In this document: positions 1 to 64,000 of the stretch, in pieces | Position numbering within the stretch: the stretch's first letter is position 1 | How the letters are laid out: every line of letters begins with the position of its first letter | From: a virus | Reading direction: 5' to 3' (one strand) | UHGV virus genome: UHGV-1374897 | DNA: 64,000 nucleotides | The notes under the pieces: generated by a model | Databases searched by the model: none | Told to the model about the DNA's origin: nothing | What the model saw: the letters and a program-made list of their open reading frames with translations, nothing else | Translations under genes and position numbers: made by a program

Positions 1-37
1 TAATTTGATTCTTCATTGTTTTATTTTCCTTTCTTCT

Positions 38-146
38 TTTAGTTTTCGTTTTGTTGTCCGGGGGTTGTCCCCCGTTGATGATTTCAATTTATCAGATTTT
101 CTTACCTTGTCAAATGTTTTTTGTTTTTGTATGACACAATCGTAAG
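38..146. repeat. About 110-bp repeat unit, copy A: T-rich tract, GC hairpin CCGGGGGTTGTCCCCCG, then a sigma70-like promoter TTGTCA(107-112)-N17-TATGAC(130-135)
   Basis: About 85% identical to copy B at 527-650. Both copies sit immediately upstream in + coordinates of a minus-strand gene start. Confidence 0.6.
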
Positions 147-509
147 TTATTCATCCGCAATGTTGAAGGCCTTGCGGGCGGCGTATCCCATGCGGTCTGT
201 CTCCATGATTGTCACTAGTTCCCCGGTGGGATAGATAACGGTGTTATGTGCAACCGGACGGCCCGCCTCGTGCCTCAAAAAGCGGTGGATATCCGCAATG
301 TCATAGTTAACCCCGTCCCACATGTGCACCATGTCCAAATCCTCAAGGGCGGGGGCAACGTCCCAGGGGAAAATGTCAAACACGGCCGCAACAGGGCGGG
401 CATGTGCGATTGTTTCTGCGTACAGGACGAGGGACAAAATGCCCGCGCCGTTTTCGTGCACCGCCCATGTGAGAGTTTCACCGTCTTGTAATTTGATTTG
501 AGTGTTCAT
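147..509 (-). CDS. Hypothetical protein, 120 aa
   Basis: Clean ORF with balanced composition. An AAGGAAA Shine-Dalgarno-like sequence lies upstream of the ATG on the minus strand. Confidence 0.55.
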   Translation of the reverse strand: MNTQIKLQDGETLTWAVHENGAGILSLVLYAETIAHARPVAAVFDIFPWDVAPALEDLDMVHMWDGVNYDIADIHRFLRHEAGRPVAHNTVIYPTGELVTIMETDRMGYAARKAFNIADE

Positions 510-526
510 GATTTAGTTTCCTTTCT

Positions 527-650
527 TGTTAGTGTTTCTATTGTTTCCGGGGTTGCCCCCGTTGATGATTTAACTTTAACCTATTTTATCTTGTTGTCAA
601 ATGTTTTTTGTTTTTGTATGACACAATTATAACACGCAGATAATGAGCGA
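527..650. repeat. About 110-bp repeat unit, copy B: GC hairpin CCGGGGTTGCCCCCG plus promoter TTGTCA(595-600)-N16-TATGAC(617-622) facing gene 772
   Basis: Direct repeat of 38-146. Confidence 0.6.
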
Positions 651-771
651 GTTACAACGCGCCGGAAAGAAAACCACTTGACGCCCCCCGCCAGTATGTT
701 AAATTGCAATCATCCACCGGGGAACAACCCGGAAATGAGAACACTAATTAAATAGATAGGAGATTAAAATC

Positions 772-1155
772 ATGAACAATCAAACTATAAGCAATGACGC
801 CCCCGCACCAAGAGACCGGGAAAATAAGATGAAGCTCGTGAGAGCCGCCGCCGCTAATTTAAGAGACACAATCACCTACGCCCGCCTCGCTATTGTGCCG
901 GATAAGCGGCTCGGAGACGTAGACTATCTTGAGGCGGTGGAAGCTCTCTATTGCGGCCCCCTTGGCACGGATGACGCAGACCCTACAGAGATTTTGCTCT
1001 CTGTCACTTACGGTGCCGGATTGCCCGCCGATAAAGCGGATGATGTTGAGTACGAGCTACGCTTCATTGTTGATTCTCTACCATTCACCCCGGATGACTT
1101 TTTCCGGGGAACAGGAGACGGCACAAAGGAATACGGTGCGGTCTTTACTCTCTAA
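772..1155 (+). CDS. Hypothetical protein, 127 aa
   Basis: ORF preceded by a TAGGAGA ribosome-binding site. It lies downstream of the promoter in repeat copy B. Confidence 0.55.
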   Translation: MNNQTISNDAPAPRDRENKMKLVRAAAANLRDTITYARLAIVPDKRLGDVDYLEAVEALYCGPLGTDDADPTEILLSVTYGAGLPADKADDVEYELRFIVDSLPFTPDDFFRGTGDGTKEYGAVFTL

Positions 1156-2877
1156 AAACCAACGGGTTACGATTGTGTCATACAACTTCCCCGGTATCCA
1201 TTGCACCCCCGGATTCCCCGGCACACTATATATAGAGAGAGAGAGAGACGGCACCCCCGGTTCCTTTGGATTCTTTTGGATTTAAATTGTAAATGTAAAT
1301 GTAAATGTTCCATGTGGAACAATCCGGCAATCGGGCAATCGGGCAATCCGGCAATCGGGATTCCGGATTCCGGGGTTGTGGTGGGATAGCGGGTTCAACG
1401 GGTTCCGTTGTTGCTATCGGGTTCCGGGGGTGCAACAATATGACGTACAAGATATAGGGGTTTTACATTTTTGTAAAACTATTAGTCCAATACTTGACTA
1501 TTAATGAGGGAAGGATACCTATACCCCTATGGGTATGGCTTGTATGTTGTTGATACTTAACCAGTACCAGACCGGACAATTTAAGGGCAAGACCGTGCCC
1601 CTTTTCTGCCTTCTCCAGCGCCTTCAATTTCAATCCCTATCGGAATAGTAGGAAAACCAAAACCCCGATTTTGCATTATATGTATTATGCGAAGTATGGA
1701 AGCGGATTCCTTTGAGCATCAATGAGTTACGCATATCAGGGTGCCAGTGGGAAACAGACTTTGCATCCCCGGATTCCATGGAGACCTACAGACCACTTCA
1801 TACCATAAGTTTCTTATCATCAGACGGTTGCAACAGATTCCGGGGATTCAATGGGTTGCATGCCGTACCGTTCCCGTGACGAGGGCGGGAGCAGTCCATG
1901 GCAGGCGGCATACCGTTTCCGTTGCAATACGGGGACCTATCATACCGATTCCGCTACAGGTGGGGGGATAGGCAGGCCGCTGAAACATACTGATTCCGGT
2001 GCAATCAGGGCAAAAAGGTTCCGTGATGCACCGATTCCGTGGGTATAGGGGGAAACTGGATGCCAAGGAAATCCAAACACCACCACGGTTTCCCAGGCTC
2101 CGGGGTTGCACGCGGCCCATAGTAAATAGTTGGGTCAAATTTTTTCCGTGGGGTACGGGGGAGGGGGTACCCTTCTGGGCATGTCAAGCAAAATCGACAC
2201 GCGGCCGTTCCACGGGCGGGATATACTTCTGGTCTGTTTCAGCCTCATCTGGTCTGCACCTTATCTCCGACTTGTCAAGCAAAATCGACACGCGGCCGTT
2301 CCACGGGGGGACGTATCGACCTAGAAGGCGGGCATACTCTTCGGGCAAATTTACTAGAGTGTGGCGGGGTATAGGTAGCGAGATGGTACATTAGTCATGA
2401 AACAGGAGATAGGGCACTACCATCGACCAAATTTGCGCACGGCGGGCATAATGCGAGGGAGCGGCTCTCACGGATTTGGCGGTAAAGAAAAAGCCCGCAG
2501 GTAGCTTGACGAGACTACCCACGGGCGTAACTATGGAAAATGCCTGTAGAAAGGAGAGTGTTTGGTCCGCTCCTGTGGCGAGCAAGTTCCTTGCTTGGGA
2601 TAGCCAGAAGCATTGAGCTTAGCTGGTTCGGTTGCCGTTCGGAGCGAACAGGTGCAACATATCACATCAGGGGAGAAAGTCAAGAGGAAATCAGCGTGAT
2701 GGACGCGTTTACGAATTTAATCCAGTGTGGCGAGGTAGAAGGAGGGGATGGGGTCCGGGTGGATAGTTGTAGCGGAGGGATGGTTGCGGCGCGTTCTAGG
2801 GTAGGACCCTCGATTAAATTCAGGGGATTTGGGGATTGTCTGTCATGTGCAACCCGTTTGGCCAATATACAAAGTTC

Positions 2878-2905
2878 TTGACATTTGTTTAGGGTGTGCT
2901 ATCCT
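2878..2905 (+). promoter_or_regulatory. Sigma70-like promoter TTGACA-N16-TATCCT inside the non-coding region
   Basis: TTGACA at 2878-2883 and TATCCT at 2900-2905. No protein gene follows before a terminator. Confidence 0.35.
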
Positions 2906-2911
2906 ACGCCA

Positions 2912-3065
2912 GTTCGTAAGCATTGCAGAACGGCAAGAACCACGGCGTTTAATAGGTTCTGCCACCAAGACAATGCACCAATCCCAAGGCGACGGACTAC
3001 ATTTGTTTGTAGGTGTTGATGGAACCCCGGAGGCAGGTTTATCCTGTTTCCGGGGTTTTCTTTTA
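2912..3065 (+). ncRNA. Candidate small non-coding RNA of about 150 nt, bounded by a promoter and a terminator
   Basis: Promoter at 2878-2905. Rho-independent terminator hairpin CCCCGGAGGCAGG...CCTGTTTCCGGGG followed by TTTTCTTTT at 3023-3065. No plausible ORF with a start site lies inside. Confidence 0.3.
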
Positions 3066-3722
3066 CCCAATAGCCTCAAAATCAAGGTAAGCGATTGAGA
3101 ATTAAAATCATAGTAGGAAGACATTAAGGTTAAGGAGCTTGCTCTCCTATAACTGACCTTGAAGGCATTACCAATGTTTAACACAGGTTCGGCTCTTCAT
3201 AAGTCGTTGAGAATCAGTAAAACCCCCTTCGGCTAACAGAGTTTAACAGAGGCCTAACATTGGCTCTGTGATAGTTAAGTGCTTTAGATTGAACCGCTTC
3301 TGAAATCCTAACACTTAACATTGATACCATTGAATATTATATACGTATATAGGGAACCCTATACCCCTTTTCTTATAAAAAAATATTAAAAATAAATATG
3401 TATTATGTTATGTTATTTTAGAAAAAAGGACGCTACTACCGTTTCACTATCAATCACTTATGACCTAACAATAACTAATTGACACCTCTGTTAGCCCCGG
3501 AACCCACGGAACCCAGAATCCACGGAATAACAGAAGCAAGTTCCTCATAATCAATGGACTTCTCAAATCCTAACAGAGGTGTCAAAAACTTATCAATCAG
3601 CCGAAAACTCTGTTAGGGTCTGTGTTAAAACGAGCAACCTCAATAGGTTACAACTACCAAAGAATTGGAACAGAGGGCACCTTTGTCCCAATCCTAACAC
3701 AATAACACAATAACAGACCATC

Positions 3723-4598
3723 ATGACACAGTTTTTGAATTTTCACTTGACAGCCCGCGTCCTGTCTGCTACCGTGCCGTCGATGAATACATCAACACCA
3801 CAAAACACTAGTCGGACCGTCGAGGACCATGTGAACCAGTTTGTGCTGGAGTACATGCTCTATCTGCGGAGTTTCATGGATGAATATCCCATCGCAGGGG
3901 TATCTCCCCGCAACAGTTCATGTTGCGACGCCATCTACCTCGAAAATGATTCCCTCCCAATATATATACAGGGACCGGACAGTCGCCCGCTATCGTCTAC
4001 GCCATTGGTGGCTTTGCTTCAATATTTGGCAGAGCGGCCCTTCGTCCGGTTTACGCTTCCGACATTCTACCAGCTCCTGACCACAATATATGGTTCCCCG
4101 GTAACCGAGACCCCATTCAACCGATTGCTCTGCGCATCCACGGTAGCCCTCGATATCGCGGATTCCGTGGGTTCCGAGGGTGCCATGTTCACGCTCGCGC
4201 CACGGGCTATGGACTTTGTACGGAACCTTCCCAAGAGCAAAGATACGGAGACCATCAAACTGATAGAAGAGAACTTCCATATCCCATGCCCCGTAGCCCA
4301 AGGTCCTGCGTCCAATTCCCACTTCATCTATTGGGAGGTGATGCCACAACTGACCACCGACACCGCGAGGCGATACCTGAAAGTGCTTCACTTCGCACAA
4401 GAAGGGAGACGTAGTCCCGTAGGTATTTTCGCCCTCCATCGTAATGAGGTCTATTCCCTTTCCAGCCTCATGTCCACCTTGCGCGAGATGAACGAGAGGC
4501 AACTTATTCAGTGGCCCAAAGAAGGCGAGAAGGAAAGCGCGGAGGCCCGTATAGAAGAATTTGAACCCGTCTTCGCAACTATTGAACCCAAGAAGTAA
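3723..4598 (+). CDS. Hypothetical protein, 291 aa; first gene of the replication operon
   Basis: Long ORF directly downstream of the ori-like region. Confidence 0.55.
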   Translation: MTQFLNFHLTARVLSATVPSMNTSTPQNTSRTVEDHVNQFVLEYMLYLRSFMDEYPIAGVSPRNSSCCDAIYLENDSLPIYIQGPDSRPLSSTPLVALLQYLAERPFVRFTLPTFYQLLTTIYGSPVTETPFNRLLCASTVALDIADSVGSEGAMFTLAPRAMDFVRNLPKSKDTETIKLIEENFHIPCPVAQGPASNSHFIYWEVMPQLTTDTARRYLKVLHFAQEGRRSPVGIFALHRNEVYSLSSLMSTLREMNERQLIQWPKEGEKESAEARIEEFEPVFATIEPKK

Positions 4599-4603
4599 AC
4601 GCC

Positions 4604-7474
4604 GTGTCTATACCGGAAACAAAACTGACCGCCGTAGGCCTAACCAACGGACAACTCACCTATGATAAGGATAAATTCCCCAATGCCGGGGGATGCAACC
4701 ATCCGAATCAAGTGAACCTTGCGGACGTGGAGAGCTTTTTCTCCGCGCCCGCCGGGGCTAAAATTCAGCCCCAGCTACTGCGTTGGAGGTTCTTCTCAAC
4801 CATGTACGACATGAAGGAAGGGAGGGAGCCGCGAGTTTCTCTCCCCTCCCTCTTCACCCGTACCTATAAGAAGTGGGAAGACCAGGGGTGGCTACCTCTG
4901 GTGAAGCGGGCACTCCCTGCCTTCGTCCCCTCCGTCAAGTTCCTCGGTGCGCCCAAAGAGTTGGACGGCATGTACTTCTCCAATAAGAAGCAAGTCATGA
5001 CCGATTTCTATTCTTGGGAACATACCGGAATATTTGGGATAGATATTGACCGTGGCCATGATGGGAATACGGATGATGCGGATGCTCTCTTCTCCACTGC
5101 CCAATCCATTCTTCCCACTATTCCCGGATTCCTCTTCGCATATACCAGCCCCAGCGGCGGGATTAAGGCGTTGTTCCGTATCTCCGCATCCTATACTCAA
5201 AAGCTCAACAACCCCGGAGCATCCACGGATTCCACGGATAAAACGGCTACCGAGGTTGCGGAGGAACTGCTGGACAAGCGTCTCCTTCTCCATAGTGCCA
5301 TCTACCACTATATCGCGGAGACCGTGGAATCCCGGACGGGACTATTCACGGACCCGCGATGCGATGACCCTGCACGTCTCCAATACATCTATTGGGGCCA
5401 GTACATCGCGCCGTTAGGGGATGAGGCTCCCTACTTTACCTTACCCTCTGACACCGAGGAACTGATTGCCAAGTATGGTAAGAAGAAAGCACCGAGGACC
5501 CGCTCCTGCAACCGTGAACTGCGCGAAGGCGAAGTGTTGCCGCAGGTGTTCCGCGACTTCGCTAACTGGTTGGAAAATAGAGGACACGAGCCGGAGGCGA
5601 CCGCGGTACGTGAGATGCTTAGGACCAGACCGGATGGTAATAACCGTCTCTACAACTACTGCCCCTGTTGTAAGGAAGCATGTACCAATGCTCGCCAGAA
5701 TACGGACCTCATGCTGGAAATCAACTTGGACTTCCCTCTTCAATCGTTCTTCTTCTGTCTTCACGGCTCCTGTCAGGACCGGAAGAAGGTGAAGCTCCCG
5801 ATGCAGAAGTTGTGGAAGATATATACCACGGACCTCGAAGCCAGAGAGAACTACGAAAGCGAATGCGATGACAAGAACCAGTTGGAAGTCTATCCGTGGG
5901 CCAGTTCCCTTCCTCTGATGGAATGCGCACAACGTGGTCTTGACGTTAATAACCGAGGGACTAAAGGACTGCCTGAACGTAGTGAAATTGACTACAACGG
6001 ATTGGCATACCTCCATGTGAAGAAGGATGGAACTCCGCGGATTACGATTGACAACCTCCGCATCATGTTGCAAGGCCTTGGCTACCTTCCCGTGCGCAAC
6101 TTGTTGCGTGATTCCAATGAGTTGCTCGACCTCAATACAGGTAAGTTCTATAACACGGACAAGGACACGCTAGCCACACTCACCGCATGGTGGGAGAGGC
6201 TTACGGATGGAGCACACACTCCGCTCAAGTATTTCTCCGACGCGTTCTATGCGCTCTGCCCTCGTGCCTCCTATCACCCGCTTGCCACTCTCGTTTGTTG
6301 TAACGAATGGGACGGGCAGGACAGGTTGTCCGAGTACTTGAGCCTTCTTCCCATGAATCAGGAGCACCCGGTTCCCCAAGCCCCCGAAGGCATGGAGCCA
6401 TTTACTCCCGACACATGGAGAGATGCAGTTCTCACTACGTGGCTCGTCACCGTATGGCGACGGCTCATCCTCCATATCACCGGACGAGATTCCGAGATTC
6501 CGCAGAACTACATGCCCATCTTTGTCGGACCTCCCGCTACGGGTAAGGACAAGTGGGCAGACAACCTCTTCGGAAATATTAAGGGCTTAATGACAGACGT
6601 GCAGGACATGTCCTCCCAAGGTGTTGACCTCTCCATGCTTCTCTCCCAGTTGGTGGTGCTCAAGTGGTCCGAAGTGGATGACATCCTACAGAACCGCAAA
6701 ATGAGTTCCCGCATTAAGAAGCTTATCACTTCCAACGCTTCTACGGACCGAAGGAAGTATGCGGAGAACCTGTCAGACTTCCAGCACATCGCCAGCTTCA
6801 TTGGCTCTACCAACGATGACCAGCCGCTCATTGACCCCACAGGGAACCGTCGATTCATCCTCCTATATACGGGCTACCCGGAGACGCAGGAACGAGCCTT
6901 CGATGCTACGTGGGAACGAGTGGACCGTATGATGGCTATTGACAAGGTACAGCTTTGGGCGCAGATTAAATACATCTCGGACCATGCGGGTCCCGGTGAA
7001 TTTACATGGAGAAAGCTTACCGACGTGTCGGAAGACTTCAACAAGGAATACGGTGTTGACCTTGGAAGTGAAGAATACCTCGCCAATATGGTTCGTCCGG
7101 TCGATTACAAGTGTGACAAGACGAAGGATGGTTCTGACATTGCTAGGGCCTTCTATGAGCAAGTATCTACACCCAAGGCTCTTCTCCGGTACATTAAGGC
7201 GCAACAACAGGATAGGGCCTTCCTCGACATCAAGGAACCCACGGCATCCGAGACTAAATCGTTTACGAACGCCCTCGGAAGCGTTTACGCTAACTGCAAC
7301 GTGAATGTCAAGTTCACGGATTCAACGCAGATTGTGCGTAAGAACACCTCCTTCCGTCGCATGACCTACTTAATGGTTGAGGACTGGTTGAGGGTTTTGG
7401 ATGCGGAATCTAAGGAACGATGGTACGCAAGATTCCCTGAATGGAAGGAAAGAGACTTACATGTAGAACTGTAA
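4604..7474 (+). CDS. DNA primase/helicase: AEP-type primase-polymerase N-terminal part plus D5/SF3-like helicase C-terminal part
   Basis: GTG start. DxD primase motif FGIDIDRGHDG. Walker A FVGPPATGKDK and Walker B VVLKWSEVDD in the C-terminal half. Size 956 aa. Confidence 0.65.
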   Translation: MSIPETKLTAVGLTNGQLTYDKDKFPNAGGCNHPNQVNLADVESFFSAPAGAKIQPQLLRWRFFSTMYDMKEGREPRVSLPSLFTRTYKKWEDQGWLPLVKRALPAFVPSVKFLGAPKELDGMYFSNKKQVMTDFYSWEHTGIFGIDIDRGHDGNTDDADALFSTAQSILPTIPGFLFAYTSPSGGIKALFRISASYTQKLNNPGASTDSTDKTATEVAEELLDKRLLLHSAIYHYIAETVESRTGLFTDPRCDDPARLQYIYWGQYIAPLGDEAPYFTLPSDTEELIAKYGKKKAPRTRSCNRELREGEVLPQVFRDFANWLENRGHEPEATAVREMLRTRPDGNNRLYNYCPCCKEACTNARQNTDLMLEINLDFPLQSFFFCLHGSCQDRKKVKLPMQKLWKIYTTDLEARENYESECDDKNQLEVYPWASSLPLMECAQRGLDVNNRGTKGLPERSEIDYNGLAYLHVKKDGTPRITIDNLRIMLQGLGYLPVRNLLRDSNELLDLNTGKFYNTDKDTLATLTAWWERLTDGAHTPLKYFSDAFYALCPRASYHPLATLVCCNEWDGQDRLSEYLSLLPMNQEHPVPQAPEGMEPFTPDTWRDAVLTTWLVTVWRRLILHITGRDSEIPQNYMPIFVGPPATGKDKWADNLFGNIKGLMTDVQDMSSQGVDLSMLLSQLVVLKWSEVDDILQNRKMSSRIKKLITSNASTDRRKYAENLSDFQHIASFIGSTNDDQPLIDPTGNRRFILLYTGYPETQERAFDATWERVDRMMAIDKVQLWAQIKYISDHAGPGEFTWRKLTDVSEDFNKEYGVDLGSEEYLANMVRPVDYKCDKTKDGSDIARAFYEQVSTPKALLRYIKAQQQDRAFLDIKEPTASETKSFTNALGSVYANCNVNVKFTDSTQIVRKNTSFRRMTYLMVEDWLRVLDAESKERWYARFPEWKERDLHVEL

Positions 7475-7518
7475 GAGAAGGAGTTACAACTCCCTCAAAA
7501 ATTTCTTCCAAAAACTTC

Positions 7519-7546
7519 TTGACAAAAATCTAATCTTTGATACATT
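7519..7546 (+). promoter_or_regulatory. Sigma70-like promoter TTGACA-N16-TACATT
   Basis: TTGACA at 7519-7524 and TACATT at 7541-7546, upstream of gene 7630. Confidence 0.45.
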
Positions 7547-7629
7547 GGCCTCGTCACCGGGATTCCGGGGCGGGGCCAATCCCGTTCCGCTAATCCCATA
7601 GAATACAACTAAGCAAACAAGCAACAAAC

Positions 7630-8016
7630 ATGACTACGACAACCGACGACAACATGGTCACCGAGTTGAAAGCTCTTGAATCCGAGCTTCGCTCACAGGT
7701 GGAAAAAGCCGAAGCGGAATTGAAGTCCCTTCGCAATAACCACAACCGCATTGTCAAGCTAATCAATCTCCTTGATGGTCTTGGCAACTTGATGAATAAT
7801 ACGCACGTTACCACGGTTGCGGATTCCCCTCGCCCCGGCTATAGCAAGAATGGCAAGAAGCTGGGACGTCCGTCCAATGAACGTCTCGCCAACTTGAAGG
7901 CGCAGAACCAGAACCTCCGCGAACGTTGTGAACTTAGCCAGAAGCGCGACCAGCTGAACAAGGCCATTGACTCCCTTGATTGGATTATCGACTTGCAGGA
8001 AGAAGGTGAATACTAA
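7630..8016 (+). CDS. Hypothetical coiled-coil protein, 128 aa
   Basis: ORF with heptad-like charged sequence. Confidence 0.5.
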   Translation: MTTTTDDNMVTELKALESELRSQVEKAEAELKSLRNNHNRIVKLINLLDGLGNLMNNTHVTTVADSPRPGYSKNGKKLGRPSNERLANLKAQNQNLRERCELSQKRDQLNKAIDSLDWIIDLQEEGEY

Positions 8017-8028
8017 ATCTAACCTCTT

Positions 8029-8349
8029 ATGCCCAAAAGACTTATGACATTGGAAAACATGGACTACTCTCAAAGATTTAGGGATAACCTCGAGGACACG
8101 TTAGAGCAGATGCTTCCGGTTCTCTCATTCATACCCTTTGTCCTTACCCTAGTGGTTAAAGGGTATTCTCCTGAATATTCGTGGATGACGTGCTTCTTAG
8201 CGGTACTCGGCAGTCACGTGCTTCAAATTCTCTTTGTTGTTACGGTGAACTCCATTCCGAAGAAGGATTCTTTCTTTTTCGGGGCGGTCGCCGCCGCTGG
8301 TTTCTACTTAGTCCCTATACTCTGCCTCTATAATGCGATGAAGAGCTAA
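8029..8349 (+). CDS. Small membrane protein, 106 aa
   Basis: Two or three hydrophobic segments. Confidence 0.45.
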   Translation: MPKRLMTLENMDYSQRFRDNLEDTLEQMLPVLSFIPFVLTLVVKGYSPEYSWMTCFLAVLGSHVLQILFVVTVNSIPKKDSFFFGAVAAAGFYLVPILCLYNAMKS

Positions 8350-8351
8350 TC

Positions 8352-8612
8352 ATGAAAGACCTAGCAGAATTATCCCCCTACATGGGCATCTATTACCTCT
8401 CCCTATCTATGGGCTTTCTGGTCAATGGCATGCCCCTACTGAACTCCCTCATCTTCTCGCTCATTCTCGTCCTCATCGTTCTGTGGGTGTGGTCCTTCAT
8501 CTACATCACCATCACGCACCTATTGAAACGGAGTAACCGGGACATGAACGTCAATATCTTTGGCCTCTCCGCAACATTGGTCACCCTCTTCTTCATTATC
8601 ATATCACTCTAA
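8352..8612 (+). CDS. Small membrane protein, 86 aa
   Basis: Hydrophobic segments. Tightly linked to 8029. Confidence 0.45.
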   Translation: MKDLAELSPYMGIYYLSLSMGFLVNGMPLLNSLIFSLILVLIVLWVWSFIYITITHLLKRSNRDMNVNIFGLSATLVTLFFIIISL

Positions 8613-8615
8613 ACT

Positions 8616-8999
8616 ATGTACAACGAAATTGCAATCGCCGCCCAAACAGTTGATTCCCACTTCTCCTATATGGGATTAGAGGAATCAGCCGCTGACCTCC
8701 TGCGCCATCTTCTGTGGGAGATTGAAGAATACCGGGAAGCTGACGCGGAGGACCGCGTAAAGGAGGCAACCGACATCGCCATTCTCGCATTGCGCCTCGT
8801 CGCGGCGACCGGACGGGATGAAGGTTTCACCTTTGAGGATAGCGTACACCTTACAAACGAAAAATGCCGGGAAGTCGTGAACCGCATGAACCGTGCCGTG
8901 AAACTGTACAAGAAGGACAGAACCGCCGGAATTCCTATGAGCACACCTCAAGAATACTACGCGCAAGCGAAGGAACAACTAAATACACCCAAACACTGA
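8616..8999 (+). CDS. MazG-like nucleotide pyrophosphohydrolase (tentative)
   Basis: All-alpha protein with an acidic EIEEYRE...EDRVKEATDIAILALRL pattern resembling MazG EExxE/D motifs. Confidence 0.35.
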   Translation: MYNEIAIAAQTVDSHFSYMGLEESAADLLRHLLWEIEEYREADAEDRVKEATDIAILALRLVAATGRDEGFTFEDSVHLTNEKCREVVNRMNRAVKLYKKDRTAGIPMSTPQEYYAQAKEQLNTPKH

Positions 9000-10918
9000 T
9001 GCACGAAGAATTAGATAAGAACCCTATATCATTTTCACTGCCTCGCATTCCGGGGTATGAAATGGAGATTACAGACGACCAGACCAAACTCACAGGCGAT
9101 ACTCTTGCCGTTGACTTTGAAACATACTACGAGGGGAAATATTCCCTTAAGTTCATGGACCCGCATTCCTACTGTCTGGACCCACGGTTCGACGCATACA
9201 TCATGTCCGTCTATGACGGGAAGTATTGCTGGGTAGGACATCCGAAGGATTTTGACTGGGAGAAAACTACGAAGGACAAAACCCTTGTCGCGTTTAACGC
9301 CAGCTTCGACTATGCCGTTTACCTCTTCGCACTTCACGCGCCGGGGTCCAAGGGCATCCCATGTACTCCCAGTTTCCGGCCGCCCTTCAAGGAGTGGCTC
9401 TGTTCCCGTGCCGCTTCCAACTATCTCGCCATCTATGGCTCTCTTGACAAGATTGTCGCAAAACTTTGGGGAGTAGAGATTAGCAAGGAGGTCCGAGCCA
9501 AGGCCGAAGGCGTTGATTTCCGCAAGATGGAAGTCATCCCAGACGACATGAAGGAATACGTGGCGGGCGATAGTTACTACTGTCTCGCCGTGTGGGACAA
9601 GATGAAGAACTTCTGGCCGGAAGATGAACGGGAATGCTGGCTCAATACCTGCATCATGGGATGGCGCGGAGTTCCTACTTCCCGCCAGTATCTTCTTGAC
9701 GGATTGGAGAAACTCCATCAGGCGCAGGAGGAATACAAGGAAGCTATCCCGCTTGAAAAGAAACTCTCCATTCCCCAACTACGTAGAGCGTGCGAGGAAC
9801 TGAACATCCCGCCGCCGGAGACGACGAGTAAGGCCAGCGAACTATTTACGGACTGGCTGGAAGAGTATGGCCACCTCGTTCCGTGGGTAACTCTTATCGG
9901 GAAGTACAGGAGCGTGAACCGCATGATTAGCATTACCGAGCGTATGCTTTCCCGCGTCTATACTGACCATGAAGGGATAGAACGTCTCCCCTATACGCTG
10001 ACCTACTGTGGCGCAAGTACGGGTCGCTGGACTGCCGGGGGCGACAAGCTCAACCTGCAACAGCTTAACCGTGAAGACGTTCTGGGCTTTAACCAGCGCA
10101 ACGCCATTCAAGCACCCGAAGGGTATAAGCTCGTGGTATGTGACTGGGCCGGGATTGAAGCACGTCTGACCGCTTGGCTCTGCGGGCAGGAGAAAATTCT
10201 TGATACCCTCCGTGCTGGTGAGAAGGACATCTATGCCGCTAACGCGAAAGGTTGGGGCCTCATCCCCGCGGATGTCAAGGACTTCAAACAGTACTGCAAG
10301 GAAACTCCGGGGCAAGCGGACCTTCGTCAGCATGTGAAGGCGGGGGTACTTGCTTGCGGCTTTAGTGCTGGATGGGGGGCTATTCAACGCTCGAACCCCG
10401 GAATGGACAGGGACCAGTGCCAAGCGATTGTGGACATGTACCGCAGTCGTAGCCCAGAAGTGGTAGCATGGTGGAGAGAGTTGGACGCGCTGGCCGCTCG
10501 TGGCTATCGTACCCCCTCTCATAGTTTTGCGCTCTCCCTTCCCTCTGGCCGGAAGCTCTATTATCGTAACTGTTACAAGAAACTCATTCAACCCAAGGAC
10601 GGTCGTCGTCCCTATTTCGTAACCTGCGTCGATTTCGGATACAAGTCCTCCATTGTCAATACTAACCTCCTTAGCAACAATAACATCCAGTCAATCGCAC
10701 GTGACCTCATGGTCCGCACGTTCAATCGCTTGTGCAAGGAATTAGAGGGTGCGCAACCTATCCTTCTCGTGCATGACGAAGCCGTAGTGATGGTTCCGGC
10801 TGACCATGCCGAGGAATACGCCCAGCGCATCGAACAGATAATGGAAGATACTCCCCAGTGGGCTTCTTCCCTTCCGCTCCTTGCCGAACCTGAAATCATG
10901 GACAAGTATCGCAAATGA
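8999..10918 (+). CDS. DNA polymerase, family A, with 3-5 exonuclease domain
   Basis: Exo motifs DFETYY, NASFDYAVY and YVAGDSYY. Pol motif A CDWAGIEARL, motif B KAGVLACGFSAGWG and motif C LVHDEAVV. The start is TGATG-overlapped with the upstream ORF (longer ORF call 8864..10918). Confidence 0.8.
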   Translation: MHEELDKNPISFSLPRIPGYEMEITDDQTKLTGDTLAVDFETYYEGKYSLKFMDPHSYCLDPRFDAYIMSVYDGKYCWVGHPKDFDWEKTTKDKTLVAFNASFDYAVYLFALHAPGSKGIPCTPSFRPPFKEWLCSRAASNYLAIYGSLDKIVAKLWGVEISKEVRAKAEGVDFRKMEVIPDDMKEYVAGDSYYCLAVWDKMKNFWPEDERECWLNTCIMGWRGVPTSRQYLLDGLEKLHQAQEEYKEAIPLEKKLSIPQLRRACEELNIPPPETTSKASELFTDWLEEYGHLVPWVTLIGKYRSVNRMISITERMLSRVYTDHEGIERLPYTLTYCGASTGRWTAGGDKLNLQQLNREDVLGFNQRNAIQAPEGYKLVVCDWAGIEARLTAWLCGQEKILDTLRAGEKDIYAANAKGWGLIPADVKDFKQYCKETPGQADLRQHVKAGVLACGFSAGWGAIQRSNPGMDRDQCQAIVDMYRSRSPEVVAWWRELDALAARGYRTPSHSFALSLPSGRKLYYRNCYKKLIQPKDGRRPYFVTCVDFGYKSSIVNTNLLSNNNIQSIARDLMVRTFNRLCKELEGAQPILLVHDEAVVMVPADHAEEYAQRIEQIMEDTPQWASSLPLLAEPEIMDKYRK

Positions 10919-12270
10919 GCGCACTTACTCCATTCCCGCCCCAAGAGGATTGCATCCATGATATGGTGGACGCGATTACCCGGCACGGCTATGTGATAAA
11001 TAAATCCTGCACGGGTACGGGGAAAACATTGGTTACTATCGAAACCGCGAAGGCTATGGGCAAGAGGCTTCTCGTCGTCTGCCCTGCCATCGTAGTGACC
11101 CAATGGAAGCGAGCGATTGAACAGCAAGGAGCGGACGCGGTGGATGTCCTCTCATGGGAGAAGGTGCGCAGGGGAAGTACCTCCTACTACAAACGCCCTA
11201 CAAAGGTTCCCAAGTCCCGGATAGTCTTCGGGGCTTGGACCCTTCCCGACGATTCCTTGCTGGTCCTTGATGAAAGCCACAAGGCCAAAACCTATGGTAG
11301 CCAAAGCAACATCATGGCATTAACTGCGGCTCATCAAAGGCTTCCAACGATTATGCTTTCTGCTACTCCTTTTATGTCTCCCCTCGATATGAGCGTTCCT
11401 GCAACGTATGCCAAGTGGATTCAAGACCCTCGGCGCGGGTTCTGGCTCTGGGCACGCATGCACGGATGCACTGACAGCTTCTGGGGAGGTATCGAGTTTA
11501 AGCTCAACCCGCGCAATCATGCCATGATGGAGAGCCTGAAACAAAAGCTCTTCACTGCTGGCGTTATGACAGAGATTGACAAGGATAGACTTGACACATT
11601 CTTCCCGGAGAATAGAATCGAATATCTGTCCGTGGACGTAGACATGAAAGGTATGAGAGAGATTAAACAGTTGCAGAAAGCACTTGACAAGCTGGACAAA
11701 TCATGGGACCAGTCCATCGAACGGGCTAACGAGAAGGGAATCGAACTTCCCGCTATCGTTGAACTCCTTCGGCTTCGCCAGCAATCTGAATTGGCTAAGC
11801 TCCCCACGATGGCAGAGAAGGCAGTCGAACTTCTGGATAGTGGATATAGCGTCGCCATCTTCGTGTCTTTCCTCGACAGTCTCTCCACACTCTCGGAACT
11901 CATTAACAATAAATCGGGGAGAACAGTTCCCTACTCCGAGATTAGTGGAGCGGTGACTGGGAAGAACCGACAGGAAGAGGTGGACAAGTTCCAACGGAAT
12001 GGAGTTCCTCTCGCTCTCGTGCAGATTAGTGCAGGAGGAACGGGTGTGTCTCTCCACGATACGGAGGGTGGCCACCCCCGCGCCGCGCTTATCTCGCCCG
12101 ATTTTTCCCTCTCGTCACTCCTGCAAGCTCAAGGACGTATTGCCCGTCTCGGTGCAAAGTCACACACCTTGCAGTACATTGTGACCGCCTCCGGTACGGT
12201 GGAGGAACGAATCATACAATCACTCAACACAAAAGAAATTTGCTTTAACGCATTAACATCAAATGGCTAA
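10915..12270 (+). CDS. SF2 helicase (SNF2/DEAD-like)
   Basis: Walker A-like CTGTGKT, DESH box LVLDESHKAK, and helicase-C motif VI QAQGRIARLG. Confidence 0.6.
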   Translation: MSALTPFPPQEDCIHDMVDAITRHGYVINKSCTGTGKTLVTIETAKAMGKRLLVVCPAIVVTQWKRAIEQQGADAVDVLSWEKVRRGSTSYYKRPTKVPKSRIVFGAWTLPDDSLLVLDESHKAKTYGSQSNIMALTAAHQRLPTIMLSATPFMSPLDMSVPATYAKWIQDPRRGFWLWARMHGCTDSFWGGIEFKLNPRNHAMMESLKQKLFTAGVMTEIDKDRLDTFFPENRIEYLSVDVDMKGMREIKQLQKALDKLDKSWDQSIERANEKGIELPAIVELLRLRQQSELAKLPTMAEKAVELLDSGYSVAIFVSFLDSLSTLSELINNKSGRTVPYSEISGAVTGKNRQEEVDKFQRNGVPLALVQISAGGTGVSLHDTEGGHPRAALISPDFSLSSLLQAQGRIARLGAKSHTLQYIVTASGTVEERIIQSLNTKEICFNALTSNG

Positions 12271-13477
12271 TAACGAAACCAACACTCACAGCAAGTACAG
12301 TCCGAGTAAGATGGCATTGCTCGCTACCTGTCCCGGATATATGCCTCGCCCCATGACTAAAGAGGAAGAAGAGGATGACTTCTCCCCGGCGGCCATTGGG
12401 ACCCGTGTTCACGCGGCCCTCGAAACCAAGAACCCAGAATCCCTTCTTACCAAGCATGAACACATCCTCTACACTGCGGCATCCAACATGGTGGATAGGC
12501 TCATGTCCATCTTCGCAACCGAGGTACAAACGGACAAGGTAGAAGTACTCCCTGAACACAAGTTTGAAGGAATCGTCTTCAACCCAGACGACGAAGCACA
12601 AACCGGAACGGCTGACGTTCTTGTCCGGCATGGCGATACTTCCATGATTATCGACTACAAAATGGGGATGGTCCCTGTCTCTGACCCTGCCGAGAATACC
12701 CAGTTCATCTACTATGGTTTGCTGGAAATGGCAGAACGCCCTGAATGTAAGCGTATTATCCTTGCGGTGGTACAACCCAGCCAGACCGAAAGCATGAAGA
12801 TTGCGGCGTTCTACCGTGATGGTAAGGGGCCGAAGTTCACTACCGACATGTCTGTCGTCCCTATGGATGAAGCTACCGCGAGGGAAAGCATGGGCGCAGT
12901 CATCGCCCGCCATTGCCGTGACGCGGAGAACCCCTATGCCTACTCATCCTCTCCGCACGTCTGCCCCTACTGTTCCCGTCTTGCCCAGTGCAAGAAGGTG
13001 ACCAGCATGGCCCGTAACTTCTCGCTCAAAGTGTTGAAGGACAAGGACCTAGCCGAGGGGATGATTGATAACGTCGGTACGGCGATGGACAACCCGGAAA
13101 CCCTTGGCTCCCTTCTTTCCTTTGCGAACATTATCGCGGAGGCCAACAAGGTGCATAAGGACTATGCCAAGACCCTCTTCGCTTGCGGCATTGATGTTCC
13201 CGGATGGAAGTACGCACGGCGAGGCAATACCGTGAAGGTGGACAATGATGCCTTCCGTGCCTACGTCGAGCAGTACATTTCCCCAGAGGAAATTCTGGAC
13301 AGCATCTCCCGCCTTCCTGTGTCGAAGCTTCTTGACATGGTGGTAGATAAAAACAAAGTTGAAGGAGCCACCCGTGCCGAGATGAAGGAGGCCAAGGAAT
13401 CGTTGCTCGAAGAGCTTCAAGAACTTGGAGTAGTGAAAGAAGTGACGAGCGCGATGGCTTTGCTCAAAATCAAATAA
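12263..13477 (+). CDS. PD-(D/E)xK nuclease, Cas4/RecB-like, with a C-terminal Cys cluster
   Basis: Motifs TADVLV and IIDYKMG. CPYCSRLAQC cysteines are typical of Fe-S Cas4/AddB-type nucleases. Confidence 0.55.
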   Translation: MANNETNTHSKYSPSKMALLATCPGYMPRPMTKEEEEDDFSPAAIGTRVHAALETKNPESLLTKHEHILYTAASNMVDRLMSIFATEVQTDKVEVLPEHKFEGIVFNPDDEAQTGTADVLVRHGDTSMIIDYKMGMVPVSDPAENTQFIYYGLLEMAERPECKRIILAVVQPSQTESMKIAAFYRDGKGPKFTTDMSVVPMDEATARESMGAVIARHCRDAENPYAYSSSPHVCPYCSRLAQCKKVTSMARNFSLKVLKDKDLAEGMIDNVGTAMDNPETLGSLLSFANIIAEANKVHKDYAKTLFACGIDVPGWKYARRGNTVKVDNDAFRAYVEQYISPEEILDSISRLPVSKLLDMVVDKNKVEGATRAEMKEAKESLLEELQELGVVKEVTSAMALLKIK

Positions 13478-13482
13478 AGTTC

Positions 13483-13510
13483 TTGACAAAATCCTGAACT
13501 ATGATACATT
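13483..13510 (+). promoter_or_regulatory. Sigma70-like promoter TTGACA-N16-TACATT
   Basis: TTGACA at 13483-13488 and TACATT at 13505-13510. A 180-nt leader runs to gene 13699. Confidence 0.45.
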
Positions 13511-13698
13511 CAACCACGTACCCACGGGGAGTGGGGAACGGGCAACAAAGCCGACGACCGTGGAGATTCGAGTTCCGCGACGAAGAGGTACTCTCTTTCT
13601 AGCGTAGCGAATCGTTGAAGCGGTAATTATATAAGTACTAAAGAGTTACTTATATAAATCCCAAGCCCTCAACCCAAAACCAAGAATAAACGAATACT

Positions 13699-14466
13699 AT
13701 GGCTACTAAGAAAACAGAACACGAAACCTTGGGAATGGACCCGGAAGACGCATTGGAACTGGGAACTCCCGAACCCAATCAACTCGCAACCGCTACGGAA
13801 TACCACTCCTTCGAGGGCGAGACCGACGCTTCGGACATCCAGATTCCCTACCTCAAACTGTGGCAAGCCTCTTGTGATGAAGCCAAATTGGAAGAACCGA
13901 TTGGCAGTTTGGGCGCGTTCCTTCTCAATGGTCTGGTCGTTGCCGAGCGCAATAATCCTCTTGAATGTATCGTATTGAAGGCTCGTAAGTTCTTCCGCGA
14001 ATACATCCCGTACAACGAACGTCAGCCCGGCGTTTACGCTAAGACGTGGAATACGAAGGAAGAGTATGAAGCAGAAGGATTCGACAAGTCGCAGGTCAAC
14101 CGTGCCCTTGCCATGTGGCTACTGGTTAAGAAGCCGCAGGGTATTAAGGACGCAAGTACCACCGAGGATGACCTTGACGCTCTCTTCACCATTGACTTCA
14201 TGGGCGACCAGTGGACGCTGGCACGATACACCCCGGAAGGTAACCAGTACACGGGCGTTGGTGCTCCCTTCATCCAGTTCATGATGTTGAAGGGTAGTAA
14301 GCTCGGCTCCCTGCCCTTCCGTGTGCAGATTGGTGCACAACGCGCCGTCTCCCGCGACGGGAAGAACAGCTACGCCAAAGCGTATCTCAAGTTCAAACCG
14401 CATCCTGTGGAAGGACAGGTTGAAGCCATCCAAGAGATGGGCCTCCTTTCCGCGGTAACCAAGTAA
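13699..14466 (+). CDS. Hypothetical protein, 255 aa (possible ssDNA-annealing or binding partner of the nuclease)
   Basis: Position between the nuclease and the resolvase. No motif recognised. Confidence 0.4.
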   Translation: MATKKTEHETLGMDPEDALELGTPEPNQLATATEYHSFEGETDASDIQIPYLKLWQASCDEAKLEEPIGSLGAFLLNGLVVAERNNPLECIVLKARKFFREYIPYNERQPGVYAKTWNTKEEYEAEGFDKSQVNRALAMWLLVKKPQGIKDASTTEDDLDALFTIDFMGDQWTLARYTPEGNQYTGVGAPFIQFMMLKGSKLGSLPFRVQIGAQRAVSRDGKNSYAKAYLKFKPHPVEGQVEAIQEMGLLSAVTK

Positions 14467-14611
14467 CCCCCTCCCGGCTCTGACGGGTTTATCCCGTAGC
14501 ACCGCATTGCGGGTAAAAAAGGAGCACGTTCCATTCGGCCATCATAGTACGCTATGGTGGCCGTCTTATTTTTGTGCTTGACCTTCTGGACTTTGTGGGA
14601 TATATTCTCCT

Positions 14612-15127
14612 ATGCAACTAGTAGGAGTTGACCCCGGAACCCACGGTGCCCTTGTACTCGCGGACACCCGGAGCAAGAAAATCTGGATAAAGCACATGCC
14701 AGAGGACGAAAGGGAACTGGAAATCATATTAAACAAACTGCCACGTAGCCGTCATCGTATCATGTACATTGAGAAGATGTCCTATGCCATGAGCGGGGGT
14801 GGCAAGGTGTCCAATCCGAGAAGTAGTGGCGTATTGGGAGAGGCAACCGGGAAGGTCCTCGGTTACGCCGCGGCGGCGGGGTACGCCGTCACAAAGGTTT
14901 CCCCAATCGTATGGATGAGGGCCGTGGGGGCGTATGATACGGGCCTGACCGCCCGTGACCGCACGAAGTGGAAGAACAACCTGAAACGCATCGCGATGGA
15001 GAACTTCCCCGGCGCGAAGGTGACATTGCAGAACGCGGACGCTCTTCTCATTCTACTGTATGCGTACCGGGAACTGAACGACGACCACACACTGACCCTC
15101 GACAACTGGGATATAGAAAGGATATAG
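14612..15127 (+). CDS. RuvC-like Holliday junction resolvase
   Basis: N-terminal GVDPG motif and C-terminal NADALLILLYA, matching the RuvC DxADALAIA pattern. Confidence 0.7.
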   Translation: MQLVGVDPGTHGALVLADTRSKKIWIKHMPEDERELEIILNKLPRSRHRIMYIEKMSYAMSGGGKVSNPRSSGVLGEATGKVLGYAAAAGYAVTKVSPIVWMRAVGAYDTGLTARDRTKWKNNLKRIAMENFPGAKVTLQNADALLILLYAYRELNDDHTLTLDNWDIERI

Positions 15128-15128
15128 C

Positions 15129-16973
15129 ATGGCACGACACTTTACCCGCTACGGACGACAATGGGAGTACGGAGTTTCGGAATTGGACATCGAACTCTGG
15201 TGCTTCAAATACGCATGGCCCGAAGAGAAGGGAGGGCTGGGCAGGTATGGACACGCTAAGAACGCCATCAATCTCCTGTGGAATTACAAGGGCAGTCCTA
15301 CTCCCATTATCTGGACACCGTGGATTGAACGGATGATTGAAACCGCGTGCAAATATGATGTGGTCATCATGGGTGGAGGCTCGTCCTCTGGGAAGTCATT
15401 ATCTATGGCTATCATGGCGACGCTCTTCTATCTGGCTGACCCGGTCGATACCCTTTGCCTAGTCACATCGACTACTATTGAAGGTGCGAAGAAACGTATC
15501 TTCAAGGATATTAAACGGTTGTGGCGCAAGGAATTTCCGGGTAAGCTCGTTGACGGTAAGGGACAGATTAAAGGCGTGAACGAGGACGGGGATATTGATG
15601 ATTCCCGTGGCATCTCCATTATCCCCTGCGCGAACGTCGGCGACCCCAGTAGCCGATTTATCGGTATTAAGGCAAAGAACATGCACGTCTTTTACGACGA
15701 GCTTTCCGAATTGCCGATTGAACTCGTCGAGGTGTGGCGTACCAACCTCATCACCAACAGAGCGGACACGCCGCCTACCCTGATGGCCGCCTCTAACCCC
15801 AAGAGCCGCACCGATGCCTTTGGTGTTATGGCTATGCCCAAGGATGGGTGGAACAGCGTTGACATCTTTGAGGAATACGAGTGGGAGACCAAGGACGGGA
15901 TTTACATCCGCTTCGACAACACCCAGAACCCCCGCATCAAATATGGCCGCGAGGATTGGAGCTTCTACACCCCGTTGGACATCGTTCAGCAAACGATTGA
16001 ACAGTACGGGGAGAATAGTCCGTTCGTGATGCGGTTCCACCGGGCCACCTTTTCAGATGATACGGAAGAAGGTTCACTAATGTCGGAGGCTGAAATTTAC
16101 GGCAGTGGCGCGGATGCCATGCCTGTCTGGGGAGACGGCGAGTTGATTACCATCGCAGGATTGGACCCTGCCTACACCAACGGCGGCGACCAGTCCTGCC
16201 TTAAACTCGCCAAAGTCGGACGAACGGTTGAAGGGCTTTGGGCGTGCGCGGTGTTCCGTACCTATCTGTTGAAGTCTACGTCCGACAAGGAACGGATGAA
16301 GCAAAGGAACTTCGACATCGCCCAGCAAGTTGGAGAGATTCTCCGGGCCAACGGGGTTGAGAGCAAGTACCTTGCCGTAGACGTAACCGGAGGTACTGGT
16401 TTCATCGACATCCTCGCCCAGCATGTCGGCACGGACTTCCAGACGGTCAGCTTCGCGGGTATGGCGAGCAAGGTGCCCATTGGCCTGTTGCAGAATCAAG
16501 AGGCATGTCAGCAATATAGCAACAAGGTCTCCGAGCTTTGGGGGTGCATGAAACTGGCAATCAATGCTCGCCAACTTTATGGCCTTGACCCGACAACTAT
16601 CGTCGAGCTTAAATCCCGGCTCTACACCATGAATGGAACCCGAATTGCCGTGGAACCCAAGGCGGCCATGAAGAAGCGGATTCATAAATCCCCGGACAAC
16701 GCGGACGCACTAGCACTATTGGTGCACGTGTGCCGGGGAATCATGGGACCGGAGTTCGGTAAGATTAGGCTTGACATTCAGAACCATAAGGTGGTAGAAC
16801 ATCAAGAGGTAATCAAATATCGCGAAGACGGAACCGCATATATTGAAGCCGCAGACATTGGCAGGTACCTCGGAGGCTTCGTCGGAGGCAATGCCACCGC
16901 TCCTGCCTCCGCTCCTGCCCGCGACACCTTTGCCTCCGACGTAACCGCCGCAATGAACATGCTATGGACCTAA
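15129..16973 (+). CDS. terL: Terminase large subunit
   Basis: Walker A GGGSSSGKS, Walker B VFYDELSE, and a C-terminal RNaseH-like nuclease motif IAGLDPAYTNGGDQS. Confidence 0.8.
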   Translation: MARHFTRYGRQWEYGVSELDIELWCFKYAWPEEKGGLGRYGHAKNAINLLWNYKGSPTPIIWTPWIERMIETACKYDVVIMGGGSSSGKSLSMAIMATLFYLADPVDTLCLVTSTTIEGAKKRIFKDIKRLWRKEFPGKLVDGKGQIKGVNEDGDIDDSRGISIIPCANVGDPSSRFIGIKAKNMHVFYDELSELPIELVEVWRTNLITNRADTPPTLMAASNPKSRTDAFGVMAMPKDGWNSVDIFEEYEWETKDGIYIRFDNTQNPRIKYGREDWSFYTPLDIVQQTIEQYGENSPFVMRFHRATFSDDTEEGSLMSEAEIYGSGADAMPVWGDGELITIAGLDPAYTNGGDQSCLKLAKVGRTVEGLWACAVFRTYLLKSTSDKERMKQRNFDIAQQVGEILRANGVESKYLAVDVTGGTGFIDILAQHVGTDFQTVSFAGMASKVPIGLLQNQEACQQYSNKVSELWGCMKLAINARQLYGLDPTTIVELKSRLYTMNGTRIAVEPKAAMKKRIHKSPDNADALALLVHVCRGIMGPEFGKIRLDIQNHKVVEHQEVIKYREDGTAYIEAADIGRYLGGFVGGNATAPASAPARDTFASDVTAAMNMLWT

Positions 16974-17623
16974 GAGCCGCTGCAAAGATTTCTACACCCA
17001 AACCGATTTCCAACGAGAACACCGTTATAAGGAAGGCCATTGAGATGTACAAGGCCGGAACTCCCGTGCCCGTCATCTCGGAAGTTACTGGCCTTCCCCG
17101 TGAACGTGTTGATAAGATTGTTGATAGCGTCCAACTCTCGAAGGAGGAACTGGCTATCCGCAATGAACTTCTCAATACGTACACGCAGAACACACAGGCA
17201 CGCATCCTCCAACGCCAAGAGGCGAGGACGAAGATAGAGCTTGACATCGTTGAATCCATGAGTAGTCAGTACAAAGAACTGATGAACAGTGGATTCTCCC
17301 GTGTCGCTTCCTTCATGGCCGACGCAGAGATACAATCAATTAAGGATGTACCTCTCTTCCTCTCTATCATGGAGCGAAGCCACGGCCTGTGGGAGAAGTT
17401 TAACGAAGCGATTGCGAAGCGCGACATGGACCTACTGTCACAGGTTATCCAGCAGTTCGAACTGGAACAGACCGAGATAGTGACGCAGATGGGATTGCAG
17501 GGAGGACCAGTAACTCTGAACAAGGATGGCACTCGCCCTGAACTGGAAGAAGGAAGCGCGGCCCGTACCATCACCTTGAAGCTCAAGAAGAAGGGCGAAA
17601 AGCCCGAAGAAGACACTAAATAA
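16964..17623 (+). CDS. Hypothetical protein, 219 aa, with an N-terminal HTH-like segment (possible small terminase)
   Basis: ORF overlapping the TerL end. Segment VISEVTGLPRERVDKIV looks like a helix-turn-helix. Confidence 0.4.
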   Translation: MDLRAAAKISTPKPISNENTVIRKAIEMYKAGTPVPVISEVTGLPRERVDKIVDSVQLSKEELAIRNELLNTYTQNTQARILQRQEARTKIELDIVESMSSQYKELMNSGFSRVASFMADAEIQSIKDVPLFLSIMERSHGLWEKFNEAIAKRDMDLLSQVIQQFELEQTEIVTQMGLQGGPVTLNKDGTRPELEEGSAARTITLKLKKKGEKPEEDTK

Positions 17624-17625
17624 AC

Positions 17626-17653
17626 TTGACAAGATTCTTTTTTCTTCTATATT
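17626..17653 (+). promoter_or_regulatory. Sigma70-like promoter TTGACA-N16-TATATT, predicted to give a leaderless mRNA for gene 17660
   Basis: The -10 box ends at 17653 and the ATG is at 17660. Confidence 0.45.
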
Positions 17654-17659
17654 GAGGTC

Positions 17660-18424
17660 ATGTCCAAACCCGAAAACATTCAGGAAGTATTCCGTCGTTG
17701 GACCCCGGTAGCTCTCATGAACTTGCCGGAGGAAGTGAAGACCCCAGAAACGTTCCCCGATTATATGGGGACGGATGATGAACCGTTGCCTGTTGGTCAT
17801 AGTCAGGGAATTCTGACGGTCATTGGGTACTCCCATGATGTCCGATACCCCTATGTCGTGCAATGTGCATGTGGGAATGTGGTCACGATGAACCGTCTGC
17901 AATTAACGCGCAAGCAATACCATTGTGGATGCCTGACCCAAATCATGCGCTCATCCTATCTTATCCGCTTGCGGGTAGAAGCTATGCGTTCATGGTGGCA
18001 ACAGGTTCCTCTGTGGCTCGATGACCTTGACAAGCTTCGCGAACACGCGAAGAAGTACAAGAAGGCCGTCAAGAGAACGCGTAAGTACAACGCCAAACTC
18101 TCACATGTCGAGTACGCGGACGACCCGCTGACGTTTGACAGGGAGGTAGAGACCTCCGGTAGCCCTGACGGGGCAGACGCTTTCCTTTCCCTCATCGCAC
18201 CGTCGGAGGAATATAGTCAGTTCCTACGCAGTATTGCCGAGAAGCTGACCAAGGAATATAAACCTTGGCCCGCAATCCCGATGGCGAATACAAGCGCGTA
18301 TGCCAGTTACAAGAACGAACTGCCCGAATTTGACGCGGCTACCTTCATTAACTTCGTCAACTACCTTGCAGACGCACAAGAGAATGAAACCCTGAAACCC
18401 ACCACGGAGTATGGCCATAAGTGA
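17660..18424 (+). CDS. Hypothetical protein, 254 aa
   Basis: ORF. Confidence 0.5.
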   Translation: MSKPENIQEVFRRWTPVALMNLPEEVKTPETFPDYMGTDDEPLPVGHSQGILTVIGYSHDVRYPYVVQCACGNVVTMNRLQLTRKQYHCGCLTQIMRSSYLIRLRVEAMRSWWQQVPLWLDDLDKLREHAKKYKKAVKRTRKYNAKLSHVEYADDPLTFDREVETSGSPDGADAFLSLIAPSEEYSQFLRSIAEKLTKEYKPWPAIPMANTSAYASYKNELPEFDAATFINFVNYLADAQENETLKPTTEYGHK

Positions 18425-18902
18425 GAATGCCGCCGTCTTCCATGAGGTAGCACAGGATAAGGAGGTGTGGGGAAAAGCATGGAGATACCGTGCCTACTAC
18501 CTTGCGTGGGTGAACGGGAAGTCCGCGAGGCTTGCGCCTACACGTGGCGAGGTCATGCACCCCTACCCTGACCGGGCGAACCCTACACACGTGATGGCCT
18601 TTAAGGATGTTGACCCGGTGCATGGAGTGCGTCCTAAATACTTTCGGACAAAGATATTCTCGAATAGTACGGAAACCCCACTCATCAGACCCCTCACGCT
18701 AACTCCGGGCAGTCCTCGAAAGTACCCCTTCTTCTCCTATCTAATGTATGAGCCTCTCGTCGAATCCCAGCTCTACTTCCGCTGGTATCTCTTCCAGCAG
18801 TTGGTAACTGAATGGGCATTCAATATCCTGCCGCCTCAAGCGGACACATCCTTGGGCATACAGGCTGAACGCCGCGCCCTCAAAGCAACTAAAACAAAAT
18901 AA
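18411..18902 (+). CDS. Hypothetical protein, 163 aa
   Basis: ORF. Confidence 0.45.
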   Translation: MAISENAAVFHEVAQDKEVWGKAWRYRAYYLAWVNGKSARLAPTRGEVMHPYPDRANPTHVMAFKDVDPVHGVRPKYFRTKIFSNSTETPLIRPLTLTPGSPRKYPFFSYLMYEPLVESQLYFRWYLFQQLVTEWAFNILPPQADTSLGIQAERRALKATKTK

Positions 18903-18908
18903 ACGACA

Positions 18909-19799
18909 ATGGCTACAATAGCAATCCCTTGTGAACCTCGCGTCCTCATCAACGGCGCGAACATTGCACAGAACCTCATTGACAGCGTTGCGGCTTCCAG
19001 CCGTGGCGACCACGATGTTTGGCTCCTGCTCCCTTACCGGGCCAAGGCCGCCGCTGAACCCATGATTAAAATCTTGAAGAATCAGTTCCGGGACCTTCGC
19101 ACGATTGAGTTGCTGACCCCTGTCACGGATAATTACGCACTCGTTACTCATCTCTTCGCCCGACTGCAACAGGCTCTGGCTTACGAGAACGCGCCGGACG
19201 AACGAGCTATCATTTGGGTTTCCGAACGCGGCAATGAAAAGTTTAAGCCCGGCGCGATTGATACGCTGGATGCAACGTTCTATCGCAAGAAGGCTCCGGT
19301 TATTGCGGGCAAGTATTTTACGATTCCTGCCACCGAGAACTCTTATGAATCCCGCACCGTGGACGGAACCTTCGTCATGTCCAGCCAGCTGGCGAAACTC
19401 TATCCCCAGCGAGTTCCCTACGTCACCATCTCCCAGCATTTCCGTCTCTTCCTTGACAAGGTGCTGACCGAGAAGTGCTTCAACGTGGAGAACTGGGACG
19501 ACCTCATCACCGTTGGTGAAATCCCTGACGCGGACAACTTTAAGCTTCCCCAAGTTCTTGGCGAAGTCACGGTGACGACCCCTGCCGAGGTATCTATCGC
19601 CAGCTTCAAAGCGGAATCTGTCAATATGATGGGACAGTCCGAGCAAGTCGGTGGAGCTACGAAGGCTCGCGAAGACTTAAGGAACGTTGAGGACTTGACA
19701 CCGAGCGTGAAAGTTGCTACACCTTCTCCTGTGAAGTCCAAGACCAAGAAAGCCATGAAGGCTGACGCGGTTACGGGCGAAGAAGAAATAGACAAATAA
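18909..19799 (+). CDS. Hypothetical protein, 296 aa
   Basis: ORF. Confidence 0.5.
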   Translation: MATIAIPCEPRVLINGANIAQNLIDSVAASSRGDHDVWLLLPYRAKAAAEPMIKILKNQFRDLRTIELLTPVTDNYALVTHLFARLQQALAYENAPDERAIIWVSERGNEKFKPGAIDTLDATFYRKKAPVIAGKYFTIPATENSYESRTVDGTFVMSSQLAKLYPQRVPYVTISQHFRLFLDKVLTEKCFNVENWDDLITVGEIPDADNFKLPQVLGEVTVTTPAEVSIASFKAESVNMMGQSEQVGGATKAREDLRNVEDLTPSVKVATPSPVKSKTKKAMKADAVTGEEEIDK

Positions 19800-19804
19800 C
19801 TGAC

Positions 19805-22075
19805 ATGCCGAAACCAGACGCAAATGCTCCCGTAGGTCCGGGGGTTATTGGCGTGGTTGACGAGAACGGAACCCTTCTCAAGCGAAGGGTTCCGACCGCT
19901 GACCAAGCCCGCGCCTTGCTCTACTTCTGCCTCACCGCTGACCAGCTATCCATGCAAGCGAGGACAGAGGCACAGGCAGAGCTGGACGGACAACGCCCGT
20001 ATGACCCAATGGCCCTTTCCGCAGTTGGTCAGAATTATCGAACCAACTACAACTTCCGCACGATGCGGATTGTTCGTGAAAAGGTGGCGGCCAGCCTCCG
20101 TGAAGTGTGGGATAACCCCGAACTTGTTTCGGTGCAAACCACCTTTGGCGATAACGCCCGTCGCCCCATTTATTCAGACATCCTTTCCACCGAAGTAACG
20201 AAGATGGTCAAGTCCATGCCGGGATTCACCTCCATCATGACAGACCTTCTTCACAACTTCTCATTCCACGGCTTCGGCCTTGCTTACTTTGAGGACCCTG
20301 ACACTTGGTACTTCAAGGCAGGTAGTCTGAACGAGTTTGCCTTCGAGCGAAAGGTTAAGCCGGACAGTAGCACCCTTGAGGTTGTGTTTGCTACTCGTAC
20401 CCTTCGTGCCCATGAACTCTACGATTTCATTCGTGACCCGCAGACCGCAAGGGAAGCCGGCTGGGATGTGGAAGAGGTCATGAAGGTGTTGAAGACCTGT
20501 AGTTACAATCAGACGGTACAGCCCCAGCGTATCTCTTGGGAGACCGAGAAGATGCTTAAAAACGGAGACTACACCCTGACCGACGTAATTGGAACCAGTA
20601 TTCCGATTGCCCACATGTGGGTTCGCGAATTCAACGGTACGGTTACTCACTCCATCTTCTTCGTCAACGGAAGCGGCGGCAATGGTCAGGATGTGAAGCG
20701 TGACCAGAACCGCGATGTAGATGACACCAAGTTCCTCTACACCAAGGAAGGAGCCTACAACTCTATGGAAGAAGCCTTCATTCTCTTCCCGCTGGGCAGT
20801 AGCACCAATGGAGATATTCATGCCCTTCGCGGATATGGCAATGACCTTCTGCCTCACACTCGTGTCATTGACAAGTTGATGAACCAAGCGACGGACGCGG
20901 CGTTCCTCGGCATGGCGTTAAACGTCTCTGCCACCAATGAAACCTCCCGTCTCTCCGCAATGGTGAACCCGATGGGGGCCTATACCATTTTGGACCCATC
21001 AACGCAAGTGGTTCCTAATCCCGTACCGAATCTGCAACAAGTTGCTGGAACTCCCCTCGCATTCTTGCAGAACCAAATCCGGGAACGCTTGGGCGAGATT
21101 GACGTGAATGCTGATGGAGGCATGGGCCGCACCCAGCTGGAAGCTGAAATCCGTATGGGCAATGCGAGCAAGGTCAGCAATAACATCATGGATATGCTCT
21201 TGGAGCACATGACCATTCTTCTCCGTGAAATCGTTCGCCGTATCATCCGCAAGGACTACGATGAAGGGATTGGCGGGTTTAAGGAACGTGAACGCATGCT
21301 CCAACGTCTGGACGAAGCAGGTGTGCCAAGGGATGCCTTCTTCGCTATCGACCTTGACAGCGTTACCGCTCTCCCGCCTATCGGTGCGGGCAGTAAGGTT
21401 CGCCGTACAATGGCTCTCCGTCAGTGTCTCAACTACATGCAGTTCATGCCACGAGCTGGGCAGGAACGTCTCATCCGCATGGCTATTGCCAACGAAACGA
21501 ATGGACGCACCGCGCAGTTGTTCATGCCGTTGAAGGATGACCCCAACCCGTCCGAAACCGTGGCCGCCTCTATCGCATCCATCCAGAACAACCAGCTCAT
21601 GGCAGGTCAGGAAGTTCCGGTTATGCCAAACGAGGACCACAGGACACACGCGGAAGTGCATGCCAACTTCATCATGTCCATGCTACCGGACGCACAGCTG
21701 GAACCCGAAGAGATGGCCCAGCTTGCCCAGCCGCTACAGCTTCTGGTCGCCCAGTTGGCAGGACACATGGACTATTTGCAGGCCGCCAAGGAAGTTGTCC
21801 CTGAATTTGAACAGTACGAGAAACTGGTCAAGAGGTGCAACGAGGTTATTACCAACGGCATGCGGGCCTTGGAAGCGATGCAACAGAACGAAGAAGCGGC
21901 TCCCCAAGAAGGACCTACTCCTGAACAGATGAAAGCCGAAGCCGAAATTGAATTGAAGCGCATGAAGACGGAAGCTGAAATCCAGTTGGCTAAGGAAAAG
22001 CAGGATGCCGAGATTACTCGTAACGCCGTAGAAGCCAACGCTAAAGCGGCTCAATCGCTGGGAGGTGCACGATGA
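19805..22075 (+). CDS. Putative portal protein
   Basis: 756 aa, located between TerL and the scaffold/capsid genes. Assigned by size and synteny only. Confidence 0.45.
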   Translation: MPKPDANAPVGPGVIGVVDENGTLLKRRVPTADQARALLYFCLTADQLSMQARTEAQAELDGQRPYDPMALSAVGQNYRTNYNFRTMRIVREKVAASLREVWDNPELVSVQTTFGDNARRPIYSDILSTEVTKMVKSMPGFTSIMTDLLHNFSFHGFGLAYFEDPDTWYFKAGSLNEFAFERKVKPDSSTLEVVFATRTLRAHELYDFIRDPQTAREAGWDVEEVMKVLKTCSYNQTVQPQRISWETEKMLKNGDYTLTDVIGTSIPIAHMWVREFNGTVTHSIFFVNGSGGNGQDVKRDQNRDVDDTKFLYTKEGAYNSMEEAFILFPLGSSTNGDIHALRGYGNDLLPHTRVIDKLMNQATDAAFLGMALNVSATNETSRLSAMVNPMGAYTILDPSTQVVPNPVPNLQQVAGTPLAFLQNQIRERLGEIDVNADGGMGRTQLEAEIRMGNASKVSNNIMDMLLEHMTILLREIVRRIIRKDYDEGIGGFKERERMLQRLDEAGVPRDAFFAIDLDSVTALPPIGAGSKVRRTMALRQCLNYMQFMPRAGQERLIRMAIANETNGRTAQLFMPLKDDPNPSETVAASIASIQNNQLMAGQEVPVMPNEDHRTHAEVHANFIMSMLPDAQLEPEEMAQLAQPLQLLVAQLAGHMDYLQAAKEVVPEFEQYEKLVKRCNEVITNGMRALEAMQQNEEAAPQEGPTPEQMKAEAEIELKRMKTEAEIQLAKEKQDAEITRNAVEANAKAAQSLGGAR

Positions 22076-22389
22076 AACCAGTGCCCACCTACACTGTCGA
22101 AGGGTTCAAAAGCAACAAGGCGGCGACTGGTCGCCTTGCTGAACTCCTGCATGACCCGGTAATGGAAGAAGCTCTCTGCATTGTTCAGTCGAAACTCAAT
22201 GCGACATTACAGCCCACAATGGAAGCCGCCGCATTGAATGGAGCTTTCGCGGCAGGGGCCAAATCCGTCATCGCCGCTCTTTTCAATCTGGCCGAAGAGA
22301 ATGAAGAAACCGAATCCCCGGTAACTATGATGAATCATCCCATGACCGAGCGTAACGCTTGGATTAACTCACTTTCACCCAACAAGTAA
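22072..22389 (+). CDS. Hypothetical protein, 105 aa
   Basis: ORF. Confidence 0.45.
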   Translation: MKPVPTYTVEGFKSNKAATGRLAELLHDPVMEEALCIVQSKLNATLQPTMEAAALNGAFAAGAKSVIAALFNLAEENEETESPVTMMNHPMTERNAWINSLSPNK

Positions 22390-22396
22390 TACATAG

Positions 22397-23626
22397 ATGG
22401 ACAACGTAAATATTCCCGCAGTAGCGGAGGGCATCATAGGTGGTGCCATTCACAACGACGTACATAACATTTTTGAACAGACCCTGTTCGCCCCGGAACC
22501 CACGGATTCCACTCAACCCGTTAATCCCACCAGCCCCACGGCTCCTATTGAATCCCCGGACGGTACGGTAGTCATGCCAGATGCTGGGCCTCGCATCGCT
22601 GATGATGAAGTAGTGAACCCCACGGGAACCGTCCTTGACGAGACACAGAACGACGAGACACAGAACGACGAGACACAGAACGACGAGGAACAGAACAACG
22701 AGGATGAACAGAACAACGAGGATGAACAGAACAACGAGGATGAACAGAACAACGAGGAACAGAACAATGGTCCTAAGGAACAGAAAGCGAGCAAGGCCGC
22801 GAGCAAGGCATTCGCCGAGATGCGCGTCCAGTTGAGGGGCGCGAAGAAAGAAATCGCGGACTTGAAGGCCAAGCTGGAAGAAGCGGGTAAATCCTCTCCC
22901 AACAATGAAGAGCTTGAATCTCTGCGAGAAATTGTACGCGGCTATGCCTTCACCGCAACCGAAGAATACAAGACCAATGTAACTGCCCCGTACAATAAGG
23001 CTAACGCCAAGCTTGCGGAGATTGCCCGCGCGAGTGGAGCCTCCCTCGACATGGACAAGCTGAATGAAGTTGCCCTTAATCCCGACCTCGACGAGTACGA
23101 CCGTGAAGAAGCCTACGAAGCAATCGGAAAAGAGTTGGGCATCAGCGATTCCGCCTTGTTCAAGTTTGTCCGTATGGCTAAGGTTCGTGACGCGGCCATC
23201 GTTGCTCACGGAAATTATCAGGCCGAAGCCGATAAATACGTTGAAGAGTTGAAGGCCAGCCGGGGCGGCAAGCCGGAGGCCGGGACCTACACCGTCAACC
23301 TCGACAACTACACGTTGGAAGCGATGAAGGAACGCGCCAAGGAACTGGGCATGACCACGGAGATTACCGAAGAGAATGTGAAGCACGCACGCCATCTCGC
23401 CCATAAAATAAATAATGGTTCCTTCATGGACGGCGCACTGGCCGAACTCATGGTTAAGGAACTGGCAGATGCTCGCGCGACAATCGAGGCTCTCAACGTG
23501 AAGGTGGCCAAACTCCGCAAGGCCCGCCCCTCCGCTAACGGTGGTAGCCCTGAAGCCCCAGAGACCCGGCCGCCCGCTGGGCCGACCGCAGTCGGGGACA
23601 TTATTGGTAGTGCCTTTGGATTATGA
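22397..23626 (+). CDS. Acidic coiled-coil repeat protein: putative scaffolding protein
   Basis: DETQN x3 and EDEQNN x3 peptide repeats, long helical charged segments, and a position immediately before the putative capsid gene. Confidence 0.45.
   Translation: MDNVNIPAVAEGIIGGAIHNDVHNIFEQTLFAPEPTDSTQPVNPTSPTAPIESPDGTVVMPDAGPRIADDEVVNPTGTVLDETQNDETQNDETQNDEEQNNEDEQNNEDEQNNEDEQNNEEQNNGPKEQKASKAASKAFAEMRVQLRGAKKEIADLKAKLEEAGKSSPNNEELESLREIVRGYAFTATEEYKTNVTAPYNKANAKLAEIARASGASLDMDKLNEVALNPDLDEYDREEAYEAIGKELGISDSALFKFVRMAKVRDAAIVAHGNYQAEADKYVEELKASRGGKPEAGTYTVNLDNYTLEAMKERAKELGMTTEITEENVKHARHLAHKINNGSFMDGALAELMVKELADARATIEALNVKVAKLRKARPSANGGSPEAPETRPPAGPTAVGDIIGSAFGL
22644..22760 (+). repeat. Tandem 15-bp (GAGACACAGAACGAC x3) and 18-bp (GAGGATGAACAGAACAAC x3) coding repeats
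   Basis: Seen directly in the sequence. Confidence 0.8.
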
Positions 23627-23838
23627 TAAATAATCCTTGACATACTGGTAATTTTATGACAAGAATGGGGCATCAAATGCGGTGTCCCATTCTTGCTTTC
23701 CCGCGAGCAAACCAAAACAAACCTTTATGCAGGTGTGAAAATTCTTGGTCCTGACCCTGCCATGACCGCGTAAGACCCCAAAACAAATTCTTCCAAAGAG
23801 TACTAGGCGTTGCAAATTAAACCAAATTTAATTTACAA

Positions 23839-25095
23839 ATGGCTACTACTCCTAACGAAATTCAGGCCCAAGAATTGAAGCTGGTCACGATGACCAACCT
23901 TCTTAACGCCAACATGTTCAGCACCTTTGCTCGTACTTCTCCGTGGAACTCCCAGATGATTATGACGGGAGAATGGACTGACGGTGTTGGTGATTCCGGG
24001 CGTATCGCAACCTTCGGTGCTACGGACCCCCGTCCCGAATGGATGAACATTAACCTCGATTCCACCTCTGACCAGATTCCGATTACGGTAAATGATACGG
24101 GGGCTACGGAATACTCCTACAGCCGCTTCATCACGAGGCTTGCCTCCCAGAAACTGGACGTACTCCGCATGCGTCAGTCTTGGCAAGCTAAGCAACAGGC
24201 CGAGAATGTGGTGAAGCAGTTGGTCCGTGCCGTCGGTAATACTTGGTCTCGCTTCTACCGTGAGAGCTACATCAAAATCGCCAGCTACAAACTCATCCCC
24301 ACGAAGGCGGGTGTTGTCGGTCTCGATGTCGTGAACAACGATATTAACTCCATGCCGGAAGTTAAGCCCGAAGCCGCGCTGAATGATGACCTGATGAACC
24401 AAGCTTGGCAGTTGCTCATCAATGAAGGTGCTGGCGAATCTGCCGCTCTGATGGACCAAGGTTCCCCTGTCTTCTTGGCTTACACGTCTAAGGACACCGT
24501 GGACTTCATCCTGCGTCACAACGAAGTTATCCGCAAGGACTGGAACTTCGCAGAGGCCGCGGAAGGCAAGGATGCTACTCTCCTGCGTCAGCTGGGCGTG
24601 AAGTGGACGTACAAGGGCTTTACCTACATCGTGGACAACATGAACCCCCGCTACACCTTCGACGACAGCAAGCCGACTGGTCAGAAGTGGGTGGAAGTTC
24701 CCCAGTATATCAAGGTGGAAACGACTGTTGGTAACCGCTATGTGCCGAACCCCGCGTACATGAACGCCCCCTACGAAGATACGATTATCTTTGTGAAGGA
24801 CGTGTACAAGTCCCTCGTTCCTCGTCCGGTGTCTGCCTACGGTCAGGCCAAGTGGGACCCTGTGACTTACGCTGGTGAGCTGACTTGGGTGAACAACAAG
24901 GACAACGGCGGTAACTACATGGGTACGCAGGGCCTGTTCATCGCGACACTTTCTGCCGCTCCGATGCCTGTCTTCCCGCGTCACGGTGTAGTCATCCGAC
25001 ACATTCGCACGACCGCTGGCCGCGAACTCGTCGGTGCTGACGGTAAGCCCGTTGGCTCTCTGGTAAGTACCCCTGCAGTAGTATCTGGCCTCTAA
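23839..25095 (+). CDS. Putative major capsid protein
   Basis: 418 aa following the scaffold-like gene. Assigned by synteny and size only. Confidence 0.45.
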   Translation: MATTPNEIQAQELKLVTMTNLLNANMFSTFARTSPWNSQMIMTGEWTDGVGDSGRIATFGATDPRPEWMNINLDSTSDQIPITVNDTGATEYSYSRFITRLASQKLDVLRMRQSWQAKQQAENVVKQLVRAVGNTWSRFYRESYIKIASYKLIPTKAGVVGLDVVNNDINSMPEVKPEAALNDDLMNQAWQLLINEGAGESAALMDQGSPVFLAYTSKDTVDFILRHNEVIRKDWNFAEAAEGKDATLLRQLGVKWTYKGFTYIVDNMNPRYTFDDSKPTGQKWVEVPQYIKVETTVGNRYVPNPAYMNAPYEDTIIFVKDVYKSLVPRPVSAYGQAKWDPVTYAGELTWVNNKDNGGNYMGTQGLFIATLSAAPMPVFPRHGVVIRHIRTTAGRELVGADGKPVGSLVSTPAVVSGL

Positions 25096-25161
25096 GCCTA
25101 AACCTATAACCCTTAAACCGAGGCGGGCGGGATGAACCCGCTCGCCTCAATTTTTATCTAC

Positions 25162-25434
25162 ATGAAGATTACGTATGACCCTGAAAAATTTGGAGACCTT
25201 AAACCGGGGGATGATGTTCAGCTCATGGGAGTTGGCGTTGTTTCAGATGACGGCAAGTCTATTGAGATTGTTTCTATCGAGGACCAAGAAATAGGTGACG
25301 ATGATAGCGACGACGAGGACGAGACCGAAGGAGAAACCGAATCTCCCAAACAGGAAACCGAAACCGAAGAAGCCGAAGAACTGGCAGAAGGAGCCGACAT
25401 TGGTTCTATTATCGCCTCTGGCTTTGGAGCATAA
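25162..25434 (+). CDS. Small highly acidic protein sharing a C-terminal DIIGS.FG tail with the scaffold-like protein
   Basis: Longer ORF call is 25132..25434; the likely start is MKITYDPEKF at 25162. D/E-rich segment DDDSDDEDETEGETE. Confidence 0.45.
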   Translation: MKITYDPEKFGDLKPGDDVQLMGVGVVSDDGKSIEIVSIEDQEIGDDDSDDEDETEGETESPKQETETEEAEELAEGADIGSIIASGFGA

Positions 25435-25448
25435 CCTTTTTAACTAGT

Positions 25449-25958
25449 ATGGAAATCAACGTTCCCACTACAGAACCAGTTGTCCTCGAATCAGGAGTTG
25501 AGAATACGCTCATTCCCAGCAAGGAAGGAGACTTTCTTATTACTATCACCAGTGATAGGGGAGTTCCTGTCGTCAAACTGACGGAGGACGAGAAGACCCT
25601 TGCCGAAGGTTCTTCCCTCGTAAACCGGGAGTTCAAAGCACATCTCAAAGCCGCCGGGAATTTAACTGTTACGGAATCTCTTTCGGGGACCGTATTAACC
25701 CTAGAAGTCCGTGCCGCAACACCTCTGGCGGTGCAAACAATTCCCGTAGCTATGGGAGTTAAGCACTTGGTGTCTATTCCCACTAATCAACCCGAAGTTC
25801 TTTACTTCGGTATTGATGTTGAAAATAGTGTTCAAAGTGTATTAGTGAATGATGGAGATATTATTATCCCTGCGTCGGATACTGCGCACATTCCCGTGAA
25901 TAGGGGAATAACTTTAACTCCCCTTATTCATCAAGCTAAAACAGTAGCAAACTCTTAA
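25449..25958 (+). CDS. Hypothetical structural protein, 169 aa
   Basis: ORF in the head/tail module. Confidence 0.45.
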   Translation: MEINVPTTEPVVLESGVENTLIPSKEGDFLITITSDRGVPVVKLTEDEKTLAEGSSLVNREFKAHLKAAGNLTVTESLSGTVLTLEVRAATPLAVQTIPVAMGVKHLVSIPTNQPEVLYFGIDVENSVQSVLVNDGDIIIPASDTAHIPVNRGITLTPLIHQAKTVANS

Positions 25959-25970
25959 CGAATAATAATT

Positions 25971-26942
25971 ATGGCAGTAGTAAATCTTCCCATTCCCGCA
26001 GAGAATGCAACTATCGCTCGCGGGCAAATCTATCAGCTTACCGGACTGACCGAGGCTACTCGGTATAAGTTTATTGTCACGTCTACCAAGTGCCCGCATG
26101 TGGTCATCGCGAAAGACGAGGCGTTGGAGCAGTTGGAAGCCGAAGGGTATCTTTCTGGCCGTGCTTTCTACTTCGCGACGGAAGGTGGTCAGACTAACGC
26201 TTACCTCCGCATCGATGCCCTTGAGGGCGCGGAGATTACCTTGACTATGAAGGCTGACCAAATTCCGGCTCCCGAAGAAGCAACTCTTCCCGCAGACTTA
26301 TCACCTGACAAGTGGTATAGTATCGGTGATTTAGTCGCAGATACGGGGTACGAATTGAAAGTAAGTGCGGAAGTCCCTGTAACCGTATTTGTCAAGACAG
26401 GAGATACCATTGCAGACGCAATAGAAGAACCTCCGTTTGTAACTGCCGCAGGGACCACTCGTTTCACTTCCACCGGTACGAAAGCGTGGGTATACGTAGA
26501 TGGAGCAGTAAAGGCTAACGTTGACATCGTAGCCGCACAGGGGGTTGAGGGTTTTACCGCTCCCCAGCTTACGACCATTTCGGACACCGTTTCCGACGTA
26601 GCTCTTGTAGGTCCTACCCCTGCCGGATATTACCGCGTGGACTTCGTGACAGAGGCCACCGCGCCTGAATTCCAATACGATGGCAACATCACTATCCAGA
26701 ACCAGAACGTAGTCCTTACCGACGTAGTTGGGGAAGCAGGGGCGCAAGGTCTTCTTCCTCTCACGGCCTCACAGGGTATTGTGACTGGTAAGAACCTTCG
26801 AGGAACTCTTATCTTTTCACAGGGAACCGCTCTTGGTGCGGGACAGCGAGCCGCCGTTGCCTCGTTCCAGATTCCTACGGGCGGTGATGCCAGGACCTTT
26901 AAAGGGACTGCGGTGATTACCTTCGTTGGAAATATCGCATAA
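25971..26942 (+). CDS. Hypothetical structural protein, 323 aa
   Basis: ORF. Confidence 0.5.
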   Translation: MAVVNLPIPAENATIARGQIYQLTGLTEATRYKFIVTSTKCPHVVIAKDEALEQLEAEGYLSGRAFYFATEGGQTNAYLRIDALEGAEITLTMKADQIPAPEEATLPADLSPDKWYSIGDLVADTGYELKVSAEVPVTVFVKTGDTIADAIEEPPFVTAAGTTRFTSTGTKAWVYVDGAVKANVDIVAAQGVEGFTAPQLTTISDTVSDVALVGPTPAGYYRVDFVTEATAPEFQYDGNITIQNQNVVLTDVVGEAGAQGLLPLTASQGIVTGKNLRGTLIFSQGTALGAGQRAAVASFQIPTGGDARTFKGTAVITFVGNIA

Positions 26943-27016
26943 CCAATAATTAAACCTTGACGGGGCTGAACTCATGAGCTAAACTTCTATGGGTTCAGCC
27001 CCAAATTTTTACTATC

Positions 27017-29173
27017 ATGGCACGTAAACGTTCTTCTAAAATCAATATTGAAAACTACGTCAACGGTTCTCCTATTACGCCGGGCGTAACCTATAAGCTG
27101 GGCGATGCCGACACGCACACCGCGTGGCTTCTTGCTTCCAGTTCTCCCTGTCTCTTCAAGCTTTCCGCTACCGCTCCTACTGACGAATTGTGGTCCAACA
27201 TTACGCCGGAACAGTTCATCATCAATGGTTCGGTCGCGGGACAGGTGATTGAGATTGCATCTCCCAACGGTAAGTACTTCGTCGTCCCCACTAACGCACA
27301 GGACAAGAACGCCTCCGTCGAAAGTGCACACGCGACGATTGCACTTCACCCGCTGGGGTTCGACTACAACCAAGAGTATCAGGCCCTCCCGCTGGACGGT
27401 GATGGTCCTGTCTCCGAAGGTTTCTACAAAATCTCCAACCTCGAAAGCGGTAAGCTCTATTCTATCAATGTGCATCCTGACTTGGGCGGCTTGATGGAAA
27501 CGAAGCCTAATCCGGAATTCAGCTATGCGCTCTTTAGTGTAGGAGCCGACAACAATCCTAAGGCCTTCCTCGCTGGCGGCAAGACTACTGCCCAGCTGGT
27601 CTTTGTGGCAACTGAAACTTCCGCAATTCTTTCTATCGGCAGTACGATTGAAGAAGCGGACTACTTTGTCTCCATCAGAAATTTTAGTTTAGGCTCCGGT
27701 GAGGGTGCGGGGTTTGACCCCTCCCTAGACCAGAATATCACCGGGGCATGGAATTTCACCAACACGGCGGGATTGGTTCTCGGAAACGAAGTTCCTTTAG
27801 TTCTCGGACAAGGGGATGACGCGGTGAAAATCCGCGGAAATGGTAACGGAGCCGCAGTCATTGAGGGGACGAACGCTTCCCACATGGACGTTGCGATTCC
27901 TGTCAAGTTCCAAAACCCCACCACTTTTGATGACGGCATTAGCTTCGTTGCCACCACTGGCGAGAAGATGAAGTGCATCCTCTTCGGCAAGGAGAGCGGT
28001 CCTACGCGAGCCATACTTTACGAAGAATCCAATGGGTACCTCTCCGTAACTGACCCCAACAGCATCAATGATAGGTCTATGACCTTTGATGGGGCAGGGA
28101 ACCTGTGGTTTCACAAACAGGAAAACCACCACGGTCCCGCTTTTTTCTATACCGAGGTCAGACTGGAGGGCTTTACTAACGTGACCGGGACTTTTACATT
28201 CAGCAAAACCCCCAATGCCAACGCCGGGATTAACATCCCTCTGACCGTGGGTGCACCGACGGATACGGCGGCGGTTAATCGCTTTTATGCGTTGGGATTG
28301 GCCGGTGCTATGTCGGCGTTGGTTCAGCCTATATACCTTAATTCCAGTTCAATCACAGTCACGGGTTCCATTTCTAAAGCTTCCAACGGTACTCTTGCCG
28401 GGTTGACGCAGCGTTTTTCGGTGGGCGCGGCTTCTGCCGGGTCCAATGCGTACGGGTCAGCGGTTATTCCCCTGATAGGACCTAACGGTCAATTTAATTA
28501 CAGTTCCGTGTGCGGATTTTCCCTTGCGGTCAACGCGACAGCCTTCGCTAAATTTACTTTTGGCATAGGCCGCGGCTCAAAAACCAACAGAACCGGGTTG
28601 ACGATGGATTCTTATTCTATGATTCCGGGGAACGAGCTGGCCGTCAACCATGGGGAAATCATCGATGTTACCATCAATACGCCTTACGATACTGTCCGCA
28701 AGGGGTATGAAATCAGAGTAAGGGAAATCTTTTATGTATCGTCCGTTGGACACTGGCAGGTGAAGACGACAACCGTATTTCTTCCGGTAGGCCATAATGA
28801 GCTGATGCCAAACGGGCTGAACAGGCTTATTTACATGCAGAGCGGGCTGCCGAGTACAGCAGTGCGGGAGGAAAAGGCGGCTCTTTATATGGAGCTGGGA
28901 GGCGGCAGTACCAATACCCTGTTCAAGATAGCTTCTCTCCGCGGCTTCATCGCTTTCGAGGCAGGAACAGGCGTAAGCACCCTGATTATCGACGCGCGCA
29001 ATGAGAAAACATATGCCCTTTCAGCCGACGCGGGCACAGGCACCAGGCACCTTTATTCCAATGGATTGACCAATCCAACCTATCACGCATTGGAAGCAAT
29101 GGCCGTCAATGCCATTGAAACCGAAGAAACGGCGGATTTTGAAGATATTAACATCCCCCTTGAACAGGCATGA
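27017..29173 (+). CDS. Tail fiber or receptor-binding-like protein, 718 aa
   Basis: Size, Gly/Asn/Thr-rich beta-type composition, and position. Confidence 0.4.
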   Translation: MARKRSSKINIENYVNGSPITPGVTYKLGDADTHTAWLLASSSPCLFKLSATAPTDELWSNITPEQFIINGSVAGQVIEIASPNGKYFVVPTNAQDKNASVESAHATIALHPLGFDYNQEYQALPLDGDGPVSEGFYKISNLESGKLYSINVHPDLGGLMETKPNPEFSYALFSVGADNNPKAFLAGGKTTAQLVFVATETSAILSIGSTIEEADYFVSIRNFSLGSGEGAGFDPSLDQNITGAWNFTNTAGLVLGNEVPLVLGQGDDAVKIRGNGNGAAVIEGTNASHMDVAIPVKFQNPTTFDDGISFVATTGEKMKCILFGKESGPTRAILYEESNGYLSVTDPNSINDRSMTFDGAGNLWFHKQENHHGPAFFYTEVRLEGFTNVTGTFTFSKTPNANAGINIPLTVGAPTDTAAVNRFYALGLAGAMSALVQPIYLNSSSITVTGSISKASNGTLAGLTQRFSVGAASAGSNAYGSAVIPLIGPNGQFNYSSVCGFSLAVNATAFAKFTFGIGRGSKTNRTGLTMDSYSMIPGNELAVNHGEIIDVTINTPYDTVRKGYEIRVREIFYVSSVGHWQVKTTTVFLPVGHNELMPNGLNRLIYMQSGLPSTAVREEKAALYMELGGGSTNTLFKIASLRGFIAFEAGTGVSTLIIDARNEKTYALSADAGTGTRHLYSNGLTNPTYHALEAMAVNAIETEETADFEDINIPLEQA

Positions 29174-29562
29174 ACAACGCAGAAATACAAATTCAATTCC
29201 CACAGCCCGGCGACTGGACAAAGCTCATTATGAGCGTAATCTACGCGGACGCACTGGGCTTTACGCACCTTGACCAGTACAATGAGACCACAGTTCCGGA
29301 GGAGCAGATACCTGCAATAGCCAAGGCTATCGAGGCCATTGCCGCTCTTGACGAACAGTGGCAAGCGTGCCAAGTTTGGGCACGATTGGGAGATATTCCA
29401 TCCCCTTCCAGCCCGACGGACAGGGTGCCCGCAGTCCTTCTGACTGTCGAGGCTACCGGGGATTCCGGGGGTACAAAAATATTTACCCCTGACCAATATC
29501 CCCAGTTCGTACTCACTGATAGTGGTACACTATCCTTCTTTAACTTCTTCACAAAAGGATGA
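29170..29562 (+). CDS. Hypothetical protein, 130 aa
   Basis: ORF overlapping the upstream stop. Confidence 0.45.
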   Translation: MNNAEIQIQFPQPGDWTKLIMSVIYADALGFTHLDQYNETTVPEEQIPAIAKAIEAIAALDEQWQACQVWARLGDIPSPSSPTDRVPAVLLTVEATGDSGGTKIFTPDQYPQFVLTDSGTLSFFNFFTKG

Positions 29563-29622
29563 TAATCATGAGCTTACTCGAACTTCTTGACTTACTTGGC
29601 TGGAAGCGCAAGTAGCACATCG

Positions 29623-29655
29623 CCCCGGAGGCTAACCCCTCCGGGGATTTTTATT
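29623..29655 (+). terminator. Rho-independent terminator
   Basis: 9-bp stem CCCCGGAGG / CCTCCGGGG with a 6-nt loop, then ATTTTTATT. Confidence 0.7.
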
Positions 29656-29700
29656 GAAATAATTTCTTGACAAATAATAAAATTATTATATGGTGGTGCC

Positions 29701-30285
29701 ATGTCCAAGACATCAAACACCAAACAGATAACCAAGATTATTATTGACGAGGCCAATGGCTTGACACACGTTTATATGTCAGACCTTAGCCCGAAAATAG
29801 TTAAAGCCAATACCACGGCCCCAACGAACATTCCTACCAAGAGCGAATTCTCTTTTCGCGATGAATCCGAAGAATCGCAAGCAGTAGTTGAGAAGGCCTT
29901 TGATGAGGCATTCCCAGAGGAAGAACAACCTTCCCTGTTCTGTCCTATCTGCGGGGGTCTGCTGGAAGAAAGACGGAAGGGTAACTACGAGTTCATTCAA
30001 TGTGTGAGTTGCTCACTGGCCGTGCAAGGATGTGATAACGATGACCCGGAGACAGCGTATGAAGAGGCATGGAATAATGCTCGATTCTTCATTGACCATT
30101 GTCCTCCGGTTCTGCGTCTTCAACCCGGTGCCGAAATCCAGTACTTCGACGGTATGTTCCGTCGGCATACCGGAATCGTTGCAGGAAGAACCCGCGTCTC
30201 CATGCACATCCTGTTGGAAGACGGACGAAGCATTGAACCCGGCAGGATAGTTGAATGGCCGAGGGGAATGGAGCAAGCCGAGTAA
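29701..30285 (+). CDS. Zinc-ribbon protein, 194 aa
   Basis: CPICGG...CVSC and CDND...C cysteine pairs. Confidence 0.45.
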   Translation: MSKTSNTKQITKIIIDEANGLTHVYMSDLSPKIVKANTTAPTNIPTKSEFSFRDESEESQAVVEKAFDEAFPEEEQPSLFCPICGGLLEERRKGNYEFIQCVSCSLAVQGCDNDDPETAYEEAWNNARFFIDHCPPVLRLQPGAEIQYFDGMFRRHTGIVAGRTRVSMHILLEDGRSIEPGRIVEWPRGMEQAE

Positions 30286-30303
30286 CCATGAAGGAGAACA
30301 ATC

Positions 30304-30765
30304 ATGAACGCATTGCATCTATCAACCACACAATACTTCGCGCTTGCGGGCCTTTTCGCGCTTGCGGGTGTAGCTTTCCGCGGCTTAGGAGGTACTGCCC
30401 TCACCGAGATGGCCAAGAGGCTGAAAGCTCACTTGAAGCTCATTGGCATTGAGACCAATAGCTACCGGACGAGAGGAAGCGAGTATACCCTATATGAGCG
30501 CAAGGAAATGGAGAACATGTACAACCGTATCTTCAATACCTCGGTTCAGTGGGTTATCTTTGGGCTAATCGGACTAACTGTAAGTATCATTGCCGAGTGC
30601 CTCTTCACTCTTCCCGCACCTCCGCTTTATGTCCTCTCTCTTATCTCCGCATGGATTGCCGCATGGTATCTCTTTATTGTTGTATCTAACTACATAACCA
30701 CGGGGGTTTTCATGTGGATGACCCGCTATCGACTTTACCGCGAATACCCAAACATCAAATTCTAA
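30304..30765 (+). CDS. Membrane protein, 153 aa
   Basis: Several hydrophobic helices. Confidence 0.45.
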   Translation: MNALHLSTTQYFALAGLFALAGVAFRGLGGTALTEMAKRLKAHLKLIGIETNSYRTRGSEYTLYERKEMENMYNRIFNTSVQWVIFGLIGLTVSIIAECLFTLPAPPLYVLSLISAWIAAWYLFIVVSNYITTGVFMWMTRYRLYREYPNIKF

Positions 30766-30767
30766 CC

Positions 30768-31175
30768 ATGAAGAACAAAGTAAAACTCGGAATGATTGTC
30801 CGCGTCGACTACGGCCCTTGCGGTCGCGTCGTGGAAATCGACAACGAACGTTCTTCCTACCCGTACAAGGTACGCTATTCGGGAGGATTAGCGGAGTGGG
30901 CCTCTGCTAACCAGATGGAGGAAATTCTAGATGCACCAGAAGAATCTGTCCGCGCTGGTTGCAATAACACCGCCAAACCCCGGCGACCGTTCAAGAGAGG
31001 GGATAGGGTACAATTCGTTCCTCGTGGCTGGGTAAGCTACGATGAAGAGCCTATGCCCTATCAGGAGTACGCGGTTTACGATGATGAAGACAGCGACGGC
31101 TGGGTAGCTATCGATGGAGTGACCACCAACTACTTCAACACCGTTATGTTCTTTGACCTTAAACTAATCGACTAA
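30768..31175 (+). CDS. Hypothetical protein with SH3/KOW-like GDxV segments
   Basis: Longer ORF call is 30714..31175; the likely start is MKNKVKLGMIVRV. Confidence 0.4.
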   Translation: MKNKVKLGMIVRVDYGPCGRVVEIDNERSSYPYKVRYSGGLAEWASANQMEEILDAPEESVRAGCNNTAKPRRPFKRGDRVQFVPRGWVSYDEEPMPYQEYAVYDDEDSDGWVAIDGVTTNYFNTVMFFDLKLID

Positions 31176-31293
31176 CTATGACGATATTTGTTGGTATTAC
31201 TGACATCCTCGCATGGGGTGCTATTGCTCTGTGCGCACTCGCCCTATTCACCCTGTGGGTAATCGAAACCATTAAGAAACACATCAAGAGAAA

Positions 31294-32310
31294 ATGAACG
31301 ACGAACCAAATTGTTGGACCTGCGCATACCGTGACCTCCCTGAAACCGCGGAACCCTGCGCCAGTTGTGACATGTACTTTAGCCACTTTGAATCCAGTGA
31401 ACCCACGGAATCCACGGACACCGCGGCAAGCGAGGATGCACGGAGGTGCTCCCTCTGCAAATTCCGTGATACCTTGCTGGTGCAATCCCCCTGCCAGAAG
31501 TGTGCTCTCACTCCCGGACTTCCCAGCTTCACCTCCGATACCAACAAATTGGTAGAGATGGAGATGATGAAGCGGGAAGAAGCAAAGCAGAAGGAAGCCA
31601 AGATGGCTGGTCCTACCTGTCTGACATGTAAACATAAGGGGGTATCTATCGAAGAGGAACCCTGCATCTCCTGCAACGGCTATCAGAATTATACCCCAGA
31701 TGAATCTGCGCCATGTGCCGAAGGTACGGACGAGAACGATGATGTCATCGAACCGTGCAATACTTGCACTCACCGGGATAACCTCCGTTGCAATCCTCCA
31801 TGCTCTCATTGCCAACAGGAGCGGGGAATTGAGTACCCGGAATATGAAGAAGCGGAAGAGGATGAAGAGGATGTCCTCTCCCCCTGCGCTACCTGTAAGT
31901 ACGGGGACTTGCCCGGAACCACGGGACCCTGTGCTTCCTGTTTCGACGAGGGGCTGGACCATCCATTGAACTACGAGGAAGCCACGGAATCCGGGGACGA
32001 AGGCACCGTGGGTTCCGGAATCAAAGGAATCGTGCCACAGCATATTGTTGATATGTTTACCGAAAGAGTGAAGCAAGCGGCCCTCCGGTTCGTGAACGAA
32101 TGCAATGCCCATCCACGTCCTTGCCCGTACTGCGGAGAAATCCCGGAGGTCGTAGAGGAAGCCATCTACCCCGGAGAGAAACATTGCTACGTCGTCTGCA
32201 ACGGGGCCAAGCTTCTTCCTCATAGCATTTCCATTCATGGCCGCACTCGCGAAGAAGCGGCGGCCCACTGGAATAGCTTCGTATTAACTATGAAGTCCCA
32301 AGAAAAATGA
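31294..32310 (+). CDS. Cys-rich protein with five tandem CxxC-x12/13-CxxC zinc-ribbon-like modules
   Basis: CWTC..CASC, CSLC..CQKC, CLTC..CISC, CNTC..CSHC and CATC..CASC, separated by acidic linkers. Confidence 0.55.
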   Translation: MNDEPNCWTCAYRDLPETAEPCASCDMYFSHFESSEPTESTDTAASEDARRCSLCKFRDTLLVQSPCQKCALTPGLPSFTSDTNKLVEMEMMKREEAKQKEAKMAGPTCLTCKHKGVSIEEEPCISCNGYQNYTPDESAPCAEGTDENDDVIEPCNTCTHRDNLRCNPPCSHCQQERGIEYPEYEEAEEDEEDVLSPCATCKYGDLPGTTGPCASCFDEGLDHPLNYEEATESGDEGTVGSGIKGIVPQHIVDMFTERVKQAALRFVNECNAHPRPCPYCGEIPEVVEEAIYPGEKHCYVVCNGAKLLPHSISIHGRTREEAAAHWNSFVLTMKSQEK

Positions 32311-32407
32311 ACAACCACTGGATAACCATTAGCGGGGGAAGATTCGTCCTCCCCATTAACTCCATACTAATCGCGGAGGGAGACCTCGCCGCATAACATT
32401 TCATCTC

Positions 32408-32638
32408 ATGAACCTTCCATACATTGGACAAATTAAACAACTGCGTAACTTCCTTCTTGGAGAGAAACTCATGTCCCCGGCTCTCCTTGCTATCCTCTCG
32501 GACACAGAGCTTATCGACAAGCTCATCGCGGATGGATTCTCCTTCGTCGTACCATATAACGGTGGATATACGACCGCGGATGAAATTCTCCTAATTCCCA
32601 ATGACGCATTGAACCATGCAACGAAACTCTCACGCTAA
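32408..32638 (+). CDS. Hypothetical protein, 76 aa
   Basis: ORF. Confidence 0.35.
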   Translation: MNLPYIGQIKQLRNFLLGEKLMSPALLAILSDTELIDKLIADGFSFVVPYNGGYTTADEILLIPNDALNHATKLSR

Positions 32639-32728
32639 ACGTATGTACACACTAATCGGATTCCTTCTCGGTATTCTCTTCTACTACATCATCGAGAACA
32701 ATAATAACGACAACGACTTTACCCCTGC

Positions 32729-33205
32729 ATGAGAACCAATAGTAGAGGACTAATCGTCCATCCCGGATTGAAACATCCACGGAGGCCACGGCATAGTACT
32801 CCCCCGGTAAAGAATATACCGAAGGGCTACATTGCCACCGGGGAGATTGCCGATAAAATTGGGAGAAGCTCCGTGTGGGTAATTCACGCCCTGAACCGAT
32901 TGAAGGTCAAACACGTTCGTTGCGGCCACACCATGTACTGGGAAGGGGAAGGAGCCAATGACTATATTCAGATGCAGGTCAAAGGCCTATATGACAGTAT
33001 CCCGGAAGGGTACGTTGATGTAGCTACCGCATTGGAATCTACGGGACTAAAGTCCCCTGCGTATCTGACCACCCTATTCAAGCGGGGCAAAGTTCAACGT
33101 GTACGGTATCGTGATGATAGCGACCCTCGCGGTCGTAGGACACGATTCGCGTACAATCTGGTTGACTTGTTGTCCCATTTAGGTTTAGATAGCTCTGACG
33201 TATGA
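32729..33205 (+). CDS. Hypothetical protein, 158 aa
   Basis: ORF. Confidence 0.4.
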   Translation: MRTNSRGLIVHPGLKHPRRPRHSTPPVKNIPKGYIATGEIADKIGRSSVWVIHALNRLKVKHVRCGHTMYWEGEGANDYIQMQVKGLYDSIPEGYVDVATALESTGLKSPAYLTTLFKRGKVQRVRYRDDSDPRGRRTRFAYNLVDLLSHLGLDSSDV

Positions 33206-33555
33206 GAACGACCTACTCCACAACCAGAACCGTACAGAAGGGCCAGAGCAATCAACAAACCTTGCTCGGTCTCCTTCTGAATATTGACCTCCTTGACCCT
33301 TCGCTCCCTCTCGACTATGTTCGTGTCCTTCTGTACATGCACGCCAATGGCTTCGAGCAGAAACATGAGAATCCGACAATAAGTGAGGGCACTCGCATTC
33401 CCATATCTTCTCTTTACTCTATCCTGCGCAAGCTGGAAGAAAAGGGGTATCTTGAATACGAGGGAGTGAGGGGGTCGAGGAAACAAACTAAAAGTAAACT
33501 AACTCCGAAAGGTATCACTTTCTGTCGTGACATCTTCCGGCCACACACAATCTAA
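33202..33555 (+). CDS. PadR/MarR-like winged-helix transcriptional regulator (tentative)
   Basis: YSILRKLEEKGYLEYEGV...KLTPKG matches a wHTH recognition-helix-plus-wing pattern. Confidence 0.4.
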   Translation: MRTTYSTTRTVQKGQSNQQTLLGLLLNIDLLDPSLPLDYVRVLLYMHANGFEQKHENPTISEGTRIPISSLYSILRKLEEKGYLEYEGVRGSRKQTKSKLTPKGITFCRDIFRPHTI

Positions 33556-33563
33556 TCAACAAC

Positions 33564-33998
33564 ATGGAAAAGAACAATCTCGATGAACAGGCAGAAGTCG
33601 CGGCCAAGCTCTATAGCATGGCTGAACTTCCAACCCCGTGGGACCAGCTCACCGCGGTAAAGAAGAAGCCCTACATGAATATGGCGGGCAAACTAATCAA
33701 GGGAGAGGCTGACATCTTTGCCCAGCTGACGGCGAAGTACTGCGTCGCCCTTGGCGTACCCGGCAAGTACAAGACTATCATCTCCGGGATTATTAGTGCC
33801 GCCCTTGGAGCTTTAGCCATGTTTGGAGCATTGGGGCAGAGTAGTTGCACCTACGCAGATGTGAGTAAGGACCGCGCAGTTATCTGCAATGGAGAATCCT
33901 GTGTAATCGTTAGTCCCGGAAGGTTGACCTTTACGCAGGAACAGCCCAAGACGGATGCAGGTCCGGTAGTAATTCCCTCCAAAGAATACTGCAAATAA
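33564..33998 (+). CDS. Hypothetical protein, 144 aa, with a TM segment
   Basis: ORF. Confidence 0.4.
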   Translation: MEKNNLDEQAEVAAKLYSMAELPTPWDQLTAVKKKPYMNMAGKLIKGEADIFAQLTAKYCVALGVPGKYKTIISGIISAALGALAMFGALGQSSCTYADVSKDRAVICNGESCVIVSPGRLTFTQEQPKTDAGPVVIPSKEYCK

Positions 33999-33999
33999 T

Positions 34000-35031
34000 A
34001 TGGCAGAAGAGTATCAAGAGATTCCACAAGCTCCTGACCTCTTTAATCATCCCGTACCCTCGGTTCCCGTGGGCACGGAGATGTTTAATGAGGCCCCGCC
34101 ATTTGATTCGATGCCGGACCCGATTGCCCCTGTCTATGGGGATAGTGATATAGGGACGTTCCATACTCCGGTATATAATGATGACCCCCTCATGCGCAAC
34201 CGGGAAGAGAGCATGTTCTCCGTCGTGTATGACCCAAAGGATTCCGGGCCTAACGCAAAGGTCATGTACACCTGCGGTGTTGTCATTGATGATAATAAGG
34301 TGCATGAAATTGGTGGTGCGCCGGGGACGTTGAAGGCAGTGGATAGTGGAGAGAAGGCACCATTGGATAAGGATATTATCTGGTACGTAAACGTAAAGAG
34401 TGACCGCAAATCTTCTACGGTAAGTAGCAAGAAAGATACCAGCGCGGACTTCTCCGTCCCCATTGCGAGGATGAGCAAGGGCAGGAACGGATATATCCAG
34501 CAACTTCACCGAGGTGCTATCTTCATTGGAGGTGGCGGCGGTGGCGGCAAGTTCCCATACAAGGTCACGACGACTAAGGAGCAGGACGCAAACAAGAACT
34601 GGCATACCTACGCAGTTATCGAGCCGGGCGGTTTCCGTGATACCGAACGGAAGAAGGTGGAGATTGACGGGTTCAAAGACGGGGCGGCTAAGAAGGAAAT
34701 CGTAACCGATGGTGAACTTCCCGTACTCCTTGAATGGGAATACACTTGGCCCGCCAATACCGTGACGAACGCCAAGCTGGTTGTTGATGATAAGCCGTGG
34801 GATGGTAAGGAGGTAATCACTCCGATTGAGAGTGCCGAGGGAACGGGTAAGAGCAAATGCGCGATTGCCATCCTGACAGTAACGCGAAACCCGCAGGACA
34901 ATAGTCTCGACGCAACCGTGAAATCCCAGCTGGTCAATACTGGACTGGCCGCCGTCTGGTATAGTGGCTACGTGGACGGAGTAAGCGGACATGTTGGGCA
35001 ATATGCAGAAGTAAGTACCGTAGCACCATGA
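34000..35031 (+). CDS. Hypothetical protein, 343 aa
   Basis: ORF. Confidence 0.5.
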   Translation: MAEEYQEIPQAPDLFNHPVPSVPVGTEMFNEAPPFDSMPDPIAPVYGDSDIGTFHTPVYNDDPLMRNREESMFSVVYDPKDSGPNAKVMYTCGVVIDDNKVHEIGGAPGTLKAVDSGEKAPLDKDIIWYVNVKSDRKSSTVSSKKDTSADFSVPIARMSKGRNGYIQQLHRGAIFIGGGGGGGKFPYKVTTTKEQDANKNWHTYAVIEPGGFRDTERKKVEIDGFKDGAAKKEIVTDGELPVLLEWEYTWPANTVTNAKLVVDDKPWDGKEVITPIESAEGTGKSKCAIAILTVTRNPQDNSLDATVKSQLVNTGLAAVWYSGYVDGVSGHVGQYAEVSTVAP

Positions 35032-35840
35032 AGTCTCACCTCTTACTCCCCACGAACTCGTCGAAGGATATTTCGGTTTTAATGAGGAAGAATAATCCTG
35101 ACTACACTGAACAATATAAAAGTAGTTTGTGGTATGGAACCCAAGGACCCACGGTTTCCGGGCTTCCTGTACCTCTAGGTCGAGCCGTAGCTATTTCACC
35201 AAACGCAACGCATAAACCGGGGATTAAGTGCAAGAACCTTGTGGACGCGTGGAAAGTCTTCAACACATTGAAAGGATTTAATTCCATCGCGCTTCCGGCG
35301 AAGTTGCCTAGTCAGAATGGCATTCCCGGAGGCGTCGATGCTCGTACTCAATATCGAGTATACGAGCCAGCACTTTGGTTCGCATGGCAGGGAGTGCCGG
35401 AAGGAACTGAAATTACTCCACATGAAGTCACATTGCAGGAAGCCCGCGATTGGCCCTACTATGACGACGGCTGGCTATACCAAAACAGTATATACGGACC
35501 ACATTATGGAAACGGATTTATGGATAATATGTGGTACATTGAATCAGAAAGTGGAGCAGTTTATCTGGATGTAAGTATCGATTTAAGCTTCAAGTATGAG
35601 AGAAAAACATCCTCTGGTGTATGGCAGACCTTTTCGATACTTGCCTATGTAGGCTACCCCATTAAATATTGGGCGAATGGGAATAAGGCTTCCATGCGAA
35701 CAGTCACATGGAACACCACGATAGGTGGAGTAGAAGTTGACTGCATTGGAAGTTATTACTGTTGGACCCCCTACGTTGCCGCTCCCGAAATCTCCCAAAT
35801 GAATCAATGGTTTAAGGGATTACAGTTCACGACACTTTGA
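35028..35840 (+). CDS. Hypothetical protein, 270 aa
   Basis: ORF. Confidence 0.5.
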   Translation: MKSHLLLPTNSSKDISVLMRKNNPDYTEQYKSSLWYGTQGPTVSGLPVPLGRAVAISPNATHKPGIKCKNLVDAWKVFNTLKGFNSIALPAKLPSQNGIPGGVDARTQYRVYEPALWFAWQGVPEGTEITPHEVTLQEARDWPYYDDGWLYQNSIYGPHYGNGFMDNMWYIESESGAVYLDVSIDLSFKYERKTSSGVWQTFSILAYVGYPIKYWANGNKASMRTVTWNTTIGGVEVDCIGSYYCWTPYVAAPEISQMNQWFKGLQFTTL

Positions 35841-35885
35841 TATAGCAGTACAACTGGCTTATCGATTTCGTACATCGAAATGTCA

Positions 35886-35956
35886 GGACGTTAAACTCCC
35901 ACGGAACCCACGGAACCCACGGCCAAATGGTCACAATGGGTTCCGTGGGTTCTCCG
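35886..35956. promoter_or_regulatory. Inverted repeat built from three tandem ACGGAACCC units and the reverse-complement GGGTTCCGTGGGTT
   Basis: 14-bp perfect arms AACCCACGGAACCC / GGGTTCCGTGGGTT with a loop of about 20 nt. Lies between gene 35028 and promoter 35982. Confidence 0.5.
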
Positions 35957-35981
35957 TTGTGTCATACCAATTAAAAATTTC

Positions 35982-36009
35982 TTGACCAGAATCTTCTTCT
36001 GTGTATGAT
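35982..36009 (+). promoter_or_regulatory. Sigma70-like promoter TTGACC-N16-TATGAT overlapping the first ATG of gene 36005
   Basis: The -10 box at 36004-36009 overlaps the ATG at 36005. The next in-frame ATG is at 36017. Confidence 0.4.
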
Positions 36010-36682
36010 GGCGGGCATGGACAATAACTTCCATTACATCATTAGCGCGTATAACCCCTCCCTTCATTGGCCGGAGAGGGAATCAAACCTAATCCATTAC
36101 ACGGTCAATTATCTTAAATCCCTGCACATCCCCGGCGAGCGCATTACCGTCATGTCCGAGGACCTTGGCGTTCTTTCATGGGCCAAAGCGGAGGGGCTGA
36201 ACGTTGCCCGCGTCCCTGACGCACCCGATGAAGCCATCCTCTCCATCGCCGCAGAGCATGCGGGAATGGACATCATGGTGCTCGATACTCAATGCCCGGT
36301 GCGCGAAGCGGACCTTCTCGACGTTATGGCTAGCCAGATAGCTACCGAGAAGGATGTCATCTTCATCTCCGCATACATGGGAATGAAGCGGGCGGCCATC
36401 GAAGACTTCCCTGCATGGACCAGTATAGTTGACGGTAGTGTGTGGGGGTTCCGGCACGATAGCGACCTGAAAGCCATTAAGAAAATGAGAAGTATCTATT
36501 ATGTCTATCATGACGCGTTCGCCGGACACTTCGGAGTGAGCCTCGACTACCAATACGACAAGGAGGTTCTCGACATCGCCGTGAAACGCGGCTGGGAAAA
36601 GAGCGCAAGCACCGCTCCATGCTCCGCGGATTATCCGCGCCGCGTGCAGATTATGGTTGACAAACCCAAACAGAATATCTAA
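36005..36682 (+). CDS. Hypothetical protein, about 220 aa
   Basis: ORF. The true start is probably 36017. Confidence 0.45.
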   Translation: MMAGMDNNFHYIISAYNPSLHWPERESNLIHYTVNYLKSLHIPGERITVMSEDLGVLSWAKAEGLNVARVPDAPDEAILSIAAEHAGMDIMVLDTQCPVREADLLDVMASQIATEKDVIFISAYMGMKRAAIEDFPAWTSIVDGSVWGFRHDSDLKAIKKMRSIYYVYHDAFAGHFGVSLDYQYDKEVLDIAVKRGWEKSASTAPCSADYPRRVQIMVDKPKQNI

Positions 36683-36696
36683 TCTTCATTCACACC

Positions 36697-37149
36697 ATGA
36701 ACACAAACCAATTATATTTTGACGGAAGCCTCGGACAGTTTATTCGCAAGGCGAACTACGAACAGGTAAGCGTAAATCCCACGTTGGAAGTTCAGCATGG
36801 AATGTCCTCTCTCATCCTCCCTCTCGGTGCAGGATTTAAGGGAGACCTCCGGTTTAATTTCTCCCATGCCTCTGCTCTTCTTGTCAACGTCTCCCCGTCA
36901 AGCCCCTTTGCATGGAAGATTCAGTTAGCCCCGCTCAACGCCGGAGCCTTGCCTGTATGGAAGACAGTCGCGTCTGGCATGACGTCCTCGGTGAAACCCG
37001 GAGGCACTGCTGACACCATTATCCTTCCTACGGACATCTTTGAATTAGACCCTGCCGAATATCCTGTCGGGACCTACTGGATGACTGTTGAGTTCTCCAA
37101 TACGGTTGACTGGACCCGCACCTTCCCCTTCACACTTCAAATCATCTAA
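36697..37149 (+). CDS. Hypothetical protein, 150 aa
   Basis: ORF. Confidence 0.45.
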   Translation: MNTNQLYFDGSLGQFIRKANYEQVSVNPTLEVQHGMSSLILPLGAGFKGDLRFNFSHASALLVNVSPSSPFAWKIQLAPLNAGALPVWKTVASGMTSSVKPGGTADTIILPTDIFELDPAEYPVGTYWMTVEFSNTVDWTRTFPFTLQII

Positions 37150-37151
37150 CC

Positions 37152-37523
37152 ATGCAACTTGATTTATCCCACATCCTGCAACTCTACCCCGTCCTGAAGG
37201 TCCTCCATTACCAGACAAGTAGTGGATTCCATCATGAACGATACGACGATGCGGTAGAAGAATTGGGCGGCATTGCCGACAGTTTCATTGAAACCTATCT
37301 CGGACTACATGGCCGCGACTGGATGGTAAAGCCCATGCTGGTGCGTCCCGTGTTGCCTGATACTTCTACTAATTGCATTATCCTGTACAGAAATGTCATC
37401 CTACATGACATCGTTCCCTACCTCTACACCATTGCCGGGAATGAACCCGCGCTAAGGAAACTGGCAGAGGACTTCGAGCAGAGTGCCCAAAAGATTTACG
37501 GACTACTGAACAATTACGTCTAA
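37152..37523 (+). CDS. Hypothetical protein, 123 aa
   Basis: ORF. Confidence 0.4.
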   Translation: MQLDLSHILQLYPVLKVLHYQTSSGFHHERYDDAVEELGGIADSFIETYLGLHGRDWMVKPMLVRPVLPDTSTNCIILYRNVILHDIVPYLYTIAGNEPALRKLAEDFEQSAQKIYGLLNNYV

Positions 37524-37531
37524 TAGAACCC

Positions 37532-38041
37532 ATGCCTACAACAACTCGCGTCCGAGAATTTTTTCTTTGTTCCGACGGCCCGGAGAGCAACCCCGAAGTA
37601 ATAGCCACGGTACTTCCAAGGCTTGACGGGGTTTGCTCCCGCGCCCGGTCCTTGACATGGGGCGTTATTGCCTATTCCCTCTCTCACTTCAACCTGCCCT
37701 TCGGGGTTGCCTTGGAGAACATGAGGAACGGTTATTGTGCCCGCGTCGTAGGAACGTCTACTGGGGAGGAAACCGAAGATGGGGATGAAGCCGCCGACGT
37801 TACCCCTTGGTTCATCCTGCAATCCTTTAAGACCGAGAGCGGCGAATGGGACTACCGTTTCATGGCGTTGGAACCAATAGAGGCAGGAGCCGCCATTGAT
37901 ATGAAGAGGGATTATCTCCTTCCCGATGGATGGTATAAAGTCGGAGAAGAGGTAACTCTTCGCAACGATTTCATCGCCTCCTTCTGTTGGGAGATTGCCA
38001 TTCCCGGCGACCCTCAAAAAATAGAAACCGCAAACGTATAG
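37532..38041 (+). CDS. Hypothetical protein, 169 aa
   Basis: ORF. Confidence 0.45.
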   Translation: MPTTTRVREFFLCSDGPESNPEVIATVLPRLDGVCSRARSLTWGVIAYSLSHFNLPFGVALENMRNGYCARVVGTSTGEETEDGDEAADVTPWFILQSFKTESGEWDYRFMALEPIEAGAAIDMKRDYLLPDGWYKVGEEVTLRNDFIASFCWEIAIPGDPQKIETANV

Positions 38042-38052
38042 ACGAATAAATC

Positions 38053-38292
38053 ATGAACGACAAAGTAGCTATTTTAGAAGACAAAGGATTTGGATTCTTC
38101 CGAGTAACTCACTGTGGAAGTGTCATTGCAGATTTTCTTTACTGCACTGGCTCTGGTGAACAAGGATATATGACACGAGATTCCGCAAAGAAACTGGCAA
38201 CGAAGATTGCCCGCTACGTAGTTAGCAGAGGGACAGTTTGTACCATCGAGGGAGTATCACTTAACCAAATCTATTTCAACACCGATGACTGA
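38053..38292 (+). CDS. Small paralog 1 of 7 (subfamily A), 79 aa
   Basis: GFFRV...CGSVIADFLYC...GYMTRDSAKKLATKIARYV. Shares 28 nt identically with paralog 6. Confidence 0.6.
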   Translation: MNDKVAILEDKGFGFFRVTHCGSVIADFLYCTGSGEQGYMTRDSAKKLATKIARYVVSRGTVCTIEGVSLNQIYFNTDD

Positions 38293-38521
38293 CACTCTAA
38301 ATATTACCACCGTAGATGACCCCGATATCGGGTTTTTCTGGGTCCTGCTTGAAAACTGTTGCGTTGCCACCTTTTACTATTGCGTGAAAGATGATAGTGG
38401 CTTCTTCACCAAGGAGCAAGCTAAGAAACTGGCCGACAAGCTCTCCCGCAAAATTGAGAAGAGCATGATTATCGAAACCGAAAAGGGAATCAAATTGGAA
38501 AGGAACAACATCAATGAATAA
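38285..38521 (+). CDS. Small paralog 2 of 7 (subfamily B), 78 aa
   Basis: GFFWVLLENCCVATFYYC...GFFTKEQAKKLADKLSRKIEKS. ATGA overlap with its neighbour. Confidence 0.6.
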   Translation: MTDTLNITTVDDPDIGFFWVLLENCCVATFYYCVKDDSGFFTKEQAKKLADKLSRKIEKSMIIETEKGIKLERNNINE

Positions 38522-38750
38522 CGATTCAGATACCCGTGTTTATGACCTCCCTACTAGCGGAATGTTCCGCGTCAGGCACAGAGGAAGTTGCGTCGCCGTT
38601 TTCAACTATTGCGTGGCAGATGAAAGCGGCTTCTTCACCAAGAAGCAAGCTAAGAAACTAGCCATCAAGCTCGCCCGCAAAATTGAGAAGAGCACGGTCA
38701 TAGAAACAAAGATGGGAATCAAACTTAAAAGGAACAATACTAATGACTGA
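38514..38750 (+). CDS. Small paralog 3 of 7 (subfamily B), 78 aa
   Basis: GMFRVRHRGSCVAVFNYC...GFFTKKQAKKLAIKLARKIEKS. Confidence 0.6.
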   Translation: MNNDSDTRVYDLPTSGMFRVRHRGSCVAVFNYCVADESGFFTKKQAKKLAIKLARKIEKSTVIETKMGIKLKRNNTND

Positions 38751-38985
38751 CACTCTAAATATTACCACCGTAGATGACCCCATTGCCGGATTTTTCCGGG
38801 TCATGCTTGAAAACTGTTGCGTTGCCGCCTTTTACTATTGCACGGAAGGCGAGGAAGGACATTTCACCAAGAAGCAAGCCAAGAAGCTGACCGAGAAGCT
38901 AGTCCGCAAAATTGAAAATAGTACGACCATCAAAACCAAAAAAGGATTTAAACTTAAAAGGAACAACAATGACCAACGAGATTAG
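38743..38985 (+). CDS. Small paralog 4 of 7 (subfamily B), 80 aa
   Basis: GFFRVMLENCCVAAFYYC...GHFTKKQAKKLTEKLVRKIENS. The first 36 nt of the coding sequence are identical to paralog 2. Confidence 0.6.
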   Translation: MTDTLNITTVDDPIAGFFRVMLENCCVAAFYYCTEGEEGHFTKKQAKKLTEKLVRKIENSTTIKTKKGFKLKRNNNDQRD

Positions 38986-39217
38986 TATTGTAGATAATAA
39001 GAGAGTAGGAATCCTCAAGGTGAAATATGAGGGAGATACCTTTGCCATCTTTAACTATTGTCAGGAGGGAGACGAGAAGGAACAGTGTTATCCCACGCGC
39101 GAAAGGGCTATAGAAATGGCGAAGATGGTTGCTCGCCATCTCATCCACGCGAATCCCGTTATGACAGAAAGGGGCATTGACCTTTACCCGACAGACTATA
39201 CAATCCAAGACGAATAA
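38969..39217 (+). CDS. Small paralog 5 of 7 (divergent subfamily C), 82 aa
   Basis: GDTFAIFNYCQEG...YPTRERAIEMAKMVARHL. Longer ORF call is 38912..39217. Confidence 0.5.
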   Translation: MTNEISIVDNKRVGILKVKYEGDTFAIFNYCQEGDEKEQCYPTRERAIEMAKMVARHLIHANPVMTERGIDLYPTDYTIQDE

Positions 39218-39220
39218 ATC

Positions 39221-39466
39221 ATGAATGACAAAGTAAGAATTTTCGAGAATAAAATGCTCGGCGGGTTCGAAGTGGAATATGATGGGATTGCCGTTGCCCA
39301 ATTTTTCTACTACACAGAGTGGGACGAACGGGGCTTCATGACGCGAGACGCGGCAAAGAAACTGGCAACGAAGATTGCCCACAAAATTGAGAAGAGCATG
39401 ATTATCGAAACCGAAAAGGGAATCAAACTACTTAAACCGAAAAGGAACAACAATGACCAACGATAA
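39221..39466 (+). CDS. Small paralog 6 of 7 (subfamily A), 81 aa
   Basis: GGFEVEYDGIAVAQFFYY...GFMTRDAAKKLATKIAHKIEKSMIIETEKGIKL. Shares 46 nt identically with paralog 2. Confidence 0.6.
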   Translation: MNDKVRIFENKMLGGFEVEYDGIAVAQFFYYTEWDERGFMTRDAAKKLATKIAHKIEKSMIIETEKGIKLLKPKRNNNDQR

Positions 39467-39710
39467 ATATCTACTGGAAACCTTCTTAATGGAATACCCG
39501 CGAGCAGGAATCATTGCGGTGATTCATCGAAACTACCGTATCGCTATGTTCCCCTATCACAGGAATGAGGATGAGAAGGGACTTCCGACAAGAGACTTCG
39601 CCCTCGAAATGGCAATCGAACTTCGTGACAAGATTAAGAAATGCACGACGGAAGAATCCGACACGGGGATTACCTTCGTCGAAAAGGAACAACCAATCTT
39701 CAATGACTAA
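39453..39710 (+). CDS. Small paralog 7 of 7 (divergent subfamily C), 85 aa
   Basis: IAMFPYHRNEDEKGLPTRDFALEMAIELRDKIKK. Confidence 0.5.
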   Translation: MTNDKYLLETFLMEYPRAGIIAVIHRNYRIAMFPYHRNEDEKGLPTRDFALEMAIELRDKIKKCTTEESDTGITFVEKEQPIFND

Positions 39711-40140
39711 CAAACGCAGATTCAAAAAGGGAGACCTTGTTCGGTTCATCAACACAGGAAGACATCCCGGGAGATGTCTAGGTCTAGTGGAAGGTTCCCT
39801 CATGTATGTTCAAGAGGTTGAGGATAATAACTTCGAAATCCTTGTCAAGGACAGAGACAACGCATGGAGGCGGCTTCCCTTCTACGAGTTTGAGCTAGTG
39901 GAAGAGACCGAACATGAAGTCTTCGTCCGATACACACGGGACGAGGCTATCATCCTCTTCAACTATCAGCCCGTTCTCCGCATACCTACCAGATATAAGC
40001 TGGGCGACCAAGAGGTTGACATGTGCTGTGAGGTAGAGGACTGGGCTAATCAAATCGTTGAGGACCTTAACGAGCATGTCATATTACCAGATATAAACAA
40101 AACCAAAAACGAAAATGAAAGCAGGACCCGGAAAAGTTAA
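39703..40140 (+). CDS. Hypothetical protein with N-terminal SH3/KOW-like KKGDLVRF..TGR domain
   Basis: Longer ORF call is 39565..40140; the likely start is MTNKRRFKKGD. Paralogous N-terminal domain with the next gene. Confidence 0.45.
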   Translation: MTNKRRFKKGDLVRFINTGRHPGRCLGLVEGSLMYVQEVEDNNFEILVKDRDNAWRRLPFYEFELVEETEHEVFVRYTRDEAIILFNYQPVLRIPTRYKLGDQEVDMCCEVEDWANQIVEDLNEHVILPDINKTKNENESRTRKS

Positions 40141-40630
40141 GACCAGATTTAAGTGCGGGGACATCGTTCGCAGAGTAGATACGGGGAGATGCGGGACCTG
40201 CGGGGATAGCATCCCAACAGGGTCTATCCTCCGGGTAATGTCCGACGAGGATGTTGCTGGTGTCGTTCGTGTCCATTACCCTCAAGCGGATAGTGAAGAC
40301 GAAGAGATACAGGATGTCATGTGGTATGAAATCGAACCCGTACCCACGGAAGCCAAGGTAGAAGTAACCTCGGATATAGTTCGAGTTAAGTTGGACACCT
40401 ATGTTGTCGCAGGAATTACCAACGAAATCCCCACCCCGTTGGGCACTCTTCATTTCAAGCAATGGGGTGAAGAGATTGCCCAGTCGATGGCTAACATCAT
40501 TAACCTTCAAATCTCATTGGGGAAGCTAACCCCTGACGGAATCAAAGTAGAAAAAACTAATGACAAGGAAAGACAAGATAAAGGAAATACAGAAGTGGGC
40601 GGGAACTTCACCCGACGGTATCCTTGGTGA
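40115..40630 (+). CDS. Hypothetical protein with N-terminal SH3/KOW-like KCGDIVRRVDTGR domain
   Basis: Shares a GD.VR...TGR...GS...V...ED..W.E.E.V pattern with the 39703 gene. Confidence 0.45.
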   Translation: MKAGPGKVKTRFKCGDIVRRVDTGRCGTCGDSIPTGSILRVMSDEDVAGVVRVHYPQADSEDEEIQDVMWYEIEPVPTEAKVEVTSDIVRVKLDTYVVAGITNEIPTPLGTLHFKQWGEEIAQSMANIINLQISLGKLTPDGIKVEKTNDKERQDKGNTEVGGNFTRRYPW

Positions 40631-41318
40631 TAAGACCATTGATGCTATATGGAAGAAGATACAACCCACGGTTTCCGTGGAACCCGATGAACAACCCAAC
40701 GATTCCCCGGTATCCGCGGCATACGTGTCCCCGGCAGAGCTTGTCCGCAAGGGCATGGCTAAGAAGATTCTCAACATGGAGGATTACAAGATTACCGGGC
40801 CGGAATCTCTGCGCGTAACTCGCCTCCCCTCTGGCGACGGCGGCGGCACGTGGGAGATTGCCGGTATCTGTGATGGGATTGAACCCAAGGAATTCAATCT
40901 AATCAAATCCATGTTGGACCGGGGCGATAGAGAAGCGGCATGGGATGAATGCCTCCGCTATGTTCTCGCTAATACGGAACCACTGGTTGCCAAGGGAGTT
41001 GCAGGATGCTACGCCATTGAGTTCATGCTTCGCGACATGACCTTCAACATGGGTGTGGCGGGAACGACTAAGGTCGTCCAGCGCATGCTCGACATTGGTA
41101 TTGACGGCAAGTGGGGGAAAAATACCCAAGCCAAATGGACACATGCCATTCAATCATGGGATGAAATGGTAGTCCTCGATTTGCTGGACCGTGCTTGTCG
41201 TGCCCGCTATCATTCCATTGTAAGGGCCAATCCGGTGAAGGAAAAGTTCCTTACGGGCTGGATGAACCGATGCGATGCACGACATGCTTACGCCCTAACT
41301 CTGTTGTCAAGGAAATAA
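40560..41318 (+). CDS. Putative endolysin: GH108-like muramidase with peptidoglycan-binding segments
   Basis: GILGDKTIDAIWKKIQ and VQRMLDIGIDGKWGKNTQAKW resemble PG-binding helices. SGDGGGTWEIAGI resembles the GH108 catalytic region. Confidence 0.5.
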   Translation: MTRKDKIKEIQKWAGTSPDGILGDKTIDAIWKKIQPTVSVEPDEQPNDSPVSAAYVSPAELVRKGMAKKILNMEDYKITGPESLRVTRLPSGDGGGTWEIAGICDGIEPKEFNLIKSMLDRGDREAAWDECLRYVLANTEPLVAKGVAGCYAIEFMLRDMTFNMGVAGTTKVVQRMLDIGIDGKWGKNTQAKWTHAIQSWDEMVVLDLLDRACRARYHSIVRANPVKEKFLTGWMNRCDARHAYALTLLSRK

Positions 41319-41330
41319 GTGGGGAATTTT

Positions 41331-41360
41331 CTTGACCCGTTAAACCCCAAATGATAACAT
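41331..41360 (+). promoter_or_regulatory. Sigma70-like promoter TTGACC-N18-TAACAT, followed by hairpin GGCGGCAAGG/CCTTGCCGCC abutting the start codon of gene 41386
   Basis: TTGACC at 41331-41336 and TAACAT at 41355-41360. Confidence 0.35.
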
Positions 41361-41385
41361 GGCGGCAAGGTAATTCCTTGCCGCC

Positions 41386-41808
41386 ATGTTTAAATTCGTC
41401 GCACAGCTTAACACCATTGACGGCAACGTGTGGACTTTGCTTCTCACTCGTATCGTCGATGAAATGTCTCCCGCATATCTCGTATTTGTGGGAGTTATTT
41501 ACGTGGCAGTAAAGCTGGCATATAAGTACCTCTCAAAAAAGATAGAGTTTAGTCTTGACAAGGAGAAGTCCTTTCTCATATTATTGCAAGAAGCTCTAAG
41601 AGTTATATCCGAGTTGGATGATTCTCTAGACCAATTACATGGAAAAATAGACAATCTACGAAGCGACCATGAAGAGATAATCGACCGCGCCTTCTGCGCT
41701 ATCTCGCAACAAGATACACCCCCCTCCGACAGAAATGAAACTATTCAATCTGTTCCGAAAAAGCCCCGAGCAGGAACAACTCGAAAACGAGTTGTCTCGG
41801 AATCTTAG
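41386..41808 (+). CDS. Membrane-anchored protein: holin or spanin candidate
   Basis: N-terminal TM helix LVFVGVIYVAVKLAYKYL followed by a coiled-coil. Adjacent to the endolysin. Confidence 0.4.
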   Translation: MFKFVAQLNTIDGNVWTLLLTRIVDEMSPAYLVFVGVIYVAVKLAYKYLSKKIEFSLDKEKSFLILLQEALRVISELDDSLDQLHGKIDNLRSDHEEIIDRAFCAISQQDTPPSDRNETIQSVPKKPRAGTTRKRVVSES

Positions 41809-42247
41809 TCAGTTGCAAAAACGAATTCGCGCGTGTGGCGAAAAGATTCATGCACGGAATCAATTCTATGCCTCCCTTCCTCTTGGTCGCGAGGGTGAGC
41901 TAAAACTGCCCAGAAACCAATGGGCCTATTTTTTACGAGGGAAAGTAGGAATTCGTTATGACGGCGAGACCCTTACCTCTTCGGTTACACAGGTTAAAAC
42001 TCGTGAAGAAGTTCAACTGCCAAGAATTATTGACGCGGAGAGAAGCCATAAATTACTTGTCATACGAGGATATGTTATTGACAGGAGAACAAACCGCACC
42101 TATTATCGGGGCGAGACAGTAAGTTTTCAGCGGGGAGAACCAATGCAATTAACGTTGAACGGACATGTGCACATGTTGTGGACACCCCCGCTTCCCGGTG
42201 CAATCATGCCGTTCTATCAAACCAATATACATGGCCTTAATTCCTAA
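41735..42247 (+). CDS. Hypothetical protein, 170 aa
   Basis: ORF. Confidence 0.4.
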   Translation: MKLFNLFRKSPEQEQLENELSRNLSQLQKRIRACGEKIHARNQFYASLPLGREGELKLPRNQWAYFLRGKVGIRYDGETLTSSVTQVKTREEVQLPRIIDAERSHKLLVIRGYVIDRRTNRTYYRGETVSFQRGEPMQLTLNGHVHMLWTPPLPGAIMPFYQTNIHGLNS

Positions 42248-45122
42248 CACTCCGGCCTCCAACCCACAGCCTCCGACGATACCCATTGGAACCACGGATT
42301 CCTCGTGGCGCAATGGGTTCAGTCCTGACAGGCCAATGGGTGAGCCGATAATTAACTTTCCCACTCCTGTGGTAAAGAACGTGATGTTCTTCGTTGAGAG
42401 GATTGCCAAGAATCCCAGCGAGATTACCATTGAATTGGGAACTCCGTTCGTACCCACCGCAGGTACGACCTTCCTCCCGTTCATGCGGGATGCAGTTCTC
42501 GTGCATGTCGAACCCGTCAATGAGGCGGCGAGACAGCACGTTTATCGTTTCTACTACATGGTCCCGCCGGAACAGCAGTTCCGATATAACATTCAGGACA
42601 TGAAGAAAATCCGTGACGGCTATACGTTGAAAGATACTGCCGCTACGGGTAAGTTCATGGGTCCGGATGCAGACACGGAAGAGTTGAAGGACTTCTACGA
42701 GATTACACGGGAATGGGTGGAACCCACGGATTCCGCGTATGCCCCGCTCCCTCTTGGCTCGTTTGACCCCAGCAACGAAAAGCTTGACCCTGACTTCTAT
42801 GACCAGCATTTCTACACGGCATACGATGCCCAGCTGGTATATGAAGAAGTAGCCCAGTTCGAAGAGGAACACCTGCGCAAGTACTTTCGTAGGGTCATCC
42901 GTGTGTATAAAACCCTGCCCGGCCCGGTGGTTAAAGAGTTCGTCCCTTATAACATTTGGCAGAAGGGAGATACGGTGTGGGATGAAGGTGGTCCGGGAAC
43001 GTCCCTGCCCGAATCTGAATGGGTGGCGCAGACTGCAATTAAGTTATCGAGAGAGGTCTGGGCCGCGCCGCTTTGGCCCGTCGATGGCGGAGGGAAGGAA
43101 CCGGGACAGGCTCGCATTCCTCACATGCCCCTCCTTGAACTGGACAATAAGCCCGTTAGTGCTGGCTGGGACAAGGGCAGTTATCCGAGTACGCAGATGT
43201 ACACCCTTGTATCTATGTACAAACGGAACAGTAACATTGCGGAGAAAGAGGAACAGAACAGCCTCTCCGGTAATTGTTGTAACCCTGATTCCCGTTTTGT
43301 CCGGTGCATCAATACAACCGTGACGACTAGCCAGTCCGTTGACTGGACAGCGAACGGCAATGTCCCGGCGATTGACCCTCCTGACCCCGGCGAGAACTGT
43401 AGCCAATGGCGTGTAGATTCCTCTGTGGTGGTCCATGAAGGATATAGCCACAAGGAAACGCGAAAGAGTTGCACCACCTACGACCAGATTGATGAATTCT
43501 GGGAATCCTCGTTTGACAGGATAACCAATCAGGTCTATCCTGTACTGCGGAAGATTGTACATAATCCGAGCACTGACTTCGATACCGATTGGCAGAAGGA
43601 AGGATTCACCAAATACACGGATGCCGTGGGCAATACCTACTATGGCCGGAAGCTGGAAACCCCGGAAACCGAGGAAGCCATTACCATCCCCGACACGCCG
43701 TGGACCAAAATCGGATATAACCTTTCTGACTTTACTGCGGTTGAGGATTCGGTCCCGGCCACGGGTATGCTCCATACCATGTCCCTCATCAATGGATGGA
43801 ACGACCCCAGTTACCCCCAGTTCGCGAATACTTTTGCATTGCTCGGCTCGTTTAGTACGGACAACCAGCATGCTGACCGAGGTATGAACGTGGGCATCCG
43901 GTTTAAGGGTATGCGCTGGTGGAACATATATATCCAGAACAGCTATCCCGAAGTCCAATCCCCCGGCACGATTGAAGCAGGATATTATTACAACGCCCCC
44001 AACCCTGACGGTCCGTGGCTGACACAGAACGGCCAGTACAAGATTGGGATGGAAGCGATTATCCGTGATACCCTCTATGCGGAGGGCGTAACGAGCGCAC
44101 CGTGGACGTTCCCACTGGGCGTCATGGATGGTACTGCCATCTACCAGCGAGCCAATGGATATAACCCAGAGATGAAATTCTCCGCGGGCACATTGCCCTC
44201 TGGTATTGGCAACGTATATCTGGATGTGGAGAACGGCCAGCTGAACATGACCGCCATTGTCATTAACCCCAATGGCAATGCCATCAATGGAATCATCCCC
44301 ATCCACATCAACGGGACAGAGGTCTTTAATATTGAGGTAGTCACGACTAGCAATACAGGACAACCCGACCTGCCGGAACCTACGGTCAATACATCGAACG
44401 GCGCGAAGACTAAATACCGTGCCGGGAACTATGTCCTTAACGCCGCAGTTGCCGAGAAGATTACCCTGACCTACGACGGAACGAAGTTCCCCTACTTCCA
44501 GTTCGGTGTCACTATATGCAGTCTCCGAGGCAATACGTTCAAGGTCACGATGAGCGACAAAATTCAGCGCGTCGTCCTGCGCCAATGGGTGAACCCCTGC
44601 TACGCCGTAGATAGTTACATGCAGATTCCGGGAATCGGGTACTACAAAAAATATACTACGACGATGAACTACAGTTTTCCCGCCGTGCTCGGTACAGTTC
44701 GTTGGGTTCCGTGGACTACGAGGCCCGACCTTTCTGGCAAGAATGCTGGACAGTACTTCCCGCAGACCACGATGAAGAGGGACAGCTATTCCGGTCCCTG
44801 CACTGCCGTGGTTGAAGAGGCATTCTCCCCTGACGGTACATGGCCTAAGGGCTGGGGCCTAGGTACTTCACCGCAGTTCACGACGAACAGCGGGTACTTC
44901 TCCACGCCGCTTTGCGATTACCGTATGCCCGCATGTCTCCATGCGCCCATGAATGTCTCCGTAACAATCGGCAATCAGGATGCCAAGTGGCTTCCCGGTG
45001 CGTTCAATACCACGTTCGCCGGAACCTCCGAGACTGACTGGAAACCCGTGACCTCCTATTACGCATCCCCATGGAACGGCGGCATGTTGTGCAAGAAAGT
45101 AACAATCTATCCTCCCAATTAA
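42231..45122 (+). CDS. Large structural (tail or receptor-binding) protein, about 963 aa
   Basis: Longer ORF call is 42165..45122; the probable start is the ATG at 42231. Asn/Gly/Thr/Trp-rich beta-type composition. Confidence 0.5.
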   Translation: MALIPNTPASNPQPPTIPIGTTDSSWRNGFSPDRPMGEPIINFPTPVVKNVMFFVERIAKNPSEITIELGTPFVPTAGTTFLPFMRDAVLVHVEPVNEAARQHVYRFYYMVPPEQQFRYNIQDMKKIRDGYTLKDTAATGKFMGPDADTEELKDFYEITREWVEPTDSAYAPLPLGSFDPSNEKLDPDFYDQHFYTAYDAQLVYEEVAQFEEEHLRKYFRRVIRVYKTLPGPVVKEFVPYNIWQKGDTVWDEGGPGTSLPESEWVAQTAIKLSREVWAAPLWPVDGGGKEPGQARIPHMPLLELDNKPVSAGWDKGSYPSTQMYTLVSMYKRNSNIAEKEEQNSLSGNCCNPDSRFVRCINTTVTTSQSVDWTANGNVPAIDPPDPGENCSQWRVDSSVVVHEGYSHKETRKSCTTYDQIDEFWESSFDRITNQVYPVLRKIVHNPSTDFDTDWQKEGFTKYTDAVGNTYYGRKLETPETEEAITIPDTPWTKIGYNLSDFTAVEDSVPATGMLHTMSLINGWNDPSYPQFANTFALLGSFSTDNQHADRGMNVGIRFKGMRWWNIYIQNSYPEVQSPGTIEAGYYYNAPNPDGPWLTQNGQYKIGMEAIIRDTLYAEGVTSAPWTFPLGVMDGTAIYQRANGYNPEMKFSAGTLPSGIGNVYLDVENGQLNMTAIVINPNGNAINGIIPIHINGTEVFNIEVVTTSNTGQPDLPEPTVNTSNGAKTKYRAGNYVLNAAVAEKITLTYDGTKFPYFQFGVTICSLRGNTFKVTMSDKIQRVVLRQWVNPCYAVDSYMQIPGIGYYKKYTTTMNYSFPAVLGTVRWVPWTTRPDLSGKNAGQYFPQTTMKRDSYSGPCTAVVEEAFSPDGTWPKGWGLGTSPQFTTNSGYFSTPLCDYRMPACLHAPMNVSVTIGNQDAKWLPGAFNTTFAGTSETDWKPVTSYYASPWNGGMLCKKVTIYPPN

Positions 45123-45127
45123 AGCTC

Positions 45128-45871
45128 ATGGCATTTATTACTAAATCCTATTTGACCTATCGCAATGTTTGCGACGAGCTTTGTATGCTCATCACAAACC
45201 AGCCGCCATCCAAGTCCAATGTTGACTTCCGTCGCATATTGAAGGAAGCGCAGAACCTCCTGCTCAATGAGGCCACGGTATCCCCGGATTCCGTGGATAC
45301 CTTGGACTTTGAAGGAATCCCTCGCGGGGGTTCTATCTCCCTGCCCGAAGAGTATGATAGTATTGTCGAGGCATGGTCGCCCAGCGGTAAGAAATACAAC
45401 ATCATCGACCGGGCCATGTTCGAAAGCAACACTTGGTTCCGTTCCGAATATCCGAAGCACGATAGCGGCTATCATGCTATCATGCTGGACATGGGGCTGA
45501 ATGAACAGAACCTCCGCACCTACTCGGTATTGTCTGGCAGTAACGGCATCAACGACAACCCCGCGAGCAACGTCATGACGGTTTCGGCACGGTGCGCATT
45601 GCGCGGCCTGTCTCTTAACATTTATGATGACGCGGCATGGGAGGACAAGGAGGTTCGTATCTACCCCGGATGTCTTCCCGCATTGAAGGCGATGATGCTG
45701 GCCGTGGTCTATAATGAACAGGGCAACACCCAAATGGGGACGGACAGCTACGGCCTTGCCGTCAAATACCTGAATGACCACCTGCGCAAATATCGTCAGG
45801 GAACGTATCAGGCTCCGAACATTATTCAGAATGGCGGCATCATGCAATGCCCCGGACTTAACCTCATGTAA
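45128..45871 (+). CDS. Hypothetical protein, about 247 aa
   Basis: ORF. The start follows the stop of 42231..45122. Confidence 0.45.
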   Translation: MAFITKSYLTYRNVCDELCMLITNQPPSKSNVDFRRILKEAQNLLLNEATVSPDSVDTLDFEGIPRGGSISLPEEYDSIVEAWSPSGKKYNIIDRAMFESNTWFRSEYPKHDSGYHAIMLDMGLNEQNLRTYSVLSGSNGINDNPASNVMTVSARCALRGLSLNIYDDAAWEDKEVRIYPGCLPALKAMMLAVVYNEQGNTQMGTDSYGLAVKYLNDHLRKYRQGTYQAPNIIQNGGIMQCPGLNLM

Positions 45872-45873
45872 TC

Positions 45874-46971
45874 ATGGCTACCAAACGTACAGACATATCG
45901 AGCGAGACGAGCGCGAGCGGGGGCATCCCCGCCGCCAAGTCCATTAAGCAGAAGACGATGGACGAGGTGCTTCCGAAGACGAACCCCGACATCCCCCTCC
46001 GTCCAATGAATAACAACGACCCGAACAAACCCGTCGACGCGAAGGAGATGAACACCATCGCCGCGGCCAATAGTAACCACGGCATCAAGAATCCCCCCGC
46101 ATCCGCGGCTCCCACGGCGGCCCAGTCTCCTAGTCCCTATGGGCGGGGGATTACTGAGGTCGACCCCAACAGCGCGGCCTACGCCGCCCAGCAACGGGCG
46201 ACCTATGCGGCGGGCATGCAACAAGCCGCGGCGGGGAAACTCTCTGCGGAGGACAGGCTTATGCTTCGTGGCGTGGACCAGAACATAAGCCGTGGGCAGA
46301 TGCCTGTCATATCTCCGACTATGCCGACACAAGCGACGGCTTCCACGGGTTCCAAGGGTTCCGCTCCAACCGCTAGCCCCGACACCTCTATGGCTGGGTT
46401 CTATGCGTATGCGGAGAAGAAGCTTGGCCCGGAGAAGTTCCAGATATTCATGAACATGCCGGATGCGGATAGGAACGCGATGTATAGCAAGTTTGTAGAG
46501 AGCCAGACCAAGAACGTGCCCGCCGCGGGAGCTACCGCGGGAACTACTGCCGCCCCCTCTGGCTCTAGGTTCCCCGCCTCTGCTCTCCCCTCCGGCAATT
46601 CCTCCATACCTACGAGCGTCCCGACGACTGCGGGTACTGGCACGGCCGAGAATATGCTACGAACCTTGAGGGATGAAACCGCCAGCCCCGAAGCGAGAGC
46701 ACAGGCGCAAACATACCTCCGCGTCCGAACCATGTACGCCCAGCCGGAAAAGTTTGGTAAGGAGATTAAGACCCTCGAAAAACTGGAACGGGCTAAAATA
46801 CAAGAACTGCGCAACATGTTCAGGAATCGGCACAACATCCGGGACCCCCGCTTCGCTCGGCAATACGCGCAGTATAAAGCCCTACAGAAGAAAGACCCGC
46901 AAGCGAGGCTCGCCCTCTACACTGAACTGATGAAGGGACCGGAGTTCACTCACTTGGACTTCCGAAAATAA
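45874..46971 (+). CDS. Ala/Pro/Thr-rich low-complexity protein, 365 aa
   Basis: ORF with a basic helical C-terminus. Confidence 0.45.
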   Translation: MATKRTDISSETSASGGIPAAKSIKQKTMDEVLPKTNPDIPLRPMNNNDPNKPVDAKEMNTIAAANSNHGIKNPPASAAPTAAQSPSPYGRGITEVDPNSAAYAAQQRATYAAGMQQAAAGKLSAEDRLMLRGVDQNISRGQMPVISPTMPTQATASTGSKGSAPTASPDTSMAGFYAYAEKKLGPEKFQIFMNMPDADRNAMYSKFVESQTKNVPAAGATAGTTAAPSGSRFPASALPSGNSSIPTSVPTTAGTGTAENMLRTLRDETASPEARAQAQTYLRVRTMYAQPEKFGKEIKTLEKLERAKIQELRNMFRNRHNIRDPRFARQYAQYKALQKKDPQARLALYTELMKGPEFTHLDFRK

Positions 46972-46993
46972 TTTGTCATAATTAATATTTCAC

Positions 46994-47048
46994 TTGACCC
47001 TTGCCCCACTCATGATAGGATAGCGAAGACCCACATGAGTGGGGCAAA
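46994..47048 (+). promoter_or_regulatory. Promoter TTGACC-N16-TAGGAT for the giant gene, with a 14-bp perfect inverted repeat clamped around the -10 box
   Basis: TTGACC at 46994-46999 and TAGGAT at 47016-47021. Inverted-repeat arms TTGCCCCACTCATG (47001-47014) and CATGAGTGGGGCAA (47034-47047). Confidence 0.5.
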
Positions 47049-47073
47049 CTTATTATACTAATACTCAACAAAT

Positions 47074-50000
47074 ATGGCCATTGACTTTAGTACCGCCAAT
47101 ATGTCCGACTTCACTCCGAAGTCGGGAAGCAGTATTGCACGTGAACAGCGAGCCGTAGAAAGGCACGCCGCGTGGCAAGAGACGCAAGCGCAGAAACAAG
47201 AAGACAGAAAACAGAAAGCACTGGACCGCGAGCAAAGGCTAGCGGAAAAGAGACAGACCCGTGCGGAGAAAGCCGCAGAAGCCACCGCAGAGTTTGACAC
47301 CTTTATCGTTAAGTCCGTGGATGCCTTTGCGGAGAAACAGAAAAAGGATGCGGAACACGCGAAGAATGTAGAATGGCAAGATAAATCCCGCGCCCATACG
47401 GAACAAGAATGGAAAACCGCCGAGGAAAATAAAGCCCTCGACATCTTGAACAAAGGAAACCGTGGGTACAGCTTTGAGGGAATCGACTACATGAAAGACT
47501 ATGTAGAGCGCGGAGAGGATGCACTGGTTGATTTGACGGCCGCCGCTCGTGGCGATAAGGATGCTATTAAAAAGATTACGAATAATACGGGCATCGTCGC
47601 AGTCCTTTCCTCCGAACTTCCTCCCCAACATTCTGCATTCTTATCCCGCTCTGGCTTCGGAAGTGGAGAGGACGGGAACCCCGTCGTAACGGAAAAGTTC
47701 CTCGCTATTGCCGCGGACAGAAACCGTAACGCAAAGGCGGTGGCCAAATCCATTGCCACCACAATGGAGAAGGCCCGGAAGGATTACCTCAACAAGAATC
47801 TAGATGTTGTGTCTGGTAAACCTACGGCACAAGCCATCGAGACCGCACCTATTGCTTACACCGCAGAAGAAATAGAAAGCGTCATCAATACGATTAGGCG
47901 CGAAGACATTGGCAACTATCGTGCCGCTAAGGCTCTTTACGACAAACACCGCTCTTCTTCGACGGAGGGCGTGCAGAAGAAAACCCCCAGCCAAACGAGC
48001 GTGGGGGAGCTTGGCGTTGGCGAATTCTCTGATTCAGCACCTTCATTTACTGGGAATGTTTTTGCTGAACTCGCCAACCTTTCCAAGTCTCCCAGCAAAA
48101 TGTTCCGACTTGTCCGCGACTACGGGGATTACCTGTCCCGGAGTACGGAAGATATTAAATCCCCGGAAGCCAAGGAATCCGATTCCCTTTCTCCCGCCGC
48201 TAAACGTGCAGGGGAAATGGCAGTAGCGCAGGTTAAAGCCGTGGACAACATTGTCTCGCGGATGGAAGAGAGCTACACCGGATTGGATGCCGTGGGACTA
48301 AGGGATGCTCTCCTTAACCCCGAAGCAGTAGCTTCTGCGGCATTGGCCCTTGCCCCCGGCGTGGACATGGATGCAGTGCGCGAACGAGCAAATACCTTAG
48401 CCACCGAGCGTCATGCCGTGGTAACCTCCGACTACCAGAAAGCAATGGCTGATGCCATGATGGAAGAATTGGCTACAAGGTTTCCGGGGGTTCCGAAGAA
48501 TATATTACTACAGGCCGGGACGACGAAACTGATTCAGGACTATACCACCAAAGCTACACCGAGAGGCACCCTCATGGATGCAGTCAAAGGCGCACTGGCT
48601 AACTACCGAAGCGCGGCAGGACAAGTTGCGGACGTACTTACCTTCCAACCGGGGAATAGTGTGGGCAAGACCACTGACCCAATGAGTACGATGGAATGGA
48701 GGAAGGGAACGAGGCACGGCTCTTGGGAGTATGGTGTAGTGGGAGGCCCTGCCTTTGAAGTAGGTCCCGAACAGTTGAAGGAATACATGGCCCAGTACCA
48801 TATTGAAAGTACTCGCGATGCCCTTAACTCCCTCTCCCATGCCGCACGTATGGGTGACTTGGGCGTAGGTCGTGGCAGTCTCTTTGCGTACAACCCGCAC
48901 ACCAAGGAAGTTGATACGAACGCCACACTCGAACTGAACCCCAATGCTCTCTACAATGATAAGCTGATGGACCAGAGCATAGAGGCTCTCCGTGCTAGTG
49001 GCGCGGACGAAGGTCTCATCAATCGCACCATTGAGAAGTTCCAGAACCTCCGCAAGAAATCCGCACAGGAACTTGTGAAGGACAACATTGCATTGGACGA
49101 GACGCTGGGGACGCTTCGCGATACGTGGCTTGGCTCCGGCTTGCAGTTCAACCCTATCTTGACTGAATCCATGAAGCATCTGGACAAGCACCTTTCCTTC
49201 AAGAATTTTTACAACGAACAGAAGGAAGTGGGCAAGAGTGACGAGGACATCCTCTCCGCATGGCAGGAGAAAGGGCAAGACACCATCAACTCTGTTCTCC
49301 GTGGGTTGCAGATAGGTACACACAAGGCAATCGACCTTGGGACAGGTGCCGCCTATGGTGCTCTTCTCTTTGCACAGAATGCAGTTGGCAGTCGTGCGGC
49401 GATGGAACATACCCGCACCCTCTGGGACCAGCTGAACAAAAAACAGGAAGCGGAAGCTGAACTTGTTCGAGGCAATATCCTTGCGGATTATACTGCGGAA
49501 ATCGCTAACCTCGGCTACCAAATGGTAGCAACCGCGGGGGCTGGTAAAGTTGGCGGCCTCGCTGGGCGTGCACTGGAACGTACCGCGCTATCGCGGTTCG
49601 CGAAGGCAACGGCTAACGTTGTAGCGAAGCGGGCAGAAGCTCTTGTCCCTGCCGCCCGTCCGGGATTGGCGGGACGTTTGAGTGGAACTATTCAGCGCAA
49701 CCTCGACAACCTTGCGGCGTTGAACCTCGAACGGGCAGGAGCTGGAGCCGGGGTAAATCTTAGCATCATCTCGCAGGTTGCACCGAATGCTTACTCCGAC
49801 ATCTTCTATACCATTTATGATAGGGAGATGGAAGGGAAGGAACCGACTGCCGAGAACACGAACAGGGCACAGAGCATTGCCAACATGCGTGCCCTCTTTG
49901 GTGCGGCTCTCGTATCTACTGGTAGTACTCTCATCAACAACCGCGCAGGTATGGATTCCTTCATGCGTAAGATTGTTGGGGCTAAAAACCTTCGCGGTCA

Positions 50001-53000
50001 ATCTCCATTCCAAACTCTTGAACGGAAGATGGCCGGATGGAGAAGCAAGCCATTTAAGGAGATGAACACGAAGAAAAAGACGTTTGCCGTTGCTTCCTAT
50101 CTGTACAGCACGAGCAAGGCCGTAGTGGAAGGAGCCACCGAAGAACTGGCAGACGAATTCCAAGAATGGGCATTTACCGAACTGGTGAAGAACGGAGAAA
50201 TCTCTGAATCTTCTATTGCCACTACCGACCAAGTGATTAGCGGTGCCATAAAGATTGCTTTCCTCGGAGGTATCGGCGGCTACGTTGGTAGCCACTTAGC
50301 TGGTGAAGGGAACATACGTTTCCAAACCGAAGCCGCTCCAACTCTCGATGTAAAGGATGCTACTTCCATGCTACCGGATATTACGAAAGATGCGAGCAAC
50401 ATCATCGAGGAAACGGGCAAAGCCATTACCAAAAACAATGTGCCGGAAAGCTTGGTAGAAACCGGAAAGAAGGTTATCGAGATTGCCGGGGAGAAGGGGG
50501 ATGCCGCGGAAGTTGCCCGCGAATGGGTGGACAAATCCATTGCCCATGAAAGTCTAGTTGTCTCCGACGAAACCCGCAAGGCATGGGTGGATGGCGCAGT
50601 CCGTATGGGTATCAGCAACTTCACCCAGTTCCGCAACCTAGTTGAACGGGCCTCCGAAATACATACCTATGAGGGCAGTGCCGCGGCAAGCTCCTTCATG
50701 GCAGAAGCCATTAACGACTTGCCCAATACCCTGTCATTCCCAAATAAGGAAAACCTCGACACCATGCGAACCATGTTGTCCGAAGCCCTTGATGCTATGG
50801 GAGACCGGGTTCAGGTTATCGAAGTAGACGACGACCTGTCCATCATTACTACAGGGGACGAGGACCTTGATGCCGCCATTAACGTTATTAACGGATTGAC
50901 GGAAGCCGCGGCTACCACGGAATCCCCGGCTACCACGGAATCCCCGGCTACCACGGAACCCAAGGAATCCCCGGTAGCTATTGCCCGGAAGGAGAGGGAC
51001 AATGCTATTGCCCCCATCACTGCTATGGTAGAGACGGGAGTAGTTACCCCCAGTTCCGTGGAAACCGTGGATAACATGGATGCGGCAATCGCCTCGTTCG
51101 ATAGTAATACTGGTGCGTGGCTCTCCTATGGTACGCCATTGGAGCGCGGCGCGAAGCTCGTCTCCTTGAACGAGATGACCGGGATTAACGCCCCCATGAT
51201 TACCAGCAACACGGGAGAAACCATTGTCATCGCTCCGCACGCAAGCATGTACAACACAGGTGAGGGAGGTACCCCCAGCACCAAGTGGGGAGACAAGGTC
51301 TCCGCTCTCAATCTCCCGACGGATGGGACTGGCGCAAATGCCTATGGCATCCTTTCGGACCTTCAAGCTAATGCCTCCCCCGCACAGGCCGCGGCCATTG
51401 ATGGAGTGCTCCGCGCACTGCATGCCGCTGGTTTGGATGTTGCTATCCGAGCCACCAATGCCCCGGCGAACATCTCTTCCCCCGCCAGTATCACCTACAT
51501 GAACGGCACGGACGGGAAGCTTGTCGGCGGTGTCATTGACCTGTACGTGGACCGGGACAATGCGATTGAAAGCGTAACGGGAACGGTACTACACGAAGTC
51601 ATCCACCTCATTGACCGTCATCTTCGTGCCACCAACGCGGACTATTCCCAGCGGATGGATAAGATTAGAAGCGCGATTGCAGAGAACTACAACAATATTG
51701 TTGATAGTCTCTCCGCTATGTATGATGCTAGCGTGGACATCAATGAGATGAACGCCATCGCCGCGCTCGCTTCTGACCTCAACTATGGTCTCCGCGGCCC
51801 GGACGAATTTGCCAGTGTCGCGTTCTCCAATCCTGTCATGAACTTCATGATAGCGGAAGCTAGCGGAGACAATATAACCATCACGGATTTGGCTCGCTAT
51901 GCCGAAGCGGCTGGAGGCAGGAGGCCCATTCATGTGCGCCTCATCGAATGGCTTAAGGATTTGATTAGGGACGTGCAACAAACTGCGGACGCTATGGACG
52001 GAACCACCGCCGCAGAACACGTGGCTGAATGGGATTCCTATGTGGCCCGCATCGCGGACATGACCCCCGGCAAGTGGTTCGACATGCCTCGCACTCCGTC
52101 ATGGAAGGTAGACGATACGGATTATACTATGGGCAACGGGGTAGATTATTTTAACCCGATGGCCTATGAGACTGACATGACCCGAAGACTGTCCTTCGGT
52201 CTGGCCGCAGAAATCATTGGCACGAATGCCGGGAACTGGGTAACCAGTATTAAGAACGGATGGCTGGGTGCAACCAAGAACTGGGACAAGGCTGGCATCA
52301 ATGTTAAGTCCGAGGAACAGAAGCTGGTTGTGCTGGAACAAATGGCCAACGTGAATGCGGCATACGAACGTAGTATTAAACGCATTGACAAAATTGGCGA
52401 TATGCTTCAACGCCGTGCGGATAAGCTGGGCTGGGATGCCGCTACGCGAAAGAAATGGAGCAAGTCCATTCTTGACATGTCGGGGAATATGGACAACGAT
52501 ATTGACCCTGAAACTGTTGCACGCATTAACGCAGAGGCTCAAGCAGAAGTTCGTCAGCATGAACAGACCCGCGACTTCCGTATCGCGTTGGCTAAGAAGA
52601 CCGTCACCGATGCCGTCAATAGGCACGCGGAAGCGGTGCGTCTGGCTAACTCCCTTGCGCTTAATAGTGAAGGGAGATTGGAAATCAACGACATGATGCG
52701 CCGGATTAAAGACATGAGCGTCAAGGGATATGGTGCCATGCTGGACAAGCAGGTAGCTCTCCCCATGCTTTCCCAGCAGATTCACAAATCGCTCTCCGAC
52801 CTTGGCTCTCGTATCTCCGCGACGGGGAATGCCAATCTGGAAACCACCTACTTTGGCCTTGCCCGCGACACACAAAACTATCTCGCGGATATGATTAACG
52901 AGGTGGATAGTCCCTTCTCTATGGATGAACTTCTGGACAGGTGGTCCAACCTTCGCAATGACTTCCTCTATGCGGAGAGTACAAACCATCCCACCATCGT

Positions 53001-56000
53001 CCCTATGATTCAGGACATCGCTAAGACACGGGCCGAAGCTAAACAAATCATCCGGGAAGCCAAGGATGATTTCTACGCCGCAACAAAGCGAGCGGGCGTA
53101 ACTCGCGCTGGCGTAGCTACCCCTGCTGGTTCCGTGTGGCTGAAACGGGACAACGCTATCCTCAATGCACGCCGTCAAAAACAAGCGGAGTATATGGCTA
53201 AGCGGGATGCCGCTGAACAGTGGCTTCTGTCACAGGGGGTTGTAGGTCAACTGGTCCACAATGTCATCGCCAATTCCCGTAAAGAAATTGCCGCAACGCA
53301 AATCTCTATTGCCAAGCTCATTGGAGATAGCCGCATGGCTGACAACGCCGCGGAGATGAATTATCTTCATCGCACCTACATGGCCGTAGGACGCCATGCC
53401 GGAGACTTCACCCGGACGATGAAGGACATCATCGCAAACCCCAACGGAGAACTGGCGCAGAAATACGACGGTCTGACGAAACTGTTGCAGGAAGCCGCAA
53501 TCTCTCATGCCGAAGCGCACCAGAGAGAACTGTCCGAAAACGTAAGCCAAGTGCTGGACAACATGCAGGCATTGGCCGCGCTCCACGACGAGTTGAAACT
53601 TCCGCTGGTGTCAGCTCCCACGGGAGCCTCCGCGAATTATAAACTCCTGTTCGAGGGTGTAGCCAAGAACTACAGGAACAGGGAAATTCTGGACTTCATT
53701 CAGAACAACTTCGGCCAGGTTCAAATGCTTGCAGATTTGAGGGACGGCCACAACATCAGTGCCATATATAATAAGGCCATGAGCATGATAGCACAGGCAG
53801 ACTATCGCACGAAGTCAAAGATGACAGAGGCGAAGGAAACTCTGGACATGAATGCCAGAGATAGTTTCCTCGCTGATGTCTTCTCCAGCCTTCCGGGAAA
53901 AACGATTGCGGACAAAATTGGCAGTCTTCAATCCCCGGCATCCGTGGCTTCCGAAGTGAACAAGGCCATCCCCACTATCCCGACTTCGGCCATTGACCAG
54001 ATATGGAACACGCCCGATATGAATGCCGCAGAACGACTGGACAAGACGCTCAATCTTCTTCGCGGTCAGGCTGGCGTTCTCATGAGGATGAACGGCATGG
54101 GCAACGTCATCTCCGCTACCGACTTGAAAGCGTTGCAATATCCGGAACTCTCCCGCCTCGCAGTGAACGATGCCATGAAGGCCATTGACGAAGTTCTGTC
54201 CAAGAAGAGGACGAATGAAGATGCGCTGGCCCAGCGGAAACGCTTGCCCGAATGGCAGAGGAAAGCTATGTATGAACTTAGCGACCTCACCATTGGGGAT
54301 GCCATTGGGACGTTACAGAATACCCTATCCATGCAGTCGAAGATTGCCGTGAACCAGTTGCTTGCTGACGAGTATGCCTCCGTACTGAAAGCGCAGGGTG
54401 TGGTCGTACCCCCGAATTCCACAAACCGTACCTCGGACATGGTGGAAATCTCCTTGAAGAATACGAAGAATGCGTTGAACGGAATGTACGCCGACAAGGA
54501 TGTAGCCGATGCCATCTACCGCATCTACAGACCGAGCGACGACATCCTGAATAACAGGACGGACGACTATAAGGAGGTGCGCAAGTACTGGCAGAAGTCC
54601 GGCAAGGGGCAAGGATGGTGGAATAAGGCGGGTGGCTTGGCTAACCTTTCTGTCTTAATAGCGAGTCCTAATTCCACGTTACGTAACTTATATGGTACAG
54701 TAGCTCAAATGACCCATGCGGGTGCACTCCCATTCACGGGGAGTAAAGACATCGCAAACCTTGTCGGGGACTGGGTCCAGTTGCGTAAGCTATGGTGGCT
54801 ATCACAGGGCAAGGACCTTGCTTCACAGGCTTCCGCGGATAGACTGCTGGCCGCGGAAGACAGGTACAACGAGAAGATTCGCTACTGGCAAGAGCTTGGT
54901 CTGCTGGACGCAGGTCAAGGGGAGTTCCTGCGCAACGTCTGGAAGTCTGACGAGTTCAGTAAGATGGCAGGAGAATTTGAAGAAGTGAATGAGGATTCCT
55001 TCTTCAAACTGGCCGAAGCTCTGAACGAGAAACAGGAACGGACGAAGGGCGAGGTGGCTAAGGATGCCGCCAAGATGGCGGGCAAAGTCGTAGCATGGCC
55101 CATCAAAACGATGTCCTTCGCCTATGGCTTGCCGGACGCGGCGGCCAAGATTGTTCTCTTCACTAACCAGAGAGCGATTGCCGATACCCAATTAAAGGTA
55201 CAACTGGCGCGGGCGAAGGGCAAGGCCAACCCCAATGCGCGGGACCAGATACTCATTGACGCGAGCCAGACTACCCAGAGTTGGGATGCTTATGTGGACA
55301 GGTATACTGCCCACATGGTGAAGAGCTTGCTCCCCACGGGTTCGCGTACTCCTTCGTGGGTGAAAACCCTGAATATAGTTGCGGCTCCGTTCTTCATGTT
55401 CCAGTACCATACCTTCCAGTCTGTAGCCTACAACCTTGGCCACGCCATAGGTGAAGGGGTAGACGGTGTGTGGGCTATCAATAACGGCATGAAGAAGGAG
55501 GGGGCTTACCTCTTGGGACGCGCTATCCTTCGTACCGCGGGTTCCTTAGTAACTATTTCTGCAACCTCTGCGGTCTCTTCCTGGGTTGCCCGACAGATTA
55601 TCGCCAGTGTCTTGGGAGATGACGATGACCGTAAAATCATTGACGACGCGGAAGTCATGAGGAAGCTGGCAGATAGTGGGCTAATTCCTGACTATGATAA
55701 GTTCGGGGACTTGATTGGCATCATAGATATGAAGCGACATGAGTTCGAGTATTTGAACCTTGAATACATGAACCCGTTCAAGACCATCAGGGTGTTAGCC
55801 AAAACCCTGCCCAGCCTCTTCATGGATATGGATGTGGACAAGTGGGGGATGAACAAGGTTGCCGAACTGAAAAACCTGCTGGAAAATACGGTGCTTGAAG
55901 AATCCCTCCTTCTGAATGCCGCTTCTGAATTGTTTAATGAGGAAGACTTCAATTACAAGCATAGCCTCTCCGGTGATGAAAGCGTCAACGTTCTCCCGGC

Positions 56001-56730
56001 AGTCGGCAACGCAATCCTGTTGGCCGCAGGGCTGAACCCCTCGTTCGGCAGTGGACATACATGGCAAGTCCTTGAACGATTCGCGACGGTTGCCAATAAA
56101 AAGATTCCCTTCTACGGCTGGGCAGTCAAGTCAGGTAAACAATTGTTTAGCGATACACCTGACATGAGTGCCGCGGCATACGGGTTACAGTCCTTGGGTG
56201 CGGGCCTCCGTCGTCCGAAGGATTTGACCGAAGCCCTTGCCGCCGGGTTAAAGAATGCCAACGCGGCAGTCACTAAGTCGAAGCGAATGAGCGTCCTTCG
56301 TCCGGACTTCTACAAGAGAATGGAATCCGGAGTGGATGTGGAATCTATGGAAGCCGTGGAAACCGCGGATGCCGTGAAGAATTTCACCAAGCTAGTCAAT
56401 AGTGTCCGGTTTGTTACGGAAATTACAAACATGCTTGACCCCGCTCTGCGGAAGGAAGTTCTGGCTTCCGCGATTGAGAGTTCCGGTATGAGTGCCAAGA
56501 CCTACGGCGCGGCCATGAAAGGCATCATGCCCTACATCATTAGCCCGCAAGCAGGACGTGAGGCTATCGCGAAGCTCAACCGTGAATTGCAGAAGTCTAA
56601 TACCACGGACGAGGGCAAACGCCTAATCGAAGAGCAGAAGAAACTCATTATCAACCTCATGAGGAAGGGTAGCATTCAGATTGATGGGGCATTGAGTGTG
56701 GAGGAAATTCATAATCGGATGAAACAGTAA
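47074..56730 (+). CDS. Giant 3218-aa protein with zincin-like HExxH motif: candidate virion-associated, ejected or polyvalent protein
   Basis: Single uninterrupted ORF. Extremely charged K/E/R/Q coiled-coil N-terminus. HEVIHLIDRH at nt 51592-51621 (aa about 1507). TTESPA linker repeats at 50913-50966. Confidence 0.7.
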   Translation: MAIDFSTANMSDFTPKSGSSIAREQRAVERHAAWQETQAQKQEDRKQKALDREQRLAEKRQTRAEKAAEATAEFDTFIVKSVDAFAEKQKKDAEHAKNVEWQDKSRAHTEQEWKTAEENKALDILNKGNRGYSFEGIDYMKDYVERGEDALVDLTAAARGDKDAIKKITNNTGIVAVLSSELPPQHSAFLSRSGFGSGEDGNPVVTEKFLAIAADRNRNAKAVAKSIATTMEKARKDYLNKNLDVVSGKPTAQAIETAPIAYTAEEIESVINTIRREDIGNYRAAKALYDKHRSSSTEGVQKKTPSQTSVGELGVGEFSDSAPSFTGNVFAELANLSKSPSKMFRLVRDYGDYLSRSTEDIKSPEAKESDSLSPAAKRAGEMAVAQVKAVDNIVSRMEESYTGLDAVGLRDALLNPEAVASAALALAPGVDMDAVRERANTLATERHAVVTSDYQKAMADAMMEELATRFPGVPKNILLQAGTTKLIQDYTTKATPRGTLMDAVKGALANYRSAAGQVADVLTFQPGNSVGKTTDPMSTMEWRKGTRHGSWEYGVVGGPAFEVGPEQLKEYMAQYHIESTRDALNSLSHAARMGDLGVGRGSLFAYNPHTKEVDTNATLELNPNALYNDKLMDQSIEALRASGADEGLINRTIEKFQNLRKKSAQELVKDNIALDETLGTLRDTWLGSGLQFNPILTESMKHLDKHLSFKNFYNEQKEVGKSDEDILSAWQEKGQDTINSVLRGLQIGTHKAIDLGTGAAYGALLFAQNAVGSRAAMEHTRTLWDQLNKKQEAEAELVRGNILADYTAEIANLGYQMVATAGAGKVGGLAGRALERTALSRFAKATANVVAKRAEALVPAARPGLAGRLSGTIQRNLDNLAALNLERAGAGAGVNLSIISQVAPNAYSDIFYTIYDREMEGKEPTAENTNRAQSIANMRALFGAALVSTGSTLINNRAGMDSFMRKIVGAKNLRGQSPFQTLERKMAGWRSKPFKEMNTKKKTFAVASYLYSTSKAVVEGATEELADEFQEWAFTELVKNGEISESSIATTDQVISGAIKIAFLGGIGGYVGSHLAGEGNIRFQTEAAPTLDVKDATSMLPDITKDASNIIEETGKAITKNNVPESLVETGKKVIEIAGEKGDAAEVAREWVDKSIAHESLVVSDETRKAWVDGAVRMGISNFTQFRNLVERASEIHTYEGSAAASSFMAEAINDLPNTLSFPNKENLDTMRTMLSEALDAMGDRVQVIEVDDDLSIITTGDEDLDAAINVINGLTEAAATTESPATTESPATTEPKESPVAIARKERDNAIAPITAMVETGVVTPSSVETVDNMDAAIASFDSNTGAWLSYGTPLERGAKLVSLNEMTGINAPMITSNTGETIVIAPHASMYNTGEGGTPSTKWGDKVSALNLPTDGTGANAYGILSDLQANASPAQAAAIDGVLRALHAAGLDVAIRATNAPANISSPASITYMNGTDGKLVGGVIDLYVDRDNAIESVTGTVLHEVIHLIDRHLRATNADYSQRMDKIRSAIAENYNNIVDSLSAMYDASVDINEMNAIAALASDLNYGLRGPDEFASVAFSNPVMNFMIAEASGDNITITDLARYAEAAGGRRPIHVRLIEWLKDLIRDVQQTADAMDGTTAAEHVAEWDSYVARIADMTPGKWFDMPRTPSWKVDDTDYTMGNGVDYFNPMAYETDMTRRLSFGLAAEIIGTNAGNWVTSIKNGWLGATKNWDKAGINVKSEEQKLVVLEQMANVNAAYERSIKRIDKIGDMLQRRADKLGWDAATRKKWSKSILDMSGNMDNDIDPETVARINAEAQAEVRQHEQTRDFRIALAKKTVTDAVNRHAEAVRLANSLALNSEGRLEINDMMRRIKDMSVKGYGAMLDKQVALPMLSQQIHKSLSDLGSRISATGNANLETTYFGLARDTQNYLADMINEVDSPFSMDELLDRWSNLRNDFLYAESTNHPTIVPMIQDIAKTRAEAKQIIREAKDDFYAATKRAGVTRAGVATPAGSVWLKRDNAILNARRQKQAEYMAKRDAAEQWLLSQGVVGQLVHNVIANSRKEIAATQISIAKLIGDSRMADNAAEMNYLHRTYMAVGRHAGDFTRTMKDIIANPNGELAQKYDGLTKLLQEAAISHAEAHQRELSENVSQVLDNMQALAALHDELKLPLVSAPTGASANYKLLFEGVAKNYRNREILDFIQNNFGQVQMLADLRDGHNISAIYNKAMSMIAQADYRTKSKMTEAKETLDMNARDSFLADVFSSLPGKTIADKIGSLQSPASVASEVNKAIPTIPTSAIDQIWNTPDMNAAERLDKTLNLLRGQAGVLMRMNGMGNVISATDLKALQYPELSRLAVNDAMKAIDEVLSKKRTNEDALAQRKRLPEWQRKAMYELSDLTIGDAIGTLQNTLSMQSKIAVNQLLADEYASVLKAQGVVVPPNSTNRTSDMVEISLKNTKNALNGMYADKDVADAIYRIYRPSDDILNNRTDDYKEVRKYWQKSGKGQGWWNKAGGLANLSVLIASPNSTLRNLYGTVAQMTHAGALPFTGSKDIANLVGDWVQLRKLWWLSQGKDLASQASADRLLAAEDRYNEKIRYWQELGLLDAGQGEFLRNVWKSDEFSKMAGEFEEVNEDSFFKLAEALNEKQERTKGEVAKDAAKMAGKVVAWPIKTMSFAYGLPDAAAKIVLFTNQRAIADTQLKVQLARAKGKANPNARDQILIDASQTTQSWDAYVDRYTAHMVKSLLPTGSRTPSWVKTLNIVAAPFFMFQYHTFQSVAYNLGHAIGEGVDGVWAINNGMKKEGAYLLGRAILRTAGSLVTISATSAVSSWVARQIIASVLGDDDDRKIIDDAEVMRKLADSGLIPDYDKFGDLIGIIDMKRHEFEYLNLEYMNPFKTIRVLAKTLPSLFMDMDVDKWGMNKVAELKNLLENTVLEESLLLNAASELFNEEDFNYKHSLSGDESVNVLPAVGNAILLAAGLNPSFGSGHTWQVLERFATVANKKIPFYGWAVKSGKQLFSDTPDMSAAAYGLQSLGAGLRRPKDLTEALAAGLKNANAAVTKSKRMSVLRPDFYKRMESGVDVESMEAVETADAVKNFTKLVNSVRFVTEITNMLDPALRKEVLASAIESSGMSAKTYGAAMKGIMPYIISPQAGREAIAKLNRELQKSNTTDEGKRLIEEQKKLIINLMRKGSIQIDGALSVEEIHNRMKQ

Positions 56731-56747
56731 CCCCTCCGTTTATATCC

Positions 56748-56786
56748 TTGACCTTCGGGGGCATGGGAGATATAATTCTCCCATGC
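56748..56786 (+). promoter_or_regulatory. Promoter TTGACC-N17-TATAAT with a 10-bp perfect palindrome GCATGGGAGA / TCTCCCATGC flanking the -10 box. Predicted leaderless start at ATG 56783.
   Basis: TTGACC at 56748-56753 and TATAAT at 56771-56776. Palindrome arms at 56761-56770 and 56777-56786. Confidence 0.5.
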
Positions 56787-57388
56787 CCTCTTTTCGTATA
56801 GTACCCAATCATATTATGGCCACCCCTCCGGGAGGCTGGAAGTTTGTTGTCCCCGAATCCATGAGTGTCAGGCTCAAGGGAACCAAGGTTTCCGCGGGTT
56901 CACTGGAACAACTCCGCAAATCAGTCGCCCGTCTCTTCATGAATAACGGAGAACCCTTTCAGGTTGCGCTCTTTGAATCAGAGCTTTGCGCTTCTCTCCC
57001 TCCCCAGTACTGCACCACCTGCGGTGATAAGGGAATTGAATGGAAGGAGTATGAACCCATGAGTGCCAAGAAGATATTGGCCTTCTTCGGTACTATGGTT
57101 CTCTGGTATCGACGGGGACACAGGTTTGTAGACGAGGCAGAAGCTCGCCGCCGCTATGCTATCTGCGCCTCCTGTCCGTATGCTACCTCTACGCCTCCCC
57201 CGGATTTAGAGAAGCAGGGGTGCGCTACCTGCGGTGCCGAAGGAGCTGGCCGCAAATTCCTCAAGGAAAAAATTTCCGGGCTGGCAGACCTGACTAATGG
57301 GGCGGCCCCTCTCTATTGTACCTTATGTGGTTGCGACCTATCAGTAAAGGCTCACTTCGATATTGAATCTGACTGCTGGCTAAAATAG
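56783..57388 (+). CDS. Cys-rich zinc-binding protein, 201 aa
   Basis: CTTCGDKG, CASCPY...CATCGAEG and CTLCGCD cysteine clusters. Confidence 0.5.
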   Translation: MPSFRIVPNHIMATPPGGWKFVVPESMSVRLKGTKVSAGSLEQLRKSVARLFMNNGEPFQVALFESELCASLPPQYCTTCGDKGIEWKEYEPMSAKKILAFFGTMVLWYRRGHRFVDEAEARRRYAICASCPYATSTPPPDLEKQGCATCGAEGAGRKFLKEKISGLADLTNGAAPLYCTLCGCDLSVKAHFDIESDCWLK

Positions 57389-57407
57389 CTCTTGACATTA
57401 TTTCAAG

Positions 57408-57788
57408 TTGATACATACTTCCCTCCGTATGAACTCAATATTCACAGCAGAAGAAGCTAGCAAGCTCCCCCTGTATAAGGGATGCACGGTGTTCATTAAC
57501 GTACATTGCGGTGGCATGCCCACAGTGAGAGCCGTTGAAGTATCTGATGTCGCCTTCGAATGTTTCGTTTCTCGTGTCAGAATCGAATACATCAACCACC
57601 GATTCAGAACCATAGATAATGGCTATCTCAACCACACTGTCTTCCTCACCTATCAGGACGCGGCCAAGCATGCGTGCCACGATTACGTCGAAGAGATAGA
57701 GAGGCTCGAACAACAACTCGAAACCAAAAAGAAAAAGCTCGCCGAACTGATGGCGAGCATTGAGAAAAACGAAGTTCCTGTCAGTTAG
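57408..57788 (+). CDS. Hypothetical protein with C-terminal coiled coil
   Basis: ORF. The possible true start is MNSIF at 57429, downstream of a TTGACA(57392-57397)...TACATA element. Confidence 0.45.
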   Translation: MIHTSLRMNSIFTAEEASKLPLYKGCTVFINVHCGGMPTVRAVEVSDVAFECFVSRVRIEYINHRFRTIDNGYLNHTVFLTYQDAAKHACHDYVEEIERLEQQLETKKKKLAELMASIEKNEVPVS

Positions 57789-57792
57789 GTAT

Positions 57793-57820
57793 TGACATCA
57801 TAGGTACTGCATGGTATAAA
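57793..57820 (+). promoter_or_regulatory. Sigma70-like promoter TTGACA-N16-TATAAA with no protein gene downstream
   Basis: TTGACA at 57793-57798 and TATAAA at 57815-57820. Confidence 0.45.
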
Positions 57821-57826
57821 GAACCC

Positions 57827-57912
57827 GCAACGACATCATTCTGTTTGGACTGTAAGTTGTTTGGGTTCTAAGCGAAAACCCCGGAAGGAAATATCTTCCG
57901 GGGTTTTTGTTT
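57827..57912 (+). ncRNA. Candidate small RNA of about 85 nt between a promoter and a bidirectional terminator
   Basis: Promoter at 57793-57820, terminator at 57872-57913, and no ATG inside. Confidence 0.3.
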
Positions 57913-57913
57913 T
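57872..57913. terminator. Bidirectional rho-independent terminator
   Basis: A-tract, then stem CCCCGGAAG / CTTCCGGGG with loop GAAATAT, then TTTTTGTTTT. Lies between the convergent + and - gene blocks. Confidence 0.7.
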
Positions 57914-58418
57914 AGTTCTGTTTCGCTTCGAGGGATTCTATTAGCTGGGTAATCTCTCCGATACATCGTTGCAATTCTGATGCGGGGTTTACCTCAACCA
58001 ACTTATCATGCGCCCAGATATAGAAGAGCCGTACCAGAATGGAATCTTCGGGACTACGTTGGTAGCTATGGCTCATCACCGTGCGCCTGAACTGTTCAAG
58101 GATAAGGTAAAGGTCAAACGTTTCGAACACCTTGGACCAGTGCTTAGCGTGGTACTCCAAATACCATCGTGCTTTCTTGAGGTCTTCAATACGGTTCTTC
58201 TTGTACTGTGACCGCATCAAATACTTGACGGCGTTCCCTAATGCGAAGGGAAGCTTGCCAGTAATTTCTATGGTCTCGATTCCGCTGGGGTGGGAGGTGT
58301 AATGCTTCGGGTGGTTGACGGCATCGTTCATGGATTCCTTTCCTTCCGGCAGGTCAGGGAAAGCCTGTGAGTTTACCTTGGTTGAAACGATTGCGTTGAT
58401 TGCTTCGTGAGCGTGCAT
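57912..58418 (-). CDS. DUF3310-like phage protein
   Basis: Pattern NHPKHYTSHPSGIETIEI...GNAVKYLMR...EDLKKARWYLEY. Confidence 0.45.
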   Translation of the reverse strand: MHAHEAINAIVSTKVNSQAFPDLPEGKESMNDAVNHPKHYTSHPSGIETIEITGKLPFALGNAVKYLMRSQYKKNRIEDLKKARWYLEYHAKHWSKVFETFDLYLILEQFRRTVMSHSYQRSPEDSILVRLFYIWAHDKLVEVNPASELQRCIGEITQLIESLEAKQN

Positions 58419-58419
58419 G

Positions 58420-59025
58420 TTATTTGGTGAGGTGCTTGTAAATTTGTTTGTTGATATATTTGCGAATAGACATCTTGGCTATGACGAAGAGGCGGGGAGA
58501 GGGTAGAGTTAAACATCCTTCTTTGACTGTCCACTTCCTTGTAATTCTCCGTGCGAACTTGTACGCCTTCCTGCATATTTCCAGAGCCGCAGAGGAACTT
58601 CCAACAAGAGCCACAGGAACTCTACTGTTGATGAAATAGCCATGAAATTTGAACTGGAAGAAAAAGGAGTTGTCCTCCTTAATCCAGCTAGGGGTTTCAT
58701 CTGGGGTAGTTTCTCCAACTGCACCAGTAGATATTTTATTGGACGCAAGGATGCGACCATAGGTTAGTTGTTCCTCGGTCAGTTGTTTCTTCGACCGGAG
58801 AGAGGCATGGATAAGTTGCTTATGTTCAGGCATGATGCGAGACCGAAGCTTGTTAGCTTTTGTCTCCCTCAAGAACTTCCTTTGCTCCGCGGGGCTATCT
58901 CGATACCAGTAAAATTTGTCTCCATATTTCTTGCACTTGAACTTTCCTCTTCGACGCTTCCCATGAGGGTGTTTCATGTTGGCCGCCATCTGTTCCCGAT
59001 ACTTCTTGAGACTTATTTTGCTCAT
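58420..59025 (-). CDS. Basic hypothetical protein, 201 aa
   Basis: Lys/Arg-rich ORF, possibly DNA-binding. Confidence 0.4.
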   Translation of the reverse strand: MSKISLKKYREQMAANMKHPHGKRRRGKFKCKKYGDKFYWYRDSPAEQRKFLRETKANKLRSRIMPEHKQLIHASLRSKKQLTEEQLTYGRILASNKISTGAVGETTPDETPSWIKEDNSFFFQFKFHGYFINSRVPVALVGSSSAALEICRKAYKFARRITRKWTVKEGCLTLPSPRLFVIAKMSIRKYINKQIYKHLTK

Positions 59026-59684
59026 AGTTCTGGAACGGAATGAAGTCGGTTAGTATCAACTGGGATGTCCTTGAATGCCCATGCGAGGTCATACTTCAAT
59101 TCCATCCTTTGCCGGAGGGCCAGAAGGAGCGCACGGATTTGCGGCTGGGCCGCACCGTCTAGTCGCATACGGAAGATGTGCCTCCACTCGCGGAGGTTAG
59201 CGGTCACGCCAATCACCGTAGCCGTGCAGTTCGGAAGCAACCCCCGCGCCTCTTCGGGAGGCAGTCCTCCTTGGACAAGTTCCACGTACTTCTCCGCAAG
59301 GTTCTGGCAGGTATCCTTAAACTCTTCAATGGTCTTCGGGTCAACCTTCTCGTCGCTAAAGAACTGCGGACGGACGAAGCAAATGATTCCCTTCCGGGAG
59401 TAGTTGACGTACCTCTGGCTCTCCATGCTCACGCTCATGTGACGATGACGGACAAGCTGATGTGTCACCGCTCTATCCGTCGAGAGGACTGCCGGGATGT
59501 TGATGTGCTCGATGACACTTTCGTGTCCGCGATTTATGATACGGGAGAGAAACGCAATGGGGTCGCCCTTCGGTTCGCTTTTATAGCAGATACGACCCAT
59601 TATCTCTGCGGCCTCAACCTGTTTATCTATTACTGATTTAGTTAGCGGAAGTGTGACTTCCTGATTTATCCATAGAACGTTCAT
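59022..59684 (-). CDS. thyX: Flavin-dependent thymidylate synthase
   Basis: ThyX signature RHRHMSVSMESQRY. The probable start is MNVLW at 59684; the longer ORF call is 59022..59840. Confidence 0.75.
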   Translation of the reverse strand: MNVLWINQEVTLPLTKSVIDKQVEAAEIMGRICYKSEPKGDPIAFLSRIINRGHESVIEHINIPAVLSTDRAVTHQLVRHRHMSVSMESQRYVNYSRKGIICFVRPQFFSDEKVDPKTIEEFKDTCQNLAEKYVELVQGGLPPEEARGLLPNCTATVIGVTANLREWRHIFRMRLDGAAQPQIRALLLALRQRMELKYDLAWAFKDIPVDTNRLHSVPEL

Positions 59685-59958
59685 GAATGATATGTTTGGC
59701 TTTGTAGTTTGCGAGTTCAAGAGTGGGGAATGTCCATCCATACTGGCCCCACTCACTGGTGCTGGGGAGGTATTCATCTCCGGCTTTAACCTCGATGAAA
59801 TCATTGTCCGCTTTGTGCTGACGGATGATGACAACCTCATAATTGTTTACCTTCCCGCTTCCTTTATGGGTTAGCTCATAGATGGCAACGCCCGCCTCAC
59901 GGAAAATGAGACGACAGGTGAAGGGGTTGCGTGTAAATTCGTTAGGAATTTTCTTCAT
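59638..59958 (-). CDS. Hypothetical protein, 106 aa
   Basis: ORF between ThyX and the ligase. Confidence 0.4.
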   Translation of the reverse strand: MKKIPNEFTRNPFTCRLIFREAGVAIYELTHKGSGKVNNYEVVIIRQHKADNDFIEVKAGDEYLPSTSEWGQYGWTFPTLELANYKAKHIIHERSMDKSGSHTSAN

Positions 59959-61987
59959 TTGTAATTGAAGGGTTAATCATTTGCATGAATTCTTCTTCTG
60001 TAATTGAAGGAATCTTATGGAGCCTCGCAATCTTTTGCTTGTGCTCCCCCGGTTCCTTACCGACAACAAGGTAGTTGGTCTTCCTTGACACGTTCTCCTT
60101 GACCGTGCCTCCCATGTCCTGAACAAGTAGGTTATATACATGGCGAGGCTGGGACAGGGTTCCCGTGATGACGAAGTTTACTCCCCGCAACGCGGTGCTC
60201 TTGGGAACATTGCCCTCGGCATTGGGAATATCTCCTGTCATAACCATTGCCGTCATCTCGTTCCACGTTGGCACGGTCTCCATGTAATTCAGAATTGCCT
60301 CGGTCATCAGGAGGCCGAACTCCGCATGACGCTTGTTCCTTAAATCTTCGGGGAAGAGAGTGAGGAAAGCGTAGAGATTGGGGTAAGCATAGGAGAGACT
60401 TTCCGCACGGGTGCAACCGACGTGGGGAATCTCCATTGCAGTAATCCATTGGGATAATGTTGCATGGTGCTTCCGTTCCTCCACGATTTCAAGGAATCCT
60501 CTGTACCCTTGAGTTCCGGGGATTCCGCTAATCAAATTGTCCATCATGCCGGACATGAGAAGCAGGAACGGGTGGTGGAGGTAAGCAGTTTCTGCGGTCG
60601 GAGGCTCTACATCATTCTCCCCGGCGAGCAGTTTGTCTGCAATCATGCGTGAGAATACAAGCCCCATGCCATCGATGTCTAGTGCGTTCTTACCGCATGC
60701 GTATTCCAGCTTGGCCGCTACCTTATCCCGGCACAACGGATTGGTACAGAAGATGTTGAGGTCACTAGAGGATAACGTGGAGCCGCAACAGGGACAGGTC
60801 AGAGGGACAACGGAAACCGTATTGTCACAGCCGCGGACCCTACGAACGTAGGGAATAATCTCCCCTGCCTTAACCACCTCCACGGTATCACCAATGTGGA
60901 AGGAGGCCGCATTAGCCACGTTGGAGAGGGTGGCACGGGAAACGTTGGTTCCACCAATCTTCACCGTATCGAAGACAGCAACCGGGGTTAATACCCCTGT
61001 CCTTCCTACTTGCCAAATGACATCGCGAAGGGTAGTTTCAACTCCCTGCGGGTTGAACTTAAAGGCTACAGCATCCTTCGGGTGATGGGCGGTAGCCTCT
61101 CCCGCATGGATTATAGCGTTCTTCTGGTTCAACTTAAACACAATACCATCAGTGGGATAGGCATTGTCTTCCCGCAGGTGCTTGGCCATGTCCCGGATAT
61201 ATTCATCCGTCAGGGCTTCACCATTGGGGTATACATTGGGGAGGGTTGCGAGGTCAAACATTTCCATCAGCCACCCATGCAGTTCCATGCGGGATTCAAC
61301 ACCCTCCGGGAAGGGACTTGCATCGAACGGGATGAAGGTAATGAGCCAGTCAGACCACTTGAGCTTATTGTTGCGGAGTTGACCAACGGCACAGGCGCGG
61401 AGGTTGGAGTACCCCATGCTTTCCACCTGCCCCTCGTTGCTCTTAGCCACAACCACTTCCCCACGGATAGCTCCCGTGTAATTGCCATAACTTGGCGGGG
61501 CCATGTAGAGAACCTTATCAAGGGGGATTACTTCCCCCTCGGTTCCGTCGCCACGGGTAACGGCCTTGACGAGCCGCCCCTTTTCAATGTACAGAACGAG
61601 GGTAAGGCCGTCATACTTCGGTTCAACCACGACGTCACGTCCGGCAATCCAGCCGCGAAGCTGGTCCATACCAATTCCGTCCTTGCCCTCATGAATCTTG
61701 GCGAGAGACAGGACGGGATTGGGATGCCGGAAGGTCTTGGCTCCCCGTTGTACGTCGTCTCCAAGACTATCGAGTTCCTTGGATTCCGGGGAACGGGAAC
61801 GCAGTTCTTCAACCAGAGTATCGTAAACCGTGTCGGGAATGAGGGTCTTCCCCTCATTGTAGTAGGAGCTATTGAAGAATGCAATCGCTTCCTCCAACTC
61901 CTTCACGCTCATGTTTTTAGGATTACCTATCTCCATTGTCGTCTTCCTTTCCGACGTGTATGATACCTTCGCTAATGATTCTGTCAA
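59942..61987 (-). CDS. ligA: NAD-dependent DNA ligase
   Basis: Adenylation motif KYDG (VVEPKYDGL), Cys4 zinc finger CPCCGS...CTNPLC, and C-terminal BRCT-like region KTNYLVVGKEPG. Confidence 0.8.
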   Translation of the reverse strand: MTESLAKVSYTSERKTTMEIGNPKNMSVKELEEAIAFFNSSYYNEGKTLIPDTVYDTLVEELRSRSPESKELDSLGDDVQRGAKTFRHPNPVLSLAKIHEGKDGIGMDQLRGWIAGRDVVVEPKYDGLTLVLYIEKGRLVKAVTRGDGTEGEVIPLDKVLYMAPPSYGNYTGAIRGEVVVAKSNEGQVESMGYSNLRACAVGQLRNNKLKWSDWLITFIPFDASPFPEGVESRMELHGWLMEMFDLATLPNVYPNGEALTDEYIRDMAKHLREDNAYPTDGIVFKLNQKNAIIHAGEATAHHPKDAVAFKFNPQGVETTLRDVIWQVGRTGVLTPVAVFDTVKIGGTNVSRATLSNVANAASFHIGDTVEVVKAGEIIPYVRRVRGCDNTVSVVPLTCPCCGSTLSSSDLNIFCTNPLCRDKVAAKLEYACGKNALDIDGMGLVFSRMIADKLLAGENDVEPPTAETAYLHHPFLLLMSGMMDNLISGIPGTQGYRGFLEIVEERKHHATLSQWITAMEIPHVGCTRAESLSYAYPNLYAFLTLFPEDLRNKRHAEFGLLMTEAILNYMETVPTWNEMTAMVMTGDIPNAEGNVPKSTALRGVNFVITGTLSQPRHVYNLLVQDMGGTVKENVSRKTNYLVVGKEPGEHKQKIARLHKIPSITEEEFMQMINPSITNEENS

Positions 61988-62237
61988 GCTCTTTCTCTAC
62001 TGTTTTTTGACATGTTTCCGGGTAAGGAACCCGAAGTAAAATCATTATCATGTGAAGGTACTCCTTCTTTGTTGGTTCTGCCCTATATATCTCTGCTTGC
62101 CGACATGCGCGATGGCATACACGTTCAAGCAGGGCACGGGCAATTGTACGATAATCTTCCTGTTCGCTAGTCGTTTCCATTGCTTTATGCTTCGTGGGGT
62201 AGGATGATTTTACGGGCGTTGGCTTCCTTCTCGGCAA
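61923..62237 (-). CDS. Hypothetical protein, 104 aa
   Basis: ORF. Confidence 0.35.
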   Translation of the reverse strand: MPRRKPTPVKSSYPTKHKAMETTSEQEDYRTIARALLERVCHRACRQAEIYRAEPTKKEYLHMIMILLRVPYPETCQKTVEKELDRIISEGIIHVGKEDDNGDR

Positions 62238-62784
62238 GCTCCGACTTATCTACGAAGGTAAGAGTAGACTGTTCCATCAGGTTCATGGAAATTACATTGC
62301 TCGCCACGGAGAAGAGACGGAATGCGGAGATGCCTCCCTTCTCTTCATCAATGCGGTCCGGGTCGTTCTGACTGGCATACGCTATCAAGAGGTGAATGGC
62401 CATGAAGAGGACGAGTGCCTTAATCATGACGTGGGAATCTGTAAAGATATTGCACGCCTTGCCGGGGTTCTCAAGCTCCTGCATAAAGGCAATGTATTCC
62501 TTCACAGTGACGAGGTTCTCGGCGACTTCTGCCATGATGAACTGAACTCCCGCCAGCGGCGGGGGTTCAATATCAAAGATGTTGGCGGCGTAGTCCCCCA
62601 GTTCAAGAGCTTTCTCGGCAACCGCATCCGCAGGCGCGTCGATGGGCAGGTTGAAGGCAGGGACTGCATCCCACTCCCGTTGCAGTCTTTCCTTCAACAT
62701 GATAGACTTCGGTTCGGTGAGAATGCGGGCTACCTCTTCCTGAATATTATCAAGGCTCAATTCGTTTGGTTCTGTGGTGTTCAT
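62185..62784 (-). CDS. Hypothetical protein, 199 aa
   Basis: ORF. Confidence 0.45.
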   Translation of the reverse strand: MNTTEPNELSLDNIQEEVARILTEPKSIMLKERLQREWDAVPAFNLPIDAPADAVAEKALELGDYAANIFDIEPPPLAGVQFIMAEVAENLVTVKEYIAFMQELENPGKACNIFTDSHVMIKALVLFMAIHLLIAYASQNDPDRIDEEKGGISAFRLFSVASNVISMNLMEQSTLTFVDKSELAEKEANARKIILPHEA

Positions 62785-62810
62785 GTACGGATAATAGTAT
62801 CTGGGTTTTA

Positions 62811-63347
62811 TTACTTGTCAAGAGAAGTTTCTTCGTTTCTGTCTAATTCATTCAGAAGATTGCAGAGACGTTCCATTTCGGTTGTTCCCTCACATGAAGG
62901 GTTGACACGTAAGGACCGATTCTTCTTGAAGTCCCAAATAGCTCCGTCGATAACTCTGAACCGATAATGCAGGTCGATTGGCCTGATGAGAAGAAGAGAG
63001 GAAGGGGTTACTGCTTTGATAGTCCCTGTACATTTATCCTTAATACCGACAAGAACGGAATCCTTCTCGTCCTCCATTACAGTCCATTTACCTATATGTT
63101 CTCTACAAATTACCTCGTCCCCCTCCTTAAACTTCCGAAGAGGTGTAGGGTAACATTTGATTGCTTCTTCATGACGGACAACCCCCTCACCCAGAGGGAA
63201 AGCATTTAAGACTTTGTATCTGTAGAAGTTCGGGGAAAGTTCGATTACCTGTCCCACGTAATACTCTCCACCCAGTTCTCTGACAATGTAGTCACCGGGG
63301 TTGATGTCCTCGTCGATATATTTTTGATAGTCTTTGGGTTCTAACAT
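62811..63347 (-). CDS. Hypothetical protein, 178 aa
   Basis: ORF. Confidence 0.45.
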   Translation of the reverse strand: MLEPKDYQKYIDEDINPGDYIVRELGGEYYVGQVIELSPNFYRYKVLNAFPLGEGVVRHEEAIKCYPTPLRKFKEGDEVICREHIGKWTVMEDEKDSVLVGIKDKCTGTIKAVTPSSLLLIRPIDLHYRFRVIDGAIWDFKKNRSLRVNPSCEGTTEMERLCNLLNELDRNEETSLDK

Positions 63348-63461
63348 ATTCTTGATAGTAGTGGTTATAACTTTTCGGATTTCGTTCGTATTGTTCTTTT
63401 TGTTCCTGCATTATCTTCCGAGTTAAACGGGAAACCCGAAGGAGTGCAAGAAATTGTCGGG

Positions 63462-64000
63462 TTAAACTCTCAAATTGCATTGGAAGGAACTCTTGTGGAG
63501 CGAGAGGATTTCCTCATTGGTCAGGGTCCCCATGTTCAGCCGCATGTCGTCGGAAGCCATCGTCAAAATCGGAGTGCCTTCGATTGATAGGGGGAAGGCC
63601 ATCTTGGCGGCGAGGACTAGCGAGGGGCGGGCCTTAAACATAGCGTCGTATAGGGTTTCGCTATATCGAACGGCGTGATGTCCTCCGAAATAAACTTCGG
63701 TGGCATACGTGCAATCCTTGCCTCGCCGCGTCTCTGGCGCGTTTAACCGGAGGATGCGCACCGTGTGGTCCTCATACGCCTTCGGGTCATAAAGTGTGCG
63801 GATGATGAAGTGGGTATCTGTCATGATTACCTTGCCGATTCCGAAGGCTTCAATCAGGAACTTAGTCCGCACGGATTGGAGATTGTCAGCCTCTGGATAC
63901 CGGGGAATATAGAGTTCAGATTTAGTCTTGGAGGGAAGGATAATAGTATCCCAAAGTTCCCCGGTGCTTCCCTCATTATTGCTAGTCCAAGAATGAAGGA
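63462..64000 (-). CDS. Hypothetical protein, N-terminally truncated by the window edge
   Basis: The reading frame stays open upstream of the GTG at 63872 all the way to position 64000. Confidence 0.45.
   Translation of the reverse strand, partial: LHSWTSNNEGSTGELWDTIILPSKTKSELYIPRYPEADNLQSVRTKFLIEAFGIGKVIMTDTHFIIRTLYDPKAYEDHTVRILRLNAPETRRGKDCTYATEVYFGGHHAVRYSETLYDAMFKARPSLVLAAKMAFPLSIEGTPILTMASDDMRLNMGTLTNEEILSLHKSSFQCNLRV

Follow-up and report, generated by a model that had tools for sequence, protein, structure and literature searches.

The stretch between positions 1156 and 3722 of the window analysed here (the whole 64,000-nucleotide sequence of the UHGV virus genome UHGV-1374897) is a composite, conserved control region and not a single large replication origin. 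A preliminary description had treated the 2.5-kb block as one origin, a proposal that is supported for the right ~0.5 kb (about 3200-3722) only and fails for the remainder. On balance, we favour a reading in which the block is a non-coding control region of an uncultivated ~70-kb phage family, with at least three functionally different parts: a putative origin at 3200-3722, two candidate small RNAs, and a third part at 1190-2340. The order of parts seen in the window, namely conserved block A, conserved block B, the 24-nt element(s) (24-mers), the RNA unit(s), the AT/box module and the primase gene, is shared by over 60 related contigs, most of which come from human gut metagenomes. This order is kept in the relatives L005, L048, L075 and L140 and in 46 metagenome loci identified by a 23-mer scan, the primases of these relatives and loci being only 27-40% identical to that of the window. 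The family recurs in many human-gut metagenome assemblies as ~70-kb contigs. Its DNA polymerase is ~26% identical to the nearest match, the block gave no similarity match to cultured-phage DNA, and a tblastn search with the terminase large subunit against 50,697 phage records returned no match.

The non-coding status previously ascribed to the block was borne out. The longest ORF does not exceed 131 aa, its ORFs are frameshifted or interrupted by stop codons in relatives, and block ORFs compared with relatives show lower amino-acid than nucleotide identity. A Pfam search of the block ORFs (1156-3722) gave no match, which together with the broken ORFs of relatives rules out hidden protein genes. 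A tRNA search of the window, proposed as a check in the preliminary description, found none. Rfam yielded no match at the gathering threshold across the whole window, while permissive searches returned chance-level weak matches only for 1100-3800 and nothing credible for L048 and L075. An attP or integration site was also considered, one Oscillibacter MAG contig ending in 54 nt of phage-like sequence. It was set aside in favour of a graph link or chimera, because no integrase was found and 54 nt corresponds to about one assembler k-mer.

The origin-like module (3200-3722, strand not assigned) carries short boxes on both sides of an AT core. YTAACA/CTAACAGAGG boxes are located to the left of the core at 3233, 3243, 3254, 3308 and 3315, all forward, and to the right at 3465, 3570 and 3694 (forward) and at 3489, 3611 and 3623 (reverse). 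YTAACA occurs 11 times in the module. CTAACA is found 8 times in these 523 nt and 7 times in the other 63.5 kb, an enrichment of ~140-fold, and TAACAGAG 5 times as compared with none elsewhere. The AT core itself (3331-3430, 80% AT) is the most AT-rich 100-nt window of the 64 kb, the next one reaching 72%, and 3366-3425 is 88% AT; the AT-rich stretch noted earlier is thus real, but the value of >80% AT given for 3300-3450 was measured as 74%. The module also contains the 13-mer TATCAATCACTTA (3448-3460) and a 24-nt inverted repeat (3471-3494 and 3570-3593) enclosing reverse CCACGGAA units (3496-3527), with a fold z-score of -6.8 for 3481-3600. The inverted pair originally recorded was recovered as GACACCTCTGTTAG at 3481 and CTAACAGAGGTGTC at 3570, within the longer 24-nt arms, as were the two CCACGGAA units it brackets (3504 and 3520) and three AATCCTAACA boxes (3304, 3566 and 3690). 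Indeed, nearly every repeat or palindrome of the preliminary description lies within 0-2 nt of the position given there. The claimed layout of iterons around an AT-rich unwinding element beside replication genes holds for about 3200-3722.

We propose that 3200-3722 may be the vegetative origin, with lineage-specific hexamer iterons placed around an AT-rich unwinding core. The VapE-family (SF3-type) primase-helicase, or a partner encoded in the same cassette, would bind the boxes, melt the AT core and load itself, as SaPI Rep proteins do at SaPI origins and P4 alpha at its ori. The architecture of the module, the enrichment of its boxes, its exchange between relatives and the match of box type to primase lineage are observed; protein binding and initiation are inferred. 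P4 alpha unites primase, helicase and binding of the origin through short octamer repeats in one polypeptide, and the window likewise combines primase and helicase in one polypeptide, a likeness of layout. In lambdoid phages, initiator and iterons are exchanged as a unit between mosaic phages and ori lies within gene O, whereas the origin candidate here is intergenic, not inside an initiator gene, and without O/P-type proteins.

The closest resemblance in layout is to the SaPI origin described in PMC9371898, in which an AT-rich centre divides six to twelve iterons of five or six nucleotides into two groups of opposite orientation, and in which iteron specificity matches the cognate SF3 self-loading helicase-initiator, sometimes fused to a primase (PriRep5). 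The window is like the SaPI replicon (pri-rep-ori) in that hexamer boxes, 8-11 in number, surround a core of 80-88% AT beside a VapE-domain primase-helicase. The number of short penta-/hexamer iterons in 3200-3722 reaches the at least six expected of this type, and the AT core has iterons on both flanks (5 left, 6 right), some of them in opposite orientation. By this analogy, the module resembles a SaPI-type iteron origin. It differs from it in length (~0.5 kb as opposed to ~0.3 kb), in the additional 24-nt inverted repeat and CCACGGAA units, and in being located upstream of the primase-helicase gene, whereas the SaPI origin is downstream of rep; the last point counts against an origin at 3200-3722. 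The similarity of the window primase-helicase to SaPI1 Rep1 (7PDS, a structure deposited under a vapE-like name) is weak and marginal (E = 0.11). Cumulative GC skew, another check suggested at the outset, shows a global maximum at ~3 kb and no origin-type minimum. This too speaks against the origin, but the skew is not diagnostic since the G-rich non-coding stretch at 2-3 kb creates the maximum by itself.

The module forms part of an exchangeable replication cassette (2837-7480, plus strand) made up of a small-RNA unit, the AT/box module, a 291-aa ORF (3723-4598) and the VapE-type primase-helicase (4604-7474; Pfam VapE-like domain, E = 5e-19). On either side of it, left of 2833-2836 and right of 7481-7498, three relatives (L102, L086 and L162) share 92-97% identity with the window. 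Inside these limits they have no nucleotide homology to the window, and their primases are 30-31% identical to the window's at the amino-acid level. Judged from these alignments, near-identical relatives have swapped 2837-~7480 as one unit, the AT/box module together with the primase-helicase. An analogous module with its own 6-mer box and a 74-95% AT core was found in 9 of the 9 cassette types or lineages examined, the boxes of the other cassettes being GAGACA, TTGTTA, AGGACC, AAATAGT or GGTACA, at densities of 6-15 copies per 0.45-0.75 kb. The type of box goes with the lineage of the primase: one type is common to the window and L004, another (GAGACA) to L081 and L102, and TTGTTA to L162 and L048, whose primases are the most similar pair between those lineages (48%). 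L086 and L102 differ in their boxes, and most of the divergence between their primases lies in the final ~120 aa. A single-sequence AlphaFold model of the last 177 aa of the primase has a pLDDT of 38, searches of Pfam and NCBIfam for a winged helix in this C-terminus gave no match, and a homologue search for a C-terminal alignment returned one near-identical fragment only.

The boxes could also be operators of a cassette-specific regulator acting on the replication operon, a point against the origin, in which case 3200-3722 would be an immunity-like promoter/operator region with the AT core acting as promoter or UP-element. We consider this unlikely, although in every lineage the module immediately precedes the first operon gene, with good sigma-70 promoters between boxes and start codon in L005, L048 and L140, and a small ORF is often found beside the boxes in the cassettes. 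Lambdoid immunity regions are likewise swapped as cassettes. However, 8-15 boxes over 0.5 kb around an 80-95% AT core far exceed a typical operator set, and none of the neighbouring proteins gave a match to a helix-turn-helix or repressor family. Furthermore, L162-type cassettes do without a separate small ORF, and the same GAGACA boxes accompany unrelated small ORFs upstream of the primase in L081 and L102. Because of this last pair, a role of the small ORF in setting box specificity is not supported either; that box type does not track this ORF also weighs against the origin assignment.

The middle of the block, previously included in the origin, instead appears to hold two independent candidate small-RNA transcription units (2484-2683 and 2878-3066). 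Both have sigma-70-like promoters and intrinsic terminators with compensatory stem changes, and both small RNAs, sRNA-a on the plus and sRNA-m on the minus strand, would be transcribed by the host. The candidate sRNA-a gene (2878-3066, plus strand) was predicted by a promoter/terminator scan, folding and covariation. Its promoter, TTGACA-16-TATCCT with an upstream TG (2878-2905), agrees with the consensus at 10 of 12 positions, and the predicted transcript (about 2912-3066) ends in a 16-bp terminator stem (~3022-3058) followed by a U-run. The minimum free energy is -58.9 kcal/mol (z = -5.12), with 0 of 200 shuffles as good. Relatives retain the promoter and terminator, but the intervening body differs in both sequence and length and falls into several types. 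The terminator family comprises 16 distinct sequences in which 90.6% of cells are paired and 6 pairs are changed on both sides, a level of covariation that 0 of 500 shuffles attained; the fixed G.U pairs are compatible with the plus strand only. sRNA-a thus has the predicted attributes of a small-RNA gene, with promoter, structured body and Rho-independent terminator on one strand. Other lineages carry a CAATGTTACCC/GGGTAAC unit.

The second unit is located inside a clade-specific conserved element, E (2340-2836, strand not assigned), that is 92-97% identical in relatives of the window's clade, whereas the left flank (1426-2346) of those same relatives is only 82-91% identical. The right edge of element E is sharp, at 2836. 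An 82-nt segment flanked by a TTCGGGC direct repeat is absent from the window at 2339|2340 and present in all aligned relatives. A single large structured RNA spanning 2340-2836 was rejected (z = +1.0 for the plus and -1.1 for the minus strand), the fold signal coming from a minus-strand sub-unit only; the element also contains a stem-loop, inverted repeat I20, at 2713-2821. The sub-unit is sRNA-m (2484-2683, minus strand), for which the same scan, fold and covariation analyses predict a promoter TTGACT-16-TATGTT with an upstream TG (2683-2656) and a transcript from about 2649 to 2484, ending in a terminator stem (2526-2493) and a U-run. Its minimum free energy is -57.6 kcal/mol (z = -4.37; 0 of 200 shuffles as good) as compared with z = -1.76 when the plus strand is folded. 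Across 22 variants the structure is preserved, two of its pairs having changed on both sides, and one GC-to-GU change and four fixed G.U pairs are compatible with the minus strand only. The predicted promoter, discrete structured body and Rho-independent terminator, all on one strand, point to a small-RNA gene here as well.

Like phage trans-acting sRNAs with a sigma-70 promoter and an intrinsic terminator, these are compact intergenic units (~70-220 nt) with a strong promoter and a structured body. They differ in lacking an Rfam match and in having a body that is modular and hypervariable among near-identical phages while promoter and terminator are kept. Lambdoid phages encode a small terminated RNA, oop, right beside the origin, but the small RNAs here are unrelated to it, with no Rfam match. 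A loop of sRNA-a has an 11-nt complementarity to 4596-4606, and a role as antisense regulator of the primase start was considered and rejected: L003 retains the loop although 4 of the 11 target positions are changed, the genes of L004 are the same but its small RNAs are different, and an RNAduplex scan does not place start sites on top.

To the left of the RNA units lie two conserved blocks and the 24-nt repeats. Block A (1666-1757, plus strand) has a core TATTATGCGAAGTATG (1683-1698), a 13-mer CATCAATGAGTTA (1717-1729) and an end motif GGTGCCAGTGGGAAACAG (1740-1757), and is 75-100% identical in nucleotide sequence across lineages whose primases share 27-40% amino-acid identity. Block B (2026-2180, plus strand), defined from alignments, reads ACCACCACGGTTTCC...CATAGTAAA...CAAATTTTTT, followed by a G-rich hairpin, the sequence of which co-varies between lineages, and CCTTCTGGGCA; it is always found after block A and before the first 24-mer. 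RNA structure was rejected for both blocks: the alignments gave no consensus fold for block A (alifold -3 kcal/mol) or block B, and the z-score scan was flat for each. The family-wide 24-nt element, tTGTCAAGmrAAATCGACRyGCGGC, is present in two copies at 2181-2310 (plus strand). It underlies the 35-nt direct repeat recorded previously, which does exist, extended in the window to 38 nt (2182-2219 and 2273-2310, 97% identical), but for which an origin role was not upheld. The element, and equally its core, is found in the block only, always in plus orientation, with 2-5 copies per genome. Copies are spaced irregularly, 83-300 nt apart, and lie 1 kb from the AT core, unlike the 17-22-bp tandem repeats with helical-phase spacing beside an unwinding element of classical plasmid or lambda iterons. 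No other DNA in these genomes is as conserved as blocks A and B and the 24-mers, which show 75-100% nucleotide identity where the proteins share 27-40%, and most plausibly they are protein-binding or promoter-type DNA signals common to all lineages. By analogy with P4, whose two repeat clusters ori and crr are kilobases apart, they could belong to the origin machinery after all. The 13-mers at 1717-1729 and 3448-3460 fit WATCAANNNNTTR and may be IHF sites, that at 1717-1729 having C and not W as its first base, and WATCAANNNNTTR-type motifs recur across lineages. The sole host hint is a Firmicute, and we know of no IHF in Firmicutes.

A further reading makes block A through the 24-mers an early-transcription region, with the 24-nt elements serving as promoters specific to the phage, or as sites of RNA processing, for non-coding early RNAs. 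The 24-mers are specific to the block and all point rightward, their length and conservation are like those of single-subunit RNA-polymerase promoters, each precedes a conserved unit, and the sequence upstream of each is more variable than that downstream. The genome also encodes a 3218-aa protein without detectable family. Nevertheless, we give this reading little credence: Pfam and PHROGs identified no RNA polymerase among about 45 ORFs, the giant protein has neither a DxDGD motif nor T7-type motifs, and the predicted RNA units are driven by ordinary sigma-70 promoters. Some 24-mers precede a sigma-70 -35 box by ~35 nt or come straight after a terminator, positions that fit a binding site equally well. 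It is similarly doubtful, though conceivable, that blocks A and B and the 24-mers form an undescribed cis-regulatory system, for example of promoters or processing signals for a phage-specific transcription machinery that would, at an early stage of infection, produce a set of modular non-coding RNAs subject to rapid exchange; the 3218-aa protein, which belongs to no recognised family, might deliver this machinery. Readings of block A and the 24-mer as sigma-54, Bacteroidetes-type or hairpin promoters were, by eye, inconsistent across lineages.

The left end of the block is occupied by a short tandem-repeat array (1234-1432, plus strand; TRF and repeat families D2 and D4) that contains (AG)7, TTCCTTTGGA x2, TAAATG x4, CAATCGGG x5, GGATTCC x2 and GGGTTCCG-like copies. 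The arrays first described here were found again with small corrections: the AG tract is (AG)7.5 at 1234-1248, TAAATG has 4.2 copies at 1283-1308 where three had been counted, and the ATTCCGG pair corresponds to GGATTCC x2.3 at 1358-1373. The five-copy 8-mer array (1320-1359) is present, but the exact ATC[CG]GGCA occurs in 4 copies and not 5. Relatives have other arrays in this position, such as GGTTCCGTG x5 in L048 and GGGGGTTCC x6 in L140, and the 8-mer and 9-mer arrays are, from this comparison, hypervariable microsatellites. Next to them is a left AT-rich segment (1436-1560, strand not assigned; 68% AT at 1461-1560) with the palindrome already reported (GTTTTACA at 1460 and TGTAAAAC at 1472, spanning 1460-1479), a hairpin CTATACCCCTATGGGTATGG (1519-1538) and a fold z-score of -3.8 for 1441-1560 on the plus strand. 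Its ACCTATACCCCTATGGGTAT is conserved in L140, and its CCTATACCCCT recurs at 3358 (family D16).

That the entire 2.5-kb block is one extended origin, with GATTCCG copies, 8-mers, 35-nt repeats and AT-rich DNA all as elements, seems to us very unlikely. There is a precedent in the separated iteron clusters of P4; moreover, every lineage has oppositely oriented GGTTCCGKG-type arrays on the two sides of the block, and an AT-rich segment with the CCTATACCCCT motif is found at both ends. In contrast to P4, however, the two flanking GGTTCCGKG-type clusters also occur inside genes and are unchanged with primase lineage. The GATTCCG[GT] iterons, of which at least five had been placed in 1770-2040, number only 3 there (1836, 1992 and 2033), with 2 more at 1359 and 1366 and 9 elsewhere in the window, some inside genes. 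They are ~14-fold enriched in the block, yet not specific to it, and GATTCCG-type words form a family found in coding DNA genome-wide. In the left arrays both the unit and its copy number are hypervariable, the candidate RNA genes take up the middle, and the recombination boundary at 2836 splits the block, so that co-evolution with the primase does not extend to the left 1.6 kb.

The arrays also bear on whether the block, or its left part, represents physical genome ends or a packaging site (terminal repeat or pac), which we judge highly improbable. Independent assemblies include many near-full-length contigs (65-71 kb) whose ends fall 0.05-1.4 kb to the left of block A. One contig, L183, terminates in a Nextera adapter joined precisely to the block A core, and in T7-like phages short repeat arrays lie next to the terminal repeats. 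However, these contig ends are scattered over >1 kb with no single coordinate, the block is internal in the full-length contigs L018, L048, L098, L140 and L005, and the terminase gene is 12 kb distant. Assemblies tend to break at the 8-mer/9-mer arrays, many contigs ending within a few hundred nucleotides of this region, and tandem 8-9-mers totalling 45-63 nt, with strain variation, suffice to break short-read assemblies.

The block belongs to an uncharacterised phage family that has no cultured relative and yet is recurrent in the human gut. The probable position of its origin, the way this travels with the primase-helicase, and its cassette-specific boxes offer a handle for replicon building and for incompatibility tests between co-infecting relatives. 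With a swapped body between a fixed promoter and terminator, the RNA units would show, in a compact natural case, how regulatory RNAs evolve by modules; they are also candidate host-directed or anti-defence RNAs. Good markers for the family are provided by blocks A and B and the 24-mers, which are obvious experimental targets too.

The gene-free block at 1156-3722 had been put forward in a preliminary description as one candidate replication origin (1190-3720). We inspected nucleotides 1-5000 directly and used pattern search, TRF and a repeat finder to test the listed features one by one. All of the repeats and palindromes exist, 0-2 nt from where they had been placed, with two corrections. 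GATTCCG[GT] iterons, reported as at least five in 1770-2040, are present in three copies only in that interval; pattern search locates two more at 1359 and 1366 and nine elsewhere in the window. Words of this type are mildly over-represented after subword content is considered, and also occur within genes. The stretch at 3300-3450 is 74% AT as opposed to the >80% claimed, with a core at 3331-3430 that reaches 80% and is the most AT-rich 100 nt in the 64 kb (3366-3425, 88%). The non-coding assignment holds: the largest ORF is ≤131 aa, Pfam gives no match, and the ORFs are frameshifted or stopped in relatives, with amino acid identity below nucleotide identity. A tRNA search of the block found none, and an Rfam search returned no family at threshold. 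The observation was essentially right, with the origin reading applying to approximately one fifth of the block and the remainder consisting of candidate small-RNA genes, conserved signals and microsatellites.

A comparable 2.7-kb gene-free block occupies the same place in the related contig L005, the primase of which is 40% identical to that of the window. Motif mapping revealed an identical order of parts in L005, three further related contigs (L048, L075 and L140) and 46/46 metagenome loci: forward GGTTCCGKG-type arrays, block A (1666-1757 in the window), block B (2026-2180), at least one 24-mer, at least one RNA unit, the AT/box module (3200-3722), reverse CCACGGAAC units and the primase. 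Nucleotide identity of blocks A and B is 73-100% across lineages; the corresponding primases are 27-40% identical.

In relatives from the clade of the window, 2340-2836 is retained at 92-97% identity, and beyond 2836 the sequence falls into discrete types. The likeness of relatives L102, L086 and L162 to the window ends at 2832-2833 and returns at 7481-7498, and their primases are 30-31% identical to that of the window. This homology break and the divergent primases define an exchanged unit made up of the small-RNA unit(s) and AT/box module together with the primase-helicase and, optionally, a small ORF. The small ORF of the window (291 aa, 3723-4598, + strand) belongs to no detectable family and lacks an obvious Shine-Dalgarno sequence. 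Only CTAACA-type cassettes carry it; the others either have an unrelated ORF of 280-330 aa or lack one.

Each cassette type carries its own 6-mer box, in 6-15 copies per 0.45-0.75 kb around a 74-95% AT core: CTAACA in the window and L004, TAACAA/TTGTTA in L162 and L048, GAGACA in L081 and L102, AGGACC in L086, AAATAGT in L140 and GGTACA in L005. The 523 nt of the window module contain CTAACA 8 times and TAACAGAG 5 times; the other 63.5 kb has 7 copies of CTAACA and none of TAACAGAG. Box type tracks primase lineage. L162 and L048 have a common box, and their primases (48% identical) form the top pair between those lineages; boxes differ between L086 and L102, the primases of which are 87% identical with divergence mainly in the last ~120 residues. 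Box type does not track the small ORF, because L081 and L102 share boxes while their ORFs are unrelated.

In the SaPI origin, 6-12 penta- or hexamer iterons are split by an AT-rich centre, lie in opposite orientations and are bound by the cognate SF3 self-loading helicase-initiator (PMC9371898). The AT/box module of the window shows the same iteron layout. SaPI1 Rep1 (7PDS, deposited with a vapE-like name) is the top, albeit marginal, PDB match of the window primase-helicase. The box/AT layout, the co-exchange with the primase-helicase and the SaPI resemblance make 3200-3722 the likely origin, at which we infer that the boxes would be bound and replication initiated. In the main rival explanation, these boxes instead act as operators for the replication operon. 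Cumulative GC skew, suggested as a check of the origin, peaks at ~3 kb, whereas a bacterial-type origin would be expected at a minimum. The peak arises because 2001-3000 has the highest skew among all 1-kb windows (+0.17), and reflects the G-rich non-coding DNA itself.

The middle of the block carries two candidate small-RNA genes, with up to several in relatives. The first, sRNA-a (2912-3066, + strand), was identified by a promoter/terminator scan, which paired a TTGACA-16-TATCCT promoter (2878-2905) with a strong terminator whose end lies near 3062; its fold z-score is -5.12 (0/200 shuffles equal). Promoter and terminator are kept in relatives, with the body between varying in sequence and length (~30 to ~115 nt before the terminator), and two RNA units stand in tandem in some relatives (L004, L086). 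The 13-16-bp terminator stem is kept in 16 distinct sequences (90.6% of cells paired), with 6 pairs changed on both sides, a level reached in 0/500 shuffles, and fixed G.U pairs compatible with the + strand only. Pairing of the sRNA-a loop with the primase start codon region was rejected because the 11-nt match is not conserved.

The second, sRNA-m (2649-2484, minus strand), is a predicted RNA of ~165 nt bounded by a TTGACT-16-TATGTT promoter (2683-2656) and a terminator with a 13-bp stem (2526-2493) followed by a U-run. Its fold z-score is -4.37; the + strand over these coordinates gives -1.76. The structure is kept in 22 variants; one hairpin has two alleles, GCAAG/CTTGC and GCGGG/TCCGC, and a GC-to-GU change and 4 invariant G.U pairs are compatible with the minus strand only. 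Apart from the two sRNA regions, the only outliers in a sliding z-score scan are the inverted repeat at 3471-3593 and 1301-1560. Whole-stretch folding rejects 2340-2836 as one large structured RNA. All aligned relatives contain an 82-nt segment, an 80% copy of 2755-2836, that is missing from the window at 2339|2340; the direct repeat TTCGGGC flanking this gap suggests a recent slippage deletion.

Other lineages have RNA units of their own. A ~200-nt unit (L005 8943-9180, L048 2610-2820 and equivalents in L075 and L140), with a sigma-70 promoter, a terminator and 24-mers on either side, is well conserved despite 28-34% primase identity, and in L048 and L140 a further RNA unit lies immediately upstream of the AT/box module. 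Another conserved unit of the non-window lineages (L005 9260-9480, L048 3390-3530 and equivalents in L075 and L140) contains two CAATGTTACCC and two GGGTAAC segments for which nested pairing is possible; 11 predicted pairs are changed on both sides across 4 sequences. This unit is absent in the window.

The 35-nt repeat of the preliminary description includes the family-wide 24-mer tTGTCAAGmrAAATCGACRyGCGGC (two copies within 2181-2310 in the window), which is confined to the block and rightward in every case. Different copies lie right after block B, ~35 nt upstream of the -35 box of an RNA promoter (4 lineages) and right after an RNA terminator. Possible roles are binding site, phage-type promoter and processing signal. 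No RNA structure was detected in block A. A 13-mer fitting WATCAANNNNTTR is shared between lineages, occurring both next to the AT core and in either block A or the AT-rich segment on the left; the window copies are at 1717-1729 (first base C, not W) and 3448-3460.

To the left lies a hypervariable microsatellite region, represented in the window by 8-mer and 7-mer arrays (1320-1373) and in relatives by 9-mer arrays. Many contigs from independent assemblies end 0.05-1.4 kb from block A at scattered positions. We attribute these ends to assembly breaks at repeats and not to physical genome ends, although they could, less probably, mark a physical terminus. One contig, L183 (ENA OZLG01000263.1), ends in a Nextera adapter (AGATGTGTATAAGAGACAG) whose fusion point coincides exactly with the block A core, ahead of GTATTATGCGAAG; untrimmed adapter is the probable cause, though the position is striking. 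A 121-nt promoter-like repeat (74% identical) at 25-145 and 512-632, upstream of divergent genes, includes TTGTCAAATG...TTGTATGACACAAT; a perfect 19-nt inverted copy, TTACGATTGTGTCATACAA, immediately precedes the block (1167-1185), and the GATTGTGTCATACAA motif is conserved in L140 too.

Most of a ~70-kb phage genome is contained in the window, which encodes the VapE-domain primase-helicase (4604-7474), a family-A DNA polymerase, a helicase, a PD-(D/E)XK nuclease, a terminase large subunit and, on the minus strand, ThyX and an NAD-dependent ligase. Sequence searches of Pfam, PHROGs and PDB gave no match for a 3218-aa ORF (47074-56730, + strand), which lacks DxDGD and T7-type RNA-polymerase motifs and has three DxDxD motifs only. 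GANTC occurs 190 times per strand in the whole window (GATTC 98, GAATC 90, GAGTC/GACTC 2). GAGTC is recognised by PleI/MlyI-type IIS restriction enzymes, and its near-absence suggests restriction-site avoidance.

No cultured phage is close: the top match of the DNA polymerase is ~26% identical, and neither the terminase nor, at the DNA level, the block has a match. Relatives are numerous in IMG/VR, where almost every related contig comes from metagenome 3300045988. Scanning metagenome contigs for a 23-mer gave the 46 loci, many labelled human gut metagenome and many 65-71 kb. The relative contigs are circularly permuted, several carrying the block internally. The sole hint of a host, pointing to Oscillospiraceae, is a contig of an Oscillibacter sp. 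MAG (L166; MGYG-HGUT-03910, CABUDN010000135.1), the last 54 nt of which match phage (30 nt plus a 24-mer, 91% identity to the related locus L182). This bacterial contig bears a DeoR-like gene without its N-terminal part, and its phage-like end may reflect chimerism, a link in the assembly graph or an integration junction. The phage family was uncharacterised until now and is apparently widespread in the gut, and the block is a composite control region, combining a likely SaPI-like iteron origin within an exchangeable cassette with candidate small-RNA genes, family-wide conserved DNA signals and microsatellites.

Follow-up and report, generated by a model that had tools for sequence, protein, structure and literature searches.

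In this work, the question was what function is served by a short piece of non-coding DNA that is bounded by its own promoter and terminator and lies beside the replication genes of an uncultured phage. The window, that is, the whole stretch of 64,000 nucleotides (64 kb) analysed here, covers most of a human-gut phage genome of ~70 kb and encodes a VapE-like primase/helicase (4604-7474, + strand, GTG start at 4604-4606), a family A DNA polymerase (8864-10918), a SNF2-type helicase and a large terminase. Near-identical and related contigs all came from human-gut metagenomes. None of the cultured phages is close. Identity of the DNA polymerase to theirs does not exceed 26%, and a search of the non-coding region DNA against cultured phages gave no match. 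The conserved block adjoining the RNA gene was scanned in GTDB representative genomes for a host or prophage, also with no match. No lysogeny functions were seen among the phage proteins scanned, and the lineage is probably virulent. The unit (2878-3065) is contained in a non-coding stretch (1156-3722) upstream of the replication genes, and an earlier note on this DNA had proposed that its transcript is a regulatory or a replication-priming RNA. We hypothesize, with confidence slightly above even, that the predicted RNA, here called T1, is a trans-encoded antisense repressor of both replication genes downstream of the origin. The regulatory part of the earlier proposal is thus retained, as segments of T1 are complements of the 5' ends of the two replication genes, and the priming part is disfavoured.

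The promoter proposed for the unit, TTGACA-N16-TATCCT at 2878-2905 (+), is present and represents the best sigma-70-like match within positions 1-5000 (10/12, with TG at 2897-2898). It comprises the -35 element TTGACA (2878-2883), a 16-nt spacer and the extended -10 element TGcTATCCT (2897-2905). Furthermore, it is of the recurrent intergenic type of this phage (TTCTTGACA, N16-17, TGnTAnnnT), which is also found at 7518, 13482, 17625, 29666, 41331, and 57391. The transcript would start at A2911 or G2912, 6-7 nt past the -10 element, and T1 (2911-3066, +) would be ~150 nt long with its 3' end within the U-run of an intrinsic terminator (3023-3066, +). In this terminator, a 15-bp hairpin with the arms AACCCCGGAGGCAGG and CCTGTTTCCGGGGTT (3023-3057) is followed by TTTTCTTTT at 3058-3066. 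The hairpin had been recognized correctly before, although the extent of 3023-3055 given for the hairpin was two bases too short. The covariation check in relatives that had been suggested revealed compensatory changes in the terminator: across the cassette types described below, 96.7% of the cells were paired and six pairs showed double changes, and the hairpin is common to every type. Two wobbles, a G.U and a U.G pair, were retained in 9/10 sequences, and therefore the hairpin would be functional only in the + strand RNA.

Comparison with known RNA families returned nothing equivalent to this unit. Rfam 15 gave no match at the gathering threshold across the 64 kb, and the best sub-threshold match, rdlD (25.2 bits versus a threshold of 50), aligns to the terminator hairpin only. 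A tRNA/tmRNA scan found nothing. On sequence grounds, the T1 unit is a candidate new RNA family. The terminator hairpin was rejected as a unique marker of this family because the unrelated phages L059-L062 and L064 use nearly the same hairpin; e.g., at 5912-5936 of L060, the near-identical GGAGGCAGG..CCTGCTTCC with a T-run terminates after the capsid gene. A likeness of the CUACA..UGUAG hairpin to Cas12a repeats was also discarded, since there are no repeats and no cas genes and the hairpin loop varies.

The body between promoter and terminator had been described as having no credible start codon, and the ~110 nt after the promoter indeed contain no credible ORF and no ORF with a family match. 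Open frames do cross the region (2829-3098 and 2885-3019 on the + strand and 2843-3184 on the - strand), and the unit could accordingly be read as a gene for a small protein of 89 or 44 aa (+) or 113 aa (-). However, the TTG/GTG starts of these frames are not accompanied by ribosome-binding sites, the ORFs traverse the terminator hairpin, and none of those crossing the region had a Pfam match even at E = 1. In the relative L003, a 4-nt deletion would frameshift all ORFs crossing the RNA region; the same deletion takes loop bases of predicted stem-loop 2 and leaves the stem intact. Moreover, relatives swap the entire body for unrelated sequence of other length, and a conserved small-peptide ORF, which would speak against a non-coding unit, was sought in homologous regions and none was found. 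A coding function is thus extremely improbable.

Relatives were recovered with two probes, a conserved DNA motif and the end of the conserved block, yielding at least 40 related contigs. To the left of ~2833, a block of 490 nt is ~95% identical in all relatives, including those with as little as 35-40% primase identity. To the right of ~2833, the homology breaks, and nearly all relatives have a recombination breakpoint here. Past the breakpoint, all of them carry one or two cassettes, in each of which a short variable body stands between a promoter and the common terminator; the cassettes are followed by module-specific iterons, an AT-rich stretch and the replication genes, and the iteron type switches together with the replication module. 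The bodies were divided into at least five types (T1 to T5), with T1 in the window, L002, and L003. In the distant relative L008 (primase 40% identical), unrelated sequence is arranged in the same layout. Judging from these comparisons, positions 2878-3066 are a real, conserved slot for a predicted small-RNA gene at the phage origin, and the earlier description of a discrete promoter-to-terminator non-coding unit adjoining an origin-like region is upheld.

A breakpoint at ~2833 in nearly all relatives could also mean that the bodies are recombination scars, i.e., decaying inverted copies of gene 5' ends, and that the promoter and terminator serve something else, e.g., insulation of the origin. 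Many cassettes without a match to the present genome would agree with this, as would the first 70 nt past the conserved block in the L034 locus (also in L067 and L093), where a promoter-less T2 remnant (GGCTGATATTATATGGCCACCATCTCCTAGGTTGATGTTCCCAAAGTG) precedes two intact cassettes. The remnant demonstrates that cassettes turn over by recombination. On the other hand, every body is provided with a separate promoter and terminator, duplicated cassettes (L004, L034) included, and in L003 the promoter hexamers are kept, whereas the spacer and the flanks have diverged. Placement of the complementary bases in a loop is unlikely for a scar, and the compensatory changes in type T4, both described below, point to selection on pairing. 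We therefore consider scars an improbable origin of the bodies and continue with the antisense repressor.

The non-coding region has other features beside the T1 unit. A second small-RNA candidate is encoded on the - strand at 2484-2683, inside the conserved block (2340-2832). It has the promoter TTGACT, N16, TATGTT (2683-2656) and a body of ~165 nt, and it ends in a 13-bp terminator (2526-2493) with an adjoining T-run (fold z = -4.37). Its 5' domain (GTTCG..GAACGGCAA..GAACCA) is paralogous to stem-loop 1 of T1. Sequences like its middle part (CTGGCTATCCCAAGCAAGGAACTTGCT) occur in the sense orientation at 54786-54829, 17150-17173, and 57620-57670 (+), and one such site lies inside an ORF of 3218 aa (alignment score 37). 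A palindrome-ended motif, TGTCAAGCAAAATCGACAYGCGG, is repeated at 2182-2219 and 2273-2310, and in L008 at 8669, 8809, 8890, and 9180. This DNA, which has a TTGACA on the minus strand, is conserved even in L008 despite the 40% identity of its primase. A function as operator or promoter is possible, and the motif was effective as a probe for recovering relatives. Non-coding stretches conserved between the window (1666-1760 and 2078-2150) and L008 (8100-8200 and 8400-8465) include ATTATGCGAAGTATGGA, ATCAATGAGTTA, GGTGCCAGTGGGAAACAG, and CATAGTAAATA..GGG.CAAATTTT. A direct repeat of ~90 nt flanks the conserved block (2736-2824 versus ~2260-2347, ~80-89% identical); it is found in L004 at 906-990 and 1376-1483, and the left copy of the window is partly deleted relative to the relatives. 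Short tandem repeats are clustered at 1225-1360, namely a (GA)n run, three copies of TGTAAA and four copies of the 8-nt unit CAATCSGG (1320-1359), and this cluster is adjoined by many GGATTCC and TTCCGGGG-type repeats at 1200-2160.

Immediately downstream of the small-RNA unit lies the predicted replication origin (3060-3722), in which TAACA/CTAACAG iterons flank an AT-rich unwinding region at ~3330-3430. TAACA occurs 17 times here where 0.6 copies would be expected, and no 80-nt window of the whole 64 kb is richer in AT than 3348-3427. Together with the genes downstream, this segment is arranged like an iteron-type origin and the replication genes that belong to it. A copy of the CCACGG core had also been noted in the unit, and it is present (GAACCACGGCG at 2937-2947). 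However, the motif is over-represented across the 64 kb (101 copies versus 36 expected), and therefore the single copy here is no evidence for an origin core. It belongs to the loop that would pair with the primase start (CACGGCGTTTA versus TAAACGCCGTG). Copies of CCACGG are frequently spaced 9 or 18 nt apart, coding regions included (e.g., 5223/5232, 31403/31412, 35899/35908/35917, and 50915/50933/50951), and also occur inside the primase gene, e.g., as TCCACGGATTCCACGGAT. Binding sites, modification sites or a repeated peptide could account for the excess.

The unit is not only adjacent to the origin but also points into it. Its promoter might thus serve to transcribe towards the origin, for activation, R-loop formation or priming, the sequence of the RNA being unimportant, as in origin-activating transcription from the lambda pR/pO and T7 1.1A/B promoters. 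A highly variable body between a conserved promoter and terminator would fit this function, and so would the absence of significant structure in the body. However, the strong, covarying terminator ends at 3066 and stops transcription ~270 nt before the AT-rich region begins at ~3330, so that the transcript would not extend into the unwinding region as ColE1 RNA II and transcripts from T7 1.1A/B do. Complementarity to start codons would be needless for a primer; moreover, the orientation-specific complementarity to the replication-gene starts and the synonymous-site covariation of T4 would be left unexplained. The primer or origin-activation idea is thus disfavoured and quite unlikely, with read-through past the terminator as a possibility.

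If T1 acts instead as an antisense repressor, its unpaired segments and the start regions of the replication genes are of importance. Structure prediction, which had also been suggested, gave a divided outcome, as the whole unit is strongly folded (z = -4.85), whereas the T1 body without the terminator is not above shuffles (z = -1.05), and the strong fold score is therefore owed mainly to the terminator. Within the body, stem-loop 1 (2920-2976, +) exposes a 13-nt apical loop (2942-2954) with a loop P(unpaired) of 1.0; this stem-loop is the one with a paralogue in the conserved minus-strand RNA candidate. It is followed by stem-loop 2 and the 3' tail (2990-3021, +), with stem-loop 2 itself at 2990-3018. 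The most accessible part of T1 comprises the anti-primase bases 2942-2951 (P unpaired 1.0, opening energy 0.05 kcal/mol).

The start codons of both target genes were inferred. The promoter of the first replication gene (3748-3776, +; TTGACA, N17, TGcTACCGT) is followed by an ATG (3783) only 7 nt past its -10 element, and therefore the first-gene mRNA is probably leaderless. Leaderless-type geometry was also found in the first replication gene of L004, L037, L034, and L077. The annotated ATG 3723 lies upstream of this promoter, the hexamers of which fall within the longer ORF, and the real start is probably ATG 3783 and not 3723. From ATG 3783, the gene encodes 271 aa with no family match, a putative origin-binding protein. 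Its stop codon (4596-4598) is separated by a 5-nt spacer from the GTG start of the primase.

The complementarity of T1 to the primase start involves the stretch CACGGCGTTTA (2941-2951, +), which is a perfect complement of the junction TAAACGCCGTG (4596-4606, +) covering the first-gene stop, the spacer and the primase GTG. The alignment extends to TAAACGCCGTG..TCT..CCG, and 10 of the 11 anti-primase bases sit in the loop of stem-loop 1. The duplex with the junction of the window has an energy of -27.7 kcal/mol versus -15.9 with that of L004, and the reverse complement of T1 scored 23 against the primase start window (p = 0.0035, 2600 background windows). In L003 and L079, the closest T1 relatives, the loop is unchanged and the junction is TAAATTCCATG, in which 8/11 bases match; as 3/11 positions differ, the primase pairing is not conserved there.

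The second pairing region is the segment TTTGTAGGTGTTGATG (3006-3021, +), which, with CGACGG/ACTA further 5', is complementary to positions 3790-3830 (+), i.e., +8 to +48 of the first gene. The core of this target, CATCAACACC-ACAAA at 3790-3804, corresponds to codons 3-8. The T1 reverse complement scored 26 with the start window of the first gene, above all 2600 background windows, although the match lies in a GU-rich versus CA-rich low-complexity context and one parallel-orientation control reached 24; the sense and reversed controls scored 13-18. The site is the third-best distinct T1 site in the 64 kb on both strands, and the first-gene and primase sites rank 8th and 25th of 5090 overlapping windows (64 kb, both strands). 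The predicted T1:first-gene duplex has an energy of -34.1 kcal/mol, and the target is conserved in all T1 phages. By RNAduplex with shuffles on whole RNAs, only modest signals were obtained (window z = -2.56); since long interior loops inflate the RNAduplex energies, local-alignment and background-window tests were used instead. Thus, one RNA would address two genes with cores of 10-16 nt within imperfect duplexes of 25-30 bp.

A third segment of T1, the linker AATCCCAAGGCG (2980-2991, +), is a seed that T1 shares with cassettes of type T2; part of it is unpaired (mean P = 0.63). It has a 12-nt match to codons 9-12 of the primase of siblings of the L013/L075 type, and no target of this segment was found in the 64-kb window.

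In reverse complement, the cassette bodies are similar to 5' ends of replication genes, and sister cassettes provide further evidence of pairing. The T4 match covers the primase start codon plus ~30 nt, with a score of 38 in L077 (reached by 0/200 RNA shuffles) and 26 in L034 (4/200). Between L034 and L077, primase codons 4-9 differ by three changes, all of them synonymous and each with its counterpart in the RNA, and the cognate duplexes are more stable than the swapped ones (-38.8 versus -18.7 and -32.0 versus -27.9 kcal/mol). In type T2, most loci spanning both sites have an 11-nt perfect match to codons 9-12 of their own primase, and L057 has a T2 target with an uncompensated G-to-A change. 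The Fisher-combined p over 12 cassettes was 7e-8, the cassettes being related and the tests not fully independent. In the background-window test, T5, L008, T2d, and T3c had no significant match to their own genes, and the L008 and T5 cassettes showed no significant complementarity to their own primase starts. The proposition that all cassettes target the first-gene start was rejected as only partly true, since the primase start is the predicted target of T4, of T2, and of the T1 loop.

Other cassettes match the genes of siblings better than those of their own genome. The T3 RNAs of L004, L034, L069, and L090 matched the window-type first gene better than their own; those of L034, L069, and L090 scored 20-25 against the window-type gene, their best match, and 12-17 against their own. 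The two RNAs of L004 scored 22 against the L075-type primase and 27 against the window-type first gene, above the 12-16 obtained with the genes of L004 itself, and in the cross matrix the T2d of L004 and the middle segment of T1 matched L075-type primases only. Self-regulation therefore cannot explain every cassette, given the T3 RNAs. Instead of self-regulation, or besides it, the cassette RNAs could silence the replication-gene starts of co-infecting sibling phages that have other replication modules, and this is also suggested by the T1 linker with its match outside the window and by the T1 loop of L003, which matches the primase junction of the window and not that of L003. The cassettes would then form an exchangeable anti-replication RNA arsenal, in which bodies are swapped with the promoter and terminator as recombination handles and targets diversify to escape. 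The target sites are local hot spots of divergence: positions 3788-3812 are the most divergent stretch of the first gene between the window and L004, alignment artefacts aside, and these two genomes carry different cassettes. Such divergence between lineages fits either co-diversification or escape. Moreover, many variants co-occur in one metagenome (3300045988). However, there are strong self-matches that change in step with the cassette's own target (T4 of L034 and L077, most complete T2 loci, and T1 versus both genes of the window), and the mismatched cassettes are equally explicable as relics of recent module swapping; they may be such relics or may act against sibling phages. We regard silencing of siblings as doubtful, and the arsenal as doubtful to the same degree. 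If true, interference would be an RNA analogue of plasmid incompatibility or of P1/P7 heteroimmunity among virulent phages.

For the antisense repressor of the phage's own replication genes, the in silico evidence consists of the promoter and terminator, the cassette architecture, the complementarities with their statistics, the loop accessibility and the sister-type covariation. From these we infer that T1 is made and that it pairs in vivo with a negative sign of regulation. The exposed 13-nt loop of stem-loop 1 would pair at 4596-4606, where the first-gene stop and the primase/helicase start meet, and the 3' domain would pair with +8 to +48 of the probably leaderless first-gene mRNA. Both pairings would block the access of ribosomes or expose the mRNA to RNases, and the synthesis of the replication proteins would thereby be limited or timed. 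If confirmed, T1 would represent an undescribed RNA family, and it would mean that probably virulent, uncultured gut phages control their own replication proteins by a trans-encoded antisense RNA whose gene adjoins the origin. Among the relatives, five or more body types occur in one or two cassettes per genome, with targets that match in some cases and not in others. This natural allelic series makes RNA-target specificity, the mosaicism of replication modules and possible phage-versus-phage interference testable by reporter assays. Furthermore, a 2.5-kb non-coding region that is empty in the output of gene callers gains precise functional annotations, namely origin iterons, an unwinding region, leaderless replication-gene promoters and two predicted small RNA genes.

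Among known systems, the P4 satellite phage CI RNA, which is related to c4, controls an operon containing the alpha primase/helicase, and T1 resembles it in that the genes regulated would include a primase/helicase. T1 is also similar to c4 in being encoded upstream of its targets on the same strand and in having short loop stretches that are complementary, in silico, near translation starts. The c4 RNA of P1/P7 is a trans-acting antisense RNA whose loops pair at ribosome-binding sites in a phage-specific manner known as heteroimmunity (PMC12197685). Unlike c4, T1 has no match to the C4 family in Rfam, even at E <= 10 in 1150-3750; its targets are replication genes and not an antirepressor, and cassettes of its type are modular and exchanged among relatives. 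Moreover, c4 and CI are processed from a longer transcript (c4/CI-type processing by RNase P), whereas the T1 unit has its own promoter and intrinsic terminator, which argues against c4-type processing from an operon transcript. As no lysogeny genes were seen, the role of T1 is probably not prophage immunity.

The lambda OOP RNA is likewise a promoter-to-terminator RNA of similar size class beside a phage origin and replication genes, and it, too, was at one time taken for a possible primer (PMC12197685). However, OOP overlaps its target, the 3' end of cII, on the opposite strand, and T1 has no such overlap. Like small RNAs of the Hfq type, T1 has a promoter of its own, one or more seed regions and a U-tailed Rho-independent terminator, and it would pair imperfectly with translation start regions; it differs in that its targets are in the same phage genome and adjoin the RNA gene, and in that the terminator sequence is conserved across otherwise unrelated bodies. 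The plasmid copy-control RNAs (CopA of R1, RNA I of ColE1/pT181, and Inc RNA of ColE2) are cis-encoded on the opposite strand and fully complementary to their targets. The T1 gene (2911-3066) and its targets (3790-3830 and 4596-4606) are all on the + strand and do not overlap, so a plasmid-style antisense overlap does not apply. With targets 0.77 and 1.65 kb (0.77-1.65 kb) downstream on the same strand, T1 would therefore act in trans with partial complementarity, and one RNA would address two genes. On the other hand, T1 shares with the plasmid RNAs the arrangement of a small terminator-ended RNA beside an iteron/AT-rich origin and a recognition loop that is complementary, in silico, to the 5' region of a replication-gene mRNA, and with them it would have in common the predicted negative control of initiator synthesis and the role of a determinant of specificity or incompatibility.

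Follow-up and report, generated by a model that had tools for sequence, protein, structure and literature searches.

Seven genes lying back to back on the + strand, at 38053-39710 of a 64,000-nucleotide stretch (the window) of an uncultivated phage genome of about 70 kb, encode small soluble proteins of 78 to 85 amino acids (about 9 kDa), each with a single domain, which together form a multigene family specific to one lineage. It is highly probable that the family is also a recombining one, and this forms the evolutionary part of our explanation. The functional part, in which the proteins would be accessory modules that bind variable macromolecules of the host or of competitors, is put forward tentatively, and the two parts together make an explanation that we regard as quite possible, if somewhat short of probable. 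The features of the locus are collected in Table 1.

Table 1. Features of the array and its surroundings, with positions in the window
Feature	Position	Strand	Remarks
Promoter-like motif ATTTCTTGACC	35977..35987	+	Upstream of the gene for a 225-aa protein; putative start of the array's unit
Relic of a deleted E-type copy	38040..38052	+	10 nt of coding end and stop (AGACGAATAA), then the 3-nt spacer ATC
Paralog 1, type A, 79 aa	38053..38292	+	Family profile E = 4e-35
DNA tandem repeat	38277..38968	.	229-nt period, 3.0 copies, 71% matches; paralogs 2-4
Paralog 2, type B, 78 aa	38285..38521	+	Opens the 229-nt DNA tandem repeat; profile match
Paralog 3, type C, 78 aa	38514..38750	+	Profile match; copy used for the AlphaFold model
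Paralog 4, type D, 80 aa	38743..38985	+	First 39 nt equal the start of paralog 2
Paralog 5, type E, 82 aa	38969..39217	+	Divergent, acidic, pI 5.0
Paralog 6, type F, 81 aa	39221..39466	+	Mosaic by tract and half-by-half comparison
Paralog 7, type G, 85 aa	39453..39710	+	Profile match
145-aa protein	39703..40140	+	KOW/SH3-like N-terminal barrel, then β-β-β-(hairpin)-α C-domain
171-aa protein	40115..40630	+	N-domain homologous to the 145-aa N-domain; candidate family-like C-domain
Endolysin	40560..41318	+	Last gene of the putative unit; phrog_315 E = 5e-17; PG_binding_3 E = 4e-10
Next promoter-like motif TTTTCTTGACC	41327..41337	+	Directly after the endolysin gene

A lineage-specific family of paralogous genes

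We compared the seven copies by BLASTP with SEG filtering and composition correction and found that 19 of the 21 copy pairs matched, with E values from 1.5e-4 to 9e-39, while pairs 2-7 and 4-7 gave no match. All seven copies matched the family profile (E <= 1e-33), and their alignment contains nine invariant columns. Copy-to-copy identity is 43-80% for nucleotides and 23-71% for amino acids. An earlier note on this DNA had described paralogous genes with a shared architecture, and both the BLASTP pairs and the profile matches agree with it; the similarity is not one of low complexity, because the matches persist under the filtering and correction. The subfamilies of that note fared less well. 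Copies 5 and 7, which it had placed together, form no clade (identity 38% in the N-terminal half and 17% in the C-terminal half), and its pairing of copies 1 and 6 applies to one half of the gene, the N-terminal half of copy 6 being nearest to copy 1 but its C-terminal half nearest to copy 2.

The genes overlap along the array by 8, 8, 8, 17 and 14 nt, copies 5 and 6 are separated by 3 nt, and copy 7 overlaps the next gene by 8 nt. Tight packing had thus been read correctly, but the junctions are these overlaps and one gap rather than the ATGA or TAATG previously given. From the overlaps, translational coupling of the array genes is plausible. Paralog 5 is counted here from an ATG, the automatic ORF call beginning at a TTG further upstream. 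All seven reading frames are intact, and any gap among them in the protein alignment spans whole codons. Opposite-strand ORFs over the array, such as 38954-39382, were judged spurious, being antisense to conserved coding frames. The locus extends past 39710 into the genes for the 145- and 171-aa proteins.

Scans of all nine proteins and of their neighbours with Pfam, PHROG and PADLOC gave nothing above threshold, and a PDB sequence profile search returned chance matches only (for example RNase A, E = 0.046), in keeping with the earlier failure to recognise the family. Among 1.8 billion representative proteins the family comprises 24 clusters, all from one uncultivated phage lineage, and its genes are always at the same genomic position. 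Against 50,697 GenBank phages, neither megablast with the 6 kb around the array nor tblastn with the terminase gave a match, and therefore there is no cultured relative from which to take annotation; the phage polymerase is at most about 26% identical to those of the same GenBank phages. A scan of genome contigs for a host-linked copy of the family found none, and a tRNA and Rfam search found none present.

Recombination and copy number

Three identical tracts connect non-adjacent copies in the window. Copies 2 and 4 share 39 nt (38285-38323 and 38743-38781), copies 2 and 6 share 46 nt (38449-38494 and 39382-39427), and copies 1 and 6 share 28 nt (38185-38212 and 39353-39380); the latter two had been reported exactly, but the first as 36 nt. 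In a Sawyer-type permutation of polymorphic sites the identical tracts exceeded chance (global p = 0.0002), and for pairs 1-6 and 2-6 the observed run was reached in 0 of 5000 shuffles. Copy 6 is a mosaic whose N-terminal half is like type A, C-terminal half like type B and tail like type D, with a crossover at 39381, between the 28-nt and 46-nt tracts. Ahead of paralog 1, the relic comprises 13 nt identical to the end and spacer of copy 5 (39208-39220) and to the E-A junction of a related contig, L003, in which the A copy is separated from the gene for a 169-aa protein by a complete E gene. The type E gene is at the head of the array in most relatives, versus fifth in the window.

In the comparison of related arrays that the earlier note had proposed, about 30 related contigs had 1 to 7 array copies. 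One relative (L007) lacks 458 nt of the window, or two 229-nt periods, but otherwise equals it, and carries a B/D hybrid gene. Shorter arrays have three copies (L026) or two (L024 and L034), and in one-copy arrays the remaining gene is an A/G hybrid; the C-terminal half of paralog 7 is present in all complete arrays examined. In L048 the flanking proteins of 169, 145 and 171 aa are, by reading, those of the window residue for residue. The A/G hybrid was read on 10 contigs, of which three were fetched, each from a different run. It cannot be a k-mer mis-join, because the longest identical run of copies 1 and 7 is at most 6 nt. The same array architectures were found again in independent metagenomes; some mosaics in the databases could be assembly chimeras. 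About 42% of the 228 distinct family proteins are mosaics, with breakpoints clustered at four conserved blocks (FxYC, FFTK, AKKLA..R and KGIKL). The permutation result, the range of array sizes from 1 to 7 and the hybrids at predicted crossover points uphold the claim of ongoing recombination. Since the hybrid genes are the expected products of unequal crossing-over, most copies are individually dispensable.

Copy-number dynamics have been tied to phage counter-defence genes in T4 tifA (PMC9391042) and in the SegB-driven amplification in T6 (PMC13096335). The array shares with these accordions a copy-number change of a small accessory gene by recombination between repeats, and the dispensability and variation of copies between isolates. 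Copy number varies between close relatives, and hybrids stand at the deletion junctions. However, the copies are not near-identical recent duplicates, as the identities given above show. The T4 and T6 copies are identical, recent and laboratory-selected for dosage, whereas those of the array are old, diverged and natural, and recombination here yields mosaics besides copy-number change.

We compared orthologues within each type and found a median dN/dS of 0.25-0.61, versus 0.12-0.30 in the flanking genes. The orthologues are under purifying selection, and dN/dS was below 1 throughout, with no overall signal of positive selection. In types B, C and D it is mainly the N-terminal sheet that carries the non-synonymous variation, and types A, E and G are strongly conserved across genomes. 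The description of the genes as rapidly diversifying is therefore to be modified: diversity is present, but under purifying selection, and most of it is due to module shuffling.

Predicted fold, neighbouring genes and putative transcription unit

The AlphaFold model of paralog 3 (pLDDT 84.1, pTM 0.72) has a five-stranded sheet and one amphipathic helix in the order β-β-β-α-β-β, with strands at 7-12, 17-22 and 25-32, the helix at 43-59, and strands at 61-65 and 68-72. By column entropy, G16, Y32, A46 and G68 are invariant and V20, T42, F30 and A28 nearly so; glycine and hydrophobic residues predominate among them. The most variable columns (14, 15, 19, 21, 23, 25, 29 and 31) are the β1-β2 turn and alternate positions of β2 and β3, which in the model would be solvent-exposed on one face of the sheet. 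About 76% of members have R, W or K at position 19, and the other positions inferred to be exposed vary freely. The pI ranges from 4.9 to 9.9 across the copies, four of which are acidic or neutral (4.9, 5.0, 5.2 and 6.5), while copies 3, 4 and 6 have values of 9.1-9.9.

AP2/ERF and Arm-type domains have a three-stranded sheet packed on a helix. The best fold matches of the modelled paralog 3 were nucleic-acid-binding AP2 domains, and the N-terminal two thirds of the family have a β-β-β-α core that may correspond to that of AP2/ERF and integrase Arm domains (PF00847 and PF14657). A strand-then-helix segment, G-[FY]-x-T-[KR]-x-x-A, gave repeated sub-threshold matches to Arm-DNA-bind_4. No other Pfam model recurred as often below threshold (it matched 8 of 28 members, with a best E of 0.059), but its best score of 13.4 bits falls short of the gathering cut-off of 22.3 bits. 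The PF00847 model itself gave no match to the family at all, and hhalign of the family against the AP2 sequence of AtERF1 found nothing. The array proteins differ from AP2 and Arm domains in having an extra C-terminal β-hairpin, in apparently lacking conserved Arg/Trp contacts on the sheet, in that over half of them are acidic or neutral, and in standing alone in tandem, unattached to an integrase, HNH nuclease or transcription factor. No match with E < 0.01 came from a Foldseek search of BFVD. A tail-fibre chaperone fold, which the earlier note had named among the results that would count against it, did not turn up in PHROG or BFVD, nor did any other structural protein.

The N-domains of the 145- and 171-aa proteins match each other by BLASTP (E = 6e-6). 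These two proteins alone resemble NusG/Spt5 KOW and SH3-like barrels, with a KOW-like start, F-K-x-G-D-x-V-R, but they have no Pfam KOW match and no NGN domain. Short forms of the 145-aa protein, of 79-88 aa and without the barrel, occur in relatives. An hhalign comparison of the array family with an alignment of the 171-aa C-domain gave E = 0.0011 over 60 collinear columns, relatives have tails such as GIKVERNNDKQRQD, and there are natural in-frame chimeras (P0152 and P0158). The 171-aa C-domain thus probably belongs to the array family, as one of its diverged members. The 145-aa protein possibly carries a family-like C-domain; its homology to the array family is not significant, the topology alone being similar.

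The array sits between morphogenesis and lysis genes, downstream of the terminase and presumed structural genes and just upstream of the endolysin gene and ORFs of 985 and 3218 aa. The motif TTCTTGAC was found 10 times, versus 2.3 expected, with all 10 copies on the + strand and 7 of the 10 in intergenic gaps by comparison with the gap list. TTTCTTGACC was present in 48 of 49 fetched loci, mostly at the same two places bracketing the array unit. These conserved promoter-like motifs appear to bracket a unit that starts at 35979, closes with the endolysin gene and has the array inside. Scans for generic sigma-70 promoters and for terminators near the array gave results close to those expected from shuffled sequence. 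A-rich leaders without a Shine-Dalgarno sequence suggested a Bacteroidota host; the Bacteroidota promoter pattern was not enriched, the repeated intergenic motif being TTGAC-like instead. The KRNN tail is conserved, and with AAAGGAAC in front of the next ATG it might have reflected a Shine-Dalgarno constraint; this reading was dropped because nearly all other genes of the genome have no purine-rich stretch of this kind upstream.

Possible functions of the array

In the explanation that we favor, the array would lie within one promoter-bracketed unit ending at the endolysin gene, and each copy would be an individually dispensable binding module, specific in its own way by virtue of its variable sheet face. 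Together the copies would target variable host or competitor macromolecules, in counter-defence or host takeover, rather than supply virion parts, and recombination within the array would be the main source of new specificities and dosages. An anti-defence function is a guess. Pfam and PHROG showed no similarity to known anti-defence proteins; the PADLOC result is uninformative here, because that collection covers defence proteins but not anti-defence ones. The array resembles anti-CRISPR and other anti-defence clusters in consisting of small, lineage-restricted, unannotated genes that vary between related phages. However, anti-CRISPR clusters usually consist of unrelated genes, and an aca HTH regulator often comes after them, whereas the array is one paralogous family that adjoins a lysis gene, and no HTH gene, of the aca type or any other, was found next to it. 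An early-region position was not found either, and the apparent co-transcription with the endolysin gene suggests late expression.

The main rival, which we consider rather unlikely, holds that the proteins are sequence-specific nucleic-acid binders with an AP2- or integrase Arm-like β-β-β-α core, acting as small regulators or genome-associated proteins. Each paralog would read a different DNA or RNA site through its variable sheet face, and the KOW-like neighbours would link the set to the transcription or translation machinery. The AP2 fold matches, the sub-threshold Arm-DNA-bind_4 matches on the strand-helix segment GFFTKxQAKKLA, the residues at position 19, the basic helix and tail of four copies (including the three of highest pI) and the NusG/Spt5-like barrels next to the array all fit such binders. 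On the other hand, Pfam scores of about 13 bits are far under the cut-off, the AtERF1 comparison was empty, and the positions inferred to be exposed are for the most part hydrophobic or variable instead of conserved Arg/Trp. With four of seven copies acidic or neutral, the spread of pI speaks against a nucleic-acid ligand common to all. A search for repeated candidate operator sites found none, and loss down to one copy would be odd for essential regulators.

That same loss bears on an accessory role in morphogenesis or in the virion, in which the proteins would be assembly chaperones, decoration or cargo produced late, together with structural and lysis proteins. The position of the array between the presumed structural genes and the endolysin, 985-aa and 3218-aa ORFs, the apparent single unit with the endolysin gene, and the tight gene coupling, which would co-ordinate dosage, are in its favor. 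However, a fixed structural stoichiometry should not allow 1 to 7 copies with near-identical flanks, and a fixed structural role is hard to square with most copies being dispensable; with no structural-protein match in PHROG or BFVD and no matching variable fibre gene set identified, we judge this role distinctly unlikely. Dispensability in nature would also be expected if most copies were functionless, either as largely neutral decaying duplicates or as an assembly artefact of a repeat-rich region. The dN/dS values are somewhat above those of the flanking genes, and short-read assemblers can mis-join repeats. This reading is nevertheless very improbable, given the seven intact frames with whole-codon gaps, dN/dS below 1, the confident model of paralog 3, identical architectures in different metagenomes, and an A/G hybrid on 10 contigs although its parent copies share identical runs of at most 6 nt.

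A bolder form of the binding-module explanation, which we think unlikely, is that the array is a built-in combinatorial diversification cassette. The FxYC, FFTK, AKKLA and KGIKL blocks would serve as crossover sites that make new combinations of N- and C-modules, and new dosages, of an undescribed binder fold, tracking host targets such as defence proteins. Such a cassette would resemble antigenic-variation cassettes, used here by a phage. If the copies are host-matched inhibitors, the locus would show how a lytic phage makes binder diversity by array recombination and not by point mutation, and it would also supply a new small scaffold. If they are AP2-like nucleic-acid binders, the array would be an unusual stand-alone expansion of the AP2 fold in a phage.

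Small phage proteins with no assigned function make up most of the viral "dark matter," and the array is a clean natural example of a dark-matter family with a confident predicted fold. Its natural variants of one to seven copies serve as ready-made deletion and chimera mutants. The phage lineage appears to be common in metagenomes, the exact paralog 7 protein having been found on 315 contigs.

Array genes and exchange between copies

All seven genes claimed for the array in the earlier note were found at the claimed starts on the plus strand, and copies 1 to 7 are called types A to G in order. The seven proteins aligned end to end with nine invariant columns. BLASTP with low-complexity masking and composition correction matched 19 of the 21 copy pairs (E = 1.5e-4 to 9e-39; no match for pairs 2-7 and 4-7), so the paralogy is not just a matter of low-complexity composition. 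The family profile matched each copy at E <= 1e-33 and no other ORF in the window. Instead of the proposed ATGA or TAATG junctions, we found overlaps of 8, 8, 8, 17 and 14 nt and a 3-nt gap separating copies 5 and 6. Only 11 nt lie between the preceding gene and the array. Copies 5 and 7 had been placed in one subfamily, a grouping that we rejected: their N-halves are 38% identical and their C-halves 17%.

Coordinates of features in the window
Feature	Position	Strand	Remark
VapE-like primase-helicase, family A polymerase, helicase, PD-(D/E)XK nuclease			replication module, first in window
Resolvase, then large terminase subunit	terminase at 15129		after replication module
254-aa ORF	17660-18424	+	just past terminase region
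Inverted repeat	~35895-35945		by eye, approximate
123-aa gene	37152-37523	+
Relic	38040-38052		directly 5' of copy 1
Copies 1-7 (starts)	38053, 38285, 38514, 38743, 38969, 39221, 39453	+	79, 78, 78, 80, 82, 81, 85 residues
Identical tract 1	38285-38323 = 38743-38781		39 nt
Identical tract 2	38449-38494 = 39382-39427		46 nt
Identical tract 3	38185-38212 = 39353-39380		28 nt
145-aa gene	39703-40140
171-aa gene	40115-40630
Endolysin	40560-41318	+	after array
985-aa ORF	42165-45122	+	downstream of lysis genes
3218-aa ORF	47074-56730	+	downstream of lysis genes
Nucleotide kinase, thymidylate synthase, NAD-dependent DNA ligase	57912-61987	-	closes window
TTCTTGAC sites (7 of 10)	2875, 7516, 13480, 29584, 29664, 35979, 41329	+
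TTTCTTGACC places	35977, 41327		5' of 225-aa gene; just past endolysin

The three identical tracts reported between copies were all real, the first being longer than the 36 nt described. The genes sharing them are only 60-80% identical overall. A Sawyer-type permutation over 180 polymorphic ungapped sites gave a global p of 0.0002, and the observed run was reached in 0 of 5000 shuffles for pairs 1-6 and 2-6. Copy 6, previously grouped with copy 1, does share the 28-nt tract with it; however, it is a chimera in which this tract and the 46-nt tract of copy 2 lie one base apart (39381). The copy 4/copy 5 junction recurs where the tail of copy 6 meets the next gene, and the DNA of copies 2 to 4 is a tandem repeat with a period of 229 nt. 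The array is tightly packed, changing in copy number and reshuffled by inter-copy recombination; the permutation result bears out the claim of recombination within the window, and hybrids and copy-number variants in relatives carry it well beyond that. The 13-nt relic, AGACGAATAAATC, is identical to 39208-39220 and consists of the last 10 nt of a deleted E-type copy plus the 3-nt spacer.

Array variation across the lineage

From a database with clustering at 90% identity, the family profile retrieved 199 proteins at E <= 0.01; among the matches listed, carrier contigs ranged from a few hundred bases to ~104 kb, many near 65-71 kb. At 50% identity the family amounted to only 24 clusters among 1.84 billion representatives, and in these searches it is restricted to one phage lineage. 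Its place is constant, between the 169-aa and 145-aa genes, and the exact copy-7 protein was present on 315 contigs.

Arrays were typed on 24 IMG/VR contigs together with ENA and Logan contigs. The most frequent orders were Z E A C D G, E A C D G and E A B C D G, and the order A B C D E F G was found in the window and one other contig (loci L006 and L025). One related locus (L007) matches the window except for 458 missing nt, or two 229-nt periods, and carries a B/D hybrid gene; a C/D hybrid was present in two others (L028 and L042). Two loci (L024 and L034) were reduced to an A/type-2 hybrid plus G, one (L026) retained three copies, and two from different runs (L048 and L049) had a single A/G hybrid left. 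By reading, the 169-, 145- and 171-aa proteins flanking the hybrid in L048 are residue-identical to those of the window. Since no stretch of more than 6 nt is identical between copies 1 and 7, the A/G hybrid is not a k-mer mis-join. Contracted arrays carry hybrids as expected, and most array copies are individually dispensable.

Switch-penalised painting of 228 proteins classified ~42% as mosaics, with breakpoints at four conserved blocks. Assembly chimeras may account for some of the mosaics, but not for the architectures that recur in independent metagenomes. The locus represents a new protein family and behaves like the tandem gene accordions of phages, in a version that has diverged and forms mosaics.

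Protein family and possible function

The array proteins had no sequence match in Pfam, PHROG, PADLOC or the PDB, in agreement with the earlier statement that the family was not recognised. The sole recurrent sub-threshold match, to the integrase Arm DNA-binding domain (8 of 28 members, best E 0.059), covers the GFFTKxQAKKLA segment. The AlphaFold model of copy 3, built on a 28-sequence alignment, was confident (pLDDT 84, pTM 0.72) and has three strands (residues 7-12, 17-22 and 25-32), followed by a helix (43-59) and a hairpin (61-72). Among 228 distinct members, G16, Y32, A46 and G68 were invariant and V20, T42, F30 and A28 nearly so, and entropy peaked in the b1-b2 turn (14, 15) and at alternate b2/b3 positions (19, 21, 23, 25, 29, 31). 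Because residues alternate along the strands, we infer that the most variable positions lie on the exposed face of the sheet.

With hhalign, the array family and the C-domain of the 171-aa family aligned in collinear order over 60 columns (E = 0.0011), an array-member-like tail such as GIKVERNNDKQRQD ends the 171-aa protein in some relatives, and two natural in-frame chimeras (P0152 and P0158) fuse array N-halves to the 171-aa C-domain at the aligned position. We therefore regard the 171-aa protein as probably a ninth member of the family, extended at its N-terminus. The 145-aa protein resembles the family in predicted topology only (b-b-b, inserted hairpin, helix), its sequence comparison with the array family not being significant; short versions of 79-88 aa exist, without the barrel. 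In the window the 171-aa and endolysin ORFs overlap by 71 nt, which may reflect a read-through variant or a misplaced endolysin start; in relatives the 171-aa equivalent ends earlier (146-156 aa) or does not overlap the endolysin gene.

Median dN/dS within orthologous types was 0.25-0.61, against 0.12-0.30 in flanking genes, and in types B, C and D the non-synonymous differences gathered mainly in the sheet at the N-terminus. The family is genuine and specific to its lineage; its members are small folded proteins on which selection is purifying but relaxed, and we give very little credence to the copies being junk or artefact. Because conservation falls mostly on hydrophobic and glycine residues, the inferred surface is variable and charge differs widely (isoelectric points of the seven copies, 4.9 to 9.9), the array could be a set of binding modules, each with a different specificity.

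We tentatively favor such a binder or host-interaction model. Since copies are dispensable and vary in presence and absence, an accessory role in host interaction, for example counter-defence or takeover, fits better than a structural one, and a function in the virion or its assembly seems improbable. Precedents for counter-defence genes that change in copy number come from T4 and T6 (PMC9391042, PMC13096335). What counts against host interaction is the position beside the endolysin, which points to late expression, and the fold likeness of the array proteins to AP2 and of their neighbours to KOW; the array also carries no known anti-defence signature. AP2 and KOW folds bind nucleic acid or the transcription machinery, and the two likenesses argue for array proteins that bind nucleic acid, a reading we consider unlikely but deserving some weight. 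Natural variants with one to seven copies already exist, which makes the locus well suited to experiment.

Genome setting and putative transcription unit

The window covers most of a phage genome, for which comparisons with GenBank phages found no cultured relative. About 20 kb of unannotated genes after the terminase are presumably structural. The 254-aa ORF weakly matched an HNH-endonuclease PHROG (E = 1e-5). The 985-aa and 3218-aa ORFs, giant orphan proteins, had no detectable domain and no Pfam or PHROG match. Outside the closing module almost all genes are on the plus strand, where gene leaders are A-rich. No purine-rich Shine-Dalgarno-like stretch was seen 5' of nearly all genes in the window, and the Bacteroidota -7/-33 pattern was not enriched there.

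The TTGAC-like motif TTCTTGAC occurred 10 times (2.3 expected), always on the plus strand and, by comparison with the gap list, mostly between genes. Its longer form, TTTCTTGACC, was present in 48 of 49 related loci, mostly at the same two places. The motif is a candidate promoter -35-like element defining transcription units, and one such unit would comprise four unannotated genes, the array, the 145-aa and 171-aa genes and the endolysin. The 123-aa protein of this putative unit weakly matched phrog_858 (E = 3e-5), annotated as 'starvation-inducible transcriptional regulator', and its match to DUF5856 (E = 1e-4) was below the cut-off. The long inverted repeat cccacggaaccc ... gggttccgtggg, just 5' of the upstream motif, could be the terminator of the preceding unit. 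In one related locus (L047), an IS605 OrfB (TnpB-like) gene at 135-950 stands where other loci have the 225-aa gene of the putative unit.

Follow-up and report, generated by a model that had tools for sequence, protein, structure and literature searches.

Compensatory changes in a hairpin interleaved with a putative promoter ahead of a giant phage gene

Why should a long palindrome be laid across the -10 element of the promoter that appears to serve the largest gene of a phage, and does it act there as DNA, by binding a protein, or as RNA? The window in which this question arises, a stretch of 64,000 nucleotides from the virus genome UHGV-1374897, is most of the genome (about 68-70 kb) of an uncultured tailed phage. 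It encodes a VapE-type primase-helicase, PolA, a SNF2-type helicase, a PD-(D/E)XK exonuclease, a large terminase and an NAD ligase; no tRNA genes were found in the window, and no part of it matches an Rfam family. The deposited phage collection holds no match by DNA or by TerL protein, and the structural genes, including the giant ORF of 3218 aa (47074-56730, + strand), match no Pfam or PHROG family. The family is extremely rare: with the first 1200 aa as query, only 10 relatives were found among 1.84 billion representative proteins, and none of 185,579 species genomes contains the giant protein. Its C-terminal third is well conserved, and an HExxH-type motif (H1507, E1508 and H1511, plus D1514 and H1516) is invariant down to 25% identity.

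The palindrome and the promoter elements at site 1

The locus, here called site 1, lies in a 102-nt gap between the stop codon of a 365-aa ORF (45874-46971, + strand, from the ORF list), whose transcripts would read into the hairpin, and the start of the giant ORF at 47074. The 365-aa protein has homologs at 68-97% identity on 28 viral contigs, and searches of Pfam and PHROG with it gave no matches. A preliminary description of this DNA reported a 14-bp perfect palindrome clamped around the -10 hexamer of a TTGACC-N16-TAGGAT promoter, and both parts of that description hold. The left arm (47001-47014) reads TTGCCCCACTCATG, and the right arm (47034-47047), which begins after an interval of 19 nt, is its exact reverse complement, CATGAGTGGGGCAA, with 100% complementarity; TTGACC occupies 46994-46999 and is followed by a 16-nt spacer, with TAGGAT at 47016-47021 between the arms. 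Perfect Watson-Crick inverted repeats of at least 12 bp, with loops of 3-20 nt, occur at 5 places in the window, all of them intergenic, against a mean of 0.06 in 100 dinucleotide-preserving shuffles of the window; for at least 14 bp, the figures are 3 places and 0.01. Shuffled sequence contains repeats like that of site 1 about 100-fold less often, and the palindrome is not a chance feature.

To compare site 1 and three of its sister sites (sites 2-4, described below) we used relatives from scans of viral contigs, tiered by identity of the giant protein: group A at 88-98%, group B at about 50%, group C at 28% and group D at 25-27%. Most of these relatives come from one IMG/VR dataset, so that the haplotype counts given here overstate independence. 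Only the inner 12 bp of the palindrome (47003-47014 with 47034-47045) are conserved as pairs, because 47002, a T in the window, is C in most relatives and gives a C.A mismatch against 47046. The 5' arm of this conserved helix falls within the promoter spacer. The 19-nt loop (47015-47033) contains the -10 hexamer and the predicted transcription start near 47028, and the 3' arm would form the 5' end of the giant-gene mRNA. Beyond it, 47048-47073 make up an A/U-rich tail (ACTTATTATACTAAT...), with 5 T in 10, and then the remaining 5' UTR; TATTA is conserved here, and there is neither a canonical U-tract nor a Shine-Dalgarno (SD) motif.

A sigma-70-like promoter very probably sits at site 1, since the -35 element and the TG-extended -10 element are invariant while the flanking proteins are only about 50% identical. 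TTGACC matches the consensus TTGACA at 5 of 6 positions, and the 10 distinct haplotypes of groups A and B all share its TTGAC. The extended -10 element, TGaTAGGAT, consists of TG at 47013-47014 (promoter positions -15/-14) and the hexamer at 47016-47021, which matches at 4 of 6 positions including A2 and T6; groups A and B show no variation in TGATAG or in the final T. The 5' arm ends with this same TG, which is unaltered in every relative, whereas the loop bases just 3' of the -10 element differ among them (AGCG or GTTG). The TG extension probably compensates for the weak hexamer, and this role is probably the reason for the constancy of that end of the stem. The start was placed 7 nt past the -10 element, a distance calibrated on the 5-7 nt that separate the -10 element from the ATG in leaderless genes, and on this numbering the dyad covers about -27 to +20 of the promoter.

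Those leaderless genes are part of a wider pattern. The motif CTTGAC(A/C)-N16/17-TAnnnT recurs at many intergenic regions of the window, and some 15 intergenic sites combine the -35 context C/T-TTGAC with leaderless spacing. An ATG lies 5-7 nt past the -10 element at 2506, 14578, 17626, 29667 and 35982, as well as at site 2 (56748). This is the spacing of leaderless mRNAs, and is indirect evidence that these are real promoters with starts about 7 nt past the -10 element. By a loose definition, an SD-like motif precedes 7 of 59 genes, about the chance level, and the leaders are A/C-rich. Probable leaderless genes together with scarce SD motifs point to a host with SD-independent translation; for that reason, use of TTGAC/TAnnnT by the host polymerase is an assumption.

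It could be argued that there is no promoter at all, that the hairpin is simply an RNA element between two genes, that TTGACC and TAGGAT are fortuitous, and that the giant gene is transcribed from further upstream. The 4/6 hexamer lends itself to this argument, as does the abundance of promoter-like matches (25 found against 16 expected in 19 kb). The invariance of TTGAC, TG and TAG..T in groups A and B while adjoining bases change speaks for a promoter, as do the recurrence of the C/T-TTGAC context with leaderless spacing and the five hairpins in the window that overlap such motifs in one register class, and we consider its absence quite unlikely. Two other readings of the nearby sequence were rejected. 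A second promoter 3' of the hairpin (TATTAT/TATACT, 47051-47059) has no acceptable -35 element, and T47056 is G in several relatives. A leaderless mini-ORF beginning at ATG 47035 would lie 13 nt from the -10 element, and the ATG is lost in one relative (L015).

Sister sites, covariation and the operator question

The preliminary description had mentioned a second promoter of the same design at 56748-56786, and this site 2 (56748-56790, + strand) is indeed of that kind. TTGACC at 56748-56753, a spacer of 17 nt and TATAAT at 56771-56776 make up the promoter, and TATAAT itself forms the 6-nt loop between the arms GGGCATGGGAGA and TCTCCCATGCCC, in a 12-bp perfect repeat that extends to 14 pairs when G.U is counted (56757-56770 and 56777-56790); TTTTCG follows. 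A leaderless start codon, ATG 56783, falls inside the 3' arm. In group B the gene can start only at this ATG, 6 nt past the -10 element, from which it follows that the site 2 gene would be leaderless and TCTTTTCG coding.

Beyond these two sites we found three more (7519-7580, 26957-27002 and 41332-41390), so that in all five promoters in the window are overlapped by a strong hairpin (7519, 26957, 41332, 46994 and 56748). At site 3 (26957-27010, + strand), TTGACG-N17-TAAACT has its -10 element in a loop of 11-13 nt between arms at 26962-26976 and 26988-27002, followed by AAATTTTT, and the ATG of the next gene is at 27017. Site 4 (41332-41390, + strand) combines TTGACC-N17-TAACAT with a 15-bp perfect hairpin (41356-41370 and 41376-41390) that has a 5-nt loop, and the start codon at 41386 lies within the 3' arm. 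Site 5 (7519-7580, + strand) has TTGACA-N16-TACATT and a 12-pair hairpin (7544-7555 and 7569-7580) with a 13-nt loop, its predicted start being close to the end of the 5' arm. Other junctions of the genome (14467-14611 and 29563-29700) have a terminator-like hairpin and a promoter in series, and for this reason the overlapping sites look like compacted versions of ordinary junctions. A regulatory hairpin over a gene start is seen again at 25120-25148, just 3' of a 418-aa gene (23839-25095), where a terminator-like hairpin of 12 pairs is followed by AATTTTTATC and holds the start codon of the next gene (25132) in its loop.

In group A, site 1 is nearly invariant, even where identity of the upstream protein drops to 68%. 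In group B the promoter holds its register (TTGAC[CG], N16, extended -10 TGATAGACT) and the base of the helix, GCCCC/GGGGC, is retained, but the inner stem, ACTCATG/CATGAGT in group A, has become TGCTTTGA/TCGAAGCA or CGCTTTG/CAAAGCG. Between groups A and B, 5 of the 12 core pairs are altered on both sides (19 cells; 10 distinct haplotypes), and pair 23-55 is altered again within group B. Every sequence except L015, which has one A.C, pairs at all 12 core positions. Over all 14 pairs, 90% of cells are paired, against 37-48% when the partners are slid, and the covariation score of 0.402 compares with 0.161 in shuffles and is reached by none of 500 shuffles. As read from this alignment the compensatory changes are at least two independent events, one between groups A and B and one within B, and there may be only two or three. 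The pattern indicates that selection at site 1 acts on structure, not on sequence.

The exceptional sequence, L015, also carries an insertion: at 4200-5510 an IS605-type TnpB element, with HTH_OrfB_IS605, OrfB_IS605 and Cas12f1-like TNB domains and a split ORF, sits between the 365-aa gene and an intact site 1 module. The right end of this element, CTTTCTAG(T/C)GTAGCGAATCGTTGAAGCGGTAA, recurs without a TnpB gene at 13595-13640 in the window (within the region 13595-13662) and upstream of 3001 in L051. These TnpB-less right ends at operon junctions look like element remnants or omega-RNA-like sequences.

The sister sites vary in a similar way. At site 2, three compensatory pairs distinguish L037 (GGGAGA/TCTCCC to GGGGAG/CTCCCT), G.U wobbles occur in L037 and L050, and 96% of cells are paired overall. 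Site 4 in group B keeps TTTACA-N17-TA(T/C)CAT, the hairpin, now followed by TTTTTATTT, and the start codon. Nearly all of the one-sided changes at site 4 that are fixed in many genomes give G.U on the + strand, and a change from ATG to GTG retains the start codon while making a U.G pair. For sites 2-4 together, most fixed one-sided changes are G.U wobbles, which pair only on the + strand, and in the common haplotypes the + strand RNA folds 3-8 kcal/mol better than the - strand. At site 1 the same comparison does not tell the strands apart: two U.G pairs occur in group B, but group A has the C.A where the helix ends, and L015 has its A.C.

In groups C and D a hairpin overlaps a promoter 3' of the giant gene, and the registers differ. 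In L148 the -10 element is in the 5' arm of a hairpin with a UUCG loop and an TTTTTATT tail; in L152 the -35 element is in the 5' arm and the -10 element at the end of the 3' arm; in L155 everything from -35 to -10 lies inside a 22-pair stem with G.U, or, if only the 9-bp Watson-Crick core is counted, the -35 element is in the loop. L152 and L155 both have a leaderless ATG 6 nt past the -10 element. Group B has its own set, with 3 of 6 promoter-like sites in 29.6 kb overlapping a strong hairpin. Throughout the four groups, every predicted start falls 3' of the whole 5' arm or of most of it.

How do these observations bear on what the palindrome was first taken for? The preliminary description saw in the dyad an operator for a repressor, an activator or an anti-sigma protein, and in the pair of sites the mark of a dedicated phage transcription factor with a small late regulon. 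A dimeric factor of phage or host origin would suit a dyad that reaches from about -27 to +20, and the phage does encode at least one weak candidate: the protein at 33202-33555, suggested to be PadR-like, has winged-helix and helix-turn-helix Pfam matches with E values of 1e-4 to 1e-3, although all of these are below the gathering scores. The sites themselves do not support such a factor. The arms of the five hairpins share no common motif, their best ungapped matches being 5-8 bases long, and the window contains no further copies of the arms that form dyads with up to 2 mismatches. The proposed half-site CATGNNNNGG does not fit site 2 and shows hardly any enrichment, with 20 and 33 matches in the window against about 16 expected; as a shared half-site or regulon motif, both CATGNNNNGG and CATG were rejected, CATG being over-represented window-wide (414 against 250 expected) and the arms having no motif in common. 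With loops of 19, 6, 11-13, 5 and 13 nt at sites 1-5, the spacing of the half-sites is not fixed. The G.U wobbles at sites 2-4 break the dyad symmetry of the DNA, the arms covary in relatives rather than being conserved, and their register against the promoter shifts in the distant relatives. A sequence-specific dimer would have to be a different protein at each site. Both the operator and the regulon built on it are unsupported on this evidence, and we judge an operator at site 1 to be highly improbable.

A palindrome could also act as DNA by extruding as a cruciform. In supercoiled phage DNA this might alter promoter activity, for example by presenting the -10 element as a single-stranded loop, and the -10 element is indeed in the loop at sites 1-3. 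Extrusion is favored by a center of A/T only, such as the 6 nt at site 2, and hindered by large loops, such as the 11-19 nt found at other sites. The G.T wobbles fixed in common haplotypes also stand against cruciforms, as does the placement of the -10 or -35 element in an arm, not the loop, in the distant relatives. If cruciforms did form, opening of the promoters of the giant gene and its sister genes would depend on DNA topology, but we would be surprised to find this. Cruciforms acting in addition to an RNA terminator, so that these promoters were structure-gated ones of the sigma-70 type with supercoiling-dependent opening, seem scarcely more than conceivable.

A proposed pair of transcripts from one DNA segment

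We have high confidence, from the covariation and from the invariance of the promoter elements, that an RNA hairpin under selection overlaps a real promoter at site 1. We infer that its action is at the level of RNA rather than DNA, and the start site and the extent of termination are estimates of the same kind. RNA reading through from upstream is predicted to fold strongly at sites 1-4 (-26.8, -29.6, -27.4 and -28.9 kcal/mol, z from -6.3 to -8.0); at site 1 z is -6.5 and the stem begins about 30 nt past the stop at 46971. RNA beginning at the predicted +1 of the same four sites has no significant structure (z from -0.7 to +1.2).

The reading we favor, and think rather probable, is that the site 1 hairpin ends, insulates or 3'-stabilizes read-through RNA, while the promoter embedded in it starts a new transcript from within. 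Transcripts of the co-directional upstream genes would carry both arms, and some 30 nt past the upstream stop would fold into a stem of 12-14 bp (about -25 kcal/mol) that terminates, insulates or 3'-stabilizes the upstream message. Polymerase at the embedded TTGACC-N16-TGaTAGGAT promoter would initiate near 47028, 3' of the 5' arm, giving an RNA with the 3' arm only, which could form no hairpin and would run on into the giant gene. The same DNA would stop or mark read-through RNA and yet be invisible to RNA from its own promoter, with terminator and promoter packed into about 100 nt. Since read-through would be stopped or marked and own-promoter RNA left unaffected, expression of the giant gene would depend on its own promoter.

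How far the hairpins resemble terminators differs from site to site. At site 2 the hairpin with TTTTCG is the top + strand terminator-like match, and its terminator character is good. Site 3 is fair, with a U-tract after AAA and the AAATTTTT tail invariant in relatives; site 4 is fair in the window and canonical in group B, where a U-tract is present. Sites 2 and 4, with loops of 6 and 5 nt, have the short loop (about 3-8 nt) expected of a terminator. At the junction 5' of the giant gene in group C, a terminator was detected computationally, with 11 pairs followed by the U-tract-bearing TTTCTTGTAT. Site 1 itself has weak terminator character: its loop is long (19 nt, or 17 nt in group B), the tail that follows is ACTTATTATA in group A or GCATTGTATT in group B, with only TATTA conserved, and a scan for consensus terminators did not call it. 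Its 19-nt loop and the want of a canonical U-tract in both A and B mean that site 1 fails a strict definition of an intrinsic terminator. We are moderately confident that the site 1 hairpin acts as a terminator; termination may be partial, given the poor U-tract, and the hairpin may instead mainly stabilize or process the upstream RNA.

This last thought can be taken further, keeping the same hairpin and the same promoter but making site 1 a processing site of the RNase III type, or a protective 3' stem, past which read-through continues. Clear selection for pairing, the missing U-tract of site 1 in both group A and group B, and the occurrence of other long perfect stems with no T-tail (35903-35953 and 7544-7580) would all accord with processing or protection. 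The sister sites 2-4, and the same junction in group C, do have T-tracts, and a stem of 12 bp is short for RNase III, whose classical substrates have longer stems. We think a processing or protective stem unlikely, while regarding it as a serious competitor of termination or insulation at this site.

If the hairpin does end or mark incoming transcripts and the promoter within it launches a new one immune to the same signal, this phage family, with genomes of some 70 kb, makes its operon junctions out of a single fused element of about 60 nt. Neighboring late genes, including that for the 3218-aa giant protein, could then be expressed independently across very short intergenic regions. It would be a natural case, documented by compensatory substitutions, of discrimination between transcripts by promoter of origin, in several registers of hairpin and promoter, and compact insulators of such a kind would be of practical interest for synthetic circuits. 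For annotation there is a warning as well: a palindrome over a -10 element need not be an operator.

Known systems and other features of the genome

The component parts, a sigma-70-like promoter and a terminator-like hairpin, are of known kinds. What is unusual is their systematic interleaving, with the 5' arm in the spacer, the -10 element in the loop and sometimes a leaderless start codon in the 3' arm. Also unusual are the use of this layout at some five junctions in each genome and its survival, in shifting registers, in relatives with protein identity as low as 25%. Literature searches found no direct precedent for a -10 element within a terminator loop. An ordinary serial junction of intrinsic terminator and promoter also has a G+C-rich stem-loop after a stop codon, a T-rich tail (like those of sites 2-4) and, to start transcription anew, a sigma-70-like promoter, but here the elements are interleaved, the predicted start lies between the arms, and site 1 has its 19-nt loop and poor U-tract.

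A closer parallel may be fold-back inhibition in IS10/Tn10 (and in IS50 and others). The element's own promoter starts inside the inverted repeat, so that only external transcripts can fold, and with the start codon in the 3' arm this protects the element from external read-through. The predicted start at site 1 (about 47028) likewise lies between the arms, with folding that would differ by origin of the transcript, and the start codon is in the 3' arm at site 2 (ATG 56783) and site 4 (ATG 41386). At site 1, unlike IS10, the ATG (47074) is 26 nt past the 3' arm, and translational occlusion is not evident; the phage hairpins are, moreover, terminator-like, and they stand at operon junctions, not before a transposase gene.

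Lambda sib/tI, which governs retroregulation of int, is a further case in which the promoter of origin sets the structure and the fate of an RNA. There the difference arises at the 3' end, where transcripts either terminate or, when antiterminated, read through and decay by way of RNase III. One DNA segment gives different RNA structures by promoter of origin in lambda and, as predicted, here, but in the phage sites the difference would arise at the 5' end. The retroregulation of int by sib/tI is mentioned in passing in PMC3890552.

A giant virion-type gene with hairpin-associated promoters also recalls phage N4, and we considered and rejected promoters of that type. The giant protein has no Pfam or PHROG match and no detectable homology to RNA polymerase or N4, and neither the dimensions of stem and loop nor the sequences fit. 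The promoters of the N4 virion RNA polymerase have 5-7 bp stems, 3-nt loops and a conserved sequence and are used as DNA hairpins, whereas here the stems are of 12-15 bp, the loops of 5-19 nt, the sequences unrelated and the -35/-10 motifs ordinary.

Several other features of the window deserve mention. An 11-mer, GGAACCCACGG, has 21 matches in the window at up to 1 mismatch, 10 of them exact, against 1.3 expected (for example at 3499-3509, 7234-7244, 14636-14646, 22495-22505, 35903-35922 and 42719-42729). The matches are mostly on the + strand, in coding and noncoding DNA alike; copies of the 11-mer make up the arms of a hairpin of 17 pairs (35903-35953), and two stand in tandem at 3496-3527. 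This could be a protein-binding, Chi-like or packaging-related motif. It is unrelated to the site 1 palindrome and, if the phage has a protein-binding motif, is the better candidate for one.

Two noncoding regions of about 840 nt (1156-1998 and 2882-3722) are dense in short repeats, among them CAATCGGG five times at 1320-1359, CCGGATTCC-like units and an AT-rich block at 3360-3440, and may be an origin or serve early control. A promoter-like site at 2878 is followed by a strong terminator at 3021-3065, and together they would yield a noncoding RNA of about 150 nt.

In a 718-aa protein (27017-29173), the N-terminal half is confined to this phage family, while counterparts of the C-terminal half (aa 380-716, 28154-29170) with 88-94% identity occur on many viral contigs, unrelated to the phage and about 35 kb long. 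Some of these are UViGs from isolate genomes, among them IMG UViGs 2846409915, 2846881592 and 2840745675. The C-terminal half looks like an exchanged receptor-binding domain. Among species genomes its only match, at 59%, is in an Oscillospiraceae MAG; we rejected an Oscillospiraceae host, for which this match is too weak and with which the scarcity of SD sequences conflicts.

The region 38042-39564 holds at least three tandem copies, about 229 nt apart, of a family of small paralogous ORFs (71% matches), each opening with ATGA(C/A)TGAC.... In the 409-aa ORF at 22397-23626, units of 15-18 nt (GACGAGACACAGAAC and the like), repeated in tandem and in frame at 22637-22767, encode an acidic region rich in D, E, N and Q.
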